Below the pieces are notes generated by a model. That model was given only the letters and a program-made list of their open reading frames with translations. It made no database searches and was not told the DNA's origin. The position numbers and the translations under genes are program-made. From assembly GCA_046594215.1 (NCBI GenBank), contig JBKJPX010000103.1, positions 4,923 through 68,922 on the forward strand: DNA of 64,000 bases. The letters run 5' to 3'. Source of the stretch: Panacagrimonas sp. (GTDB taxonomy: Bacteria > Pseudomonadota > Gammaproteobacteria > Nevskiales > Nevskiaceae). Of this stretch, positions 1 through 64,000 are shown one piece after another. Positions within the stretch are counted from its first letter, which is position 1. Each line of letters starts with the position of its first letter.

Positions 1-938
1 GCGGTGTCGCTCTGTTTCCGGCCGATGGCGCCGATGCCGAGACGCTGCTGCGCAACGCCAAGCTAGCGTTGCAGCGGGCCAAGAAATCAGGCGAGCTGTA
101 CACGTTCTATGCGCGGGAGATGACGGACCGGGTCGCCGGCAACCTTGCCTTGGAGAGCCGTCTGCGTCACGCACTGGAGCGCGGTGAGTTTGTCCTCTAC
201 TACCAGCCCAAGGTCGACGTCGGCAAGCGCGGCATCGTCGGCGTTGAGGCGCTGATCCGCTGGCTGAGCCCGGAGCGGGGGTTGGTGCCACCTCTTGAGT
301 TCATCCCGCTGATGGAAGAGAGCGGCCTGATCCTGGAGGTCGGCGCCTGGGCCCTGGCCCAGGCCGCTGGCGACCATCGCAAATGGACCGAACTGGGCCT
401 TCGAGCGCCGCGGGTGGCGGTGAACGTCTCGCAGGCGCAGGTGCGCCAGCGAGACTTCGTCGACGTGGTGAACAGCGCCATCGCGGGCGGCGTGACCCCG
501 ACCGGGATCGATCTCGAGATCACCGAGAGCCTGCTGATGGACGACATCAACGGCACCATCGACAAGCTCAAGGCCCTGCGCACCCTGGGTATTCGGATCG
601 CCATCGACGACTTTGGTACCGGCTATTCGTCACTGGCTGTTGTTAGCCGACTGCCGCTGGAGACGCTGAAGATCGACCGCAGCTTCATCATCACCATGCT
701 CGAGCATCCGGACCGCATGTCCCTGGTGCAGACCATCATCTCGCTGGCGCACTCGCTGCGACTGAACGTTGTGGCCGAGGGCGTCGACTCCGAGGATCAG
801 GCGAAAATCCTGCGCCTGCTGCGCTGCGACGAAATGCAGGGGTTTCTCTTCGGCAAGGCTGTGCCCTTCAATGAGATGACCCTGCTTCTAGGAAATGACC
901 AGGGCAAGCCCGTCGCGGCGGCGCCAATAGCCTGTTAG
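1..938 (+). CDS. 3' part of a GGDEF-EAL c-di-GMP signalling protein (5' end lies upstream of the window)
   Basis: The frame is open from base 3. The first residues, GVALFPADGADAETLLRNAKLALQRAKKSG, look like the end of a GGDEF domain. An EAL domain follows with EALIRW, DDFGTGYSSL and QGFLFGKA motifs. Stop at 936-938. Confidence 0.85.
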   Translation, partial: GVALFPADGADAETLLRNAKLALQRAKKSGELYTFYAREMTDRVAGNLALESRLRHALERGEFVLYYQPKVDVGKRGIVGVEALIRWLSPERGLVPPLEFIPLMEESGLILEVGAWALAQAAGDHRKWTELGLRAPRVAVNVSQAQVRQRDFVDVVNSAIAGGVTPTGIDLEITESLLMDDINGTIDKLKALRTLGIRIAIDDFGTGYSSLAVVSRLPLETLKIDRSFIITMLEHPDRMSLVQTIISLAHSLRLNVVAEGVDSEDQAKILRLLRCDEMQGFLFGKAVPFNEMTLLLGNDQGKPVAAAPIAC

Positions 939-1228
939 GCGAGCCGAATGCCGAGCGTCGATAGAGTCCCCTTTGATCGGAGAACCATGATCGGACGCCG
1001 GAATGGTCAGCAATCAAACTCGACCCGGTAGCGGCGGTCCACGGCAACTTTGATCTGGGGCGATCATGACGTTGTCGGCGCCGCGGCTCGCAGCAAGCGC
1101 GCACGCTAAAGAGCAAGGTCTGATCTAACGCCAATCAGGAATCCTGCGGCGACCGTTTTTATCCCCGAGCTCCGTCGGCATGCCTCCAGACGGGTGACTA
1201 ACATCACCTGTTATGTTGAAATGACCGC

Positions 1229-1471
1229 ATGAACTTCAGCGTGCATTTCGATGCGCAGACCATCGCCCGGCTCAGCGCAGCAGTGGAGCGGGTGGGACTG
1301 ACGCGCAACCGCATCATCGTCAAGGCCGTTCAGGAGTGGCTGGTGAAGAACGAGGCCGAGGAATGGCCCGAGGACTTGCGCGATCACTGGCGCAACCCGG
1401 CGCCGGAACTGGGCGCTGGCCCGGTCGAGTTCGAACCCTGGCGTCCGGCGCAGGATCTAGGCTCGAGATGA
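1229..1471 (+). CDS. vapB: Ribbon-helix-helix (CopG-like) antitoxin, VapB-like
   Basis: 80-aa ORF. The segment TRNRIIVKAVQEWL resembles an RHH antitoxin. Its stop overlaps the ATG of the downstream PIN gene (ATGA at 1468-1471). Confidence 0.6.
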   Translation: MNFSVHFDAQTIARLSAAVERVGLTRNRIIVKAVQEWLVKNEAEEWPEDLRDHWRNPAPELGAGPVEFEPWRPAQDLGSR

Positions 1472-1878
1472 AGTATCTGCTGGACGCCGGCACCCTGTCG
1501 GCCGCTCTGCGCGGGCGACTGCCTGTCGTGCTCAAGCTGGCCGAGTTGGGGCCGGGCGAGATCGCCATGTCCGTGCTCAGCCGCATGCAGGTGGAGATCG
1601 GCCTGCGTACGCAGCCGCGCGCGCAGGCCCGTTATGCCCGCCTGCTGCGCACGATGGCCGAGACGGTCCGTACCCTCGAGTTCGGCGAGGCCGAGGCCCA
1701 GCAGGCGGCAACTCTGGGGGCCTACCTCGAGTCCGGCGGCGAGCGGATAGGGCCCATGGAACTGATGCTGGCGGCGCAGGCGATGACCCACCGGTACACG
1801 CTGGTTGCGGAGGACCTGGCCCCCTACCGGATGGTCAACGGTCTCAACGTGGAGAACTGGATCGGCAAGACGCCCTGA
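1468..1878 (+). CDS. vapC: PIN-domain toxin, VapC-like
   Basis: Internal ATG of ORF 1336..1878. MKYLLDAG (N-terminal Asp), MELMLAAQA and TLVAEDLAPY segments match the PIN acidic-residue layout. About 136 aa, translationally coupled to the antitoxin. Confidence 0.7.
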   Translation: MKYLLDAGTLSAALRGRLPVVLKLAELGPGEIAMSVLSRMQVEIGLRTQPRAQARYARLLRTMAETVRTLEFGEAEAQQAATLGAYLESGGERIGPMELMLAAQAMTHRYTLVAEDLAPYRMVNGLNVENWIGKTP

Positions 1879-1921
1879 TCCAGATAGAAGTGACTTTAAA
1901 TATATTTATAAGGATATTGAT

Positions 1922-3004
1922 ATGAAAAGAATTACTAATTTCAGCGCTGGCCCGGCGACCCTGCCCCTGACAGTGCTCCAGCAGGTCCAGGAAGAGCTGC
2001 TCGACTGGCGGGGCTGCGGCATGTCGGTGATGGAAATGTCCCATCGCGACAAGGAATTCACGAGCATTGCTGCGGAGGCCGAAAAGGACCTGCGCGAGAT
2101 CGCTGGCATCCCCGGCAATTACAAGGTGCTGTTCATGCAGGGCGGCGCCACCGCGCAGTTCTCCCTGATTCCGCTGAACCTGCTGCGCGGCAAGGCCGGC
2201 GCGGACTACGTACTCACGGGCGACTGGGGCAAGAAGGCCGCCAAGGAATGCGGGAAGTACGGCAAGGCCAGTGTCGCGGCCTCGGCAGAAGCCGACAAGT
2301 TCACGAAGATCCCGGACCGGTCGACGTGGAAGCTCGACCCCGACGCGGCCTACGTGCACATCACAACGAACGAGACCATCCACGGCGTGCAGTTCCAGGA
2401 CATGCCGGATACCGGTGGCGTGCCGCTGGTGGCCGACATGTCCTCGGACATCCTGTCGCGTCCGATCGATGTCTCGAAGTTCGGTCTCATCTATGGCGGC
2501 GCGCAGAAAAACATCGGCCCGGCGGGCGTGACGATCGTGATCGTGCGCGAGGACCTGATCGGGCAGGCTGCGGCGATCACGCCGGGCGTGTTCGACTACA
2601 AGTCGGTGGCCGACAACGAGTCGATGCTCAACACGCCGGCCTGCTTTTCCTGGTACGTGTCAGGCCTGGTCTTCAAGTGGATCAAGAACGAGGGTGGCCT
2701 GGCCGCGATCGGTGCGCGCAACCAGCGCAAGTCCTCGCTGCTCTACGACTACATCGACGGGCAGGACTTCTACAAGAACCCGGTGGCGAAGAAGGACCGT
2801 TCGTGGATGAACGTGCCTTTCACGCTGCCCAACCCGGACCTCGACGCCGACTTCCTCAAAGGCGCCAAGGCGGCGGCCCTGAACGGCCTGAAGGGACATC
2901 GCGCTGTCGGCGGCATGCGTGCCTCGCTCTACAACGCGATGACGGAATCGGGCACGGCCGCGCTCGTCGAGTACATGAAGGAATTCGTGCGCACACGCGG
3001 CTGA
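1922..3004 (+). CDS. serC: Phosphoserine aminotransferase
   Basis: MKRITNFSAGPATLP...MEMSHRDKEF is a typical SerC N-terminus. The ATG at 1922 is preceded by an AT-rich spacer. The 39 codons upstream in the ORF track look non-coding. Confidence 0.95.
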   Translation: MKRITNFSAGPATLPLTVLQQVQEELLDWRGCGMSVMEMSHRDKEFTSIAAEAEKDLREIAGIPGNYKVLFMQGGATAQFSLIPLNLLRGKAGADYVLTGDWGKKAAKECGKYGKASVAASAEADKFTKIPDRSTWKLDPDAAYVHITTNETIHGVQFQDMPDTGGVPLVADMSSDILSRPIDVSKFGLIYGGAQKNIGPAGVTIVIVREDLIGQAAAITPGVFDYKSVADNESMLNTPACFSWYVSGLVFKWIKNEGGLAAIGARNQRKSSLLYDYIDGQDFYKNPVAKKDRSWMNVPFTLPNPDLDADFLKGAKAAALNGLKGHRAVGGMRASLYNAMTESGTAALVEYMKEFVRTRG

Positions 3005-3062
3005 AGGCCGCGCGCGAAGATTTCCACGGTCCTTCCTCTCCAATTCCCGGCGTCCTCTTCCC

Positions 3063-4235
3063 ATGTTCAAGATCCAGACCCTCAACAACATCTCGATCCT
3101 CGGCCTCGAGCGCCTGCCGCGCGAGCGTTACGAGGTTGCCAGCGAAATGACCTACCCCGACGCCGTGATGGTGCGCTCGGCCGATATGCACAAGGCCGAG
3201 GTCGGGCCTTCGGTGAAGGCCATCGGCCGCGCCGGCGCCGGCACCAACAACATCCCGGTCGCGGCGATGAGCAAGCGCGGCGTACCGGTGTTCAACGCGC
3301 CGGGCGCCAATGCCAACGCGGTCAAGGAACTGGTACTCGCCGGCATGCTGCTGGCGGCGCGCAACATCGGCTCGGCGCTCGACTTCGTGAAGAAGCTCGA
3401 CGGCGACGACAAGGCGATGCACGAGGCGGTTGAGGCCGGCAAGAAGAAGTTCGTCGGCTTCGAACTGCCCGGCCGCAGCCTGGGCGTGATCGGCCTGGGC
3501 GCCATTGGCGTCAAGGTGGCGAACACGGCCATCGAGCTGGGCATGGAGGTCTGGGGCTTCGACCCGGCGATGACGGTCCAGAATGCATGGAAGCTCGACG
3601 CCCGCGTGCGCCAGGCGCTGTCGGTCGACGACCTGATGGCGCGCTCACAGTTCCTGTCGGTACACGTGCCGCTGCTCGACGCCACGCGCAATCTGGTCAA
3701 CACCGACCGCCTCAAGCTGCTCAAGAAGCAGGGCGTGGTTCTGAACTTCGCGCGCGAGGCCATCGTCGACGAGAAGGCCGTGCTGGCCGCGCTCGACGCC
3801 GGCAGCCTGCACGCCTACGTCTGCGACTTCCCGTCGAACTCGCTCAAGGGCCACCCTCGCGTGATCGCCACGCCGCACCTGGGCGCGTCCACCAACGAGG
3901 CCGAGGACAACTGCGCGGTCATGGTGGCCGACCAGCTCCGCGAATTCCTCGAGCGCGGCAACATCACCAATTCGGTGAATTTCCCCGAAGCCGTGCTGCC
4001 CTTGCTCCCCGGCAAGACACGCCTGGCGATCTCCAACGCCAACGTGCCCAACATGGTCGGCCAGATTTCGACCACCCTGGCCAACCACAAGCTCAACATC
4101 GCCGACCTGCTCAACAAGTCGCGCGGGGACATTGCCTACACGCTCGTGGACGTGGACTCGGGAATCCCGCAGGCGGCCGTCGACGAGATCGCCGGTATCC
4201 AGGGCGTGCTCAACGTCCGGGTGATCGTGGGCTGA
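3063..4235 (+). CDS. serA: D-3-phosphoglycerate dehydrogenase with C-terminal ACT domain
   Basis: 390 aa. Contains GLGAIG NAD-binding motif, the 2-hydroxyacid dehydrogenase signature PHLGAST, and an ACT-like C-terminus. Adjacent to serC. Confidence 0.9.
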   Translation: MFKIQTLNNISILGLERLPRERYEVASEMTYPDAVMVRSADMHKAEVGPSVKAIGRAGAGTNNIPVAAMSKRGVPVFNAPGANANAVKELVLAGMLLAARNIGSALDFVKKLDGDDKAMHEAVEAGKKKFVGFELPGRSLGVIGLGAIGVKVANTAIELGMEVWGFDPAMTVQNAWKLDARVRQALSVDDLMARSQFLSVHVPLLDATRNLVNTDRLKLLKKQGVVLNFAREAIVDEKAVLAALDAGSLHAYVCDFPSNSLKGHPRVIATPHLGASTNEAEDNCAVMVADQLREFLERGNITNSVNFPEAVLPLLPGKTRLAISNANVPNMVGQISTTLANHKLNIADLLNKSRGDIAYTLVDVDSGIPQAAVDEIAGIQGVLNVRVIVG

Positions 4236-4308
4236 TCGGGGCCGACGCGCGCCGCATCGGGCGCCGCTTTTGTTGGACAATGGCGCTTTCGCCGGGCCCT
4301 TTCGACCC

Positions 4309-5406
4309 ATGCCGGAACTCTCGCTTCAGGATGCGCGCATCAAGATCGATGCGCTGGACCACCAGATCCAGCGCTTGATCTCGGCACGTGCGCGCGTCGC
4401 TCAGGAAGTCGCACGCATCAAGCAGCGCCAGGGCGATACCGGTGACCACTACCGGCCCTCGCGCGAGGCCGAGGTGCTGCGACGCGCCATCGAGCGCAAC
4501 AGCGGAACCGAAGGCGGCCCGCTGACCGACGAGGTCATCGCGCGCCTGATGCGCGAGATCATGTCGGCCTGCCTCTCGCTGGAATCCCCGCTGACGGTGG
4601 CCTATCTCGGGCCCGAGGGCACGTACACCCAGGCCGCGGCGCTGAAGCACTTCGGTGATTCGGTGACGGCGCGACCGCTCGGCGCGGTCGACGAGATCTT
4701 CCGCGACGTGGAATCCGGCGCCGCCGACTACGGCGTCGTGCCGGTGGAGAATTCCATCGGCGGCGTGGTGACCCACACGCTCGACGCGCTCGTGCACACC
4801 AAGCTGCGCATCTGCGGCGAGGTGATGCTGCCGGTCCATCATCATCTGCTGTCGCGCGAGACTTCGCTGGCTGCGGTGAGCACGGTGTTTGCGCACCCGC
4901 AATCCTTCGCGCAGACGCGCAAGTGGCTCGATGTGCGCATGGCCGGGGCCCAACGCGAGGTCGTGTCGAGCAATGGCGAGGCCGCGCGGATCGCGGCGGA
5001 AAAGGGTGGGGCCGCGATCGCCGGCTTGCCGGCGGCGCGCCTCTACGGCCTGAACATCCTGGCCTCGAACATCGAAGACGATCCGGGCAACACGACGCGT
5101 TTCCTCATCATCGGCAAGCAGGACCCGAGCGCCACGGGCTCGGACATCACCTCGCTGGTGGCCACCGCGCATCGCAACCAGCCGGGTGCACTGTTCACCC
5201 TGCTCAAGCCGCTGGCCGACGCACAGATCGACATGACGCGCATCGAGTCGCGCCCGGTGCGCGGCTCTCCGGTGCCGGACTACTACTTCTTCATCGACTT
5301 CGGCGGTCATGCCCACGATGAGAAGTTGCGCACGGTGATTGAACAGGTCCGTGCGAACGCCGCCTTCTTCAAGGTCCTGGGGTCGTATCCCAAGGCCGTG
5401 ATCTGA
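4309..5406 (+). CDS. pheA: Bifunctional chorismate mutase / prephenate dehydratase (P-protein)
   Basis: N-terminal chorismate mutase helix (IKIDALDHQIQRLISARARVAQEV), PDT domain (VAYLGPEGTYTQ, VPVENSIGG, TRFLIIG) and an ACT end. Start chosen at the internal ATG 4309. Confidence 0.92.
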   Translation: MPELSLQDARIKIDALDHQIQRLISARARVAQEVARIKQRQGDTGDHYRPSREAEVLRRAIERNSGTEGGPLTDEVIARLMREIMSACLSLESPLTVAYLGPEGTYTQAAALKHFGDSVTARPLGAVDEIFRDVESGAADYGVVPVENSIGGVVTHTLDALVHTKLRICGEVMLPVHHHLLSRETSLAAVSTVFAHPQSFAQTRKWLDVRMAGAQREVVSSNGEAARIAAEKGGAAIAGLPAARLYGLNILASNIEDDPGNTTRFLIIGKQDPSATGSDITSLVATAHRNQPGALFTLLKPLADAQIDMTRIESRPVRGSPVPDYYFFIDFGGHAHDEKLRTVIEQVRANAAFFKVLGSYPKAVI

Positions 5407-5438
5407 GCGCCCATCGCAGCTCGCCCAAGACGTCTCCC

Positions 5439-6590
5439 ATGCAGAACCAAGACAACAGCGCCCTGACCCGCAACGCCCTGCCGGGAATCCTCGGGCTCGA
5501 GGCGTACACGCCCGGCATGCCCATCGACGAGCTGCAGCGTCGGCTGGGCTTGGCCGACGTGATCAAGCTGGCGTCCAACGAGAATCCGCTCGGCATGAGC
5601 CCGAAGGCGCGCGAAGCGCTGGCCGCCACCGTGGCCAGCGACAACCTCGCGCTGTATCCCGATGGCAGTGGCTTCCGCCTGAAGAAGAAGATCGGCGCCT
5701 ATCACGGCATCGGGCCGGAGCACATCACGCTCGGCAACGGATCCAACGACATCCTCGAATTCATTGCGCGCATCTACGCCGGCCCCGGTCGCGCGGTGAT
5801 GTTCTCGGACTACGCCTTCGCGGTGTACCCCATTGCGACGCAAGCGCAGAACGCCGAGGCCGTGAAGGTGCCCGCCTATCCGGCGGACCACGCGACGATG
5901 CCTTTCGGCCACGACATGAAGGCTTTCGCGCGCTGCCTGCGCGAGCGCCCCGACGTGAGCCTCGTGTTCCTGGCCAACCCGAACAACCCCACGGGAACGT
6001 GGAACACGCCGGACGAAGTCCTGGGGTTCCTCGAGCAGGTGCCGTCGCACGTCATCGTCGTGCTCGACGAGGCCTACTGGGACTACCAGGACGCCGCACT
6101 GCGTTCCGACGCGCGGCCCTGGCTGGACCGTTTCCCGAATCTCGTGGTGACGCGCACGTTCTCGAAGATCTACGGCATCGCGGGTCTGCGCGCGGGGTAC
6201 GCGTTGTCGCACGCGACCGTGGCGGACCTGCTCAATCGCGTGCGCCAGCCGTTCAACAACAACAGCCTCGCTCTGCTCGCGGCGGAGCTGGCGCTGGACG
6301 ACCAGGACTTCGTGCGCCAGTCGGTCGAACTCAACACCGCGCAACGCGCGCGCCTCGTGCGCGAGCTGGGCGCGATGAAGCTGCGCGTACTGCCTTCGCA
6401 GGCCAACTTCGTCACGATCGGTTTCGGTCGCGACGCCAAGCCCATCCACCAGGGACTGCTCGAGCGCGGCATCATCGTGCGGCCGATGGGTTCCTACGGG
6501 CTCCCGGAATACCTGCGCGTCACCGTGGGCACGGAGCGCGAGAACACGCGTTTCCTGGATGCGATGAAGGACATGCTGAAGGCGTCGTGA
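5439..6590 (+). CDS. hisC: Histidinol-phosphate / aromatic aminotransferase (class II PLP)
   Basis: 383 aa. SNENPLG, NPNNPTG and TFSKIYGIAGLRAGY (PLP lysine) motifs. Sits in the aromatic amino-acid operon. Confidence 0.9.
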   Translation: MQNQDNSALTRNALPGILGLEAYTPGMPIDELQRRLGLADVIKLASNENPLGMSPKAREALAATVASDNLALYPDGSGFRLKKKIGAYHGIGPEHITLGNGSNDILEFIARIYAGPGRAVMFSDYAFAVYPIATQAQNAEAVKVPAYPADHATMPFGHDMKAFARCLRERPDVSLVFLANPNNPTGTWNTPDEVLGFLEQVPSHVIVVLDEAYWDYQDAALRSDARPWLDRFPNLVVTRTFSKIYGIAGLRAGYALSHATVADLLNRVRQPFNNNSLALLAAELALDDQDFVRQSVELNTAQRARLVRELGAMKLRVLPSQANFVTIGFGRDAKPIHQGLLERGIIVRPMGSYGLPEYLRVTVGTERENTRFLDAMKDMLKAS

Positions 6591-7450
6591 AACGGATCGC
6601 CGTCATCGGGCTGGGCCTGATCGGCGGCTCGCTTGCGCGCGCGGTGCGCGAGGCGCGGCAGGTCGAGCACATCACGGGATTCGACCCCGACCCAATCCAG
6701 TGCCGGCGCGCGGTGGAGCTCGGCGTCATCGACATCGCGGCCTCGAGCGCGGCCGAAGCGGCGGTCGGCGCCGATCTCGTCGTGCTCGCGGTGCCTGTGC
6801 TGCACACCGCCGAAGCGCTGCGCTCGGTTCAGTCGGCGCTGAGCGCCCAGACCATCGTCACCGACGTCGGCAGCACCAAGTCCTCGGTGCTCGTGGATGC
6901 GGCGAAGGTCTTTGGCGAAGTACCGCCGCGTTTCGTCGCAGGCCACCCGATCGCGGGAACCGAGAAGAGCGGCGTCGCCGCGTCGAAGGCCGAACTGTTC
7001 CGCGGCCGTCGCGTCGTGCTCACGCCCCACGCGCGCCAGGACGCTGCGGCGCTGCAGGCCGTGCGCGGGATGTGGGAGGCGGTGGGCAGCCGGGTGGTGG
7101 AAATGGACGCGTCGCGCCACGACGCGATCTTCGCGGCCACCTCGCACCTGCCGCACGTGCTGGCCTACGCCTTCGTCGACATGCTCACGCGCCTCGACGG
7201 CGCGGACGAGATATTTCCGAATGCGGGCGGCGGCTTTCGGGACTTCACGCGCATCGCCAGTTCCAGCACCGAGATGTGGCACGACATCGTGCGCGCCAAC
7301 CACGTCGAGGTGACCGGCCTGCTCGAAAAGCAGATTGGCGAGCTGCAGGAACTGCTGGCGCTCATGAAGGCCTCGGACTGGGATGCGCTCAAGCACCGCT
7401 TCGAGCGCGCACGCGCGGCGCGAGAACGCCATCTCGGCCAGATCGAGTGA
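6587..7450 (+). CDS. tyrA: Prephenate (arogenate) dehydrogenase
   Basis: The GTG at 6587 overlaps the hisC stop (GTGA). VKRIAVIGLGLIGGSLA Rossmann motif and GHPIAGTEKSG motif. The upstream 196 codons of ORF 5999..7450 lie out of frame over hisC. Confidence 0.88.
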   Translation: MKRIAVIGLGLIGGSLARAVREARQVEHITGFDPDPIQCRRAVELGVIDIAASSAAEAAVGADLVVLAVPVLHTAEALRSVQSALSAQTIVTDVGSTKSSVLVDAAKVFGEVPPRFVAGHPIAGTEKSGVAASKAELFRGRRVVLTPHARQDAAALQAVRGMWEAVGSRVVEMDASRHDAIFAATSHLPHVLAYAFVDMLTRLDGADEIFPNAGGGFRDFTRIASSSTEMWHDIVRANHVEVTGLLEKQIGELQELLALMKASDWDALKHRFERARAARERHLGQIE

Positions 7451-7508
7451 CTCCACCCGTTCCGAGCTGCGCGCGCGGGCGTCGATTTACCACCCACTTC
7501 GGAATCCC

Positions 7509-8822
7509 ATGAGCGATCCCGCGTCGACACAGAACTGGACCGTGCAGCCAGGCGGCAAGCCCGCCGGCTCGGTGCGCGTACCCGGCGACAAGTCCATCTC
7601 GCATCGATCGGTGATGCTCGGCTCGCTCGCGAGGGGCCGCACCGACGTGACCGGCTTTCTCGACGGCGAAGACTGCCTGTGCACGATGAAGGCCTTCCAG
7701 GCCATGGGCGTGGGCATCGAGCGCCTGAGCGATACCAGCCTGCGCGTCGGCGGCGTGGGACTGCATGGCCTCAAGGCGCCGCTGCATGCGCTCGACCTCG
7801 GTAATTCCGGCACCTCGATGCGCCTGATGTCGGGCTTGCTCGCGGCTCAGCGGTTCCCGACGATCCTGACCGGCGATTCGTCGCTGTCGCGACGCCCGAT
7901 GCGACGCGTGATCGATCCGCTGTCGCGCATGGGCGCGCGCATCGACTCGGACGACGGCAAGGCGCCGCTGCTCATCCACCCGGTCCCGAGCCTGCGGGGC
8001 ATCGCGCACGCATCGAAGGTCGCTAGCGCGCAGGTGAAGTCCTGCATCCTGCTGGCAGGCCTGTATGCGCAAGGAGAGACCTCGGTCACCGAGCCCGAGG
8101 CGTCGCGTGATCACACCGAGCGCATGCTGCAGGCCTTCGGCGTGAAGCTCGAAGCGAGCCACGGACGTGCCTCGATCCGGGGCGGACAGGAACTCGTGGG
8201 AACCGCGATCCCGGTTCCCGCGGACATCTCCTCGGCCGCGTTCTTCATGCTCGCCGCTGCGATTGTGCCGGGATCGGAACTGGTGCTGCGGGATGTCGGC
8301 GTCAACCCCACGCGTACCGGCGTCATCGACATTCTTCGCGCGATGGGCGCCGAGATCGACCTGCTGGATTCGCGCACCTTCGGCGGCGAGCCGGTGAGCG
8401 ACATCCGCGTGCGCGGGCGCGGCCTGCGCGGCATCGCCGTCGATTCCGCGCTCGTGGCGTCCGCAATCGACGAGTTCCCGGCGATCTTCGTGGCCGCGGC
8501 CTGCGCCGAGGGCGAAACGCTCGTGACCGGCGCCGAAGAACTGCGCGTCAAGGAGTCCGATCGCATCCAGACCATGGTCGACGGCCTGACCTCGCTGGGC
8601 ATCGACGCGGTGGCCACGCCCGACGGCGCGCGCATCCGCGGCGGACAGCTGCGGGGCGGACAGATCGATTCCCACGGCGATCACCGCGTGGCGATGTCCT
8701 TCGCGATGGGCGCGCTGCGCGCCAGCGCCCCGATCCGCATTCTCGATTGCGCCAACGTCAACACCTCGTTCCCGCGCTTCGCCGAGACCGCTCAGGCGAT
8801 GGGCCTGACGATCTCGCGCTGA
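7509..8822 (+). CDS. aroA: 3-phosphoshikimate 1-carboxyvinyltransferase (EPSP synthase)
   Basis: VPGDKSISHRSVMLGSLA and LGNSGTSMRL motifs. 437 aa from the ATG at 7509. Confidence 0.95.
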   Translation: MSDPASTQNWTVQPGGKPAGSVRVPGDKSISHRSVMLGSLARGRTDVTGFLDGEDCLCTMKAFQAMGVGIERLSDTSLRVGGVGLHGLKAPLHALDLGNSGTSMRLMSGLLAAQRFPTILTGDSSLSRRPMRRVIDPLSRMGARIDSDDGKAPLLIHPVPSLRGIAHASKVASAQVKSCILLAGLYAQGETSVTEPEASRDHTERMLQAFGVKLEASHGRASIRGGQELVGTAIPVPADISSAAFFMLAAAIVPGSELVLRDVGVNPTRTGVIDILRAMGAEIDLLDSRTFGGEPVSDIRVRGRGLRGIAVDSALVASAIDEFPAIFVAAACAEGETLVTGAEELRVKESDRIQTMVDGLTSLGIDAVATPDGARIRGGQLRGGQIDSHGDHRVAMSFAMGALRASAPIRILDCANVNTSFPRFAETAQAMGLTISR

Positions 8823-8825
8823 TGA

Positions 8826-10538
8826 TCAGGGCGTGGTGACCGGCGCCCGTGGCGTGCCCGCCAGCTGCGTCTTCCGAGAGGGTCGGTAGGGCTCACCGTC
8901 GGCCGTGTGCCGCTCGCGCGGCTGGAAGGTATCCGCGGTGAGCACGTCGCCCGGCTGGTCACGGCGCGTCTTCACCTTGAGCAGGTCCAGTACCGTCCAG
9001 TCGAGCACGTCGGTCTGGTAGGGACGTTCCTCGAGCTCAGCCTTGCGTGCCGGGTCAACGGGTGCAGGCGTCCACACCAGCAAGGGAATCACCTGGCCGG
9101 CTTCGTCGGGCGAGTGGCCGGTGAAATCTCGCGTATGACCCACTTCCTCGGCGTGGTCCGAGGTGTAGAGCCACGCGGCGCTCTGCGTGCCGACGGCGTT
9201 CTTGAAGTCGCCGAGCAAGCGGCTGATGACCTGGTCCTGGTAGAGCATCGCGTCGTCGTACTGGTCGCGCTTGAGGCGCACCCATTCGGGCCGGCCCTCG
9301 GCTTCGAGATCGCGGTCCACGGCGTCGACGGTCTCCTCGAAGTGGCGCAGGTGATCGGGGACGCGCAGATCGTAGTGGGCGTGCGCGCCCATCAGGTGCG
9401 CGATGATCAGCTTGCGCGGTGCGGGATCGGCAAGCGCGGCCTTCCACTCGGGAAGCAGGCGCTCGTCCAGACTGCGCTCGGCGATGGTGCCGGTGTTGAG
9501 CATGCGCTGTACGTCGGCCTCCTCGGCGAAGCGCGTGCTGATGTAACGGTCGTGCTGGTTGCTGATCCAGAACACCTTGTAGCCGGCCGCGCGCGCCAGC
9601 ATCAGCACGCTGGGCAGCGCTTCTTCGTTCGGATTGTCGTGCAGCGTGCGTGGCGTCAGCATCTGGCGAAACGACGACACGGTGCCGGAGGCGGCCGAGA
9701 TCACGTCGCGGAAGACGAGCAGGTCGTCCGACTGTTTGAGCAGTTCCGGCGTTGTGGGTCGCGAGTAGCCGTAGAGCTGCCAGTCCCAGCGGTTGGTGCT
9801 CTCGCCGATGACCAGGCCCACGGTGTGCTTCTCGGGCCCCACATAGGTCGGCTGCCATTCGCCGAGGCGCGTGCGCGCGGCCTCGCGCTTGCTGCGCAGG
9901 GTGTCGATGTTGGCGCGGAACTCTTCGACCGTCGCGGCCTGAACCGGCCAGAACACCAGCGGGTTGGCGTGGCGTACGCCGGGGTGCAGGTGCAGCAATG
10001 CGAACACCACCGTGAACGCCACGAGGTTTCGTCGCCGGGAGCCGCTGTGTCCCGACGCGGGTCGCGTGGCCATGAAGAGCAGCACCAGCAGCACCGACAG
10101 CTGCAAGGTGTAGGTGCCGAGCAGGCGCCAGTAGTTCATCAGGAACTCGGCAGACTCGTCGCTGTTGGTGTTCGATATCGCCTCGATCACAAGCGCGGCA
10201 TCGGGACGGCTCTTGTAGACCGCGATCAGGAAGGCCTTCACGCCGAGGTCGGCCACGAACGCAAGGTTCCAGGCCAGGGGCATCCAGTGTCCACGCGGGC
10301 TGCTGCGCCCGAGCACGTAGAGAAGGTGTGCGCCGACGCAGTAGACGACGGCGGCTTCGACAGTGTCGCGCCAGCCCAGCTTCATGAGGCCGTAACCGCA
10401 GGCCACCAGCACGGTGCCGGTCAGGGCGGGATGGCGACGAACCACCGCGACGAAAGCGCGCATCAGGGCGCGTCCACGGGATTCGCCCGGCGTCGTCTTA
10501 TCGACGTCCCGGGCGTTCGTGTCGTCGTTTTGGCTCAT
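8826..10538 (-). CDS. Phosphoethanolamine transferase family protein (membrane N-terminus plus sulfatase-type domain)
   Basis: VIGESTNRWDWQLYGYSRPTTPEL, SGTVSS and HLMGAHAHYDLRVPDHLRHF resemble EptA/CptA motifs. Hydrophobic N-terminal helices. Start set at MSQNDD (cat at 10536-10538). The longer ORF extension is low-complexity. Confidence 0.8.
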   Translation of the reverse strand: MSQNDDTNARDVDKTTPGESRGRALMRAFVAVVRRHPALTGTVLVACGYGLMKLGWRDTVEAAVVYCVGAHLLYVLGRSSPRGHWMPLAWNLAFVADLGVKAFLIAVYKSRPDAALVIEAISNTNSDESAEFLMNYWRLLGTYTLQLSVLLVLLFMATRPASGHSGSRRRNLVAFTVVFALLHLHPGVRHANPLVFWPVQAATVEEFRANIDTLRSKREAARTRLGEWQPTYVGPEKHTVGLVIGESTNRWDWQLYGYSRPTTPELLKQSDDLLVFRDVISAASGTVSSFRQMLTPRTLHDNPNEEALPSVLMLARAAGYKVFWISNQHDRYISTRFAEEADVQRMLNTGTIAERSLDERLLPEWKAALADPAPRKLIIAHLMGAHAHYDLRVPDHLRHFEETVDAVDRDLEAEGRPEWVRLKRDQYDDAMLYQDQVISRLLGDFKNAVGTQSAAWLYTSDHAEEVGHTRDFTGHSPDEAGQVIPLLVWTPAPVDPARKAELEERPYQTDVLDWTVLDLLKVKTRRDQPGDVLTADTFQPRERHTADGEPYRPSRKTQLAGTPRAPVTTP

Positions 10539-10690
10539 GGGGCCCGGTCCGTCTTTCTTCCTGTCGAATGGACGAGCCAAGGAGCCCGCGCGTCCGCGAG
10601 TGAATAACGTCGCGGTGGTGAACGTCGAATGAATCAGCAACGCGCATGCCGGGGCGAGCGAGCAGGCGATGCGTGCATCGATCGCAGGCG

Positions 10691-11764
10691 CTAGCGGGGG
10701 CCGCAGACCTTCAAGCGATGGCGCAAGCGATGGCGCCAACGAATCAATGAATGCTCCCAATGCAGCAGGCGGGTAGCGCGCAGAGCGGCCCGCAGCACGC
10801 GTCGCAGGGCGCTCGGTCCTTCCACCCGGTCAGGCCCCAGCGCGCCGGACACGGGCCCGAAATAGGGCAGTTCCTCGTCGGGTCCGTCAAACGCCATCAT
10901 CGCGTCGACGAAGTTGCGTTTGCGCAACTCGAGCGACGGCCTGAACGCGGGCTGCACGTCGTCCGGGGGCTGCACGAAGGGGTTGGTGTTGATCTCGAAC
11001 ACCTGCAGCCGGCCCTTGGAGAATCCGTAGTCCATGCGCCCATATTCGATGCGTGCCATTTCGAACAGGGGCATCAGCACCGCGGCGTGAGGGTTCTGGT
11101 TCTGCAGATCAAGATCCTTACCCAGCCATTCGTCTGCGCTGAACTCGCTCTCCTCACCCTTGCAGACCCAGTGCGTGTTCACCGACAGGTCGTTGGCGAA
11201 CAGGCGATCGCCCACACGCAGCGCGCTGTACTTTTCGTGCAGCCCCTGCGTGTTGCGCACGTCGACGTACTCGACGACCAGGTAGTCCGCAGGATCGATG
11301 CCCGGCGTCGCCATCAGAACGCGCAGTGCCTCGTCGAGCGCGGCCTGAGATTCGATCAGCGCGGTCTGCGGGCCGGTATGGTCGACGGAGTGCCTGATGA
11401 ACACCGGAAAGCGCCAGTTCTGCAGCCGTTCGCCGACTGCCGCGGCGCGAAAGTCGTTCACGCCGGCTCGATGCAGCAATTGCAGTAGCGCCGCCCGGCC
11501 CTGGCTGTGCAAGGGATGGTTGAGAACGCGCAGCTCGGGCCGTGTCGTGACCAGGGCATCGAGCCGACGCGCGACGGCCTCGCGCGCGTCGCGGCGCAGC
11601 CGGTCGACGTCAGCCAGGATGTAGTGCCCCGACGGCAACTCGCGCCACGCCAGGAATTCGCCGTAGGTCATCGTGATGACACGGCGCGTCAGGGCCGTGG
11701 CCCGGCCCTCGAGGAACACCTTGAGGGTGTAGTCGTGACGCGCCGTAGTCAGGAAGACGAGCAT
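10691..11764 (-). CDS. Hypothetical protein with ATP-grasp-like C-terminal half
   Basis: 358 aa from MLVFLTT. YLVVEYVDVRNTQGLHEKYSALRVGDRLF ... GRMDYGFSKGRLQVFEINTNP resembles the ATP-grasp central/C-terminal pattern (E-x-N-x-x-P). The 132-codon N-terminal extension in the ORF track is Arg/Pro-rich and was rejected. Confidence 0.45.
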   Translation of the reverse strand: MLVFLTTARHDYTLKVFLEGRATALTRRVITMTYGEFLAWRELPSGHYILADVDRLRRDAREAVARRLDALVTTRPELRVLNHPLHSQGRAALLQLLHRAGVNDFRAAAVGERLQNWRFPVFIRHSVDHTGPQTALIESQAALDEALRVLMATPGIDPADYLVVEYVDVRNTQGLHEKYSALRVGDRLFANDLSVNTHWVCKGEESEFSADEWLGKDLDLQNQNPHAAVLMPLFEMARIEYGRMDYGFSKGRLQVFEINTNPFVQPPDDVQPAFRPSLELRKRNFVDAMMAFDGPDEELPYFGPVSGALGPDRVEGPSALRRVLRAALRATRLLHWEHSLIRWRHRLRHRLKVCGPR

Positions 11765-11925
11765 CGTGCGGGTGTCGCGGCAGGGGTCGCGCAGCAACGC
11801 GCGAGGGTGGGGCGCAGGCAAGTCTATCCGTCGCCGGGCGGCGGTCGCCTGGGAGGCGAGTCCGCGGCCGCGTCGGCACAATGTCCTGAGGCGATGTCGT
11901 CGCCCTCCCGCGGGAATCCTCCTTG

Positions 11926-13371
11926 ATGCGAGCGGCCACGCCGTTGCTGCAAATGCTGACCTCGTCCGGCTTCGACGCGCTGGGCCGCGTGCTGCTGCAG
12001 GTAATGGCGACCGTGATGTTTGCGCGCCTGCTGGAGCCGGGAACCTTCGGGCTGGCGGCGCTCGCGGCCGTCTACGTGGGCGTTCCTTCGATGGTCGTGA
12101 CCGCGTTGTTCGAGGAAGCGCTGGCGCAGCGACGACGCGTGCGCAGCGCCTACTTCGCATCGGCCCTGGGCGCGGTCCTGTTGCTGGGGGTGGCGCTGGT
12201 CGCCGTGATCGGCGCCTTGTCGGCCTTCCTGCCGCTGGAGGACGGCCCGACAGACGCCGCGCTCTCGCTCGCCAGCGTCTACGCCGTGATCCTGTTCGCC
12301 GATGGGCCGCTGTCGATTTACACGGCGATCGCGCGTCGCCACCGCCGTTTCCGGGACATTGCTCTGGGAAACCTGCTGGGCCTGCTCATCGGGACGCTGG
12401 TCGGCCTGGGCTTGGCCTGGAACGGTGCCGGGGCCTGGAGCCTGCTCTCGGTACAGCCGGTCGCGCGCTACGTGAACCTGCTGTGCCTGGTGACGCGCAG
12501 CCCGGTGTCGATCCGTCCCACGTTCCACCTGCAGCCCCTCCGCGCACTCTGGCAGTTCGGCGGCTGGCACCTCGCGGGGCGCGTCGTGGAGAGCATGAGT
12601 GAGCTCACGGTGCAGACCCTGGTGACCCGTCACTTCGGGCTGCAGGGCAACGGGCTCCTGAACATGGCGATGCGCATCGTCGAGCCTATCCGCGGGATCA
12701 CGGGCTCGGTCGGACACAACATCGCGACCGCTTACTACACGCGGCTTCAGGCCGACCCCACGCGCCTAGCCTCTGCGGTGAGACAGACCATCGCCGACAC
12801 CGCGCTGCTACTGCAGCCGGTGTTCGTGGGCCTCGCGCTGACCGCACCGCTGATCATCCTGGTGCTGGCCGGCCCCGCATGGTCGCCGGCGGCGCCGATC
12901 GCAATCCTGCTCGCGCTGGCGGCCGCAGTCGCGAGCGCCAGTAATTTTCTGCACAGTGGGCTTTCGGCCAGCGGCCGGGCGGATCTCGGCTTCGGCTTCG
13001 GCCTGCTCGAATGGGGCGCGAGCGCCGGGTTCATCGTCCTGTTCGCATCTCTGGGCCCGGTCGCAGCCGGCCTGGCGCGCCTGCTGGCCTGGCTGATCGA
13101 TGCGATCGCGGCGCTGGTCGCGGCGCGCCGGGTGTTCGCGCTTTCAGCCGTGCCGGTCCTGAAGGCCCTGGGCGTGGCGATGGCCCTGACCGCGGGCATG
13201 GCAGTCGCGGTTGTGGCGGCGCGGTTCTGGGGCGAGTCGATGGCGCCAGCGCTGCAGCTGGCGTCTGCCGTCCTTGCCGGCGTGGCCTCCTACGCGGCGC
13301 TGCTGCTGGCGTTTCGCAGGAACCAGGTCCGGGTCATCGGCGCACGCCTGCGGGGCCGAGGCGCTGGCTAG
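11926..13371 (+). CDS. Polysaccharide/oligosaccharide flippase (Wzx/PST family, multi-pass membrane protein)
   Basis: About 481 aa and very hydrophobic, with many predicted TM helices. The N-terminus GRVLLQVMATVMFARLLEPGTFGLAAL is typical of PST-family transporters. Divergent from the ATP-grasp-like gene. Confidence 0.75.
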   Translation: MRAATPLLQMLTSSGFDALGRVLLQVMATVMFARLLEPGTFGLAALAAVYVGVPSMVVTALFEEALAQRRRVRSAYFASALGAVLLLGVALVAVIGALSAFLPLEDGPTDAALSLASVYAVILFADGPLSIYTAIARRHRRFRDIALGNLLGLLIGTLVGLGLAWNGAGAWSLLSVQPVARYVNLLCLVTRSPVSIRPTFHLQPLRALWQFGGWHLAGRVVESMSELTVQTLVTRHFGLQGNGLLNMAMRIVEPIRGITGSVGHNIATAYYTRLQADPTRLASAVRQTIADTALLLQPVFVGLALTAPLIILVLAGPAWSPAAPIAILLALAAAVASASNFLHSGLSASGRADLGFGFGLLEWGASAGFIVLFASLGPVAAGLARLLAWLIDAIAALVAARRVFALSAVPVLKALGVAMALTAGMAVAVVAARFWGESMAPALQLASAVLAGVASYAALLLAFRRNQVRVIGARLRGRGAG

Positions 13372-13646
13372 GGAATGGCTGAGCCGGCTCGAGACGTCAC
13401 AGGATCGGGCGAATGGTCGCGGACCTCACGCCTTGCGCAGGTAGGAATGATCGAGGGATGACTGCGGCCCACGCCCATGGAACCCGCCGAACTGATTCGT
13501 GCCGTCGCGATGCTGCTGGCGACAACGTGTCAAGCACCGCGAAGGCTGTGCTTTAGCGCCGCCGAAGATTGCGGGGTCCTAGCTGTGCTGCAGCCACGTC
13601 TGCGACGATTGCTCCGTGGGTTCGTCCCAGGTCCCTTTCGGCCGAG

Positions 13647-14639
13647 CTAGTCCGACGACAACCGGCGCAGCCGCAAGGCTTCGAGCGCGAGCCGCCAGCG
13701 CCGCTGGATCTGCCTCGCGCCGCGCCATCCCAGGAGACGGACGCCGAGTTTGAACAGCGGTCCGCGGAATGGCTGGCTGCCGTCGCTTCCTCCGACCTCC
13801 TCGAGACGCGACCGCGCTGCCTCGTGGATGTCCGGGAATTGCGGATACGTCATGTACATGAGTTCCTCGAACGCATTACCGCAGGCGCCGCGGGTGCGCG
13901 CGCCATCGTCCACGGCCAGCAGGCGCTCGGCGATCAGGCAGGTGGAGCGCAGGCGCGACGATCGCGCCGCGTGATCGGTGCGCCGGCTGATCGATTTCTT
14001 TCGGGTGACGCGGTAATAGCTGCGGGCTTGATCGCAGAAGCGCGCGCCCGAGGATGCGAGAAGCACGCGGGAGAAGTATTCGCCGTCCTGGTTCTGCAGC
14101 AGCGTGTCGTCCCAGCGATCCGCGGCCCGCGCAATCCCAGCGGGCGTGAGCCAGGAATGCGGCGCCATCATGCCGCCGTCCGACCACGCGGAGACCAGCC
14201 AGGCGTGGCCGTCCATGTCTTTCCAGTTCGCGCGGGGCTCGAAACGTGCCTGCGCCAGGTCATCGTCGAACTGGGCGAACGGACCGAAATAGACCACCGA
14301 ATCGCCTTCCTCCGACCAGCGTGCGACTTGCCGCTCGATCTTGTCGGGGGCCAGGACGTCGTCGGCGTCGAGGATCTGGATCAGGGCGCCGCGCGCTTCG
14401 CTCAGGCCCGCGTTGCGGGCGACGCAGGCGCCGGACGCGGTCAGCCGGATCAGCTTGATGCGCGGGTCTTGCATGGACTCGACGATCGCCGCGGTCTCGT
14501 CCGTCGAGCCGTCGTCCACCACCAGCAGTTCGAGCTCGCGGTGTGTCTGGCCTAGCGCGCTGGCCAGCGACTCGCGAACCCATCGGCTCTCGTCGCGGCA
14601 CGCCATGATGATCGAAACCAGAGGTGGTGCTGCACTCAC
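13647..14639 (-). CDS. Family 2 glycosyltransferase
   Basis: VSIIMACRDESRWVRESLASALGQTHRELELLVVDDGSTDET ... ILDADD (DxD) is the classic GT2 layout. Start placed at the GTG at 14639 (AGGGAA lies upstream). The ATG at 14729 is an alternative. Confidence 0.85.
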   Translation of the reverse strand: MSAAPPLVSIIMACRDESRWVRESLASALGQTHRELELLVVDDGSTDETAAIVESMQDPRIKLIRLTASGACVARNAGLSEARGALIQILDADDVLAPDKIERQVARWSEEGDSVVYFGPFAQFDDDLAQARFEPRANWKDMDGHAWLVSAWSDGGMMAPHSWLTPAGIARAADRWDDTLLQNQDGEYFSRVLLASSGARFCDQARSYYRVTRKKSISRRTDHAARSSRLRSTCLIAERLLAVDDGARTRGACGNAFEELMYMTYPQFPDIHEAARSRLEEVGGSDGSQPFRGPLFKLGVRLLGWRGARQIQRRWRLALEALRLRRLSSD

Positions 14640-14787
14640 GCTGCGTTCCCTGACGTTGCCACCGCCCGTTTGCACGACCCGGTTCGCCGGGTGTTTCGCC
14701 CCAGGCGCAAGGCGATGCTCCAAGCACATGCTAAGGATCGATAGGGCGCGGTGCCAGTCGGGGCCGTCGATTCCCCCCGATCACCGG

Positions 14788-15987
14788 TCACGCGCTTGGC
14801 TCGGCCACCGCCCGCGGCTTCATCAGGCCAGGAGGGCCCTCGATCCACAGGATGATCGCCCGCTGCGCCGCGTTCATCAGCCCGGTCAGCATGTGGGCCG
14901 ACAGGACGGCCAGCACGACACCGATCGCCGCGTTGCCCCAGTGCCCGAAGGGCAGGACGCGCGTGTTGATGTAGAGCAGCACGTCAAGAATCGGGTAGTG
15001 CACCAGGTACAGCGCGTAGCTGATTCGTCCGAGGTAGCTCGGCACGCGACTGCGGAAGAACGACGAGGCGCGCGAGCCGGTACTAAGCAACAGGGCGCCG
15101 ATAAGGGCCGCTGCGCCAAAGCAGCTCATGATGCTCATCGGTGTCCACTGGAAATAATCGATCGGCACGTCCTGGACGATCCAGCGGTAGTACACCTCCG
15201 GGATCCCGCTGCCTTGCAGGAAGATCGACATCGCGAGCACGAAGGCGACCAGCGACAGCTGCGCCCAGGACCGGACCTGCTCCGGGCGCACGCCAGGACG
15301 CGAGATCACGTAATGGAAGAACAGCGCGATGCCGATGCCGTAGCCGAACGCGTCGAGGCGATAGGGGAGCAGCGGCGACACCACGAGGCCCGACGCGCGC
15401 GAGCCAATTCCGATCGCGCAGAAGAGCAGGGCCACGGCGACTTTCATCCAGGGCTTCTTGGCAACGAAGAACAGCACGCCCCAGATCACGTAGAACTGTT
15501 CTTCCAGCGCCAGCGACCACGTGTGGTAGAGGAAGCGCAGGGACGAATTCCAGATCGTCAGCTCGTTTGTCGAGCCGTACAGGTCCGTGAACTGCACATA
15601 GAACACGTAGGGGATGAGTTCGGTCAGCGAGTAGCGGTGCAACGTAACGTGCGAGCTGGCGAGGTCGATGGCGATCAGCAGCATCGCGATCGCGAGCAGC
15701 AGCGCGTAGTAGCCGGGGAAGATGCGGGCGACGCGTCGCACGTAGAAGTGCTTCATGCGTGAGCCCACGGTCGGCCCCTGCCATTCCAGCAGTCCGAGCG
15801 TGATCAGGAAAGCCGAGAGCGCGAAGAAGCAGTCCATCATCGAGATCAGCCAGAACCCCGGGCGAACGTCGGCGTGTACGAACACGACACCGAGCGCCAG
15901 GATGCCGCGGATACCGAGCAGTTCGGGAAATCGCGGCGTGGCCTGGACGCCCGGCGCGCTGGGAACGGAACCGATCTGATTCACCAC
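14788..15987 (-). CDS. Acyltransferase family 3 membrane protein (O-acyltransferase, OafA-like)
   Basis: 399 aa, about 10 hydrophobic segments. The N-terminal GIRGILALGVVFVHA motif is typical of acyltransferase_3. GTG start. Confidence 0.8.
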   Translation of the reverse strand: MVNQIGSVPSAPGVQATPRFPELLGIRGILALGVVFVHADVRPGFWLISMMDCFFALSAFLITLGLLEWQGPTVGSRMKHFYVRRVARIFPGYYALLLAIAMLLIAIDLASSHVTLHRYSLTELIPYVFYVQFTDLYGSTNELTIWNSSLRFLYHTWSLALEEQFYVIWGVLFFVAKKPWMKVAVALLFCAIGIGSRASGLVVSPLLPYRLDAFGYGIGIALFFHYVISRPGVRPEQVRSWAQLSLVAFVLAMSIFLQGSGIPEVYYRWIVQDVPIDYFQWTPMSIMSCFGAAALIGALLLSTGSRASSFFRSRVPSYLGRISYALYLVHYPILDVLLYINTRVLPFGHWGNAAIGVVLAVLSAHMLTGLMNAAQRAIILWIEGPPGLMKPRAVAEPSA

Positions 15988-16202
15988 AATGCGCGTGTCT
16001 GGAGCCGTTCCGCCGTGAAACCGCGAGCCGGGCGCTGCCCGGAGAGATTCGAGTCGCGCCCAACGTCCTCGGGCGGTGTTCCATGGTTCGATGTCGCATA
16101 CAGGCCGTCAAGCCCGCGCAATGACGTAATGCACGTTGCCGGCGCGGCCGGTGGCAGAATGGCCCCGCCGCCCAGTCGCGGCTCTGACCGCCGTCGCCAG
16201 AC

Positions 16203-17267
16203 ATGACCGCCACGATCGATCGCGAAGCCCCCGTCCTCGTCACCGGCGCCAGCGGCTACATCGCCAGCTGGATCGTCAAATACCTGCTCGAAGACGGCCG
16301 CACCGTTCATGCCACGGTGCGCGATCCCTCGAAGAAGTCGAGCGTCGGGCATCTCGAGACGATCGCGGCCAAGTCCGGCGGAAAGCTGAAATTCTTCAAG
16401 GCCGAGCTGCTCGAGCAGGGCAGTTACGACGCTGCGGCCCAGGATTGCGAGCTAGTGATGCACACGGCCTCGCCGTTCATCATCGGCGGCTTCGCCGATG
16501 CCAACGAAGCGCTCGTGCGACCGGCGGTGGAGGGCACGCGCAACGTGCTCGAGACCTGCAATCGCACCGCGAGCGTCAAGCGGGTGGTCCTCACCACGAG
16601 CATCGCGGCCGTGTTCGGCGACAACCAGGACCTCAGGAAGATCAAGGGCGGCGTGTTCAACGAAGAGCACTGGAACACCTCGAGCTCCGTCGCCCACCAG
16701 CCCTATTCCTACTCCAAGGTCGCCGCCGAACGGGAGGCCTGGAAGATCGCCAAGGCGCAGCAGCGATGGGACCTGGTCTGCATCAACCCGGCGTTCGTGC
16801 TCGGCCCATCGCTGACCAAGGTCAGCGCCTCGACGAGCATCGAGACGATCCAGAACCTGGGCAGCGGCAAGCTGCGCGCTGGCGTGCCGCGACTGCTGTT
16901 CAGCCTGGTCGACGTGCGCGACGTCGCCAAGGCCCACATCCTGGCCGGCGACACGCCGGGCGCGAACGGTCGCCACATCATCGCGGCCCGCGAGGCCTCG
17001 CTGCTCGACATGGCGAAGATCCTGGCGCGGAAGTTTCCGAAGTACCCCTTTCCGAAGATGGAAGTGCCGAAGCTCGCGGCCTGGCTGTTCGGGCCGATCT
17101 CGTCGGGCATCTCGCGCAAGTTCGTCAGCACGAACGTCGGCTGGCCGCTAAAGCTCGACAACTCGCGCAGCAAGCGCGAACTGGGGCTCAAGTACCGTCC
17201 TATCGAGACAACGCTCGCCGAGCACTTCCAGCAGCTGATCGACGACGGGCTGCTCAAGGCCCGTTGA
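16203..17267 (+). CDS. NAD(P)-dependent extended SDR (aldehyde/cinnamoyl-CoA/dihydroflavonol reductase-like)
   Basis: VLVTGASGYIASWIVKYLLEDG Rossmann motif and a YSYSK (YxxxK) active-site motif. 354 aa. Confidence 0.8.
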   Translation: MTATIDREAPVLVTGASGYIASWIVKYLLEDGRTVHATVRDPSKKSSVGHLETIAAKSGGKLKFFKAELLEQGSYDAAAQDCELVMHTASPFIIGGFADANEALVRPAVEGTRNVLETCNRTASVKRVVLTTSIAAVFGDNQDLRKIKGGVFNEEHWNTSSSVAHQPYSYSKVAAEREAWKIAKAQQRWDLVCINPAFVLGPSLTKVSASTSIETIQNLGSGKLRAGVPRLLFSLVDVRDVAKAHILAGDTPGANGRHIIAAREASLLDMAKILARKFPKYPFPKMEVPKLAAWLFGPISSGISRKFVSTNVGWPLKLDNSRSKRELGLKYRPIETTLAEHFQQLIDDGLLKAR

Positions 17268-17314
17268 GCAATGCCCGCAGTCCCCGGCCGGGGACTGCGG
17301 GACTGTTGCGGTCC

Positions 17315-18808
17315 TCAGGCCGCCAGGGACAGGGGCTCGTCCACAGCCGTTGAGGCCGCGCCGAACTGCAGCACCCCGTCGTCGATGGGGTCTTGCAGCA
17401 GCATCGGGCGGTCCGACTCAAGGTTGTGCGTAACCGTCCATGGCGCCTTGCTGCCTTGGCGCATGATCTTTTGCTTGCCGCGCTTCACGTAGCCCGATCG
17501 CAGCGAGCCGAAGATCGACTCTTCGCTCGTGCAGTTGTCGAGGTCGACGGGCGTGGCGACCTCGAGACCCTTCTGGTCGAGGTAGTTGATGAGCCGGCAG
17601 ACGTAGGCCGAGGACAGGTCCGCCTTCATCGTCCAGCTCAGGTTCGTGTAGCCCACGATCGCCGCCATGTTCGGCAGGTCCTCGAGCATCACGGCCTTGT
17701 ACATCTTCTTCTCCTCGACGTGATGCACCTGGCCGTCGACGCGTACTTCCATGCCGCCAAAGGTCTGCATCTGCAGGCCCGTGGCCGTCACGACGATATC
17801 GGCCTTGAGTTCCTCCCCCGAGACCAGGCGGATGCCGTTGGGGGTGAACGTGTCGATGTGATCGGTGACGACCGAGGCCTGGCCGCTGCGCAGCACCCTG
17901 AACAGGTCGCCGTCGGGCACCGCGCACAGGCGCTCGTCCCAGGGGTTGTAGTTCGGGGTGAAATGCTTCATGTCGAAGTCGGGGCCGAGCTGCTTGGCGA
18001 CCTCGCCCTGCAGCAGCTTGCGCATGGCCTTGGGCCAGCGCTGCGCCGCCTTGTAGCTCCAGCGGTAGAACTTGATGTTGCGCAGCCGCGTGAGGCGATG
18101 CGTCCACTTCTCGGGCAGGAACCTCTGCAGCACCTCGGTGATCTTGTCGTGGTTGGGCAGGCTGAATACGTAGGAAGGCGAACGCTGCAGCATGGTGACG
18201 TGCGCGGCCTTTTCCGCCATCGACGGCACCAGCGTCACGGCGGTTGCGCCGCTGCCGATCACGACGACGCGCTTTCCGGCGTAGTCGAGGTGCTCGGGCC
18301 AGAACTGCGGGTGGATGCGCGTGCCCTTGAACTGCTCGATGCCAGGGAATTCGGGCAGGTAGCCGCCGTCGTAGTTGTAGTACCCCGTGCCCATCACGAC
18401 GAAGCGCGCCGTGACCTCGCGGGTCTGGCCGCTGGATTCGTGGAGGGCGGTGAGGGTCCAACGACGACGCGCGCTCGACCAGTCGGCGCGCTGCACCTTG
18501 AGGCCGTACTGGATCTTCTGGTCCACGCCGAACTCGCGCGCGGTGTCGCCGATGTACTGTCGGATGGATGGGCCGTCGGCGAGCACCTTGAGACTGCGCC
18601 AGGGACGGAAGCCGAAGCCGAACGTGAACATGTCGGAGTCCGAGCGGATGCCGGGGTAGCGGAACAGGTCCCAGGTGCCGCCCAGCGATTCGCGCCGCTC
18701 GAGGATCGTGATCCGCTTCCCGGGGCACTCGCGGCTGAGCTGGCAGGCCATGCCGACGCCGGAAAGGCCGGCACCGATGATCAGCACGTCGTAATGGGGC
18801 AAATCCAT
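17315..18808 (-). CDS. Type I Baeyer-Villiger (flavin-containing) monooxygenase
   Basis: GAGLSGVG FAD motif, the FKGTRIHPQFWP fingerprint (FxGxxxHxxxWP) and a GSGATAV NADPH motif. Start at MDLPHYD, with GAGGAG about 8 nt upstream. Confidence 0.88.
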   Translation of the reverse strand: MDLPHYDVLIIGAGLSGVGMACQLSRECPGKRITILERRESLGGTWDLFRYPGIRSDSDMFTFGFGFRPWRSLKVLADGPSIRQYIGDTAREFGVDQKIQYGLKVQRADWSSARRRWTLTALHESSGQTREVTARFVVMGTGYYNYDGGYLPEFPGIEQFKGTRIHPQFWPEHLDYAGKRVVVIGSGATAVTLVPSMAEKAAHVTMLQRSPSYVFSLPNHDKITEVLQRFLPEKWTHRLTRLRNIKFYRWSYKAAQRWPKAMRKLLQGEVAKQLGPDFDMKHFTPNYNPWDERLCAVPDGDLFRVLRSGQASVVTDHIDTFTPNGIRLVSGEELKADIVVTATGLQMQTFGGMEVRVDGQVHHVEEKKMYKAVMLEDLPNMAAIVGYTNLSWTMKADLSSAYVCRLINYLDQKGLEVATPVDLDNCTSEESIFGSLRSGYVKRGKQKIMRQGSKAPWTVTHNLESDRPMLLQDPIDDGVLQFGAASTAVDEPLSLAA

Positions 18809-18909
18809 GGTCCGTTTCTCCTCGGAGTGTCGCTGTTGGGTCGGGAGCGGCGGTCGCGCTGCTCGATGACGCCATCGTGCGCCTGTAGTCGCGATAAAAC
18901 TTGATCGAT

Positions 18910-18940
18910 CGCGCGGAATACTTGACCCTGCGCGCGGAAT
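18910..18940. promoter_or_regulatory. Two perfect 10-bp direct repeats (CGCGCGGAAT) spaced 21 bp start-to-start in the BVMO/AraC divergent spacer; candidate AraC-type operator
   Basis: CGCGCGGAAT occurs at 18910-18919 and again at 18931-18940. The 21-bp phasing equals two helical turns, as is typical for AraC/XylS half-sites. No experimental support. Confidence 0.3.
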
Positions 18941-18953
18941 CCCGGAGACGGTC

Positions 18954-20000
18954 ATGGCCGGCTACTACGTCCGCAGCGCCATTCTGGTCGGTTCCATTCC
19001 CTTGCTCGCGGAACGGGGTGCGGACGCCCTGGATCTGGCGCACTCGATAGGCATCGATGCCGCGGCGCTGACCGACCCGGACATCCCGGTGCCCGCGGTG
19101 CAGATCCTGGAGTTCTACGAGCGCGCTGCGCGGATGGCGGACTGTCCGACCTTCGGTCTGCGCATGGCCACGCGCACCGGCATGGCCGTCGTCGGGCCGC
19201 TGTGGATCCTGCTGCGGCAGGCGCAGACGCTGCAGCAGATGGTGGAAGACCTCGCGGCGCACTTCGATCTCTATACGCGCGCCGCGATCGTGAGGCTGCG
19301 CCGCGTCGGCAAGGATGTGCTGCTGACCTGGGGCATGGCAGGAGACGCCGACCGCACCGAGGTGCAGATGGCCGAGTTCTCGCTGGCCGTTTTGTGTGCC
19401 GAGCTACGGCGGCACGCGCCGGCGGGTTGGGAGCCGGCCTCGGTGCGTTTCCGCCACACCGCGCCGCGCGATCGCGCGCCGCTGCGCCGGGTGTTCGGCG
19501 CGAACCTGAGCTTCGACCAGGCCGAAAACGGCATCTTCATCGAGCGGCGCGTGCTCGACCAGCCGCTGCGCGCATCGGGGTCGCGCACGCGCACCCTGCT
19601 GAGTCACGTGCTTCGTCAGGGCGAGGCCGCCAGCGATCCCGGCCTGTTGTCGCGCGCCGGTGCGGTGGTGCGCGCGATGCTGCCGTATAGCCGCTGCACC
19701 CTGCAGGACTTGAGCCGAGCGCTCGGCATGGCGCCGCGAACCCTGCAGGAGCATCTGCAGGCGCAGGGCAGCAGCTTCCAGCAGATCCGCGACGCGGCGC
19801 GCGCGGACCTCGCGGGGCGTTACCTGCGCGAATCGCGGATGAGCCTTTCGCAGGTCGCGGATGTGCTGGGATACGCAGAGCTCAGCGTGTTCAGCCGCTG
19901 CTTTCGGCGCTGGCACGGCGTTTCGGCGCGCCGGTGGCGTACCGAGGCCCGCGCCCGCGACGGTGCCGTGCCCGAGCGTGAGATGCCCCAGTCGCGGTGA
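18954..20000 (+). CDS. AraC-family transcriptional regulator with N-terminal Arabinose_bd-like domain
   Basis: 348 aa. The C-terminal double HTH (LSQVADVLGYAELSVFSRCFRRWHGVSARRWR) is typical AraC. Divergent from the BVMO gene. Confidence 0.85.
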   Translation: MAGYYVRSAILVGSIPLLAERGADALDLAHSIGIDAAALTDPDIPVPAVQILEFYERAARMADCPTFGLRMATRTGMAVVGPLWILLRQAQTLQQMVEDLAAHFDLYTRAAIVRLRRVGKDVLLTWGMAGDADRTEVQMAEFSLAVLCAELRRHAPAGWEPASVRFRHTAPRDRAPLRRVFGANLSFDQAENGIFIERRVLDQPLRASGSRTRTLLSHVLRQGEAASDPGLLSRAGAVVRAMLPYSRCTLQDLSRALGMAPRTLQEHLQAQGSSFQQIRDAARADLAGRYLRESRMSLSQVADVLGYAELSVFSRCFRRWHGVSARRWRTEARARDGAVPEREMPQSR

Positions 20001-20201
20001 CCGCCATCAACGCCGACGACCCGCAGGCCTACGCCACGGCATTCGATGCGGCTCAGGGGTCGGCCTGCCAGGCTCCGCAGTGTGAGGCGATGCCTTGAAA
20101 GCAGGCGCCGCCGGCAGCCCCCACTCGGTCGCCGCTGCCAGCAAGACCCGCCGGCGCGTATGCTGCGCGCCGCTTTCCGACAGGTTTTTGCAGCGGCACA
20201 G

Positions 20202-20888
20202 ATGGGAAATCGCGCGCAGGTGATCGCGGTCGACGGTCCTTCCGGGGTCGGAAAGGGCATGGTCGTGCGCGGCCTGGCGAAGCGATTGGGCTGGCATCGC
20301 CTCGACAGCGGCGCTCTGTACCGGATCCTGGCCCTGTCGGCACAGCATGCCTCGATCGATCTCGCCGATACCGACCGCGTCGCGTCGCTGGCTGCCCGGC
20401 TCGACATCCATTTCGGCGGGAGCACCGAGGAGGACGAGAGCATCGTCGTGAATGGTGTCGATCTTGTGCACCAACTCCGATCCGAGACCACCGGCGGGCT
20501 CGCCTCGAAGATCGCGACCGCACCCGCGGTTCGCGCGGCCCTGCTGCAGCGTCAGCGTGACTTTCGCGTCGAGCCTGGCCTGATCGCCGACGGTCGCGAC
20601 ATGGGCACCGTGGTCTTTCCGGATGCCGAGCTAAAGCTGTTCCTGACCGCGAGTGCGGAAGAACGCGCCAGACGGCGTGCAAATCAGTTGAGCGCACGCG
20701 GTCAGGTGGTTAGACTCGCCGACCTTTCAGCGGAGATTCGAGCGCGTGACGAGCGCGATCGAACCCGGGCAGTGGCACCCCTGGTGCCGGCACCCGACGC
20801 CGTCGAGATCGACACCAGTTTTTTGAATCCAGCTCAAGTATTTGAACGGATTGACGAACTTCTGAAGACCCGAGGCTTGTTCCGCTGA
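20202..20888 (+). CDS. cmk: Cytidylate kinase
   Basis: [13 protein letters not shown]-loop, SGALYR and [13 protein letters not shown] motifs. Start at the internal ATG 20202. Confidence 0.92.
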
Positions 20889-20923
20889 CGCCGACCCGCA
20901 AGGGAAGGCGTCAGTTTCGTTTT
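20885..20923 (+). terminator. Possible rho-independent terminator/attenuator after cmk
   Basis: 8-bp stem CTGACGCC (20885-20892) / GGCGTCAG (20907-20914) with a 14-nt loop, followed by TTTCGTTTT. Confidence 0.4.
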
Positions 20924-21033
20924 GGCGGTCGAGAAAAGTTTCGAAAGTGGTACGGGGGCTGCACCGGAGCAGCCTCATACATCTACCCGTTCTGCCCGAT
21001 CCGGTGCGCGGCAGTCAGTTCAGTGAGTCCTTA

Positions 21034-22716
21034 ATGATCGAAAGTTTTGCGGAGCTTTTTGAAGCAAGCGTGAAGGCAGGCCAGTCGATGCAGCCTGGCA
21101 CCATCGTCAACGCTATCGTGCTGGCAGTTAAACCCGACGTGGTCATCGTCGATGCCGGCCTCAAGTCCGAAGGCGTGATTCCCCTGGCGGAATTCATGGT
21201 CGACGGCGAGATCAGGGTCGCGGTAGGCGATCAGGTCGAAGTAGCGCTTGAAACCGTCGAAGACGGCTTCGGCGAAACCAAATTCAGCAAGGAAAAGGCC
21301 GAGCGGATCAAGACCTGGGAACGCCTGAACAAGGCTTTCGAGGGCAAGGAAACCGTCATCGGCATCATGACCGGCAAGGTCAAGGGCGGCTTCACGGTCG
21401 ACATCGGGACCGTCCGCGCCTTCCTCCCCGGTTCGCTGGTCGATGTCCGCCCCGTGCGCGACACGTCCTACCTCGAAGGCAAGCCGCTCGAGTTCAAGGT
21501 CATCAAGCTCGACCGCCTCCGCAACAACGTCGTCGTGTCGCGTCGCGAAGTACTGGAAGCCGAGTACAGCGCCGAGCGTGACTCGCTGCTCCAGAACCTC
21601 CAGGAAGGCGTGGTGCTCAAGGGCGTGGTCAAAAATCTCGTCGAGTACGGTGCGTTCGTGGACCTCGGCGGCATCGACGGTCTGCTCCACATCACCGACA
21701 TGACCTGGAAGCGCATCAAGGATCCGTCCGAAGTCGTGCAGGTGGGTGCGGAAATCGAAGTGAAGGTCCTCAAGTACGACCGCGAGCGTCGCCGCGTGTC
21801 GCTGGGTCTCAAGCAGCTCGGCGCCGACCCCTGGGTCGACATCGCCCGCCGTTACCCCGAGAAGACCCGCATGTTCGGCAAGGTCACGAACATCACCGAC
21901 TACGGTGCGTTCGTCGAGATCGAGCCGGGCGTTGAAGGCCTGGTCCACGTGTCGGAAATGGACTGGACCAACAAGAACATCAACCCAGGCAAGGCTGTGA
22001 CCATCGGCCAGGAAGTCGAGGTGATGATCCTCGACATCGACGAGGAGCGTCGCCGCATCTCGCTGGGCATGAAGCAGTGCGTGCCCAACCCTTGGGAAGA
22101 GTTCGCGCAGAACTTCCAGAAGGGCGACAAGGTGCACGGCCAGATCAAGTCGATCACCGATTTCGGCATCTTCATCGGCCTCAACGGCGGCATCGACGGC
22201 CTCGTGCATCTTTCAGACCTGGACTGGAACGACGACGGCGCCAACGCCGTGCGCCGCTACTCGAAGGGCATGGAACTGGACGCGGTGGTGCTGGCGATCG
22301 ACGCGGCCCGCGAGCGCATCTCGCTGGGCGTCAAGCAGGTTGCGCAGGATCCGCTCACGCAGTTCATGGCGGAAAACCAGAAGGGCGTCATCGTGAAGGG
22401 TACGGTCAAGACCGTCGAGCAGCGTGGAGCGGTCATCGACCTGGGCAACGGTGTCGAGGGCTACATCAAGGCCAACGACCTGTCGCGCGAGAAGCTGGAA
22501 GACGCCCGCACGGTGCTCAAGGACGGCGACACGCTGGAAGCGCGCTTCATCGGCGTGGATCGCAAGAACCGCATCGTGAGCCTCTCGGTTCGCGAGAAGG
22601 AGATCCAGGAAGAAGCCGAGGTGGTGGCCGAGTACAGCCGCAACGCCTCGACCGGCCGTACCAGCCTGGGCGACATCCTCAAGCAGCAGATCGGCGGTGG
22701 AAACGAAAATCCGTAA
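21034..22716 (+). CDS. rpsA: 30S ribosomal protein S1
   Basis: 560 aa. [10 protein letters not shown] start and six S1 repeats ([71 protein letters not shown]). The last 5 codons lie in AT-rich DNA (see findings). Confidence 0.97.
22678..22700 (+). repeat. Left copy of a 23-bp direct repeat (att-like core) inside the rpsA 3' end
   Basis: ctcaagcagcagatcggcggtgg matches 23921-23943 at 21 of 23 positions. It encodes LKQQIGGG in both copies. Confidence 0.7.
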
Positions 22717-22798
22717 AATCGTTTACGATCAAGGTGTTATCCAGTTATCTGGCTAGCGCCTTTGTCTACAAGTTCTACAAATCAGTACTAGTAGTCGA

Positions 22799-22837
22799 GA
22801 AGCTCCGAGGGGTCATCCTTCGGAGCTTTTTTTCTTA
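22799..22837 (+). terminator. Rho-independent terminator downstream of the present rpsA stop
   Basis: AGCTCCGAGG / CCTTCGGAGCT stem (one bulge) with loop GGTCAT, followed by TTTTTTTCTT. Confidence 0.7.
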
Positions 22838-22867
22838 TTTTCTTTAAGGTATGAGGGCGGTGTAAGC

Positions 22868-23104
22868 GTGCTCACGGCAATAAAAAATCGAATGCTGAAG
22901 TGGTATTACGGGACCTACGTTCCGCTCCCCGAAAATGACCCCAACAGCGCAGTGGTTTTCATTGGACCCGGCTTCAACGTCCAGCCACCTTTAGCCCGGC
23001 TCCTACGAACTCTAGGATTGTTTTACCTCCGCCATTGGCAATGGTTGTGGGGTACCGCCATTGCCTCGGCTAGCTTGGTCATAGCGTTGCGTGCATTGAA
23101 ATAG
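22868..23104 (+). CDS. Hypothetical small protein (78 aa, C-terminal hydrophobic helix) in the AT-rich insert
   Basis: GTG-start ORF. No recognisable family. WQWLWGTAIASASLVIAL is a likely TM segment. It competes with an antisense 53-codon ORF at 23012-23173. Confidence 0.3.
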   Translation: MLTAIKNRMLKWYYGTYVPLPENDPNSAVVFIGPGFNVQPPLARLLRTLGLFYLRHWQWLWGTAIASASLVIALRALK

Positions 23105-23188
23105 CTTTCGCTCGATTCCCATTCCGAAAAACACGCCGCTTAGCCAGGCCAGTCCGTACGCGATGAAAAACATTGTGACGTTCGTCAA

Positions 23189-23683
23189 ATGACCACCTTC
23201 CTCACGAAGTGGAGATGGAAAAGGAAATTACCCAACGGATACTTTGGAGTCTTCGGAGTAGTTCTATTCGCGCTTTTCATATTTGGATATTTCTGGTGGA
23301 ACACCGCTGACAAAACGGCCGTCCGTTTTGTGCGGGCTAATTTGCTTGATTCTGATTCGGCGAAATTTTCGGACGTAGAAATTTGCAGAAATCGCTCCGG
23401 TACCGTTTCGCATGTTTCCGGTCTCGTCAACGCAAAAAACAGTTTCGGGGGTTACACAGGAAATCAGCAGTTTTTGGTTTCCTTCGGATCTGGCGAGCCC
23501 ACGTTTGCCTATTTCGATAGCGACAACTCCGGCCGACTCCTACTCCTGTACACGCAGCAGGAGGTATTGAGTGACAATTTTCTCGGACGACATCGGAATT
23601 GCGCCGACATAAAAGAAGCGGCAACTGTTAAGTGGTCCGAGGCGATGGAAAAAAGACACAACCTATCGACGACCACATATTGA
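23189..23683 (+). CDS. Hypothetical membrane-anchored protein (164 aa) in the AT-rich insert
   Basis: N-terminal TM helix (YFGVFGVVLFALFIFGYFWW) followed by a soluble domain containing the segment VSGLVNAKNSFGGYTGNQQF. Its low-GC codon usage matches the insert. Confidence 0.5.
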   Translation: MTTFLTKWRWKRKLPNGYFGVFGVVLFALFIFGYFWWNTADKTAVRFVRANLLDSDSAKFSDVEICRNRSGTVSHVSGLVNAKNSFGGYTGNQQFLVSFGSGEPTFAYFDSDNSGRLLLLYTQQEVLSDNFLGRHRNCADIKEAATVKWSEAMEKRHNLSTTTY

Positions 23684-23917
23684 TACGCTTTAGCTTTGGA
23701 CAAGGCGCGACCGGTCCAGCGGTGGTCGTGGCCGGCGGCGCCCTTGGTTGAGTTGAGTGCAGCGTCATAAAGGAGCTCTCCGTACCAAATTCGAAGTGTC
23801 TACACTGGTTTGCAACGAATTGATTAAAAACCGAAAAAAACCAGAAGAATCGCGAAGTTTGTAGACAGAGATTTAGTCCAAGCTATTGAATCGGTAGGGG
23901 TATTGAGATTATCCGTC

Positions 23918-23956
23918 CTGCTCAAGCAGCAGATTGGCGGCGGCGACTCGAACTAA
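23918..23956 (+). pseudogene. rpsA: Relic 3' end of rpsA ([12 protein letters not shown]), displaced by the insert
   Basis: In-frame reading gives [12 protein letters not shown]-stop, against [13 protein letters not shown]-stop at the live rpsA end. No upstream coding continuity. Confidence 0.6.
23921..23943 (+). repeat. Right copy of the 23-bp direct repeat
   Basis: ctcaagcagcagattggcggcgg. AT-rich DNA lies to its left and normal-GC DNA with terminator hairpins to its right. Confidence 0.7.
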
Positions 23957-23986
23957 GTCGCGTATCGGTTAGCTGTAGCTGTCTAG

Positions 23987-24056
23987 ATTTCTGGCGTATC
24001 CGCCAGAAATCAAAGAGAAAAAACGAAGGGCTGCGCTTGCGCGGCCCTTTTTTTTG
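23987..24056. terminator. Two hairpins after the relic rpsA tail; the second is a bidirectional rho-independent terminator
   Basis: Perfect 10-bp stem ATTTCTGGCG/CGCCAGAAAT (23987-24010, loop TATC). Then GGGCTGCG/CGCGGCCC (one G-U pair), flanked by an A-run upstream and TTTTTTTT downstream (24026-24056). Confidence 0.65.
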
Positions 24057-24093
24057 GCCTATCGTCCCAGCCATCCCCGGGTGGCGAGGCGTC

Positions 24094-24432
24094 ATGACGA
24101 AGTCCGAACTCATCGAGCGCCTGGCCGCGCGCCAGACCCATCTCATGCAGAAAGACGTCGAGCTGGCGGTCAAGCAGATCCTCGACCGCATCAGCCTGGC
24201 GCTGGCCAAGCAGGATCGCGTCGAGATCCGCGGCTTCGGCAGCTTCGCGTTACACCATCGTCCCAGCCGCGTGGGCCGCAATCCGAAGACCGGCGAGCCG
24301 GTGACCATCCCTGCCAAGCACGTCCCGCATTTCAAGCCTGGCAAGGAGATGCGCGAGCGCGTCAACGCCGGTGCTGCGACCAATCCCATCGTGGTGTCGA
24401 CCTCGGTCGATTCCGACAGCGATGACGATTGA
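24094..24432 (+). CDS. ihfB: Integration host factor beta subunit
   Basis: [11 protein letters not shown] ... [10 protein letters not shown] ... GRNPKTGE is canonical IHF-beta. It carries an acidic C-terminal tail (DSDSDDD). Confidence 0.95.
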
Positions 24433-24435
24433 GGC

Positions 24436-24574
24436 CGTCATGCCCTCAGCCAGAAGAGAGAAATTGGCTTGATACGCGGCATGACGCCCCTCACCCCACC
24501 GTCGACTCCGTCGACGGTCCCCCCCTCTCCCGCTTCGCGGGCGAGGGGGGTATGCCCAGGCTCCTTCGGAGCCT
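24436..24574. repeat. Stack of four stem-loops (REP-like, includes CCCCTCACCCC and CCCTCTCCCGC...GCGGGCGAGGGG motifs) in the ihfB-lapA spacer
   Basis: Four inverted repeats: CGTCATGCC/GGCATGACG (24436-24486), ACCGTCGAC/GTCGACGGT (24498-24518), 13 of 14 bp CCCCCCTCTCCCGC/GCGGGCGAGGGGGG (24520-24550), and AGGCTCC/GGAGCCT (24558-24574). Confidence 0.6.
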
Positions 24575-24598
24575 CGACTTCGCGACCGGCGAGCTAAG

Positions 24599-24922
24599 GT
24601 GCTGCGCATCCTCGTCATTGCCGCCCTGATCCTGTTCCTCGTCCTGGGCGCTTCGATCGGCTACTTCAACGCGCAGGAAGTCGAGTTCGACTACCTCGCT
24701 GGCACTGTCAAGCTTCCCCTCATCGCGCTGGTCATCGGCGAATTCGTGCTTGCCGTGTTGCTCACGCTGCTGATCTGCCTGGGCCGCATGCTCAGTCTCA
24801 AGACCGAGATCCGGCGCCTGCGCAAGCAGGTCCGGGGTTCGGAGTCCGAACTCAAGTCCCTGCGCGACCTGCCCATCCGCGAGGCGCCTCCCCGCGACAT
24901 CGTCGCCGTCAAAGACGCCTGA
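24599..24922 (+). CDS. lapA: Lipopolysaccharide assembly protein A (DUF1049 inner-membrane protein)
   Basis: 107 aa with two TM helices and a GTG start. It lies immediately upstream of, and overlaps by 1 nt, the lapB-like gene, downstream of ihfB as in many proteobacteria. Confidence 0.75.
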   Translation: MLRILVIAALILFLVLGASIGYFNAQEVEFDYLAGTVKLPLIALVIGEFVLAVLLTLLICLGRMLSLKTEIRRLRKQVRGSESELKSLRDLPIREAPPRDIVAVKDA

Positions 24923-26097
24923 TGCTGGACAGCACCCTGGGATGGCTGCTGTTTCCGCTGGGAACTGCTCTAGGCTGGTACCTGGCCCGTCGCACGCCGG
25001 GGTCGCACGCCGCCTCCCGGCCGAGGCATAGCCCGATCGCGGGCATCAGCACGCTGGTCCACGACGATCCAGACCAGGCGGTCGCCGCATTGCTGAGCGC
25101 CGAGACCCTCACCGAGGAGGCCGTCGAACTGCACCTGACGCTCGGCGGCCTGTTCCGCCGTCGCGGCCAGGTCGACCGCGCGCTGCGCGTGCACGAGGCC
25201 TTGCTGTCCCGCAGCACGCTGACGCCGGCGCAGCGCAACCGCACGGAGTACGAGCTGGCCGAGGACTATCTGAAGGCCGGCGTGTTCGACCGCGCCGAGC
25301 AAATCTATTCGTCGCTGGCCGACCGCGGCTTCAAGCTGCTGGCCTGCCTGGAGGCGGTGATTTCAATCCACGAGAGCTCGCACGACTGGCCGCGTGCGAT
25401 CGAGGCCAGCCGCCGGCTCGAAGCCGCGAGCGGCGTGTCGCGTCGCGCCATCACCGCGCAGTACCAGTGCGAGATGTCCGATGACGCGCGGCGCGCCAAG
25501 AACGTCGATGAAGCGCAAGCACAGGCCAAGCGCGCCCTGAGCACGGACAACACCTCTGCCCGCGCCAACCTCGGAATCGGTCGCCTGGCCCAGGCGCGCA
25601 GCGACTGGTCCGACGCGACCACCGCCTACGCCAAGGTCGCAGAGCTCGAACCCAAGCTGATGCCCGAGATCGTTCGCCCGCTGTGGGAATGTTGCCGCGA
25701 TTGGGGCCGCCCCGAGTACTTCGTGCACTGGATGGAAGACCTGCCCGAGGACCAGCGCATCGGCATCATCGACGTGGTGCGCGCCGAACTGCTGCACGAG
25801 ACCGGCATGGATCCCGCGGGGTTTCTGCTCGAGGCCTTCGAATCACGCCCGAGCTGGAGCGTCCTCGAGCAGGTGACGAAGCTCGAGGCGCCGCAGGACC
25901 CCGAGTTGCTGGCCCGCCTCTCGGGCGCGATGCGCGGCGCGCTCAAGACACTGAGCGCGGAACGCCAGAAGTACCAGTGCCAGAGCTGCGGCATGAAGCC
26001 CGCGCAGCTGTTCTGGCATTGCCCCAGCTGCAAGCAGTGGGGCACGGTGTTTCCGCTCGAAGACCGGTTGCAGGTTCGAAGCAGCCCCTTGCCCTGA
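24922..26097 (+). CDS. lapB: Lipopolysaccharide assembly protein B (TPR protein with C-terminal rubredoxin-like zinc finger)
   Basis: N-terminal TM, TPR repeats and the C-terminal CQSCGMKPAQLFWHCPSCKQWG motif typical of LapB/YciM. Confidence 0.9.
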   Translation: MLDSTLGWLLFPLGTALGWYLARRTPGSHAASRPRHSPIAGISTLVHDDPDQAVAALLSAETLTEEAVELHLTLGGLFRRRGQVDRALRVHEALLSRSTLTPAQRNRTEYELAEDYLKAGVFDRAEQIYSSLADRGFKLLACLEAVISIHESSHDWPRAIEASRRLEAASGVSRRAITAQYQCEMSDDARRAKNVDEAQAQAKRALSTDNTSARANLGIGRLAQARSDWSDATTAYAKVAELEPKLMPEIVRPLWECCRDWGRPEYFVHWMEDLPEDQRIGIIDVVRAELLHETGMDPAGFLLEAFESRPSWSVLEQVTKLEAPQDPELLARLSGAMRGALKTLSAERQKYQCQSCGMKPAQLFWHCPSCKQWGTVFPLEDRLQVRSSPLP

Positions 26098-26107
26098 GAT
26101 ACCGAAC

Positions 26108-26740
26108 ATGGAACCGGCCGAAAAGGAACTCATCTACGTCGCCGACCCCATGTGCTCCTGGTGCTGGGGTTTTTCGCCGGTCATCGAGCGCATCGCACCG
26201 ATGCTGCGCGAGCGCGCCGCGATCCGCGTCCTGCCCGGAGGTCTGCGCACCGATATCCGCGAGCCGCTCTCGGAGCACGAGGTCAGCTACATCATGGGCG
26301 AGTGGCGCGAGATCGCCGCGCAGACGGGCCAGCCTTTCGACTTCGAGCAGCCGCTGACCACCGATTACGTCTACGACACGGGCCCGAGTTGCCGTGCGCT
26401 ATCGGTGATGATCCGCGAGCGTCCGAATTGCGGGCTGGATTACCTGAAGAGCCTGCAGCAGGCGTTCTATGTCGGCCGGCGCGACCTCAAGGATCCGGAG
26501 GTGCTCGCTGACTATGCGCAGACCTACGGCATCTCGCGCGCGACGTTCCTGGCGAAGCTGGAGGCGCCTGCCGCGGTCGAGGCGCTGGACGAAGACGTGC
26601 ACTTCGTGCGCCGCTGCGGGATCGAGGGATTCCCGTCGGTCCTGCTGCGCGCAGGACCGCGCATCCAGCGTCTGGCCATCGGCTACCAGCCCTTCGAGGT
26701 CCTGCAGCCGCACCTCCAGCGCTGGCTCGAAGAGGTCTGA
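26108..26740 (+). CDS. DsbA-family thioredoxin-fold protein
   Basis: 210 aa. The CSWC (CxxC) motif sits at the N-terminus in the context YVADPMCSWCWGF. Confidence 0.8.
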   Translation: MEPAEKELIYVADPMCSWCWGFSPVIERIAPMLRERAAIRVLPGGLRTDIREPLSEHEVSYIMGEWREIAAQTGQPFDFEQPLTTDYVYDTGPSCRALSVMIRERPNCGLDYLKSLQQAFYVGRRDLKDPEVLADYAQTYGISRATFLAKLEAPAAVEALDEDVHFVRRCGIEGFPSVLLRAGPRIQRLAIGYQPFEVLQPHLQRWLEEV

Positions 26741-26921
26741 CGCGCGGTCGTTCGGACCGCCTCGGCTCGGCTCAACCCCGAAACGGGTTGACGCACGCGG
26801 CGCGGCTCGCCACCGTTCACCAACGCTGGCCTGCACACAAATGCCGCCAAAGTTTCTCGGGAACTGGATTTCCTGTGCCCGCTGACGGTTGAACATGTCG
26901 GCGGCGATCAAAAGGGGACAC

Positions 26922-29900
26922 ATGCAGACGAACACCGCTTGGCGCGTCGACTCGCGCTCGACTCCGACCGCGCTGCGCATCGCTTTGCTGTTGCTGCTTT
27001 CGCTATGCGCAACGCTCGCCGACGCCGCCACGGTGAGCAGCTTCTCGCCGCAGGGCGCGGCGCGCGATGTGCGCCAGGTGACGGCGCGATTCTCCGAGGC
27101 CGTCGTGAAGTTCGGGGATCCACGCCTGCCCGATCCGTTCACGGTCGAATGCGCGGCCAAGGGCAAAGGTCGCTGGGCCGACGGTCGCAACTGGGTGTAC
27201 GACTTCGAGGCCGACCTTGCCGCCGGCGAGGCGTGCACGTTCACTCTCGTCGAGGGCCTGAAGACGCTGACCGGCGAAAGCCTCTCGGGCAAGGACGAGT
27301 TTTCGTTCGCCACCGGCGGCCCCGCCATCCGCGCATCGATGCCCTACGAGGGCGCGACCATCGACGAGAACCAGGTCTTCGCGCTGGGCCTGGATGCGCC
27401 CGTGACCGACGCCTCCGTCGCGAAGAACGCTTTCTGCGCGATCGACGGGGTCGAGGAACGTATCCCGCTCACGGTGCTTACGGGCAAGGATCGCGAGGAG
27501 CTGCTGTCGAAGCGCCGCGTGCTCGGCTACGCCTACTACTCGGTGCTCTGGAAGGACGGCGACAGCGGCGACGTACAGGTGACGCACGATGCGCTGAAGA
27601 AGGCCGAGAAGAACGTCGTCGTCGCGCGGTGCTCGCGACCGCTCCCGAACGCCACGACCGTGAAGCTGGTCTGGGGCAAGGGCGTGGCGACGCCCAGCGG
27701 TCTCGAGACGGTTGAAGACCAGGTCAAGGGGTTTCGCGTGCGCGATGCCTTCACTGCGCGCTTCAGCTGCGATCGCGTGAACGCCGACGCACCCTGCGTG
27801 CCGGTGCTGGCAATGAACTTGACCTTCTCTGCGCCGGTGTCGCGCGAACAGGCCGAGAAGATCCGGCTGGTGGGAAAGGAAACGCGCAAGCCGAACCTTG
27901 GCAGCGGCGAGGACAGGTTCGTGGAGAGCGTGAGCTTCGATCCGCCGTTCCCGACCGTGGCGCAGTTCCAGGTGCAGTTGCCGGCGGACGTGCGCGACGA
28001 CGCGGGCCGCGCCATCGAGAACCGGGGCAGCTACCCGCTGGCGGTGGCCACCGACGAGGCGCCGCCGCTGGCCAAGTTCAACGGCGAGTTCGGCATCCTC
28101 GAGCGATCCGAGGGCGGCGTGCTGCCCATCACGATCCGTGATCTCGAGGACAAACCCAGCGGGCTGAAGATCGGTGGCCAATCGAAGCGCATCGACACCG
28201 AGGCCGGGATCCTCGACTGGATGAAGCGCGTGCGCGTGGCGATGAACTCGCGCTGGGAGGACAGCAAATTCATCCAACCGGGCATCGACTCGGTGTTCGC
28301 GGGCGAAGAGGGGACGCCCTTCGACCTGCCCAAGCGCGAGGGCGGCAAGGCCTTCGAGGTCATCGGCATCCCGCTCGGCGAGCCGGGGTTCCATGTCGTC
28401 GAGATCGCGAGCCCGCGCCTGGGCGCCGCGCTGCTGGGCGACGATCGCCCGCGCTACGTGGCGACGACCGCACTGGTGACCAACCTCGCGGTGCATTTCA
28501 AGTGGGGCAAGGAAGGCTCGCTGGTCTTCGTCTCCACGCTCGATGGCGCCAAGCCCGTCGTAGACGCCGTGATCCATGTCGTCGACGGCTGCGACGGCAA
28601 GCCGATCTGGGAAGGGCGCACGGGCACGGATGGCGCGGTGCGTATCGACAGCGGCCTGCCCACCCCCAAGGCCTGGTCGAGCTGCTCGAACGAGGACTCG
28701 CACCCGGTGATGGTCAGCGCGCGCAAGGACGACGACCTGTCGTTCACGATCAGCGACTGGAACCAGGGCATCACGCCCAGCGACTTCAATCTCGAGAGTG
28801 GACTGTGGGAGTCGTCGCAGGTCGCGCACACCGTCCTCGATCGTTCGCTGTTCCGTGCCGGCGAGACGGTGTCGATGAAGCACTTCTGGCGCGAACACAC
28901 GGCCAAGGGCCTCGCGGTGCCCGAGGCGCGACCGACCGCACTGGTGATCGAGCACGAGGGCAGCGGCTCGAGCGTGACCCTGCCGCTCAACTTTGACGCC
29001 AACGGTGTGGCGGAATCGCAATGGGCGATTCCGAAGGAGGCCCGTCTGGGCGAATACCAGCTGCGCTTCACGGGCAAGGATATCGCGCAGACGTCCGGCA
29101 GCTTCCGCGTGGAGCAGTACCGCATCCCGCAGATGCGCGCGGTGATCACGCCGCCGGCCGAACCCGCGGTGGCGGTCAAGGCGCTGCCGCTGGATCTCTA
29201 CGTCGGTTACTTCTCCGGTGGCGCCGCCGCGAAGCTACCGGTGAAGCTGCGCACGCAGGTACGTCCGCGCGCGGTCACGTTCCAGAGTTACGACAGCTTC
29301 AGCTTCGGTGGCACGCCCTTGAAGGCAGGCATCGTCGAGGGCGGGGAGGGCGGCTATTTCCCCGACGACGAATCCGGAGCCGACGATGCCGCGCGGCCGC
29401 TGCCGGCGCAGACGCTGCCGCTGACGCTCGACGCGAATGGATCCGCACGCACCACGATCGCCGACCTTCCCGCGTCGGCCGAAGCGCAGGAAGTTTTCTC
29501 CGAACTCGAATACCCGGACGCCAACGGCGAACTCACGAGCGTGCGCGCAACCACGCCCCTGTGGCCGGCCAAGCTCGTCGTCGGCCTGTCGGGCGACGAC
29601 TGGTCCGGCAAGAGCGACGAGCTCAAATTCCAGGCCGTCGTGCTGGATCTCAAGGGCAGGCCGCTTGCTTCGCAGCGTGTCACGGTGCAGCTGTGGTCGA
29701 AGATCACGCATTCGTATCGCAAGCGACTCGTCGGCGGCTTCTACGCCTACTCGCACAGCGAAGAAACGATCAAGCTCGACGCCGCCTGCCGCGAGAAGAC
29801 CGACGCGCAGGGCCTGATCCGCTGCAAGGTGGCCCCGCGCGCCAGCGGCCAGGTCCTGCTCGAGGCCTTGGCGCAGGACGCCGACGGCCACACTTCGCGG

Positions 29901-32690
29901 GCCGTTGCCTCGCGCTACGTCGCCGGCAAGGACGACTGGTGGTTCGCGCAGGCCGACAACGATCGCATGGACCTCATCCCGGAACAGCGCGAGGTCGAGC
30001 CGGGCGCCACCGCGCGCCTGCAGGTGCGCATGCCGTTCCGCAAGGCCACCGCGCTGGTCACGGTGGAACGCGAGGGCGTGCTGCGCTCCTACGTCACCGA
30101 GATCTCCGGCAAGGAGCCCGTGATCGAGGTGCCGATCGATGGCGCCGACTCGCCCAACGTCTACGTCTCGGTGCTCGCGGTGCGAGGCCGCGTCAGCGAT
30201 TTCCGGTCGCGCTTTTACGATTTCCTGCGCTGGCTGCACCTGGATCGCTGGTTCAGGCTCGACGGCGGCATGCCGACTGCGATGGTGGATCTCTCCAAGC
30301 CGGCGTACCGCCTGGGCATGGCGCGGATCGACGTGGGCTGGAGTGCGCACCGGCTCAAGGTGGAGGTCAAGCCCGGGGAAGCGTCATACAAGACGCGCGG
30401 CAAGGCCGTGGTGCAGGTGCAGGTCACGCCGGCGGCCGGTGGCGCGATGCCCGCCGACGCGGAGATCGCATTCAGCGCGGTCGACGAGGCCCTGCTCGAC
30501 CTGCACGCGAACAACTCCGTTTACGTGCTCGAGCAGATGATGCAGCGGCGCGGCGTCTCGGTGCTCACCTCGACCGCGCAGATGCAGGTCGTCGGCAAGC
30601 GGCACTACGGGCGCAAGTCATTGCCGCCGGGAGGGGGTGGCGGACGCGGCGCGGTACGTGAACTGCTCGACAGCCTCCTGCTGTGGAAGGCGCGCGTGCC
30701 GCTCGACGCGCAGGGCCACGCCACGGTCGAGGTCCCGCTCAACGACGCGTTGAGCTCCTTCAAGCTGACCGCGGTCGCCAGCGTCGGCGCCGACCGCTTC
30801 GGCACGGGCAGCGCGAGCATCCGCACCACGCAGGACTTCCAGCTCATCTCGGGCGTGCCGCCGCTGGTGCGCGAGAACGATCGCTACGAGGCGATCTTCA
30901 CGGTGCGCAACACCACCCGGGAAGCGCGCGAGATCGAGGTCGAGGCCGAGGCCATCGCGACGGGTCTCAAGGAGCCGCTCGTGCACGCCTCGCAGAAGCT
31001 CAACGTGCCTGCCGGCGAGGCGCTGCCGGCGCGCTTCGAGCTGACCGCACCCTTCGACGTGTCCCAGGTGAGCTGGACCGTGCGCGTCCAGGACAAAGCC
31101 GGCGAGCCGCTCGACGCCCTGAAGATCGTGCAGGAAGTCGTGCCGGCGTACCCGGTGCGCGTCTACCAGGCCACGCTCTCGCAGCTCGAAGGCTCCACCG
31201 AGATGCCGGTCGAACGGCCAGCGGATGCCATCGTGGGACGCGGCGGCGTGCGCGTGAACCTGCAGGCGTCGCTGACGGCCTCGCTGGATCCGGTGCGCGA
31301 CTGGGCGCGGCTGTATCCGTACACCTGCTACGAGCAGGGCGCATCGAGAGCCGTCGTGCTCGAGGATCGCGCGATGTGGGACCAGCAGATGGCGCGGCTG
31401 TCTTCGTATCTCGATTCTGATGGCCTGGTGCGCTACTTCCCGTCGACGATGCTCGAAGGCAGCGATACGCTCACGGCCTACCTGCTCGCGATCGCGCAGG
31501 AAGCGGGCTGGCCCATCCCCGAGTCGGACCGCAATCTGATGATCGAAGGCCTCGCGGGCTTCCTCGAAGGACGCGTGGACCGCGGCTCGCAGATCCGGAT
31601 CGCCGACCAGACCGAGCGAAAGCTCGCGGCCATCGAGGCGCTGTCGCGCTACAAGCTCGCCAAGGCCGCGTGGGTCACGTCGCTCACGATCGATCCGAAC
31701 CTCTGGCACACCTCGGCCGTGATCGACTGGATCGGCATCCTGCAGCGCGTGAGCACGATCCCGGAGCGCGACCGCCTGCTCGAAGAGGCCAAGACCATCC
31801 TGCGATCGCGTCTGAACTTCCAGGGCACGACGATGGGCTTCTCGGCCGAGCAGGACGACGCGCTGTGGTGGCTCATGATCTCGGCCGACGTCAACGCGAA
31901 CCGCGCGATCCTCGCGCTGCTCGGCGACAGTGCCTGGCGCGAGGACCTGCCGCGCATGATGCGCGGCGCCATCGGTCGGCAGCACAAAGGCCACTGGAAC
32001 ATCACCACGGCCAACGCCTGGGGCGTGCTCGCGACGCGCAAGTTTGCCTCGGCCTTCGAGCGCGAGTCGGTGGGCGGCGTCACCACCGCGTCGCTCGGCG
32101 CCGCGCAGCAGCGCAAGGACTGGAAGGATCCGGCGAACGCGACGCTGGACCTCGCCTGGCCTGATGGCCCGGGCGTCCTCAAGCTCGCGCACGAGGGCAC
32201 GGGCAAACCCTGGATCATCGTGCAGAGCCGCGCCGCGTTGCCGCTCAAGGAGCCGTTTTCCTCGGGCTATCGCATCAAGCGCACGGTGACGCCGGTCGAG
32301 CAGGCGGTGAAGGGCAAGTGGACGCGCGGTGACACCGCGCGCATCAAGCTCGAGATCGACGCGCAGTCGGACATGACCTGGGTCGTCGTCGAGGACCCGG
32401 TGCCCGGAGGCTCGACCATCCTTGGCGGTGGCCTGGGTCGCGACTCGCAACTGCTGGCCCAAGGCGAGGAACGAGAAGGCGAAGCCTGGCCCGCGTTCGA
32501 GGAACGGCGCTTCGATTTCTACCGCGCCTACTACGCGCTCGTACCCAAGGGCGGCTTCAGCCTCGAGTACACGGTGCGCTACAACAACGCGGGTCGCTTC
32601 GTGATGCCGTCGACGCGCGTGGAGGCGATGTACTCGCCCGAGATGCTCGGTGAATCGCCCAACGCGCCGATGCAGGTGGACGTGCCCTGA
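26922..32690 (+). CDS. Bacterial alpha-2-macroglobulin family protein (large, about 1922 aa)
   Basis: Signal-like N-terminus (ALRIALLLLLSLCATLADA) and long arrays of MG-type beta-domains. A thioester-type motif YPYTCYEQGAS (CxEQ) is present. Translationally coupled (ATGA) to pbpC, as in yfhM-pbpC operons. The ATG at 26922 has AAGGGG upstream. Confidence 0.9.
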   Translation: MQTNTAWRVDSRSTPTALRIALLLLLSLCATLADAATVSSFSPQGAARDVRQVTARFSEAVVKFGDPRLPDPFTVECAAKGKGRWADGRNWVYDFEADLAAGEACTFTLVEGLKTLTGESLSGKDEFSFATGGPAIRASMPYEGATIDENQVFALGLDAPVTDASVAKNAFCAIDGVEERIPLTVLTGKDREELLSKRRVLGYAYYSVLWKDGDSGDVQVTHDALKKAEKNVVVARCSRPLPNATTVKLVWGKGVATPSGLETVEDQVKGFRVRDAFTARFSCDRVNADAPCVPVLAMNLTFSAPVSREQAEKIRLVGKETRKPNLGSGEDRFVESVSFDPPFPTVAQFQVQLPADVRDDAGRAIENRGSYPLAVATDEAPPLAKFNGEFGILERSEGGVLPITIRDLEDKPSGLKIGGQSKRIDTEAGILDWMKRVRVAMNSRWEDSKFIQPGIDSVFAGEEGTPFDLPKREGGKAFEVIGIPLGEPGFHVVEIASPRLGAALLGDDRPRYVATTALVTNLAVHFKWGKEGSLVFVSTLDGAKPVVDAVIHVVDGCDGKPIWEGRTGTDGAVRIDSGLPTPKAWSSCSNEDSHPVMVSARKDDDLSFTISDWNQGITPSDFNLESGLWESSQVAHTVLDRSLFRAGETVSMKHFWREHTAKGLAVPEARPTALVIEHEGSGSSVTLPLNFDANGVAESQWAIPKEARLGEYQLRFTGKDIAQTSGSFRVEQYRIPQMRAVITPPAEPAVAVKALPLDLYVGYFSGGAAAKLPVKLRTQVRPRAVTFQSYDSFSFGGTPLKAGIVEGGEGGYFPDDESGADDAARPLPAQTLPLTLDANGSARTTIADLPASAEAQEVFSELEYPDANGELTSVRATTPLWPAKLVVGLSGDDWSGKSDELKFQAVVLDLKGRPLASQRVTVQLWSKITHSYRKRLVGGFYAYSHSEETIKLDAACREKTDAQGLIRCKVAPRASGQVLLEALAQDADGHTSRAVASRYVAGKDDWWFAQADNDRMDLIPEQREVEPGATARLQVRMPFRKATALVTVEREGVLRSYVTEISGKEPVIEVPIDGADSPNVYVSVLAVRGRVSDFRSRFYDFLRWLHLDRWFRLDGGMPTAMVDLSKPAYRLGMARIDVGWSAHRLKVEVKPGEASYKTRGKAVVQVQVTPAAGGAMPADAEIAFSAVDEALLDLHANNSVYVLEQMMQRRGVSVLTSTAQMQVVGKRHYGRKSLPPGGGGGRGAVRELLDSLLLWKARVPLDAQGHATVEVPLNDALSSFKLTAVASVGADRFGTGSASIRTTQDFQLISGVPPLVRENDRYEAIFTVRNTTREAREIEVEAEAIATGLKEPLVHASQKLNVPAGEALPARFELTAPFDVSQVSWTVRVQDKAGEPLDALKIVQEVVPAYPVRVYQATLSQLEGSTEMPVERPADAIVGRGGVRVNLQASLTASLDPVRDWARLYPYTCYEQGASRAVVLEDRAMWDQQMARLSSYLDSDGLVRYFPSTMLEGSDTLTAYLLAIAQEAGWPIPESDRNLMIEGLAGFLEGRVDRGSQIRIADQTERKLAAIEALSRYKLAKAAWVTSLTIDPNLWHTSAVIDWIGILQRVSTIPERDRLLEEAKTILRSRLNFQGTTMGFSAEQDDALWWLMISADVNANRAILALLGDSAWREDLPRMMRGAIGRQHKGHWNITTANAWGVLATRKFASAFERESVGGVTTASLGAAQQRKDWKDPANATLDLAWPDGPGVLKLAHEGTGKPWIIVQSRAALPLKEPFSSGYRIKRTVTPVEQAVKGKWTRGDTARIKLEIDAQSDMTWVVVEDPVPGGSTILGGGLGRDSQLLAQGEEREGEAWPAFEERRFDFYRAYYALVPKGGFSLEYTVRYNNAGRFVMPSTRVEAMYSPEMLGESPNAPMQVDVP

Positions 32691-34837
32691 TGCCCAACCG
32701 CCGGGCCATCGGAGTCGGTGCCGCGGCGACGTTGCTGCTCGTCGTCGTCGTGGCCGCTGCGTGGCTCGTGCAGTCAACGAAGGCGCCGGCGATGCCCGCG
32801 CTCGAAGATGTGAAGGCCCGCTACTTGAGTTCGGAATCGGTGCTGCTGGACCGCGAGGGCAGGGAGGTACAGCGTCTGCGCGTGGACTTCCAGTCGCGCC
32901 GGCTCGACTGGACGCCGCTGGCGCAGGTCTCGCCTGCGCTTCCGGCGGCCGTGATCGCGGCCGAAGACCGGCGTTTCCGACAGCACCAGGGCGTGGACCT
33001 GCTGGCCGCACTTGGCGCCGCGCGCGATCGCATGCAGGGCACCGCGCGGCGCGGCGCGAGCACGCTGGAGATGCAGCTCGTTTCGCTGATCGATCCGACC
33101 CTGCGTGCGAAGTCGGGCCGGCGCAGCCTGCGCGAGAAGATCCGGCAGATGCGCGCGGCCCACGCGCTCGCGAGAGCCTGGTCCAAGGAGGAGACGCTCG
33201 AGGCCTACCTGAACCTCGCGGGTTTTCGCGGCGAGAGCGAGGGGGTCGCCGCGGCCTCGCAGGCCTTGTTCGGCAAGACGCCTTCGGGCCTGACGGCGGA
33301 CGAGTCGCGCGTCCTCGCGGCGCTGCTGCCGGCGCCGCGCGCCGCATCGGAGCAGGTGGCGCGACGGGCCTGCGCCGCGGCGGCCCTGCAGAGCGCGCCC
33401 TGCGATGCGCTGCGCGTCGTCGCGTTCGCCGCGTTGGACAACAAGCGGCCGGCGCACGCCGGCGCGGGACTTGCCCCGCAGCTCGCGCGCCGCCTGTTGC
33501 GCGCGCCCGGCGAGCGCGTGCGCAGCACGCTCGACCTGCGCGTGCAGACCCTCGCGCTGCGTGCGCTCGAGTCGCAGCTTCGGCGCCTCGACGCGCTGCA
33601 GGTTCGCGACGGCGCGGTCGTGGTCGTCGACAACCGCAGCGGCGACGTCCTCGCCTACGTGGGCTCGGCGGGGCCCGCGAGCCGCGCCGCGCAGGTCGAC
33701 GGTGCGCGCGCCCAGCGCCAGGCCGGCTCCACGCTCAAGCCCTTCCTGTACGCGCTGGCGATCGAACGGGGATGGCTCACGGCGGCCTCGCTACTCGACG
33801 ACGCGCCGGTCGCGCTCGAGGCCGGTCCCGGCCTGTACCTGCCGCAGAACTACGAGCACGACTTCAAGGGCCTGGTCAGCGTGCGCACCGCGCTGGCGGG
33901 CTCCTTGAACATCCCCGCGGTCCGCACGCTGATCATCGCGGGCGTCGAGCCCTTTCGCGAACGCCTGAACCAGCTCGGCTACGTCGGCGGGCTCACGGAG
34001 TCGGGCGAGTACTACGGTTATTCGCTGGCGCTGGGTTCGGCGGAGGTCAGCCTGCTCGAGCAGGCCAACGCCTACCGCACGCTCGCCAACGGGGGACGCT
34101 ACTCGCCGCTTCACCTGGTGCCCGACGAGCCGGTGGCGGTGGACCGTCGCGTGATCGCCGCCGGCGCGGCGTGGATCGTCTCCGACATCCTGTCGGACCG
34201 CGCCGCGCGCGCCGTGACCTTCGACTTCGACGGCCCGCTGTCGACGCCGTACTGGTCCGCGGTCAAGACCGGCACCAGCAAGGACCTGCGCGACAACTGG
34301 TGCATCGGCTACACGGCGCGCTACACGGTGGCGGTCTGGGTCGGCAATTTCGAGGGCGACCCGATGCACACGGTTTCGGGCATCACCGGCGCGGCGCCCG
34401 CCTGGCGGGAGATCCTGGACGCGCTGGAGCGGGGCGCCGCGCCGGCCCCTCGGACCCCGCCGGGCGACGTGACCCGGTCCCGCGTGCGCTTCACGGCGAA
34501 GACCGAAGGTGACCGCGACGAGTGGTTCCTGGCCGGTACGCAGGTCGCCGAGATCACGCCGGCCGTGCGTTCGGCCCCGCGCGCAAGACTGGCCTCGCCT
34601 GCGAACGGCAGCCTGATCGCGCTGGACCCCGATATCCCCCTGGACCGCCAGCACGTGCTGGTGCGGGCGGAGCCGGCCTCGGGCCGGCTGCACCTGCGCC
34701 TCAACCACCAGGACCTGGGATCGGCCGCGCAGCCCCGTTTCTGGACGCCGCTGCCGGGCGATCACCTGCTGGAATTGATCGACGCCGATGGGCATGCGCT
34801 GGACAGCGTCAGCTTCACCGTCCGGCCACCGGCCTGA
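32690..34837 (+). CDS. pbpC: Penicillin-binding protein 1C (bifunctional transglycosylase/transpeptidase type)
   Basis: Transglycosylase motifs (AEDRRFRQHQGVD, GASTLEMQL, RKIRQM), a transpeptidase STLKP (SxxK) motif, KTGTS, and the C-terminal PBP1C-type domain. Confidence 0.92.
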   Translation: MPNRRAIGVGAAATLLLVVVVAAAWLVQSTKAPAMPALEDVKARYLSSESVLLDREGREVQRLRVDFQSRRLDWTPLAQVSPALPAAVIAAEDRRFRQHQGVDLLAALGAARDRMQGTARRGASTLEMQLVSLIDPTLRAKSGRRSLREKIRQMRAAHALARAWSKEETLEAYLNLAGFRGESEGVAAASQALFGKTPSGLTADESRVLAALLPAPRAASEQVARRACAAAALQSAPCDALRVVAFAALDNKRPAHAGAGLAPQLARRLLRAPGERVRSTLDLRVQTLALRALESQLRRLDALQVRDGAVVVVDNRSGDVLAYVGSAGPASRAAQVDGARAQRQAGSTLKPFLYALAIERGWLTAASLLDDAPVALEAGPGLYLPQNYEHDFKGLVSVRTALAGSLNIPAVRTLIIAGVEPFRERLNQLGYVGGLTESGEYYGYSLALGSAEVSLLEQANAYRTLANGGRYSPLHLVPDEPVAVDRRVIAAGAAWIVSDILSDRAARAVTFDFDGPLSTPYWSAVKTGTSKDLRDNWCIGYTARYTVAVWVGNFEGDPMHTVSGITGAAPAWREILDALERGAAPAPRTPPGDVTRSRVRFTAKTEGDRDEWFLAGTQVAEITPAVRSAPRARLASPANGSLIALDPDIPLDRQHVLVRAEPASGRLHLRLNHQDLGSAAQPRFWTPLPGDHLLELIDADGHALDSVSFTVRPPA

Positions 34838-34968
34838 GCCGCAGACCTAGCGTTCGCACTCACTTGAGTTTGCAACCAACCCGGTGGACGCAGGTCCCAG
34901 CTTCAGCCCACTCCAGCGAGTAGGTTGCGCAGACCCGCAAACAGTGTTTTTCTGGTGTCTGAGGCACT

Positions 34969-34984
34969 GCCGCATGCATGCGGC
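34969..34984. promoter_or_regulatory. Perfect 16-bp palindrome GCCGCATGCATGCGGC upstream of the aldehyde dehydrogenase gene
   Basis: Read directly at 34969-34984, about 54 bp upstream of the ATG at 35038. Candidate dimeric-regulator operator. No cognate regulator is adjacent. Confidence 0.25.
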
Positions 34985-35037
34985 GGGCTGCGTTTCGATA
35001 AACGCCGACCGCGTCGGCACACGAGGAGATCAACAAG

Positions 35038-36564
35038 ATGGACGGAGATCGTGGTCTGACGGCATTGCTGCCGTCTGTGAAGGAATTCATCGGCACGCCG
35101 CGCAAGGTGCTCATCAACGGCAAGTGGGTGCCGGCGAAGAGCGGCAAGACCTTCGAGGTGTTCAACCCGGCAACGGGCCAGGTGATCGGTCACGCCGCCG
35201 CCTGCGAGAAGGCCGACGTGGACGAGGCCGTGAAGGCCGCACGCGCTGCCTTCGATACGGGCCCGTGGACCAAGATGACGCCGTCCGAGCGCGGCCGGAT
35301 CATCTGGAAGGTGGGCGACCTGATCCTCAAGTACACCGAGGAGCTCGCGCAGCTCGAGGCCATCGACAACGGCAAGCCGATCTCGATCGCGCGCGCCGCC
35401 GACGTCGTTCTCGCCGCCGACATCTTCCATTACATGGCCGGCTGGGCGACCAAGATCGAAGGCAACAGCCTGTCGCTCTCGGTCCCTTATACCCCGGGCG
35501 TCGAGTACCAGGCCTTCACGCGCAAGGAACCGGTCGGCGTCGTCGCGCAGATCATCCCCTGGAACTTCCCGCTGCTGATGGCCGCGTGGAAGCTCGCGCC
35601 GGTGCTGGCCTCGGGTTGCGTCGTCGTGATGAAGCTCGCCGAAGAGACCCCGATGTCCGGCCTGAAGCTCGCCGAGATCATGCAGGAGGCGGGTGTTCCC
35701 GACGGCGTGGTGAACATGCTCACGGGCTTCGGTGAAACCTGTGGCGCGCCGCTGGCGGCTCACCCGCACGTCGACAAGGTGGCGTTCACGGGCTCGACGG
35801 AAGTCGGCAAGCTGATCGTGAAGGCTGCTTCGAACGATCTGAAGAAGGTCACGCTGGAGCTGGGCGGCAAGTCGCCGAACATCATCCTCGACGACGCGGA
35901 TCTCGACATCGCCATCCCGGGCGCCGCGATGGGCATCTTCTTCAACCACGGCCAGGCCTGCTGTGCGGGTTCGCGCCTGTTCGTGCAGGAAAAGATCTTC
36001 GACAAGGTCGTGGCCGGCATCGCCGAGATCGGCAAGAAGATCAAGCTTGGACCGGGCCTTGACCCGACCACCGAGATGGGTCCGATGGTGTCGCAGACGC
36101 AGTACGAGCGCGTGTCGGGCTTCCTGACCTCGGGCAACGAGCAGGGCGCCAAGGCGTTGTGCGGCGGCAAGCCGGTGTCGGGCAAGGGCTACTTCATCGA
36201 GCCGACGGTTCTCGTGAACACGAACGACCAGATGAAGGTCGTTCAGGAGGAGATCTTCGGACCCGTCCTGACGGCGATGCCGTTCAAGAACGTCGATGAG
36301 GAACTCATCCGTCGTGCGAACGACAGCCTGTACGGCCTGGCCGGCGGCGTGTTCAGCACCAACATCGGCAAGGCGCACAAGATTGCCAACCGTCTGAAGG
36401 CCGGCACGGTCTGGGTCAACTGCTACAACATCTTCGACGCTTCGATGCCCTTCGGTGGCTACAAGCAGTCGGGCTGGGGTCGCGAGATGGGTGCCGAGGT
36501 GTTGAAGAACTACCTCGAGACCAAGTCGGTCTGCGTGGCGCTTGGCGGCGCGATCGGGAAGTAA
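35038..36564 (+). CDS. NAD(P)-dependent aldehyde dehydrogenase
   Basis: 508 aa. FTGSTEVGK, ELGGKSP and GQACCAGSR (catalytic Cys) motifs. GAGGAG RBS upstream. Confidence 0.92.
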   Translation: MDGDRGLTALLPSVKEFIGTPRKVLINGKWVPAKSGKTFEVFNPATGQVIGHAAACEKADVDEAVKAARAAFDTGPWTKMTPSERGRIIWKVGDLILKYTEELAQLEAIDNGKPISIARAADVVLAADIFHYMAGWATKIEGNSLSLSVPYTPGVEYQAFTRKEPVGVVAQIIPWNFPLLMAAWKLAPVLASGCVVVMKLAEETPMSGLKLAEIMQEAGVPDGVVNMLTGFGETCGAPLAAHPHVDKVAFTGSTEVGKLIVKAASNDLKKVTLELGGKSPNIILDDADLDIAIPGAAMGIFFNHGQACCAGSRLFVQEKIFDKVVAGIAEIGKKIKLGPGLDPTTEMGPMVSQTQYERVSGFLTSGNEQGAKALCGGKPVSGKGYFIEPTVLVNTNDQMKVVQEEIFGPVLTAMPFKNVDEELIRRANDSLYGLAGGVFSTNIGKAHKIANRLKAGTVWVNCYNIFDASMPFGGYKQSGWGREMGAEVLKNYLETKSVCVALGGAIGK

Positions 36565-36593
36565 GCAGCAACACACTGCGATGCGTTGCACGA

Positions 36594-36625
36594 GAAGGCC
36601 GCTCCGAAAGGGGCGGCCTTTTTCG
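36594..36625 (+). terminator. Rho-independent terminator after the aldehyde dehydrogenase gene
   Basis: GAAGGCCGC / GCGGCCTT stem with a TCCGAAAGG loop region, followed by TTTTC. Confidence 0.75.
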
Positions 36626-36763
36626 TGGGCGCAGCGCAACCGTGGTCTGGACGCAGCCCGGGCTACGCGGCCGTGTGACCCGGGGTTCCTCCGAAGCAGG
36701 TAGGCGCAACGACTCGCTGGGCCCCACACTCGCGCCCTGGAAATTCACACGCACCGGGGCAGC

Positions 36764-37714
36764 TTGAGCATTCATCAAAAACAGATCGCGATCAGCCTGC
36801 GCTCGCGCATCTTCACCACGCTGTTCCGCTGGTTCCTGAAGCCGATGCTGCGCCGGATGATCCACGGCAGCTTCGAGAGCATCGCGCGCCAGCAGCTTCG
36901 GCTCGCCGGCATGCCCTGCCGCGACACCGCGGGACTCGAACAGGGCTATCGCATCATTAATCGCGTGCCCGGCCAGACCGTCGGCAACTTCGAGGACCGC
37001 AGCAAGCCGGTGTTGCTGTGGTTGCACGGCGGCGCCTTCATCCTCCCCGCGGTACCCATGGTGCACCTGCGCCTGCTGGCGCTGCTGTGCAAGGAACTCG
37101 ACGCGATCGGCTTCCTGCCGGATTACCGCCTCGCGCCATTCAACAAGTTTCCCGCCGCGCTCGATGACTGCGAGCGCGCCTACGCGGGCCTGATCGACCT
37201 GGGATTCGATCCGGCGCGCATCGCCATCGGTGGCGACTCGGCGGGCGGAAATCTATTGCTCGGCGTGCTGCAGCGCGCGCGACGCAAGGGCATCCCGATG
37301 CCGGCCTGCGTGCTGCCGGTATCGCCGGCCACGGAACTGGGCCGCATCCAGGGTCCGCCATCGCGCTACCTGCAGCGCAAGCGTGACGCGATCCTGCCGA
37401 TCACCGCCCTGCAGCGCGTCGACGATCTCTACGCGGGCAACTGGGATGCTTCCGATCCCGAGCTCTCTCCGCTGTACGCCGACTACCGCGGCTTCCCGCC
37501 GATGTACTTTCTTGTGGGCGCCGAGGAAGTGTTGTCCGACGATTCGGTGATGGCGGCGCAGCAGGCGGAAGCCGCAGGGGTCGAGGTGCGCTGCGACGTC
37601 TGGCCGGTGTTGCCGCACGCCTTCCCCCTGTTCGAAAAAGTGTTCGCGGAAACGGCGGTCGCACGCGCCGACATGGTCGAGTTTCTCGCGCGCCATCTGC
37701 GTCGCGGGGCCTGA
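36764..37714 (+). CDS. Alpha/beta hydrolase, hormone-sensitive-lipase (Abhydrolase_3) type esterase
   Basis: HGGAF oxyanion motif and the GGDSAGGN nucleophile elbow. The TTG start at 36764 is uncertain; a downstream ATG is possible. Confidence 0.8.
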   Translation: MSIHQKQIAISLRSRIFTTLFRWFLKPMLRRMIHGSFESIARQQLRLAGMPCRDTAGLEQGYRIINRVPGQTVGNFEDRSKPVLLWLHGGAFILPAVPMVHLRLLALLCKELDAIGFLPDYRLAPFNKFPAALDDCERAYAGLIDLGFDPARIAIGGDSAGGNLLLGVLQRARRKGIPMPACVLPVSPATELGRIQGPPSRYLQRKRDAILPITALQRVDDLYAGNWDASDPELSPLYADYRGFPPMYFLVGAEEVLSDDSVMAAQQAEAAGVEVRCDVWPVLPHAFPLFEKVFAETAVARADMVEFLARHLRRGA

Positions 37715-38553
37715 TGGCGGCGGGATTCGTCGTCTGCCCGCTGTGCGCGAGCGTGTTCGAACACGGCGCGCAGACCTGGACCTGTGCGCAGGGACACGGC
37801 TTCGACGTGGCCCGCGAAGGCTACGTGAACCTGCTGCCAGCGCAGCACAAGCACAGCCGCGAGCCGGGCGATCGGCCCGAGTCGCTGCAGGCGCGTCGCG
37901 CCTTCCTGGGCGCCGGCCACTACGCGCCGCTACGCGACGCCATGGTCGAGATGCTCGCGCCCATGCAGCCCGCGACGCTGCTCGATATCGGCTGCGGCGA
38001 GGGCTACTACACCGGCGCGATGGCGACGCGAGCGGTGCAGACCGTGGGCCTGGACATCGCCAAGCCCGCGATTCGGCTCGCTGCCAAGCGCTTTCGCGAC
38101 GTGACCTGGATCGTCGGCAGCGGCGCGCGACTGCCGATCGCGAGCGAATCCATCGACGTGATCTGCACGCTGTTCACGCCGCTGCACGAAGCCGAGATGG
38201 CGCGCGTGCTGCGGCCGGGTGGACGGGTACTGCTGGTGACGCCGGATGCGGCGCACCTGCACGCACTGCGCGCCGCGCTGTTCGACGTGGTCGAGCCGCA
38301 CGAGCCGGACAAGTTCCTGGCGGGCTTCGAGCCCCTGTTCGGACTGTCGGCGAAGCGCGCGCTGCGCTACGCGCTGGACCTGTCGCCGCAGGACTTGAAG
38401 CTGCTGCTGACGATGACGCCCTATGCCTGGAAAGCGCGTCCGGAGCGACGGGTCGAACTCGAGGCCCGCAGCGGGCTCGCCACCGAGGCCGCGTTCTCGA
38501 TCCTGCAGTTCACGAAGCGGCCGTCAGCGTCGTCGACAGCGCCTTCGCGATGA
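37714..38553 (+). CDS. rlmA: RlmA-like 23S rRNA (guanine-N1)-methyltransferase
   Basis: N-terminal zinc finger CPLC...WTCAQGHGFDVAREGYVNLL and the SAM motif LLDIGCGEGYY. Confidence 0.8.
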   Translation: MAAGFVVCPLCASVFEHGAQTWTCAQGHGFDVAREGYVNLLPAQHKHSREPGDRPESLQARRAFLGAGHYAPLRDAMVEMLAPMQPATLLDIGCGEGYYTGAMATRAVQTVGLDIAKPAIRLAAKRFRDVTWIVGSGARLPIASESIDVICTLFTPLHEAEMARVLRPGGRVLLVTPDAAHLHALRAALFDVVEPHEPDKFLAGFEPLFGLSAKRALRYALDLSPQDLKLLLTMTPYAWKARPERRVELEARSGLATEAAFSILQFTKRPSASSTAPSR

Positions 38554-40441
38554 ACTGGCGCGGCACCTTGGAGCGCGGCACGCGTTGCTCGAACCAGCTG
38601 CGCACATCCTGGTCCAGCCCGAGGCCGTGCATGTAGTTGTACAGCGCCTTGTTGAGCGCCACGCCCAGAGGGGCATGGTCCACACCGCTCGGATCCACGA
38701 ACTCGATGTCGTTCTTTGCGAACCGACCCGTGGGCGAAGGCATCAAGGTGATGCCGTATTCCTGCGGCTGCTTGCCCACCGGCGAATGCACGGTGCAGGC
38801 GAAGCGATGGAAGAAGCCCGACTGGATGCAGCCGGCCTCGAACAGCTGCCGCACGTATTCCAGCGAATCGACGGTGTCCTGCACGGTCTGTGTCGGGAAG
38901 CCGTACATCAGGTAGGCATGCACGAGGATCCCGGCGTCCGCGAAGGCACGCGTGACCCGCGCAACCTGGTCCACCGACACGCCCTTCTTCATGAGCTTGA
39001 GCAGGCGATCCGACGCCACTTCGAGCCCGCCCGAGATCGCGATGCATCCGCTGTCGGCGAGTTCGCGACACAGCGCTGGCGTGAAGGATTTCTCGAAGCG
39101 GATGTTGCCCCACCAGGAGATGGAGACCTCGCGCTTGATCAGCTCTGCCGCCAGCGACTTGAGGCCTTTTGGAGGCGCCGCCTCGTCGACGAAATGGAAT
39201 CCGGTCTGCCCGGTTTCCTTGACGACCGCCTCGATGCGATCCACGAGCGTCGTCGCGCTCGCCAGGTCGTAGCGCGAGATGTAGTCGAGGCTGACGTCGC
39301 AGAAGCTGCACTTCTTCCAGTAGCAGCCGTGCGCGACCGTGAGCTTGTTCCAGCGGCCGTCCGACCACAGGCGGTGCATGGGGTTGAGCATGTCGAGCAG
39401 GGACAGGTAACGATCCAGCGGCAGCCCGTCCCAGGTCGGCGTGCCGACCTCGTTGAAGGGCACATCGGGCTCGCCGCAATCCACGTAGCGCACCACGCCC
39501 GCGTCGTCGCGCAGGAAGGTTCGCGACAGCCGCTCGCGTGGCCGCTCGCCGCGCAGGTGTTCGAGCAGCGCGATCGCCGGCCGCTCGCCGGCATCGAGCG
39601 TCACGTAGTCGAAGTGGTCGAACACGCGCGGCTCCGAGAGTTCGCGCAGCTCGGTGTTGACGTAACCGCCGCCGAGGAGCGTGACGATCTTCGGATTCCG
39701 CGCCTTGATCGTCTGTGCGATCCGGAACGCGGCGTAGACCGCGCCCGGGAAAGGGGCCGAGATCAGCACGACGTCGGGCGTATGGCGCTGGATGGCCTCG
39801 AGCGTCAACGCGTGCAGCGTCGCGTCGACGAGCGTTGGCGGCGCAGCCAGGGCAGTCGCCATCGGCTCGAAGTGCGGCTGGCTTTGCGCCAGCGACTCGG
39901 CGTAGCGCACGAACTCGAAGCGCGAGTCGACCGCGTCCCGCAGCACGTCGGCCAGGTCGTTCAGATACAGCGTGGCGAGGTGCCGCGCCCGGTCCTGCGC
40001 CCCCAGCGCGCCGAAGGCCCAGGCCAGCGGGTCGCCGCCGTCCTCGTCCACGTAGATGTCCAGCGAGGCGAAGCGCGGCCCCTCGGGCAGGAAGCCGCGC
40101 GTGCAGATGCGGTGCGAGATCGTCGGATCGCGCGTCTGCAGAAACGCCAGGGTCACGGGCAGGGTGGCGCGGTAGCGCTCGTAGGCAGCCAGGAAATGCT
40201 TCACGCAGACGCTGCGTTTGCGCTCGGACAAGCCCAGGGCCGCAGAGCGGAGCTGTTCCAGGCCTTCCCGCGACAACAGCTTCAGGACCAGCGCCAGGGC
40301 CAGGTCCACCTGGTACGCATCGACGCCGCGCGAACGCAGGAAGCCCGTGAGGTAGGCGGTGGACGGGTAGGGCGTGTTGAGCTGCGTCATCGGGGGGATG
40401 ACGGACAGGACACGGAGCGACGCGACGGGCATGGCGCGCAT
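38510..40441 (-). CDS. B12-binding-domain radical SAM protein
   Basis: 643 aa. N-terminal B12-binding-like domain (VLSVIPPMTQLNTPYPSTAYL), the cluster motif HGCYWKKCSFCD, then GGLEVASDRLL. Its 3' end overlaps the convergent rlmA-like gene by 44 nt. Confidence 0.85.
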   Translation of the reverse strand: MRAMPVASLRVLSVIPPMTQLNTPYPSTAYLTGFLRSRGVDAYQVDLALALVLKLLSREGLEQLRSAALGLSERKRSVCVKHFLAAYERYRATLPVTLAFLQTRDPTISHRICTRGFLPEGPRFASLDIYVDEDGGDPLAWAFGALGAQDRARHLATLYLNDLADVLRDAVDSRFEFVRYAESLAQSQPHFEPMATALAAPPTLVDATLHALTLEAIQRHTPDVVLISAPFPGAVYAAFRIAQTIKARNPKIVTLLGGGYVNTELRELSEPRVFDHFDYVTLDAGERPAIALLEHLRGERPRERLSRTFLRDDAGVVRYVDCGEPDVPFNEVGTPTWDGLPLDRYLSLLDMLNPMHRLWSDGRWNKLTVAHGCYWKKCSFCDVSLDYISRYDLASATTLVDRIEAVVKETGQTGFHFVDEAAPPKGLKSLAAELIKREVSISWWGNIRFEKSFTPALCRELADSGCIAISGGLEVASDRLLKLMKKGVSVDQVARVTRAFADAGILVHAYLMYGFPTQTVQDTVDSLEYVRQLFEAGCIQSGFFHRFACTVHSPVGKQPQEYGITLMPSPTGRFAKNDIEFVDPSGVDHAPLGVALNKALYNYMHGLGLDQDVRSWFEQRVPRSKVPRQFIAKALSTTLTAAS

Positions 40442-40558
40442 CCTGCCCTGCTCGCGGGCCCGCTGCGAATCGGCATCCCTCCTGCTTGTGAACGAGGGAA
40501 AGATGCTCCGCGCCGTTAGACTGGGCGTCTTGCCCGCACGACCGAGGCCGCTTCAACC

Positions 40559-41797
40559 ATGACCGAGTCCGCAACTGCCCCCGAGAGCGTCGTCATCGTC
40601 GGTGCCGGCCAGGCCGGGGGCGAAACCGCTGCCGAGCTTCGCCGCCAGGGTTACACGGGGCCCATCACCATCGTCGGCGAAGAGCCGCACGTGCCGTACA
40701 AGCGCCCGCCGCTGTCGAAGACCTATCTCGCGGGCGCGGCCACCAAGGAATCGCTGTACGTGCTGTCCGCCGCCGCGATGGAGAAGGCCAACATCGAGTT
40801 CATCGGCGGCGTGCGCGCCACCGCGATCGACCGCAAGGGCAAGACCCTGGCGCTGTCCGACGGCCGCACACTGCCCTACGGCAAGCTGATGCTGGCCACG
40901 GGCGGTCGGCCGCGCCTGCTCACGATCCCGGGTTCGGACCTGCCGGGCATCCACGTCGTTCGCGGCATCGCCGACGTGGACGCGATCCGCGAGAAGCTTG
41001 GCCCCGGCAAGCGCCTCGTGATCGTAGGCGGCGGTTACATCGGCCTCGAAGTGGCGTCCGTGGCCACAAAGGCCGGGCTGCAGGTGACCGTGCTGGAAAG
41101 CGCGCCGCGCGTGCTGCAGCGCGTGACCGCGCCCGAGATGTCGGCGTTCTACGAGAAGGTGCACCGCGAGGCGGGTGTCGACGTGCGCACCGGCGTCCAG
41201 ATCGCGGGTTTCGAGCAACAGGGCGACGCCATCCACGTGAAACTGGTGGGCGGCGATGTCGAGGGCGACCTCGTGATTGTGGGCATCGGCCTGGTCGCGA
41301 ACACCGAGCTGGCCTCCGAAGCCGGGCTCGAGGTCGACAACGGCATCGTCGTCGACGAGTTCACGCGCACCTCCGATCCGGACATCCATTCCGCGGGCGA
41401 CTGCACCTCGCACCCGAGCGAGTTTCTCGGCCGTCGCGTGCGTCTCGAATCGGTGCAGAACGCGATGGAGCAGGGTCGCGCGGGCGCGCTGAACATGCTC
41501 GGCAAGGCCACGAAGTACGCCAACGTGCCCTGGTTCTGGTCGGACCAGTACGACCTCAAGCTGCAGATGGTCGGCATGTCGGGCGGCTACGACCAGGTCG
41601 TGCTGCGCGGCGATCCGGCAAAGCGCAGTTTCGGCGCGTTCTATTTCAAGGATGGGCACCTGATCGCGGTGGACACCGTGAGCCGGCCGCAGGAATTCAT
41701 GCTGGCCAAAAAGATGGTCGCGCTCAAGGCGAAGGTCGATCCGGCGAAGCTGGCGGACGAAACCATTGCGATGAAGGATCTCGTTCCTGCGGCGTGA
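40559..41797 (+). CDS. FAD-dependent ferredoxin--NAD(P)+ reductase (putidaredoxin-reductase type)
   Basis: VVIVGAGQAGGE and LVIVGGGYIGLE dinucleotide motifs, YKRPPLSK, and the C-terminal reductase domain. Confidence 0.88.
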   Translation: MTESATAPESVVIVGAGQAGGETAAELRRQGYTGPITIVGEEPHVPYKRPPLSKTYLAGAATKESLYVLSAAAMEKANIEFIGGVRATAIDRKGKTLALSDGRTLPYGKLMLATGGRPRLLTIPGSDLPGIHVVRGIADVDAIREKLGPGKRLVIVGGGYIGLEVASVATKAGLQVTVLESAPRVLQRVTAPEMSAFYEKVHREAGVDVRTGVQIAGFEQQGDAIHVKLVGGDVEGDLVIVGIGLVANTELASEAGLEVDNGIVVDEFTRTSDPDIHSAGDCTSHPSEFLGRRVRLESVQNAMEQGRAGALNMLGKATKYANVPWFWSDQYDLKLQMVGMSGGYDQVVLRGDPAKRSFGAFYFKDGHLIAVDTVSRPQEFMLAKKMVALKAKVDPAKLADETIAMKDLVPAA

Positions 41798-41858
41798 GGC
41801 CCCGGATCTCGTCGGCGCCACGCCGCGCTTGGTTCGTTCGAACGGTGCCCGCTGACGC

Positions 41859-43175
41859 GTGACAAACGACCTGCAGCCGAGCGCACCCGCTCCTGTCCCG
41901 TTCGCCGAAGCCCTGCGCTGGTGGCTCAAGCTCGGCTGCATCAGCTTCGGCGGCCCCGCGGGCCAGATTGCGATCATGCATCGCGAACTCGTGGAGACCC
42001 GTCGCTGGATCTCCGAGAAGCGCTTCCTGCACGCGCTGAACTACTGCATGTTGCTGCCCGGTCCGGAGGCGCAGCAGCTCGCGACCTATATCGGCTGGCT
42101 CATGCACGGCGTACGCGGCGGCATCGCGGCGGGCGCCCTGTTCGTACTGCCCTCGCTGGTGCTGCTGATCGGCCTGTCCTGGGCGTACGTGAGCCTTGGC
42201 GCGATCCTGGCGGCCGACGTGCTGTACGGCATCCGGCCCGCGGTCGTCGCCATCGTCGCTTTCGCGGCCTGGCGCATCGGCACGCGCGTGCTGCGCCGGA
42301 AGCTGCTGTGGATCGTGACGATCACGGCTTTCGTCGCACTGTACTTCGGGGTCGCGTTCCCGTGGGTGATCGCGGCCGCGGCGCTGTATGGCTGGCTGTT
42401 GCGTGCGCGCCTGCAGGCGACCGCGACGCACGCAGCGGCCACGAGACCTGCCGGACCCGCGCTGATCGACGACGACACGCCGACGCCGCTGCACGCGCAG
42501 TTCGCGTGGTCGCGGCTGATCCTCACCTTGCTCCTGTGCCTGCTGATCGGCGGCACCGTGTACGCGAGCATCGCGTGGTGGGTCGGCTTCGACTCGATGT
42601 TCACGGCCATGTCCTGTTTCTTCACCAAGGCGGCGCTCGTGACCTTCGGCGGGGCGTATGCGGTGATGCCCTACGTGGTGCAGGGTGCGGTCGTGACACA
42701 CGGCTGGCTCGCCGCGCCGCAGATGCTCGACGGCCTGGCGCTGGGCGAGACCACGCCGGGCCCGTTGATCATGGTGGTGGCCTTCGTGGGTTTTCTCGGC
42801 GGCTGGAACGGCGGGTACTCAGACCCGCTGCACGCCGCCGTAGCCGGCGCCTGCGTCGCGACCTTCTTCACCTTCCTTCCGTCGTTCGCGTTCATCCTGG
42901 CCGGGGCGCCCTATGTCGAACGCACCCGACAGGACTTCCGCCTGGCGGGCCCGATGAGCGCGATCACGGCGGCCGTGGTCGGCGCGATCCTGTCGCTCGC
43001 CCTGTTCTTTGCCGCGCACGTTTTCTGGCCGCGGGGGCAGGGGGCGGCGCCGGACTTCGTCGCGATGGCGCTTGCCGCATTCGGGTTCGTCGCGCTCTGG
43101 CGTGTCTGGCTGGGCATGGTGCCGCTGATCCTCGCCCTGGGTGTCGCGGGTGCGTTGTTCCGGAGCCTTCTCTGA
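41859..43175 (+). CDS. chrA: Chromate ion transporter (fused two-domain CHR family)
   Basis: 438 aa. ISFGGPAGQIAIMHRELV ... LLPGPEAQQLA in the first half and TFGGAYAVMPY ... TPGPLIMVVAF in the second half. Confidence 0.88.
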   Translation: MTNDLQPSAPAPVPFAEALRWWLKLGCISFGGPAGQIAIMHRELVETRRWISEKRFLHALNYCMLLPGPEAQQLATYIGWLMHGVRGGIAAGALFVLPSLVLLIGLSWAYVSLGAILAADVLYGIRPAVVAIVAFAAWRIGTRVLRRKLLWIVTITAFVALYFGVAFPWVIAAAALYGWLLRARLQATATHAAATRPAGPALIDDDTPTPLHAQFAWSRLILTLLLCLLIGGTVYASIAWWVGFDSMFTAMSCFFTKAALVTFGGAYAVMPYVVQGAVVTHGWLAAPQMLDGLALGETTPGPLIMVVAFVGFLGGWNGGYSDPLHAAVAGACVATFFTFLPSFAFILAGAPYVERTRQDFRLAGPMSAITAAVVGAILSLALFFAAHVFWPRGQGAAPDFVAMALAAFGFVALWRVWLGMVPLILALGVAGALFRSLL

Positions 43176-43295
43176 GGGGTCTCACCCATTTGCAGCATGT
43201 AGCCCCGACCGCGGCTGCCTAGTCTGCGATGTGTCCCGACGTTCGCCCCCGCGAAGGCGCGTAACGCACCACGAAGAGGAGACGCAAGCTGCCAC

Positions 43296-43466
43296 TACTT
43301 CGGACCGGACTGCCTGTACGGGTCCACCGACTTCCCGCATCCCGCGACCTGCTGGCCGAACTCGCGTCAGCAGGTCGTCGGCCCGTTCGCAGAGGCGGGC
43401 ATCCCGCAGGTCGATCGCGTGAAGATCACCTCGGGCAACGCGCTGCGGACCTTCGGCCTGGGCTGA
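43296..43466 (+). pseudogene. 3' remnant of an amidohydrolase-2 (COG2159-type metal hydrolase) gene
   Basis: Frame 0 reads YFGPDCLYGSTDFPHP...VKITSGNALRTFGLG-stop, which resembles the C-terminal about 55 aa of amidohydrolase_2 proteins. There is no room for the rest because chrA ends at 43175. No start codon. Confidence 0.5.
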
Positions 43467-43509
43467 TCCTTCGCGGTAGAACAAGACGAATACGAAACGA
43501 GACGACGAC

Positions 43510-46038
43510 ATGGCGGGCGTACTGCAGAACCTGAAGGTCCTGGACCTCACCTCCGGCATCGCCGGGCCGATGACCGCGATGCTGCTCGGCGACAACGGCG
43601 CCGACGTCATCAAGATCGAACCGCCGGGCGGCGATCCCGCACGCAGGACCGAAGGCCCGCATCGACTCGGCTACACGGTCTGGCAGCGCGGAAAGCGCAG
43701 CGCATTCCTGGATCTCGCGAATCCCGAGGACCTGGAATTGTTCCTCGCGCTCGCGAGCACCGCGGACATCCTCGTCGAGTCCCACACGCCGGGCGAAACC
43801 ACGAAGCTCGGCATCGACTACGGCACGCTGAGTGCGGCCAACCCGCGCCTGCTCTACTGCTCGATCACGGCGTATGGACGCGACAACGCGCACAGCCAGC
43901 GGCCCGCGGTCGACGCGCTGGTGCAGGCGCGCACCGGCCTGATGTTCGAACAGCGCGGCTGGGCCGAGGGCGCACTCAATCACATGAACGGCGAGCCCGA
44001 TCCGTTCCCGGACCTCGAGATCCCGCAGGATCAGGTGCAGGGCGCGCCGCGACCGGGTCCGCTGTTCGTAGCCTCCCAGTGGCCCAGCCTGGGTGCGTTC
44101 TTCACCGCGAGCCTCGGCATCGCGGCCGCCCTGCGTGCGCGCGAAATCACGGGGCGCGGTCAGTGGGTCGAGACTTCGCTCATGCAGGGCGCGTTCGCAG
44201 GCGCGGCGGGCGTCTGGCAGCGCGCGGAAAAGATCGACTCGCCGGGGTTCGACACCTGGATCCTCAATTCGAAGTCGTCCAAGGGCCATTTCCGGGCGAA
44301 AGACGGCAAGTGGCTGCACAACTGGGTGCCCAACCCGCGCTTCATTCTGCAGGCCGCGGAGGGCGACAGGCTCAACGCCTCGCCGGACCTCACGGTGCAG
44401 AACGATCCGGACCGTTTCGGCACCGGCCCCGAGGAAATTCTCGTGATGTCGCACTACCAGCCGATCCTTGCCGAGGCCGTCGCGAAGTTCCCGGTGAAGG
44501 ACTGGATCGAGGCCGCGGCGATCGCCGAGATGACGATGCAGCCAGTGCGCAGCATCGAGGAATCGCTGGCCGATCCGGCCTTCCTACAGGACGGTTGCGT
44601 GCGCGAGGTCGAGGATCCCGAGCTCGGCACGATCCGCACGGTCGGTAATGCGTTCAACATGAGTCTCACGCAGGGCGAGCCCGGCGCGGCCGCGGTCAGG
44701 CCCGGCGCGAACACAGCCGAGATCAAGGCGGAGGCGGCCAAGATCATTGCGGAAGCCAAGGCTGCGAAGACCGCCTCCGGTGTCAGGAAAATCAAGGCGC
44801 CGCTCGAGGGCATCGTCGTGCTCGACCTGGGCCTGGCGATCGCCGGGCCCTTCAGCACGCAGCTGCTCAGCGATCTGGGCGCCACGGTGATCAAGGTCAA
44901 CGGCCTGTTCGACCTGTTCTGGCACCGCGTGCACATCGCCTACATGGCCAATCGCGGCAAGAAGTCGATCACGCTCAACCTCAAGGACCCTCGCGCGATG
45001 AAGGTTCTGCTGGAGCTCGTGGCCAAGGCCGACGTGGTCCAGCACAACATGCGCTACGACGCGGCCGAGCGCCTGAAGATCGATTACGAGTCGCTGCGGA
45101 AGCTCAACCCGAAACTGATCTACGCCCACTCGCGCGGCTTCGAGCGCGGCGTGCGCGCGGGCCTGCCCGGCAACGACCAGACGGGCGCCTGCCTGTCCGG
45201 CGTCCAGTTCGAGGATGGCGGCATGGGGCGGGGCGAAGGCGGTCGCCCGATGTGGAGTTTCACGAGCTTCGGCGACACGGGTAACGGTTTTCTCTCCGCG
45301 ACCGCGATCTGCAACGCGATCTACCACCGCGACCGCACCGGTGAAGGCCAGTTCGTCGATACCTCGATCATCAACGCGGCGCTGCTGAACACCAGCTACG
45401 CGGTCGCGCGGCCCGACGGCTCGGGCTTCACGCGTCCACGCATCGACGGCATGCAGCTCGGCTTCTCCGCGGGGCATCGCCTGTACGAGACGAGCGACGG
45501 CTGGATCTGCATCGCGCTGTCGTCGACGGCGCATTGGGCCGCGCTGGTCGCCGCGCTCGGCCTGTCCGCCGACCTGCGGACCTGGGACGACGACGCGCAG
45601 GCCCGGCTCATCGGGGATGCGATCGTGTCGCTGAGCGCGCAGGTCGCGTTCGAGAAGCTCGACGCGGCGAGGGTGCCGGTCGAGATCGTGGACCCCGAGT
45701 TCTCGCGCCGTCTGCACGACGACGCCGAGTTCGCGCGTCGTCGCTGGACCGTGTCCTACGCGCACCCGGTGGTCGGCAAGCTCGACCAGATCGGCCTGCT
45801 GTTCGACCTGTCCGATACGCCGGGCGTGATCCAGGGGCGGCCGTTGCTGGTCGGCGAGCACACCCAGGAAATCATGAGCGGCCTCGGCTACGACGAGGAG
45901 CAGATCAAGACGATGGAAGAGCAGCTCGCGGTCGGCTTCGCGGGCATGCCGCGCATGCCGCCGCGGCCTGCTGTCGCACAGGCCGGCGCGCCGAAGCCGG
46001 GCATGGCGAGCCTGCTGGAGAAGGAAGCCAAAAAGTAG
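43510..46038 (+). CDS. Tandem (two-domain, single-chain) family III CoA-transferase (CaiB/BaiF type)
   Basis: 842 aa. The family III N-terminal signature occurs twice: LKVLDLTSGIAGPMTAMLLGDNGADVIKIEPPGG at aa 8-41 and IVVLDLGLAIAGPFSTQLLSDLGATVIKVNG at aa 435-465. The two halves are joined by an Ala/Lys-rich linker (aa 400-428). Confidence 0.85.
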   Translation: MAGVLQNLKVLDLTSGIAGPMTAMLLGDNGADVIKIEPPGGDPARRTEGPHRLGYTVWQRGKRSAFLDLANPEDLELFLALASTADILVESHTPGETTKLGIDYGTLSAANPRLLYCSITAYGRDNAHSQRPAVDALVQARTGLMFEQRGWAEGALNHMNGEPDPFPDLEIPQDQVQGAPRPGPLFVASQWPSLGAFFTASLGIAAALRAREITGRGQWVETSLMQGAFAGAAGVWQRAEKIDSPGFDTWILNSKSSKGHFRAKDGKWLHNWVPNPRFILQAAEGDRLNASPDLTVQNDPDRFGTGPEEILVMSHYQPILAEAVAKFPVKDWIEAAAIAEMTMQPVRSIEESLADPAFLQDGCVREVEDPELGTIRTVGNAFNMSLTQGEPGAAAVRPGANTAEIKAEAAKIIAEAKAAKTASGVRKIKAPLEGIVVLDLGLAIAGPFSTQLLSDLGATVIKVNGLFDLFWHRVHIAYMANRGKKSITLNLKDPRAMKVLLELVAKADVVQHNMRYDAAERLKIDYESLRKLNPKLIYAHSRGFERGVRAGLPGNDQTGACLSGVQFEDGGMGRGEGGRPMWSFTSFGDTGNGFLSATAICNAIYHRDRTGEGQFVDTSIINAALLNTSYAVARPDGSGFTRPRIDGMQLGFSAGHRLYETSDGWICIALSSTAHWAALVAALGLSADLRTWDDDAQARLIGDAIVSLSAQVAFEKLDAARVPVEIVDPEFSRRLHDDAEFARRRWTVSYAHPVVGKLDQIGLLFDLSDTPGVIQGRPLLVGEHTQEIMSGLGYDEEQIKTMEEQLAVGFAGMPRMPPRPAVAQAGAPKPGMASLLEKEAKK

Positions 46039-46140
46039 CCGGGACGAAGACGGGGATTTTTCCCCTTTCGCTGCGAGAGACCCTGGACCTACTAGGCTGC
46101 GTTGGCCGTATCCTGCGGCGTTTCCCACACCGCGCGCCCC

Positions 46141-46680
46141 ATGGCTCTCACCGCAACCCTGCACACCTTCACGATCCAGCTCGCCAACATGGATCGGGGC
46201 ACCTATGCGGACTTCGAGCTGCGCGTGGCGCAGCAGCCCTCGGAAACCCCCGAGTTCATGCTGGTGCGCGTACTGGCCTACTGTCTCGAATACGAGGAAG
46301 GCATCGCGCTCACCGAGGGCGTGGCGGCGGTCGACGAACCCGCCGTGCTCGTGCGTGACCTCACGGGCCGCATCACGGCCTGGATCGAGGTCGGCGCGCC
46401 GGACGCCGATCGCCTGCACCGCGGCAGCAAGCACGCCGGCCGCGCCGCGCTGTACACGCACCGCCCGATCGAGCTGCTGCTGTCGCAGTACGCCGGCAGC
46501 CGTATCCACCGCGCCGAGGAGCTGCCGATCCACGCCTTCCCGCGCGACTTCGTCGGCGACGCCGCCAAGCGCCTGCAGCGTCGCTCCAAGCTGTCTGTTT
46601 CGTTCACCGAAGGCGAGCTCTACCTCGACATCGACGGGCACTCGATGACCGCCGCCGTCGACACGCGCCGGCTCGCCTGA
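46141..46680 (+). CDS. yaeQ: YaeQ family protein
   Basis: 179 aa. MALTATLHTFTIQLANMDRGTYADFELRVAQQPSET...VLAYCLEY is the characteristic YaeQ N-terminus. Confidence 0.85.
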   Translation: MALTATLHTFTIQLANMDRGTYADFELRVAQQPSETPEFMLVRVLAYCLEYEEGIALTEGVAAVDEPAVLVRDLTGRITAWIEVGAPDADRLHRGSKHAGRAALYTHRPIELLLSQYAGSRIHRAEELPIHAFPRDFVGDAAKRLQRRSKLSVSFTEGELYLDIDGHSMTAAVDTRRLA

Positions 46681-46716
46681 GCCGCCGCCCGTTGGGATGG
46701 TTGCCGCCGAGGGTAG

Positions 46717-47856
46717 CGGCCTTCTAGGGACGATCCCGGCGTCCTGTACTTCACGTCGGGCACCACCTCCAAGCCCAAGATGGTGCTGCACACGCAGCGC
46801 AGCTACCCCGTGGGGCACCTGAGCACGATGTACTGGCTGGGCCTGCGCGAGGAAGACGTGCACCTCAACATCAGTTCGCCGGGCTGGGCCAAGCACGCCT
46901 GGAGCTGCTTCTTCGCGCCCTGGACCGTGGGCGCCACGATCTTCATCTACAACCAGGGCCGCTTCGACGCCGACAGAACGCTGAGCACGCTCGCACGCTG
47001 CGGCGTGACCACGATCTGCGCGCCGCCCACCGCCTGGCGCGCGCTGATCCTCGAGGATCTGACGAAGTACCCACTCAAGCTGCGCGAGCTGGTCAGCGCC
47101 GGCGAGCCGCTGAATCCCGAAGTCATCGAGCGCGTGAAGGCGGCCTGGGGCATGGTGATCCGCGAGGGCTATGGCCAGACAGAATCGACCGCGATGCTCG
47201 GCAATCCGCCCGGCCAGCCGGTGCGCTACGGCTCGATGGGTCGCCCGCTGCCCGGGTACCGGCTGGACCTGCTGGACGTGGACGGCAACCCGGTCGACGA
47301 GGGCGAGGTGTCCGTCGCGCTCGATCCGCGACCGGCCGGCGTGATGGCAGGGTACGCGGGCGACCTTTCGAAAACGGAGAAGGCGCTCGGCGGCAGCCAC
47401 TACGGAACCGGCGACGTCGCCTCGCGCGACGCCGACGGCTTCTTCTGGTTCGTCGGCCGCACCGACGACGTGTTCAAGAGTTCCGACTACCGCATCTCGC
47501 CGTTCGAACTCGAGAGCGCGCTGATCGAGCACCCGGCGGTGGCCGAGGCCGCGGTCGTCGAAAGCCCGGACCCGAAGCGCCTCTGCGTGCCCAAGGCCTG
47601 CGTGATCCTCAGGCCCGGCTTCGCGCCCGACCGTGAAACGGCGAAGTCGATCCTGACATTCGCGCGCACGCGCCTGGCGCCGTACCAGAAGATTCGCATC
47701 CTCGAGTTCTGCGACCTGCCCAAGACGGTGTCGGGAAAGATCCGCCGAACCGATCTGCGCAAGAGCGAGGCCGAACGACGCCAGGCCGGCCGGCGCGGCG
47801 ATCAGGAATTCTTCGAGACCGACTTCCCGGAATTGATGGAGTCGACGCGGGGCTGA
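46717..47856 (+). pseudogene. 5'-truncated AMP-dependent acyl-CoA synthetase (medium-chain type); N-terminal about 190 aa missing
   Basis: The frame opens only at 46717, after a TAG, and immediately reads DDPGVLYFTSGTTSKPKMVLH, the AMP-binding P-loop that normally sits about 190 aa into the protein. The remainder is intact (GYGQTES, GDVASRDADGFFWFVGRTDDV, SGKIRR). Confidence 0.7.
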
Positions 47857-47863
47857 ATGACCG

Positions 47864-48460
47864 CTACGTGCCGCCAATCAAGGCGGCGTATACCGGGTCC
47901 TCGCGATCACGCCGACCCGTCACCGTGAACGCGCCGGGCACGCCTTCCGTGACGCGGTTTTCCGGTCGCGACGTTCCCCACTCGTTGGTGATGCGACGTC
48001 GCCCGATGCGCCAGCGCCCGTCGCGACGTTCCAGCTCGTCGAGGTAGCGGCCGCAGCAGACGTACTCGTGCTGCAAGGTCGCGGTCCCGGCTGCACGCTG
48101 CGCTCCGAGGTAGGCCGCGCCGAACCAGGCCTCGATGGCCGAGTCCTTCGCCGCGATCGTGTGCGTGGCCAGGTAATAGGATTCCGACGAGGCGCGATCG
48201 CCGTCGATCTCGATCACCGAGTGCGTCACGGTGTGGATGGTATGGACGCACATCGCGCCGAGCATCTCGATGATCTTGCCGGCGAACTCGTGGGCGTTGA
48301 GCTTCATGGCCCCGTGGTCGTCGACCGCGTCCGGGTGATAGACCGAGCGCAGCAGGTGCACGTCGAGCCGGTCGATGGCGCGGCAATACAGGCCCAGCAG
48401 ATTCTCGATCTCGCCGCGGTCGGCGGCCTTCTGCAGGGTTGCAAGCGTCGCTGCGTCCAT
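47864..48460 (-). CDS. SnoaL-like / NTF2-fold protein
   Basis: 198 aa from MDAATL. EIENLLGLYCRAIDRLDVHLLRSVYHPDAVDDHG is typical of the SnoaL_4 family. Confidence 0.65.
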   Translation of the reverse strand: MDAATLATLQKAADRGEIENLLGLYCRAIDRLDVHLLRSVYHPDAVDDHGAMKLNAHEFAGKIIEMLGAMCVHTIHTVTHSVIEIDGDRASSESYYLATHTIAAKDSAIEAWFGAAYLGAQRAAGTATLQHEYVCCGRYLDELERRDGRWRIGRRRITNEWGTSRPENRVTEGVPGAFTVTGRRDREDPVYAALIGGT

Positions 48461-48724
48461 GTCGGGTCTCGGTGAAGAGTCAGTGAAAAGGCCTGCGCCC
48501 ATCGGGCGTCGGCACCGCCCGATTCTCGTCCCCGCAATGCGCCGACAGCCATGACCGGCGACGACAACCTCGATGCCGTGCGCGGCACGGGCGCATGGGG
48601 CTGCCGCGACCTTGTTGCCGGCCCTGACTGTCGCGTATGGTCCTGACCACTAGCGACAGAACACCCCGCGTGCCGGCATCCCCGGTTCCGCGAGGGCGTC
48701 ATGCGGCGACGAGGAGGAAGGGCG

Positions 48725-49783
48725 ATGAGCAAGGAGCCGGAAGTTCGGCATGGCCCGCTGGACGGCGTGGTCCGGGTCGAGGCCCTGCGCCTCTATTCCG
48801 AGGTCGCGCGCGAACTCGGGGGGGATCCGGCGCGACTGCTGGCCAGGGCGCAGATCGATCCGGCCGCACTCAAACGTCCCGAGGCGGTGATCTCCTACCG
48901 CTCGATGATCCACCTGCTCGAGCGCTCGGCGGTGGAGCTCGACTGCCCCGACTTCGGCTTGCGCCTCGCCACCCGCCAGGGCGGCATCTCGGTGCTCGGG
49001 CCGCTCGAGGTGGCGATGCGCAATTCGTCGACGGTGGGAGAGGCCTATCGTTATTGCGCGGGACATCTGCAGGTCTACAGCCCGGTCGTGCGCATCGAGA
49101 TGGAAGAGGATCGCGCGGCGGGCCGGCACTGCATGCACTTCGAGATCCTGCTCAATCGAGTGCCGCACCAGCGCCAGGCCGTCGAGAACGCGCTCGCACT
49201 GACGCACCACGCGGTGCGGACCTTGTCGAGCGGCAACTTCGGGGCGCGCGAGGTGTGGTTCCGGCACGAACGCCTGCTGCCACCGTCGGCCTACCAGCGC
49301 TACTTCGGCGGCCCGGTGCGTTTCGGCAAGCCGTACAACGGCGTGTTCTTCAACAGCCGCGACTTTGCGCAGCCGATCGCCAACCAGAATCCGCAGCTCT
49401 ACGAGATGGCGTCGCGTTACATCGACACGCAGTACCCGGCGGCATCGGTGCACCTGGGCGCCCGCGTGCACGGACTGGCCGACCGCCTGCTCGCGCAGGG
49501 CGCATGCACGCATACCGAGGTGGCGGCACGCCTGAACCTGCATCCGCGCACGCTGCAGCGGCGTCTGCGCGAGGAAGGCACGAGTTTCGAGGCGATCAAG
49601 GACGAGGTCAGGCGCGACGCTGCGGCGCGTTACCTGAGCCAGTCCGACATCCCGCTCACGCGCGTAGCCGCACTGCTGGGCTACAGCGAGCCCTCGGTGC
49701 TGACGCGCCGGTGCAAGGTGTGGTTCTCGAGTTCGCCGAGGCAGATTCGCGAGCACCGCGGCGAAAAGCGCGAGCTGGCCTAG
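48725..49783 (+). CDS. AraC-family transcriptional regulator with Arabinose_bd-like N-terminal domain (paralog type of 18954..20000)
   Basis: Same architecture as the first AraC: DCPDFGLRLATRQG ... C-terminal HTH LTRVAALLGYSEPSVLTRRCKVWFSSSPRQIR. Divergent from the SnoaL-like gene. Confidence 0.85.
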   Translation: MSKEPEVRHGPLDGVVRVEALRLYSEVARELGGDPARLLARAQIDPAALKRPEAVISYRSMIHLLERSAVELDCPDFGLRLATRQGGISVLGPLEVAMRNSSTVGEAYRYCAGHLQVYSPVVRIEMEEDRAAGRHCMHFEILLNRVPHQRQAVENALALTHHAVRTLSSGNFGAREVWFRHERLLPPSAYQRYFGGPVRFGKPYNGVFFNSRDFAQPIANQNPQLYEMASRYIDTQYPAASVHLGARVHGLADRLLAQGACTHTEVAARLNLHPRTLQRRLREEGTSFEAIKDEVRRDAAARYLSQSDIPLTRVAALLGYSEPSVLTRRCKVWFSSSPRQIREHRGEKRELA

Positions 49784-49790
49784 TCGTGCT

Positions 49791-49830
49791 CCCTCTCCCC
49801 GCGCCAGCGGGGAGAGGGCGGGGTGAGGGG
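49791..49830. repeat. REP-like element: perfect 12-bp hairpin CCCTCTCCCCGC/GCGGGGAGAGGG followed by CGGGGTGAGGGG
   Basis: Read directly. It shares the GGGAGAGGG and GGGTGAGGG motifs with 24487-24550, in inverted orientation. Confidence 0.6.
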
Positions 49831-49875
49831 CAGGACGTGAGCAACTGCGGCTGGATGTGCTACGCCCAAAAGCCG

Positions 49876-49920
49876 CCCCTCACCCCGACCCATGCGATGA
49901 AGCCGCATGGGGAGAGGGGG
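49876..49920. repeat. Second REP-like element: CCCCTCACCCCG, then hairpin CCCATGCG/CGCATGGG, then GAGAGGGGG
   Basis: Read directly. Together with 49791-49830 it forms an inverted pair of the CCCCTCACCCC motif. Confidence 0.5.
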
Positions 49921-50112
49921 CTGGTCGGCGCCGCTCGCGTCCCCGCTGTTCATCCCGAGTGGCCGTGCGAGCGAAGCGAACACGGCGTATCGAGGGACGA
50001 AGGGACGGATGTCGCGTGACGCCCGCAATGTGTCGCGTGAAATCAAGACCGGTCCGGACGCTCGTGCAAGTCTGGTTCGCGATCCTTGCCCATCCATCCA
50101 GGAGGTCAGCCG

Positions 50113-51765
50113 ATGCCCGTCGTCGAGCAGCGCCGTGACGTCGGCGGCTGGGCGGTGCGGTGGAACGCCGCGCTCGCCGCGCAGGCACGGGCGAACGGCG
50201 ACTGGCCCGATCGGACCGTCGCCGACTTCGCGCGCGAACGCGCCGCGCAGCATCCCGAACAGGTGCAGATCGTCGACGGCGACCGCTCGCTGAGCTGCGC
50301 CGAGCTGTTCGAAAGGGCGCGCCGTCTCGCGGGCTGGTTCCTGGCCATTGGGCTGAAGCCGGGCGAGGTGGTCTCGTTCCAGTTGCCGAACTGGTGGGAG
50401 GCCTGCGTGATCGATCTCGCCGCGTCGATGACGGGCGTGGTCACCAACCCGATCGTGCCGATCAACCGCGACGCGGAAGTGCGGTACATGCTGCAGGAGT
50501 CGCGCACGCGCGTGATGTTCGTGCCGAGCACGTTCCGCAAGTTCGACCACGCGGCGATGATGCAGCGCATCGCGGCGGACCTGCCGGACCGACCGCGCGT
50601 CGTGCTCGTGCGAGGACAGGGCATGCACGGCGAGGCGGACTTCGACACGCTGCTCGCCGCCTCGTCGCCCGTGTCGCGCTTCGTCGCGGTGGACCCGGAC
50701 GCGGTGAAGCTGCTGATGTACACCTCTGGCACCACCGGGCGGCCCAAGGGCGTTCTGCATTCGCACAACAGCTTCCACGCCGACTCGGTGAAGCTCAAGC
50801 CGACGGTCGGCCTGGGCAAGGGCGACGTGACCTTCTGTCCGTCACCCGTGACGCACGTCAGCGGGTACCTGTGGGTGCTGAACATGCCCTGGTGCGGCGA
50901 CATCCCGGCGGTGATGGTAGACACCTGGGAACCGGAGCGCGCATTCGAACTCATGCGACGCCATGCCTGCTCGTTCATGGTCGGCGCCACGCCCTTTCTG
51001 CAGGATCTCGTGGCCGAGGCACGCCGGCGCGGCGAGACGCTGCCCGCGTTGCGTTCCTATCTCTGCGGGGGTGCCGCCGTGCCGCCGAGCCTGATCTACG
51101 AGGCGGCCGAACTGTTTCCGAACTGCCTCCCCTGGCGAACCTTCGGCGCCACCGAGGCGCCGACGATGACGGGTCCGCCGCCGTCGCGCGCCGGCCTTCG
51201 ACTCGCGGCGGAAACGGACGGGCGCCTCAACCGCGCCGAGGTGCGCATCGTCGACATCGTCAGCGGCGCGCTGCTGGCTCCCGGAGAGGAGGGGGAGATC
51301 CTCGTGCGCGAACCGAGCATGGCGCTGGGCTACGCGCGTGCCGAGGACAACGAGGCCGCCTACGACGAAGACGGCTTCTTCCGCATGGGCGATCTCGGCC
51401 GGCTCGTGGAGACCGGTCACCTCATCTGCACCGGTCGCAAGAAGGACCTGATCATCCGCGCCGGCGAGAACATCAGCGCCAAGGAGATCGAAGATGTTCT
51501 CCATCGCTGCCCCAAGGTCGCGGAGTGCGCGGTGGTGTCGATGCCCAGCACACGCACGGGTGAGGCGATCTGCGCCTTCGTCGTGCCGGTGCCGGGCGCA
51601 ACGCTCGACCTGCCGGAGATCGCGAAGCTGGTGCAGGACGCGCGCATGGCCACGCAGAAGACGCCGGAGCGGGTCGTGCTTGTCGCCGAGCTGCCGAAGA
51701 ATCCCGCGGGCAAGGTGCGCAAGGACCTGCTGCGCCAGACCGCAAAGACTTTCGCGCAGGATTAG
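50113..51765 (+). CDS. AMP-dependent acyl-CoA ligase
   Basis: YTSGTTGRPKGV P-loop, GATEAP, GDLG...TGRKKDLIIRAGENI and PAGKVRK motifs. GGAGG lies 7 nt upstream of the ATG at 50113. Confidence 0.88.
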   Translation: MPVVEQRRDVGGWAVRWNAALAAQARANGDWPDRTVADFARERAAQHPEQVQIVDGDRSLSCAELFERARRLAGWFLAIGLKPGEVVSFQLPNWWEACVIDLAASMTGVVTNPIVPINRDAEVRYMLQESRTRVMFVPSTFRKFDHAAMMQRIAADLPDRPRVVLVRGQGMHGEADFDTLLAASSPVSRFVAVDPDAVKLLMYTSGTTGRPKGVLHSHNSFHADSVKLKPTVGLGKGDVTFCPSPVTHVSGYLWVLNMPWCGDIPAVMVDTWEPERAFELMRRHACSFMVGATPFLQDLVAEARRRGETLPALRSYLCGGAAVPPSLIYEAAELFPNCLPWRTFGATEAPTMTGPPPSRAGLRLAAETDGRLNRAEVRIVDIVSGALLAPGEEGEILVREPSMALGYARAEDNEAAYDEDGFFRMGDLGRLVETGHLICTGRKKDLIIRAGENISAKEIEDVLHRCPKVAECAVVSMPSTRTGEAICAFVVPVPGATLDLPEIAKLVQDARMATQKTPERVVLVAELPKNPAGKVRKDLLRQTAKTFAQD

Positions 51766-51767
51766 CG

Positions 51768-52961
51768 ATGGACTTACAGCTCCATCCCGACGACGAAGTC
51801 TTCCGCGTGCAGGTTCGCGAATTCCTGCGCCGCGAACTGCCGCTGGAACTCGCACGCCGCGAGGCGCGCGGATTTCATCTGCCACGCGCGGACACCGCGG
51901 CCTGGCATCGACGTCTATACACCCAGGGGTGGGCCGCGCCGAACTGGCCTGTCGAGCAGGGCGGCACGGGCTGGTCGCCGATCCGCAGATATCTCTACGA
52001 ACTCGAATACGGCCTGGCGAACGCGCCGGAGCTGAGCCTGATCGCGCTGTCGATGGTGGGGCCCGTCCTGTGCCGCTTCGGCTCGCCGGAACTGCAGCAG
52101 CGTTTCCTGCAACCGATCCTGCGCGGCGATCTCTGGTTCTGCCAGGGTTTCTCCGAACCTGAGGCGGGCTCGGATCTGGCGAACCTGCGCACGCGAGCCG
52201 TGCTCGACGGCGACGCCTACGTGATCACCGGCCAGAAAACCTGGACCACCTCCGGGCACGAGGCGGACTTCATGATCTGCCTGTGCCGCACGAACGCCGA
52301 CGTGAAACCGCAGGCCGGGCTGTCGATGATCCTGCTGCCGATGGACGCGCCGGGCGTGCGCATCCGTCCCATCCACACGATCGACGACGACCACACGATC
52401 AACGAAGTCTTTCTGGACGACGTGCGCGTGCCGCGCGCCAACCTCGTGGGCGAGCCCGACAGCGGCTGGACCCAGGCCAAGTTCCTGCTCGGGTTCGAGC
52501 GCACGCACAACGCTTATATCGGCATGCTGCGGCGCTACCTCGCCCGAATCCCGCGCCTGATCGAGGCCGAGTGCGCGAACGGGCTGTCCACGGCTGCGGC
52601 CACGCAGCTTCGGCGCAAGCGGGCGCTGCTCGAGATCGACGTCGATTCGCTCGACTGGTCGGTGCTGCGCGTGCTCGCCGGAGAACCGGGCCCGATCCTC
52701 GACGCGGCGACTTCGGGCCTCAAGGTGCGCGGGTCCGAGTACCTCATGCGGGCAGCCCACCTGGAGATGGAAATCCTCGGGCCGCAGGTCGCGCCACGTT
52801 TCCAGGCGCATTCGGCGGGCGCACTGCCGGCAGGTGCCTCGGACGCCGCGCCCGGCCGGGCCACGCAGTACTTCTACTGGCGCTCTGCGACGATCTTCGG
52901 CGGCACCAACGACATCCAGCGCGGCATCATCTGGAACGCGCTCGCGCGCGGCGCATCGTGA
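51768..52961 (+). CDS. Acyl-CoA dehydrogenase (alpha-type subunit, LCAD/IVD-like base placement)
   Basis: 397 aa. CQGFSEPEAGSDL, GQKTWTTSG and IFGGTNDIQ motifs. Starts 3 nt after the ligase stop. Confidence 0.88.
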   Translation: MDLQLHPDDEVFRVQVREFLRRELPLELARREARGFHLPRADTAAWHRRLYTQGWAAPNWPVEQGGTGWSPIRRYLYELEYGLANAPELSLIALSMVGPVLCRFGSPELQQRFLQPILRGDLWFCQGFSEPEAGSDLANLRTRAVLDGDAYVITGQKTWTTSGHEADFMICLCRTNADVKPQAGLSMILLPMDAPGVRIRPIHTIDDDHTINEVFLDDVRVPRANLVGEPDSGWTQAKFLLGFERTHNAYIGMLRRYLARIPRLIEAECANGLSTAAATQLRRKRALLEIDVDSLDWSVLRVLAGEPGPILDAATSGLKVRGSEYLMRAAHLEMEILGPQVAPRFQAHSAGALPAGASDAAPGRATQYFYWRSATIFGGTNDIQRGIIWNALARGAS

Positions 52962-53007
52962 GCCGCGCCATCCATATCCATTCTTCGCGCCGGCGCCGGA
53001 GGTCCTC

Positions 53008-54099
53008 GTGGATTTCCGGCTGAGCGACGAGCAGCAGATGCTGCGAGACAGCGCGCGTCGTTGCCTGAGCGAACTCGCGAAAACGATGCCGTCGCCGAAG
53101 CGCTGGCGCCACTTTGCGGACCTGGGCTGGACCGCGATGGCGGTGCCCGAAGCCGCCGGGGGCCTGGGCTCCTCGATTGCCGATCTCGCCGTGCTCGCCG
53201 AGGAATTCGGGCGCGCGCTGGAGCCGGAATCCCTCGTGGCGGGCGCGATGTTGCCGGCCGCGGTCCTCGGGATGGCCGGCGCGGGTGCGGGGTCGCTGCT
53301 TTCGGAGATCGCAACGGGGGAGACCCGGGCGGCGCTGGCGGTCTATGAGCCTCAGCGGCGTTATTCCTTGCAGCCGGCCCTGCGCGCGACGCAGCAGTCC
53401 GAATCCTCCTTCTGCCTGGAGGGACGAAAGCTGCTCGTCGTCTCGGGCGCGCAGGCGGACCGCCTCGTCGTGTCGGCTAGCCTCGCGCGCGCGGGCGCCG
53501 CGCAGGAACCGGCCCTGTTCGTGGTCGACGCGACGGCGCGCGGACTGGGCCGTACGGCCTACGAAACCCTGGACGGCCGCGCCTGCGCGGACTTCGAGTT
53601 CGACGGGGTCGTCGCGACCGACCTGCTGCTCTGCGGCGCCAGTGTGCCGGCCCTGGTCGAGGACGCGCTCGACCGTGCCGTGATCAGTCAGTGCGCCGAA
53701 CTCGTCGGCGGCATGGACCGCTGTATCGAGCTGACGGTCGAACACCTCAAGACGCGCCGCCAGTTTGGTCGCCCCCTTGCCGATTTACAGGCGCTTCAGC
53801 ACGCGGTCGCGGAGCTGTTCATGGATGCCTACGCGGCCCGCTCGATCCTCTACCGCGCGATCGGCAGCGCCGACGCGTCGCGCGCAGAGCGCCAGCAGGC
53901 GGTGTCCGGCTGCAAGATCAAGGTCGTGGAATGCGCGACGCGCGTGGCGGGTGCGGCGGTCCACCTGCACGGCGGGATCGGCGTGAGCACCGAGTACGCG
54001 GTGGGGCACTACCTGCGTCGCGCGATCGTGGCCGAGCGCCTGTACGGCGACCTCGAGCATCACCTGAAGCGCCGGCTCGAACCCGGGGGCGTGGCCTGA
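53008..54099 (+). CDS. Acyl-CoA dehydrogenase family protein (beta-type partner subunit)
   Basis: GTG start with GGAGG upstream. ACAD C-terminal fold (RRQFGRPLADLQALQH, LHGGIGVSTEYAVGHYLRR). The N-terminal and middle regions are divergent and lack the usual FAD-contact motifs as far as I can judge by eye. Confidence 0.75.
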   Translation: MDFRLSDEQQMLRDSARRCLSELAKTMPSPKRWRHFADLGWTAMAVPEAAGGLGSSIADLAVLAEEFGRALEPESLVAGAMLPAAVLGMAGAGAGSLLSEIATGETRAALAVYEPQRRYSLQPALRATQQSESSFCLEGRKLLVVSGAQADRLVVSASLARAGAAQEPALFVVDATARGLGRTAYETLDGRACADFEFDGVVATDLLLCGASVPALVEDALDRAVISQCAELVGGMDRCIELTVEHLKTRRQFGRPLADLQALQHAVAELFMDAYAARSILYRAIGSADASRAERQQAVSGCKIKVVECATRVAGAAVHLHGGIGVSTEYAVGHYLRRAIVAERLYGDLEHHLKRRLEPGGVA

Positions 54100-54211
54100 G
54101 GAAGGCGTCGCTTGGGGTTGCGCTTCTGTCGTCTCCGATCAAGACGGTCCGCGACCCGAGGCCTAGGCTGCCGGGAAGGGTCGACACATACGACACCGCG
54201 AGGAGAGGGGC

Positions 54212-55576
54212 ATGACCGGTTCAAGGCCGTCATTTGCACCAGACGAAGTCCGCGACGACTTCGTCCCCAAGGAGGTCTACTTCAGCCCGGAGTTCGCGGC
54301 GCTGGAGGCCGAGCACCTGTGGCCCCACGTCTGGCAGCTCGCCTGCCGGCTCGAGGAGATCCCCGAGGTCGGCGACTACGTCACCTACGACATCCTCGAC
54401 GACTCGATCATCGTCGTCCGCAACAGCGATACCACGGTCAAGGCCTACCACAACGCCTGCCCGCATCGCGGACGCCGCCTCACCGACGGCTGTGGGCACG
54501 TGCAGAAGAACTTCGTCTGCCGCTTCCACGGCTGGCAATACGATGTGAACGGCGCGAACACCAAGGTCGTCGATCGCGACGACTGGGGTGGCGGCCTCAA
54601 GGACGAGGACATCCGGCTGCGCGAGGTGAAGAGCGGAACCTGGGGCGGTTTCGTGTTCATCAACATGGACGCGGCCTGTGAACCGCTCGAGAAGTTCCTC
54701 GAACCGCTCGACGAGTACTGCGGCAGGTTCGAGTTCGAGAAGCTGCGCTTCCGCTGGTACAAGACCACGATCCTTCCCTGCAACTGGAAGGTGATGCTGG
54801 AGTTCTTCAACGAGTTCTACCACGTGCAGCAGGCGCACCAGCAGCTGCTGCCTTTCAGCAACGACTACTCGAACAGCGGCGGCTTCGGGCGCCACGGTGC
54901 GATGTGGTACCCCCCCAGCGGAGCGTTCCCCCTGAGCCGCTCGCCGCGCCTCCCCCCCAAGGACGAGCCGGACTACCGCAACTTCGTGCTCGACTTCGTG
55001 GAGATCTTCAACCGCGACCTCAAGGCGATGGTTACCGAGCGCAACTACCTGGCGGCGCAGCGCCTGCGCACGGAAGTGGCGGCCGATGCGCCGCCGCTGG
55101 AAGTGATCACGAAGTGGGTGCAGTTCCAGATCGAGGCGGCGCACGCGGATGGATCGGGCTGGCCCGAGGGCCTGACGCCGGAATACATCGACCGCTCGAA
55201 GCTCGACTGGCACGTCTTTCCCAACACGATCTTCCTGCACGGCTTCGTCGACGGCGTGCTCTGGTACCGCGCGAGGCCCAACGGCGAGGATCCCGAGAGT
55301 TGCATCTTCGACGTGTGGTCGCTGCAGCGCTATGGCCCCGGCAAGGCGCCGCCGCTCAAGCGGGAGTTCTACGAGAACTGGGAGGATGGCGACTTCCCGC
55401 TGATCTTCACGCAGGATTTCGCCAACACGGCGGGCGTGCAGAAGGGTTTGAAGTCGCGTGGCTTCCACGGTTCGCGAACCAACCCGGTGCAGGAGCGCGC
55501 GCTCGTCAATTTCCATCGCCGGCTGCGCGAGTTCCTGCGCGATCCCGGTGAAGGCTCGAAAGGACGCCTGCCATGA
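54212..55576 (+). CDS. Rieske [2Fe-2S] non-heme iron oxygenase, alpha subunit
   Basis: CPHRG...CRFHGW Rieske motif and an NEFYHVQQAH mononuclear-iron motif. AGGAGAGGGG RBS. Confidence 0.9.
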   Translation: MTGSRPSFAPDEVRDDFVPKEVYFSPEFAALEAEHLWPHVWQLACRLEEIPEVGDYVTYDILDDSIIVVRNSDTTVKAYHNACPHRGRRLTDGCGHVQKNFVCRFHGWQYDVNGANTKVVDRDDWGGGLKDEDIRLREVKSGTWGGFVFINMDAACEPLEKFLEPLDEYCGRFEFEKLRFRWYKTTILPCNWKVMLEFFNEFYHVQQAHQQLLPFSNDYSNSGGFGRHGAMWYPPSGAFPLSRSPRLPPKDEPDYRNFVLDFVEIFNRDLKAMVTERNYLAAQRLRTEVAADAPPLEVITKWVQFQIEAAHADGSGWPEGLTPEYIDRSKLDWHVFPNTIFLHGFVDGVLWYRARPNGEDPESCIFDVWSLQRYGPGKAPPLKREFYENWEDGDFPLIFTQDFANTAGVQKGLKSRGFHGSRTNPVQERALVNFHRRLREFLRDPGEGSKGRLP

Positions 55577-56811
55577 AAGCCTCCGAGATCAGCTTCATGG
55601 ATCCGCAGATCCAGAAGTGCCCGTTCGAGGCCTACAAGGTCGTGCGCGAGGCCGGGCCGGTCTTCGTGGACCCGGCGACGGGCTGGTTCGTGATCAGCGA
55701 CTACGAGCTCGTGCGCAAGCTCACGGCCGACGCGGAGAACCTGTCGAGCTTCACCGGCATCCTGATGTGCAAGCAGAAGTCCGCGGTGCAGGACAAGATC
55801 GACCACATCTACGAGGAAGAGGGCTATCCGCCGATCCCGCTGCTGGTCGTGGGCGATCCGCCGGATCACCGCTTCCACCGCTCGCTCGTCGACAAGGCGT
55901 TTACGCCTGCGCGCGTCAGGATGATGGAGGCCTATCTCGAGGGCGTGGTCGACGAGGTCATCGACCAGCTCATCGACAAGCCCGAGGTGGAGTTCCGCGC
56001 CGACTTCGCGACGATCATCCCGCAGGCCGTGATCGCCGACCAGCTCGGCATGCCCCGCTCGGATCTTCCGCGTCTGAAGCGCTGGACGGATGCCGTCGTG
56101 TCCAACCAGGACCAGTCGAACAGCCCGGAGCGCCAGTTCGAGCTCGCCCACATCATCTGCGAGCTGCATCGCTACGCGGTGGCGAAGATCGAGGAATATC
56201 GCAAGTCGCCGCGCGAGTGCCTGCTCAGCGACTTCGCCAACGCCAGTGTCGACGGCCGCATGCTGACGATGCAGGAAGCCGCCGCGTTGTGCGAGCAGGT
56301 CATGGCGGGCGGCAACGATTCCAGCGCCAACGCCATCCTCAACGCACTCGTGCGACTGATCGAGCAACCCGAACTGCAGGACCGGCTGCGCGACGATCCG
56401 ACGCTGATCAACACGTTCGTCGAGGAGGTGCTGCGGCTCGACGCGCCCGTCCAGGGCCTGTTTCGCGAGCCCAAGCAGGACATGGAAATCGGTGGCGTGA
56501 AGATTCCCAAGGGTTCGGTCGTGGTGCTCAAGTGGGGCTCGGCCAACCGTGACCCCGCCCAGTTCGCAGAGCCGGATCGCATCGACCTGAAGCGCGCCAA
56601 TGCGAGTCGGCACATGACGTTCGGCTTCGGCCCGCATGTCTGTGTCGGCAACCAGCTCGCGCGGGGCGAAATGCGCATCTCGATCTCCAAGCTGCTCGCC
56701 CGAACGCGCAGGCTTCGTTTCACGCGCGGCGCCGAGGACAGCGTCGTGCGGGATCCCCATTTCTTCGTGTACGGGCCGCGTGCCGTGTACGCGAGCTTCG
56801 ACAAGGCTTAA
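55573..56811 (+). CDS. Cytochrome P450
   Basis: FGFGPHVCVGNQLARGE heme-thiolate loop, EEVLRLD (ExxR) and AGGNDSS I-helix. Its ATG overlaps the Rieske gene stop (ATGA). Confidence 0.93.
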   Translation: MKASEISFMDPQIQKCPFEAYKVVREAGPVFVDPATGWFVISDYELVRKLTADAENLSSFTGILMCKQKSAVQDKIDHIYEEEGYPPIPLLVVGDPPDHRFHRSLVDKAFTPARVRMMEAYLEGVVDEVIDQLIDKPEVEFRADFATIIPQAVIADQLGMPRSDLPRLKRWTDAVVSNQDQSNSPERQFELAHIICELHRYAVAKIEEYRKSPRECLLSDFANASVDGRMLTMQEAAALCEQVMAGGNDSSANAILNALVRLIEQPELQDRLRDDPTLINTFVEEVLRLDAPVQGLFREPKQDMEIGGVKIPKGSVVVLKWGSANRDPAQFAEPDRIDLKRANASRHMTFGFGPHVCVGNQLARGEMRISISKLLARTRRLRFTRGAEDSVVRDPHFFVYGPRAVYASFDKA

Positions 56812-56815
56812 GCCC

Positions 56816-57577
56816 ATGGCCCGCCTCTTCGACGGCAAGGTCGTGATCGTCACCGGCGCCGGTGGCGCCATCGGCCGCGCGGCGGCGCTGGGCTTTGCGG
56901 CCGAGGGCGCAAAGGTCGGCGTGTCCGACATCAACGGCGACAGCGGCGCCGAGACCGTGAAGCTCATCGAGCGCGCGGGCGAGGAGGCGTTGCTGATCGT
57001 GGGCGACGTGTCGCTCGATGCCGACGTGAAGGCGCTCGTGGACCGCACCGTCGCACGCTTCGGCGGTCTGGACTGCGCTTTCAACAACGCCGGCATCACG
57101 AGCCCGGACGACGGCAAGTGGGACGAGGCCGTGTTCCGCCGCATCCTGGACGTGAACCTCACCAGCCAGATGCTGTGCATGAAGCATCAGATCCCGCACA
57201 TGATCGAGCGCGGCAAGGGCTCGATCGTGAACATGTCCTCGATCATGGGCGTGATCAGTTCGCGCGAGCCGATCCAGCTGGGCTACACCGCGAGCAAGCA
57301 CGCCGTGATCGGCCTGACGAAAGCCGCCGCGTTGCAGAACGCGCGGCACAACATCCGCGTCAACGCGCTGTGCCCGGGGGTCACGCGCAGCGCAATGGTG
57401 GAGGCCGCGATGGCGATGAGCGACGCCATCCGCGAGCACCTGTCGAACTATGCGCCGCTCAGGGGCGTGGCCGAGCCCTCGGAGATCGCGGAGTGCGCGA
57501 TCTGGCTGTGCTCGGACAAGTCGAGTTTCGTGACCGGGCACGCGCTGGTCGCGGACGGGGCCTACACGGTGCAGTGA
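56816..57577 (+). CDS. Classical short-chain dehydrogenase/reductase
   Basis: TGAGGAIG, NNAG and YTASK (YxxxK) motifs. 253 aa. Confidence 0.9.
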   Translation: MARLFDGKVVIVTGAGGAIGRAAALGFAAEGAKVGVSDINGDSGAETVKLIERAGEEALLIVGDVSLDADVKALVDRTVARFGGLDCAFNNAGITSPDDGKWDEAVFRRILDVNLTSQMLCMKHQIPHMIERGKGSIVNMSSIMGVISSREPIQLGYTASKHAVIGLTKAAALQNARHNIRVNALCPGVTRSAMVEAAMAMSDAIREHLSNYAPLRGVAEPSEIAECAIWLCSDKSSFVTGHALVADGAYTVQ

Positions 57578-57654
57578 TCGAGGGCGTTGCTTTTGGGGTT
57601 CGCAGCCGGGTCGAAGAACCAGGGCGCGTATCGAATATCAGGAGGAGGAGAACG

Positions 57655-60276
57655 ATGAACAAGCACTTCGCGGCGCTGAAGGGACTTGCGCTGCTGGCCG
57701 TGCCCCTGGCGCTGGCCGCACAGGAGCCGGCGGCGGAACCCAATCCGGAGGGGACGGCGCCGACCGCGGAGATCGCCGCGCCTGCGGCGGATGCGAGCCC
57801 CACGCCCGAGCTGGTGCCAACGATCCCGGTTGCCGATACGCGGGTCCCGCAGGAAAAGCCGAAGGTCGAAGAACCGGCGGCGCCCGGCGAGGGAATCCAG
57901 GAAATCATCGTCACCGCGCAGAAGCGCTCGCAGCGCATCGACGAGGTGCCCATTGCGATCAGCGCGTTCAACGGCGATCAGCTCAACGACCTGGGCGTGA
58001 CCGATACACGCGACCTGAGCCGACTCGTCCCGGGCTTCAACGCCAACGAAAGCGGGCGCGGCAGCACGCTGTTCACGCTGCGCGGTGTGGGCTTCACCGA
58101 CACGACGTATACCGCGACGAACACGGTCGGCACCTACATCGACGAGGTCAACCTGCCGTTCTCGGTAATGACGCGCGGCGCCAATCTCGACATCGAGCGC
58201 GTCGAGGTGCTCAAGGGCCCGCAGGGCACGCTCTACGGCCGCAACACCACCGGCGGCCTGATCAATTACATCGCCAAGGCGCCCACCGACAGCTTCGAGG
58301 CCGGCACGATCACGAGCTTCAGTCGCTTCGAGACGCTGGAGTCCGAGAACTTCATCAGCGGTCCCTTGTTCGACAGCCTCAAGGGCCGTCTCGCGTTCAA
58401 GATCGTGGACTCCTCGAAGGGCTGGCAGAAGAGCAACACACGGCCCGGTGACACCCTCGGCGAGCAGAAGAAGCTGTCCGGGCGCGGATCGCTGGACTGG
58501 GAACCGACCGACGACCTGACGGTGAAATTCCGCATCGAGGGCTGGACCGACAAGAGCGATCCAACAGCCCCGCAGGTTGTCGGCATCATCCCTGGCAATC
58601 CCTTCATCGGTTCGGCAGGCCTCAATCCCGCCGTCGCCAATTACCCCTACGTGTCGAGAAACCACGCCAACCCGCGCGTCGCGGACTGGCCGACGATGGG
58701 TGCGACGGGCGACTTCCCCGGCAAGCTCGACGACAGCTTCCTCATGGAGTCCGCAAAAGCCATCTGGAAGCTCAACGACACGATGGCCTGGACCACGATC
58801 GTGTCCAACCTCAAGAGCGAGTCCCACGACAGCCCGCAGCTGCAGGGCTTCAACGTGACCGAGACCGACCTGCTGACGACCGCGCAGATCAAGTCGCACG
58901 CGCTCGAGACGCGCCTGTCCGACCTGTGGTTCGACGGTCGCTTCAGCTGGAGCCTGGGCGTCAATCTCAGCCGCGACAAGGCCTTCGAAGAGGAGCTGGC
59001 GGACACCACCAACGCCGGTGCGCTGTTCGCGGTCGGCAATCTCTCCGGACAGACTGCTGTCATCGCCGCGCAGCTGCCGGGCTCGCTGGCCGCCTTCCAG
59101 GCGCTGTTGCTGCAGCTGGGCGCGCTGGGACCGTCGCCGGTCTCGAACATGGTGAACATCAACGGCAAGCCGACGATCAAACAGGCGGCGATATTCCTCA
59201 ACACCGATACCGAACTCTCCGAGACGTTCTCGCTGAACCTCGGCGTGCGCTACACCGAGAACAAGCAGGATTTCACGGCCTGCACCTTCGAGCCCGTGGA
59301 AGCGACGGGCGCCGTCGGGCTGAGCAACGTCTTCACCGGCCTGAGCACCGCGGCCGCAGCGCAGTACATGGCCACCCACCCCGGCGAGCTGGGCCGTCCG
59401 ACCGTCGTGCAGAAGGGGGACTGCTTCCCGCTCGGTGAAGACGGCAACAACGATCCCTTCGTCGGCAAGCTCGACGAGGACAACGTGTCGGGCCGCGTCG
59501 CGTTGTCGTGGAAACCGGACAGCGACTCGCACTACTTCGCTGCCATCAGCCGCGGGTTCAAGGCGGGCGGGTTCCCGGTGCTCAACCCGGCGCGCAAGGC
59601 GCAGCTGGTTCCGGTCACGCAGGAAGAACTGCTGTCCTACGAGCTGGGCAGCAAGCTGTCATTCTTCGATCGCAAGCTGCACACCAACCTGACGGGCTTC
59701 TACTACGACTACACCGACAAGCAGCTGCTGACCAAGACGCTGGACCAGGTCTTCGGGCCCCTGCCGATCCTGCAGAACGCGCCGGAATCCCACGTCTACG
59801 GCGTCGAGCTGGAGACGCAGATCGCGCCGTTCCGCGGATTCTTCGTCGCGTTCGCGGGTTCGTACATCAAGACCGAGATCGACAAGTTCGTCGGCCGCAA
59901 CAGCCAGGGCCTCGAGCAGGACTTCGCCGGCCTTCCGTTCAACTTCGCGCCCGAGTGGCAGCTCAGCACCACGGCGGACTACACCTGGGGGCTGACGGAC
60001 CGGCTCGACGTGGGCGTGGGCGTGGACGCGTACTACACGAGCGACACCAACGGCGCGATCGACCAGAACCCGCTGCTCGACATGAACGAGTACTACCTGC
60101 TGGGCGCGCGGCTGCATGTCGGACGAAACGACGGCAACTGGACCGCGACGCTGTTCGGACGAAACCTCACCAACGAGCTGGTGAACCTGGGATCCAACAG
60201 CTTTTCGGAAGCCGTGACGCGCTCGGTCGGGCGGCCGCGGACCTTCGGCGTGACCCTGACCTACCTGTGGCAGTAA
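57655..60276 (+). CDS. TonB-dependent outer-membrane receptor
   Basis: Signal peptide (ALKGLALLAVPLALAAQE), then IQEIIVTAQKR ... VEVLKGPQGTLYGRNTTGG plug motifs, then a long beta-barrel. GGAGGAGGAG RBS before the ATG at 57655. Confidence 0.9.
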   Translation: MNKHFAALKGLALLAVPLALAAQEPAAEPNPEGTAPTAEIAAPAADASPTPELVPTIPVADTRVPQEKPKVEEPAAPGEGIQEIIVTAQKRSQRIDEVPIAISAFNGDQLNDLGVTDTRDLSRLVPGFNANESGRGSTLFTLRGVGFTDTTYTATNTVGTYIDEVNLPFSVMTRGANLDIERVEVLKGPQGTLYGRNTTGGLINYIAKAPTDSFEAGTITSFSRFETLESENFISGPLFDSLKGRLAFKIVDSSKGWQKSNTRPGDTLGEQKKLSGRGSLDWEPTDDLTVKFRIEGWTDKSDPTAPQVVGIIPGNPFIGSAGLNPAVANYPYVSRNHANPRVADWPTMGATGDFPGKLDDSFLMESAKAIWKLNDTMAWTTIVSNLKSESHDSPQLQGFNVTETDLLTTAQIKSHALETRLSDLWFDGRFSWSLGVNLSRDKAFEEELADTTNAGALFAVGNLSGQTAVIAAQLPGSLAAFQALLLQLGALGPSPVSNMVNINGKPTIKQAAIFLNTDTELSETFSLNLGVRYTENKQDFTACTFEPVEATGAVGLSNVFTGLSTAAAAQYMATHPGELGRPTVVQKGDCFPLGEDGNNDPFVGKLDEDNVSGRVALSWKPDSDSHYFAAISRGFKAGGFPVLNPARKAQLVPVTQEELLSYELGSKLSFFDRKLHTNLTGFYYDYTDKQLLTKTLDQVFGPLPILQNAPESHVYGVELETQIAPFRGFFVAFAGSYIKTEIDKFVGRNSQGLEQDFAGLPFNFAPEWQLSTTADYTWGLTDRLDVGVGVDAYYTSDTNGAIDQNPLLDMNEYYLLGARLHVGRNDGNWTATLFGRNLTNELVNLGSNSFSEAVTRSVGRPRTFGVTLTYLWQ

Positions 60277-61037
60277 GGCCGACCTCGTCGTCGCGCGTCG
60301 CGATCGTCACGGGCGGCGCCGCCGGGATCGGGCGCGCCGCAGCGCTGTGCCTGGCGCGGGACGGGGTAGATGTCGTCATCGCGGATCTCGATGCCGACGG
60401 CGGGAAGGAAACGGTGTCGCAGGTCGAGGCCCTGGGGCGCGCCGCGATCTTCGTGCGCACCGACGTGGTCTGCGATGACGATTGCGCGCGCATGGTGGCG
60501 CGCACGCTGGAGCGCTTCGGACGGCTGGATATCGGGTTCAACAACGCCGGCGTCACCGGCCCGTCCGCACGCACGGCGGACTACGGCCTCGAGAACTGGA
60601 AACGCGTTCTCGACGTCAACCTCACCGGCGTTTTCAACTGCATGACGCACCAGCTGCGCGTGATGTGCAGCAACGGCGGCGGCGCGATCGTCAACACGGC
60701 GTCGGTCATGGGATTGAACGGCACGATCGGCGGCTCCGCGTATTGCGCTTCGAAGCACGGCGTCATCGGCCTGACCAAGACCGCGGCGCTGGAATACGGC
60801 CGCCACGCCGTCCGGGTCAACGCAATCTGCCCCGGCTTCATCGCCACCGCCATGACCACCGGTGCGCAGGCGCCGTTCGGTGAGAAGGGCCTGAAGGCGG
60901 GCCTGCAGCGCGCGGCGATCCGTCGGCTGGCGACCCCGCAGGAGGTGGGCGAGGTGGTGGCCTGGCTGTGTTCGGAGCGCGCGTCGTACGTGACCGGCGC
61001 GGTGCACACCGTAGACGGCGGCTACAGCGCTTCATGA
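60267..61037 (+). CDS. Classical short-chain dehydrogenase/reductase (paralog type of 56816..57577)
   Basis: TGGAAGIG, NNAG and YCASK motifs. The only in-frame start near the N-terminus is the GTG at 60267, which overlaps the TBDR end by 10 nt. Confidence 0.82.
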   Translation: MAVRPTSSSRVAIVTGGAAGIGRAAALCLARDGVDVVIADLDADGGKETVSQVEALGRAAIFVRTDVVCDDDCARMVARTLERFGRLDIGFNNAGVTGPSARTADYGLENWKRVLDVNLTGVFNCMTHQLRVMCSNGGGAIVNTASVMGLNGTIGGSAYCASKHGVIGLTKTAALEYGRHAVRVNAICPGFIATAMTTGAQAPFGEKGLKAGLQRAAIRRLATPQEVGEVVAWLCSERASYVTGAVHTVDGGYSAS

Positions 61038-61059
61038 ACGGAAACCCCCGGAGACGGCG

Positions 61060-62208
<1,149 letters not shown>

Positions 62209-62266
62209 ATCCTGGCTTCGATCCCGATCGGCGCCGTTTCACGACCTTCCGCAGGAGCGTCTTCCC

Positions 62267-63238
62267 ATGAAATCACAACCCGACAGCGCGACCCTGGTCT
62301 CGATCTACCGGAAGATGACGGCGATCAAGTTCCACGACGATCGCTTCATCGCGCAGATGAAGGCCGGCAAGCTCTCGATGCCGTACTACTCGGCCCGTGG
62401 CCAGGAGTGCATCCCCGCGGCGATCAGCGTGCAGCTCGCCGACGAGGACTATCTGGTCACGATCTATCGTGGCATCCACGACATGATCGCCAAGGGCGTG
62501 CCGCCCAAGCTGATCTGGGCCGAGCTCGCGGGGCGCAGCACCGGTGCGTGCAAGGGCAAGGGCGGTCCGATGCACATCACGCATCCCGCCACGGGCTGCA
62601 TGGTGACCACGGGGGTGGTCGGCGCGGGCATGCCGATCGCCTGTGGCCTGGCGCTGGCCGCGCAGCTGCGCGGCGAGAAGCGGGTGACGGTGAGCAACTT
62701 CGGCGACGGCGCCGCCAACATCGGCGCCTTCCACGAATCCCTGAACCTGGCCAGCGTCTGGAAGCTGCCGGTGATCTTCGTCTGCCAGAACAATCGGTAC
62801 GCCGAGCACACCGCGTTCGCCAAGGGCACCTCGGTGGAGCGCATCGCGGATCGCGCGAGCGCTTACGGCATGCCTGGCGTGCGGGTGGACGGCAACGACC
62901 CGCTGGCGGTCTACGATGCGGCGCGCGAGGCCATCGAGCGTGCGCGCGGCGGCGGCGGGCCCACCTTGATCGAGGCCATGACCTTCCGCTTGAACGGCCA
63001 CCTGATCGGCGATACCGGGCACTACATGCCGAAGGAGGAATACGCGGCGGCGGTCGCGGCTGATCCCTATCCGAGGTATCGCGCGTGGATCATCGAAAAG
63101 GCTCACGCCACCGCGGCAGACCTCGACCGGATCGACGCGACCGTGACGGCTGAAGTCGACGACGCCGTGACCTTCGGTTTCGCCAGCCCCCTGACCGATG
63201 TCGCGGAACTGTCGCGCGACGTCTACGCCGCCGCCTGA
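62267..63238 (+). CDS. Thiamine-diphosphate-dependent 2-oxoacid dehydrogenase E1 component, alpha subunit (acetoin/pyruvate/BCKA type)
   Basis: YRGIHD, and GDGAANIGAFHESLNLASVWKLPVIFVCQNNRYA (TPP motif). 323 aa from the ATG at 62267. Confidence 0.88.
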   Translation: MKSQPDSATLVSIYRKMTAIKFHDDRFIAQMKAGKLSMPYYSARGQECIPAAISVQLADEDYLVTIYRGIHDMIAKGVPPKLIWAELAGRSTGACKGKGGPMHITHPATGCMVTTGVVGAGMPIACGLALAAQLRGEKRVTVSNFGDGAANIGAFHESLNLASVWKLPVIFVCQNNRYAEHTAFAKGTSVERIADRASAYGMPGVRVDGNDPLAVYDAAREAIERARGGGGPTLIEAMTFRLNGHLIGDTGHYMPKEEYAAAVAADPYPRYRAWIIEKAHATAADLDRIDATVTAEVDDAVTFGFASPLTDVAELSRDVYAAA

Positions 63239-63250
63239 GGAGCCATCACC

Positions 63251-64000
63251 ATGAGCGAACAGATCAACACTCTGCAGGCGATCAACTGGGCCCTGGACGA
63301 TGCGATGGCGGCCGACCGCAACGTCATCGTCTTCGGCGAGGAAGTGGCCGACGGTGAGGGCGGCGGCATCATGGGCGCCACCAAGGGCCTGTCGCAGAAA
63401 TACGGCTCGCGCGTCCGTTCCACACCGATCTCGGAGATGGGCTTCGTCGGCGCCGCGGTGGGCGCCGCGATCGTCGGCATGCGGCCGGTGGTCGAGATCA
63501 TGCTGATGAACTTCGTCGCGGTATGCATGGACCAGATCACCAATCACGCGGCCAAGCTGCGCTTCATGTCCGGCGGCCAGACGCACGTGCCGATGGTGAT
63601 CCGCACCATGACCGGCTCGGGCTTCCAGACCGGCGGCCAGCACGCGGATTTCCTCGAGGCCTGGTTCTGCCACACCGCTGGCATCAAGGTCGTGGCGCCA
63701 TCGAACCCGGCCGACGCCTACGGGCTGATGCTCGGTGCGATCCGGGACGAGGATCCCGTGATGTTCATTGAACACTTCCCGGGCTACTGGAACCCGGGCC
63801 CGGCGCCAGAGCGCGGCAAGGCGATTCCGATAGGCGAGGCCAAGGTGGTCAAGGCCGGCAAGGACGTGACCCTGATCGGCTACAGCCGATCAATGCTCGA
63901 CATCCCCGTGGTCGCGGCCACCCTGGCCAAGGACGGCATCGACGCCGAGATCATCGATCTGCGAACGGTGAGTCCCCTGGACATGGACACGATCCTGACT
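63251..64000 (+). CDS. 2-oxoacid dehydrogenase E1 component, beta subunit (3' end beyond the window)
   Basis: From the ATG at 63251 the frame stays open to the window end. MSEQINTLQAINWALDDAM...VFGEEV...STPISEMGFVGAAVGAA...FIEH is a typical E1-beta. Confidence 0.88.
   Translation, partial: MSEQINTLQAINWALDDAMAADRNVIVFGEEVADGEGGGIMGATKGLSQKYGSRVRSTPISEMGFVGAAVGAAIVGMRPVVEIMLMNFVAVCMDQITNHAAKLRFMSGGQTHVPMVIRTMTGSGFQTGGQHADFLEAWFCHTAGIKVVAPSNPADAYGLMLGAIRDEDPVMFIEHFPGYWNPGPAPERGKAIPIGEAKVVKAGKDVTLIGYSRSMLDIPVVAATLAKDGIDAEIIDLRTVSPLDMDTILT

Follow-up and report, generated by a model that had tools for sequence, protein, structure and literature searches.

In a 64,000-nt stretch of Panacagrimonas sp. 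(Nevskiaceae) DNA, hereafter the window (assembly GCA_046594215.1, contig JBKJPX010000103.1, positions 4,923-68,922, forward strand), we found the 3' end of rpsA, the gene for ribosomal protein S1, to be occupied by a 1,220-bp insert (window positions 22701-23920; 1,243 bp with one copy of the repeated core). With a probability of about three in four, we regard this insert as a CIME-like remnant of a phage- or ICE-type integrative element that integrated site-specifically into the rpsA 3' end.

Target gene and duplicated core

The live rpsA (21034-22716, plus strand) translates into a protein of 560 aa with six S1 domains (Pfam, E 3.6e-92). Close to the rpsA end lies a 23-nt core encoding LKQQIGGG, present as CTCAAGCAGCAGATCGGCGGTGG at 22678-22700 (plus strand; the attL core, with C at core position 15 and T at 21) and again as CTCAAGCAGCAGATTGGCGGCGG at 23921-23943 (plus strand; the attR core, with T at 15 and C at 21), the latter recovered also in contigs L001 and L082. 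The two copies are identical at 21 of 23 positions with a longest shared run of 14 nt, and they are the only matches in the 64 kb when up to three mismatches are permitted; shuffled sequence is expected to hold 0.01 copies, and 0/100 shuffles reached two. A weak similarity of the repeats extends to 30 nt (25/30), past which the arms and the native flanks are no likelier to be alike than shuffled sequence. No third core copy is present inside the insert, which is therefore not composite.

Across the left junction the rpsA frame runs on as GGGNENP* (translation of 22651-22716), so that the last five codons and the stop (22701-22716) are supplied by the insert; the first of these codons is split over the junction and NENP alone is new. 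An element-supplied intrinsic terminator follows at 22797-22838 (plus strand), with a stem of ~15 pairs (16 in the pattern scan) and a T-run, its hairpin at 22797-22831 with the U-run folding at -25 kcal/mol (z -4.9) ~80 nt past the new rpsA stop. At the far side, 23891-23956 translates in frame through the second core to the displaced native DSN* tail (23944-23956, plus strand), the same tail that ends live rpsA in relatives with an empty site. Behind it lies the native rpsA terminator region of two hairpins and a T-run (23985-24058, plus strand), which is kept directly 3' of the rpsA stop in the empty-site contigs; the double hairpin with its U8, at about 23985-24058, folds at -39.6 kcal/mol (z -5.4). 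Next comes ihfB (24094-24432, plus strand; Pfam Bac_DNA_binding, E 4.5e-33), the usual downstream neighbour of rpsA according to synteny in relatives. The first-pass annotation, made from the letters of the window, had proposed a 23-nt direct repeat bounding an insert, a substitute C-terminus taken from the element and a relic rpsA tail left downstream with the original terminator, and all three are borne out here.

Composition and gene content of the insert

The insert has a GC content of 48.4% against 66.7% for the window and is the lowest-GC 1,220-nt stretch within it, ~5.7 SD under the mean, with the minimum falling exactly at 22701. The composition trough coincides exactly with the insert. 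The first-pass annotation had suggested such a GC profile; its view of the insert as AT-rich stands, while its figure of 42-45% was somewhat too low and applies only to local 200-nt minima. GC at third codon positions is 0.55-0.61 in the two internal ORFs and 0.84-0.88 in rpsA, ihfB and lapB. Two small membrane-protein genes and non-coding arms totalling ~400 bp make up the insert, with both ORFs intact and no pseudogene debris.

The first gene, ORF78 (22868-23104, plus strand), encodes a small protein with a C-terminal hydrophobic segment from an unannotated family of ~75 aa. At E<=1e-3 this family comprises 139 representative clusters, whose matches run over the full length at 35-50% identity, and it has conserved motifs; one homologue lies on a phage-like contig, and no Pfam or PHROG family matched. 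The second gene, ORF164 (23189-23683, plus strand), encodes a membrane-anchored protein with an LKDPDSAKF...VNAKNSFGGYTG domain that matches phrog_2320 (E 6.5e-15). Its homologues occur on P2-like and lambda-like phage contigs and in Gordonia phages, and its predicted structure, compared with BFVD, matches phage lipoproteins; ORF164 is a putative phage moron-type cargo gene. Weak Tad1 and NTF2-like hits were dropped, as none of the PDB matches reached significance (best E 0.02, TM about 0.2), and neither ORF164 nor ORF78 matched PADLOC or NCBIfam. In a P2-like phage region, one homologue from the cargo families follows gpD/ogr in the accessory part, close to where the recovered contig ends. 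Both cargo families, made up of small membrane proteins, are uncharacterised and recur among phages.

Empty sites and independent copies of the junctions

Seven metagenome contigs (L083, L086, L093, L094, L095, L096 and L097), drawn from at least three sister lineages, carry the empty site; L083 and L086 are identical in sequence and come from two independent datasets, and the other five represent further lineages. All seven carry a 559-aa rpsA ending in GGGDSN*, a single core and the conserved hairpins, with a gap of 129 nt between rpsA and ihfB, and apart from the insert their flanks are collinear with the window. When L086 was aligned to the window by BLAST, the alignment broke at precisely 22700 and 23921, both halves including the 23-nt core; the first reading had described an attL/attR geometry at a gene 3' end. 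That reading had also called for a search for rpsA genes ending in GGGDSN* directly before the hairpins, and these seven contigs answer it. In ~73 more distant genomes the rpsA-ihfB spacer ranges from -4 to 379 nt and never reaches 1.4 kb. At core positions 15 and 21 the empty sites have C/C, attL has C/T and attR has T/C.

The attB junction would read rpsA body, core and cgactcgaactaa, and the attP junction ..tccgtcctg, core and aaacgaaaatccgtaa. The right junction, where the element arm meets the native rpsA tail and spacer, was recovered at 100% identity over 1,246 nt in L082, an independent Logan k=31 assembly of another run; the attL junction is present in the window's own assembly only. 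A BLASTN search for other copies had been recommended at the outset; blastn against phage and plasmid records gave none. A metagenome scan with the core returned rpsA genes only, all of them empty sites, plus L085, a chance match unrelated to them. Contigs encoding cmk, ORF78 and the window's own rpsA were also looked up by exact match, which gave nothing useful.

Attachment-site motifs and searches for a recombinase

The left, P'-type non-coding arm (22701-22867, plus strand) contains the substitute tail aaacgaaaatccgtaa, an IHF-like site with one mismatch (22727-22739), TGTCTACAA at 22763-22771 and a second TCTACAA at 22774-22780. The right, P-type non-coding arm (23684-23920, plus strand) contains TGTCTACAC at 23797-23805 (plus strand), a perfect IHF consensus at 23813-23825 (minus strand), TGTCTACAA at 23859-23867 (minus strand) and an IHF-like site at 23879-23891 (minus strand). 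Measured from the core, all of these motifs and IHF-consensus sites fall between about -125 and +105 bp. The arms hold three copies of TGTCTACA against 0.012 expected, a figure of modest significance as the motif was picked post hoc; 8-mers common to both arms number five against 1.3 expected (P 0.03). As a sequence match, WATCAANNNNTTR at 23813-23825 is the sole perfect IHF consensus of the 64-kb window, and the four matches that the window holds at one mismatch or fewer are all within the insert (P 0.03-0.04 against composition-matched resampling). Inspection of the core sequences revealed no clear dyad of inverted core-type sites around the core. At the level of such motifs, the layout of the arms is like that of lambda attP.

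Neither insert ORF has an integrase, recombinase or transposase domain, in agreement with the first-pass annotation, which had reported no integrase in the segment, and the insert contains neither a gene nor a recognisable fragment of an integrase or Xis. No recombinase was found among 30/38 predicted genes of the window; a crude screen with recombinase-motif regular expressions gave two matches only, both in arginine-rich off-frame ORFs. Searches for the parent element covered blastn of the insert against phage records, blastn of the insert and junctions against plasmid records, exact pattern scans of viral contigs (element-side tail, core and degenerate core), a protein-guided ORF164 scan of viral contigs and a tblastn search with the S1 C-terminus for phage records carrying an rpsA end; each was negative, and no integrase-bearing relative or free attP appeared in viral contigs, phage and plasmid records or JGI metagenomes.

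Other classes of sequence were considered for the insert and rejected. There is no tRNA or tmRNA in 20000-26000, which dismisses an island targeting such genes; Rfam matches were sub-threshold only and fell on the terminator hairpins; and the dif central region has no counterpart in the window at three or fewer mismatches, which dismisses an Xer/dif (IMEX) element.

Proposed mechanism and alternative explanations

We propose that a circular element integrated when its attP core recombined site-specifically with the identical 23-bp, LKQQIGGG-encoding stretch near the end of rpsA, which left attL (rpsA body, core and element arm) and attR (element arm, core and native tail). The element arm gives rpsA the new tail NENP* together with its own terminator, leaving S1 intact with the last residues alone changed, while the native DSN* tail and terminator now lie 1.24 kb further downstream, still ahead of ihfB. 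The recombinase was probably a lambda-type tyrosine integrase, a class suggested by the repeated TGTCTACA and the IHF-consensus sites within ~125 bp of the core; as the insert has no integrase or Xis, it is these arm motifs that point to the class. We infer that the integrase and whatever else the parent element contained were once present and disappeared through internal deletion. Strand exchange may have taken place inside GGCGG (core positions 16-20), since C15/T21 in attL and T15/C21 in attR form a reciprocal pattern if attP was T15/T21; the two core mismatches could equally be post-insertion mutations. The identity window between them is 5 bp, and the overlap used by tyrosine recombinases, usually 6-8 bp, is longer than this. 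The islet would now be passive, its excision by a related integrase in trans being possible in principle. The parent resembles a phage more than a conjugative element; members of the cargo families are found in phages, and no parent element with this core was found in the collections searched.

A second reading, which we consider unlikely, takes the insert as a working non-autonomous mini-element that combines complete attP-type arms and a replacement gene end with a terminator and two cargo genes and is moved in and out of rpsA by an integrase encoded elsewhere, in which case natural populations would contain both occupied and empty alleles. Both arms indeed look complete, with their motifs within ~125 bp on each side, and the intact state of ORF78 and ORF164 agrees with such a role. 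Moreover, L001, a Logan contig of a 99.7% identical strain (SRR31159421), begins exactly at the first base of the attR core; because a 23-nt repeat cannot break an assembly at k=31, this start suggests that the core has another left-hand neighbour in that run. Such a neighbour would, however, require an attB with T15, and all nine attB-type sequences have C at that position; the end of a low-coverage contig may also fall at 23921 by chance. A same-strain empty site is likewise missing, as the exact rpsA protein with the DSN tail is absent from the collection searched, and neither an attP circle junction nor a second copy of the element was found in the collections searched. The absence of a recombinase from 30/38 window genes also counts against this reading.

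Considerably less probable is the entry of circular foreign DNA with an rpsA-like 3' fragment through RecA-dependent, Campbell-type recombination over ~23-30 bp with no site-specific recombinase involved. Direct repeats and a restored gene end would fit this process equally well, the insert is without an integrase, and the element-side GGGNENP resembles natural S1 tails e.g. GGNDN, as if it came from the rpsA of another host. Against it, the homology stops at 23-30 nt, which is the lower limit for RecA recombination, and neither the attP-like repeated motif nor the IHF sites in the arms would be predicted.

We find it very improbable that the insert is a transposon-like insertion whose 23-bp target-site duplication later drifted by two substitutions. 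Each core copy is off the empty-site consensus at one of its 23 positions, as with independent mutations, but the differences are reciprocal, as from a T/T attP crossed with a C/C attB, and both T variants fit an AT-richer element. No transposase domain and no terminal inverted repeats were identified in the insert, whose closest inverted-repeat pair is 12 nt long and lies ~60 nt inside each end. A duplication of 23 bp is beyond the usual range of transposons, and an in-frame tail with a stop and a terminator ~80 nt further on looks designed, not accidental.

An assembly artefact, by which a small circular or phage sequence with the core was spliced into the chromosome, is hardly credible: the window does come from a metagenome-type contig (74.8 kb, NCBI) and attL is seen in that assembly alone, but L082 independently joins the element arm to the native rpsA tail, and the common core (14 identical nt, 21/23 overall) is below typical final assembly k-mers.

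Significance

The islet is a small, integrase-less case of a well-known type of site-specific insertion, in a target, rpsA, that has not been reported as an attachment site in the literature searched; the first-pass annotation had likewise known of no description of it. It would place the essential S1 gene among the housekeeping genes with a 3' end that acts as an attachment site. The case is unusually clean and minimal, in that the core, the arms, the gene end with its terminator and the cargo can all be read in 1.2 kb, natural empty sites serve for comparison and the crossover may be mapped to a few bases. At least one S1 gene that is much more distant contains the identical core-coding stretch; if an integrase of this specificity were found, it could therefore be a candidate tool of moderately broad host range. 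For annotators, a short duplicated gene tail with a GC trough marks an integrated element even where no integrase is encoded. Furthermore, the cargo families may merit testing for prophage-type functions, e.g. exclusion of other phages. If the islet were moved in trans, it would be a site-specific-recombination counterpart of a MITE.

Comparison with known systems

The geometry observed here has been described for elements in the 3' ends of housekeeping and ribosomal-protein genes, and their integrase-less, att-flanked derivatives are known as CIMEs (PMC5704250; PMC12884075), a class also listed in ICEberg 2.0. CIMEs such as the one in the fda 3' end beside ICESt1/ICESt3 of Streptococcus thermophilus resemble the islet in lying between attL and attR at a housekeeping-gene 3' end and in lacking integration and transfer genes (PMC5704250); the insert has both cores and arms, and such genes are absent from it. 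In contrast to these CIMEs, it is far smaller (1.2 kb), resides in an uncultured high-GC gammaproteobacterium and targets rpsA, and no partner ICE, IME or prophage was seen, the only hint of mobilisation in trans being the start of L001 at 23921.

With IMEX elements (CTXphi, TLC and the VGJphi type, which use host XerCD) the islet shares integration with no recombinase of its own, but these are located at dif and flanked by dif-like 28-bp sites, whereas the islet core is a coding sequence unlike dif. Compared with lambda-type attP, its putative arms likewise contain an 8-9-mer repeated in both arms and in both orientations, with IHF-consensus sites between these motifs and the core; int, xis and identified inverted core-type sites are lacking. 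The e14 element and phage 21 in icd of Escherichia coli reportedly supply an in-frame alternative gene end, with the original end as a relic at the far side, and are said to encode an integrase and to replace about 165 bp of icd. The islet is similarly placed in the 3' end of a coding gene, but it replaces 16 nt and has no integrase.

Streptococcal IMEs and ICEs with tyrosine integrases target the 3' ends of rpsI, rplL, rpmG and rpmE, and one flanking repeat contains the gene end, so that the gene stays whole (PMC5704250). The islet likewise occupies a ribosomal-protein gene at its 3' end and leaves it undisrupted; it differs in belonging to another phylum, in its target gene (rpsA, S1) and in carrying no integrase, relaxase or replication gene. 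With no integrase of its own next to the att site, the islet nevertheless displays the direct repeats, the single-core attB in relatives and the reconstituted target gene of an integrative element.

Insert and duplicated core at the 3' end of rpsA

The rpsA gene (21034-22716, forward strand) encodes a 560-aa product with six S1 domains, and near its 3' end lies a 23-nt core (22678-22700) that recurs with two differences at 23921-23943. As the first-pass annotation had it, the two copies form a direct repeat: they are the only matches in the 64-kb window with up to three mismatches allowed, against a mean of 0.01 in dinucleotide shuffles. The similarity is weakly prolonged to 30 nt (25/30), outside of which the flanks resemble each other no more than shuffled sequence. 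From the first core the rpsA frame runs into the insert, where it adds the residues NENP and stops; about 80 nt after this new stop follows a terminator of the element (22797-22838; stem of ~15 pairs and a U-run, -25 kcal/mol, z -4.9). After the second core the native rpsA tail (DSN, stop) continues in frame and is followed, in agreement with the relic described from the sequence, by a pair of strong hairpins with a U-run (-39.6 kcal/mol, z -5.4) and by ihfB, which starts at 24094. Sub-threshold Rfam matches at 23979-24054, to Leu_leader (29 bits vs the 50-bit threshold) and SorY, coincide with the native hairpins and most likely reflect a generic terminator resemblance.

The 1,220 bp between the core copies (22701-23920) have a GC content of 48.4% vs 66.7% for the window, the lowest among all 1,220-nt windows, with the minimum exactly at 22701. 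The insert was thus rightly called AT-rich, but the 42-45% GC first given for it holds for local minima only. Third-codon-position GC is 0.55-0.61 in its two genes, ORF78 and ORF164, vs 0.84-0.88 in flanking genes.

Empty site in relatives

Among species-representative genomes, the closest S1 proteins reach an identity of only 74% (Oceanococcus, Salinisphaera); additional close matches among partial S1 proteins carry the labels Solimonas or Nevskia. On this basis the host is a gammaproteobacterium, uncultured and of high GC, and probably Nevskiales-like. The rpsA-ihfB spacing ranges from -4 to 379 nt in ~73 more distant genomes and amounts to 1,377 nt in the window, or 137 nt if the insert is removed. 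An S1 C-terminus query carrying the relic tail retrieved a protein match (P0024) with 99% identity to it and with the DSN end; in its contig, L083, ihfB lies 129 nt downstream, followed by lapA and lapB. The same sequence was found independently by a pattern scan of JGI metagenomes (L086), and the lapB cluster led to five more empty-site contigs (L093-L097) that represent at least two additional lineages. In all empty-site contigs a 559-aa rpsA with a single core CTCAAGCAGCAGATCGGCGGCGG stops after DSN, and the conserved hairpins and ihfB follow; the DSN end ahead of the hairpins is what the first-pass annotation had asked to look for in relatives. In BLAST, L086 positions 1-847 correspond to window 21854-22700 (96.9%) and positions 825-2980 to window 23921-26093 (84.5%), the 23-nt overlap of the two pieces being the core, and L093 is collinear with window 17458-26730 apart from the insert. 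The GGGDSN end is shared by a relative at greater distance (76% identity). DSN is therefore the ancestral tail and the insert the derived state, unless the insert was precisely lost in the relatives; in both cases we are dealing with a discrete integrated element.

The identical 23-nt core was also seen directly upstream of ihfB in a much more distant rpsA (L084 and L087; JGI Ga0209499_1000012 and Ga0194049_1001373), therefore the attachment sequence is present outside the immediate lineage. In contig L085 (JGI Ga0318493_10207044) the core occurs a single time, in an unrelated setting and away from any S1 sequence, apparently by chance in DNA of high GC.

Proposed crossover position and arms

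At core positions 15 and 21, all nine attB-type (empty-site) sequences, from four lineages, are C15/C21, the left core (attL) is C15/T21 and the right core (attR) is T15/C21. If the element's own site (attP) was T15/T21, one strand exchange within GGCGG (positions 16-20) would account for this reciprocal pattern; at both positions T is the AT-richer of the synonymous options, in keeping with an element of 48% GC. An overlap of five base pairs would be short for a tyrosine recombinase. The same pattern would arise if two C-to-T changes had occurred independently after insertion. A Logan contig of a 99.7% identical strain (L001, SRR31159421_578299) begins at window position 23921, the first base of the right core. 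As k=31, this start is not caused by the 23-nt repeat, and it hints that the core has another left-hand neighbour in the sample, with empty and occupied sites together. Such a reading holds only if that strain has an attB with T15, unlike every attB sequence seen; in that case the crossover would be placed within positions 1-14, and the lineage of the window would be one synonymous change off its relatives. Between the window and L086, ~9% of rpsA codons differ (26 mismatches in 847 nt).

The non-coding arms of the insert measure 167 bp (left) and 237 bp (right) and show features of the kind expected in an attP. They contain TGTCTACA, a motif picked after looking, three times, at 22763 (+), 23797 (+) and 23860 (-), where 0.012 copies are expected from composition-matched resampling of the insert, and an additional TCTACAA at 22774; five 8-mers are common to both arms vs 1.3 expected (P 0.03). 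The sole perfect IHF consensus (WATCAANNNNTTR) of the whole window lies between two of the TGTCTACA motifs (23813-23825), and all four IHF-consensus matches with at most one mismatch are inside the insert (P 0.03-0.04 vs resampling), one of the IHF-like sites being 27 nt past the left core and another 30 nt ahead of the right core. When the circle is formed, arm motifs and IHF sites extend from about -125 to +105 bp relative to the core, an extent and arrangement like those of the lambda attP. By sequence comparison, the arms give moderate support to a tyrosine integrase with arm binding. Right after the ORF164 stop, a ~50-nt patch (23699-23750) is G+C-rich by eye within the AT-richer right arm; its fold is not significant (z -1.6).

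Cargo genes

ORF78 (22868-23104) encodes a small protein for which a word-indexed search returned no homologue, whereas an exhaustive search gave 139 representative clusters, most of 70-80 aa and full-length at 35-50% identity. The family (members ~75 aa) shares the motifs WY.G..PP.NDP.S and HWQW and a C-terminal hydrophobic (membrane) segment, and is not represented in Pfam or PHROG. One homologue (L099, 7682-7912) is located close to the end of a phage-like contig that also encodes a Mu-type portal and an ImmA/IrrE-type regulator. The N-terminus of the ORF164 product (23189-23683) is basic; the protein also has a membrane anchor and a domain characterised by LKDPDSAKF...CG.VNAKNSFGGYTG...C, and matches phrog_2320 (E 6.5e-15). 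In a P2-like phage region, one homologue is found in the accessory region that follows gpD/ogr/HicAB, close to where the recovered contig ends. Lambda-like phages have homologues between terminase and portal, and those of Gordonia phages are reverse-strand "lipoprotein" genes. Its AlphaFold model (pLDDT 74) matches uncharacterised phage lipoproteins only, with nothing significant in PDB. Both genes are thus typical small envelope cargo of the "moron" type. Across the ORF164 family, the Cys of the CG.VNAKNSFGGYTG motif is nearly invariant and a C-terminal Cys is invariant, and the two probably form a disulphide; the window protein has Ser77 at the former position, which could be due to drift or to another pairing, with Cys66.

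As first noted, the segment lacks an integrase: no recombinase, transposase, tRNA or dif-like site was found. The 30 scanned of 38 predicted window genes are all ordinary metabolic or housekeeping genes with no recombinase, belonging to the gene neighbourhood serC-pheA-hisC-aroA...cmk-rpsA-ihfB-lapAB. Downstream (26889-34837), a 1,933-aa ORF with a thioester-like CYEQ motif, followed by a PBP1C-type transglycosylase/transpeptidase identified by Pfam, looks like a bacterial alpha-2-macroglobulin/PbpC pair.

Origin of the islet and known systems

These data support the earlier interpretation of the insert as site-specific integration into a gene 3' end. Our reading, at a probability of about three in four, is that a phage-like element integrated site-specifically (Campbell-type) and was then deleted to a CIME-like islet. 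The element would have entered the rpsA 3' end, its arm restoring the gene end and bringing a terminator, and a later internal deletion would have taken out the integrase and most of the element. An identical structure still mobilised in trans is possible, at distinctly lower odds. RecA-mediated integration via short homology is improbable, and a transposon with a 23-bp duplication even more so. An assembly chimera is very unlikely, in fact the least credible explanation, because an independent Logan assembly (L082, 100% identical to 22777-24022) also contains the right-hand junction.

Genomic islands, prophages, ICEs and IMEs commonly integrate at housekeeping-gene 3' ends and restore the gene, the ribosomal-protein genes rpsI, rplL, rpmG and rpmE being among their targets (PMC5704250, PMC12884075). 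CIME is the name for att-flanked derivatives without integrase (PMC5704250; also ICEberg 2.0). Full-text searches yielded no report in which rpsA is named as an attachment site, and the first reading did not know it as a described target either; the 1.75-million-island TIGER/Islander resource may well hold cases. Integration at gene 3' ends and integrase-less derivatives are already known and the rpsA islet belongs to that kind; what distinguishes it is the target gene, a very small size and arms that appear complete. Its geometry, a substitute end plus a relic, is that of e14 and phage 21 in the icd gene of E. coli.
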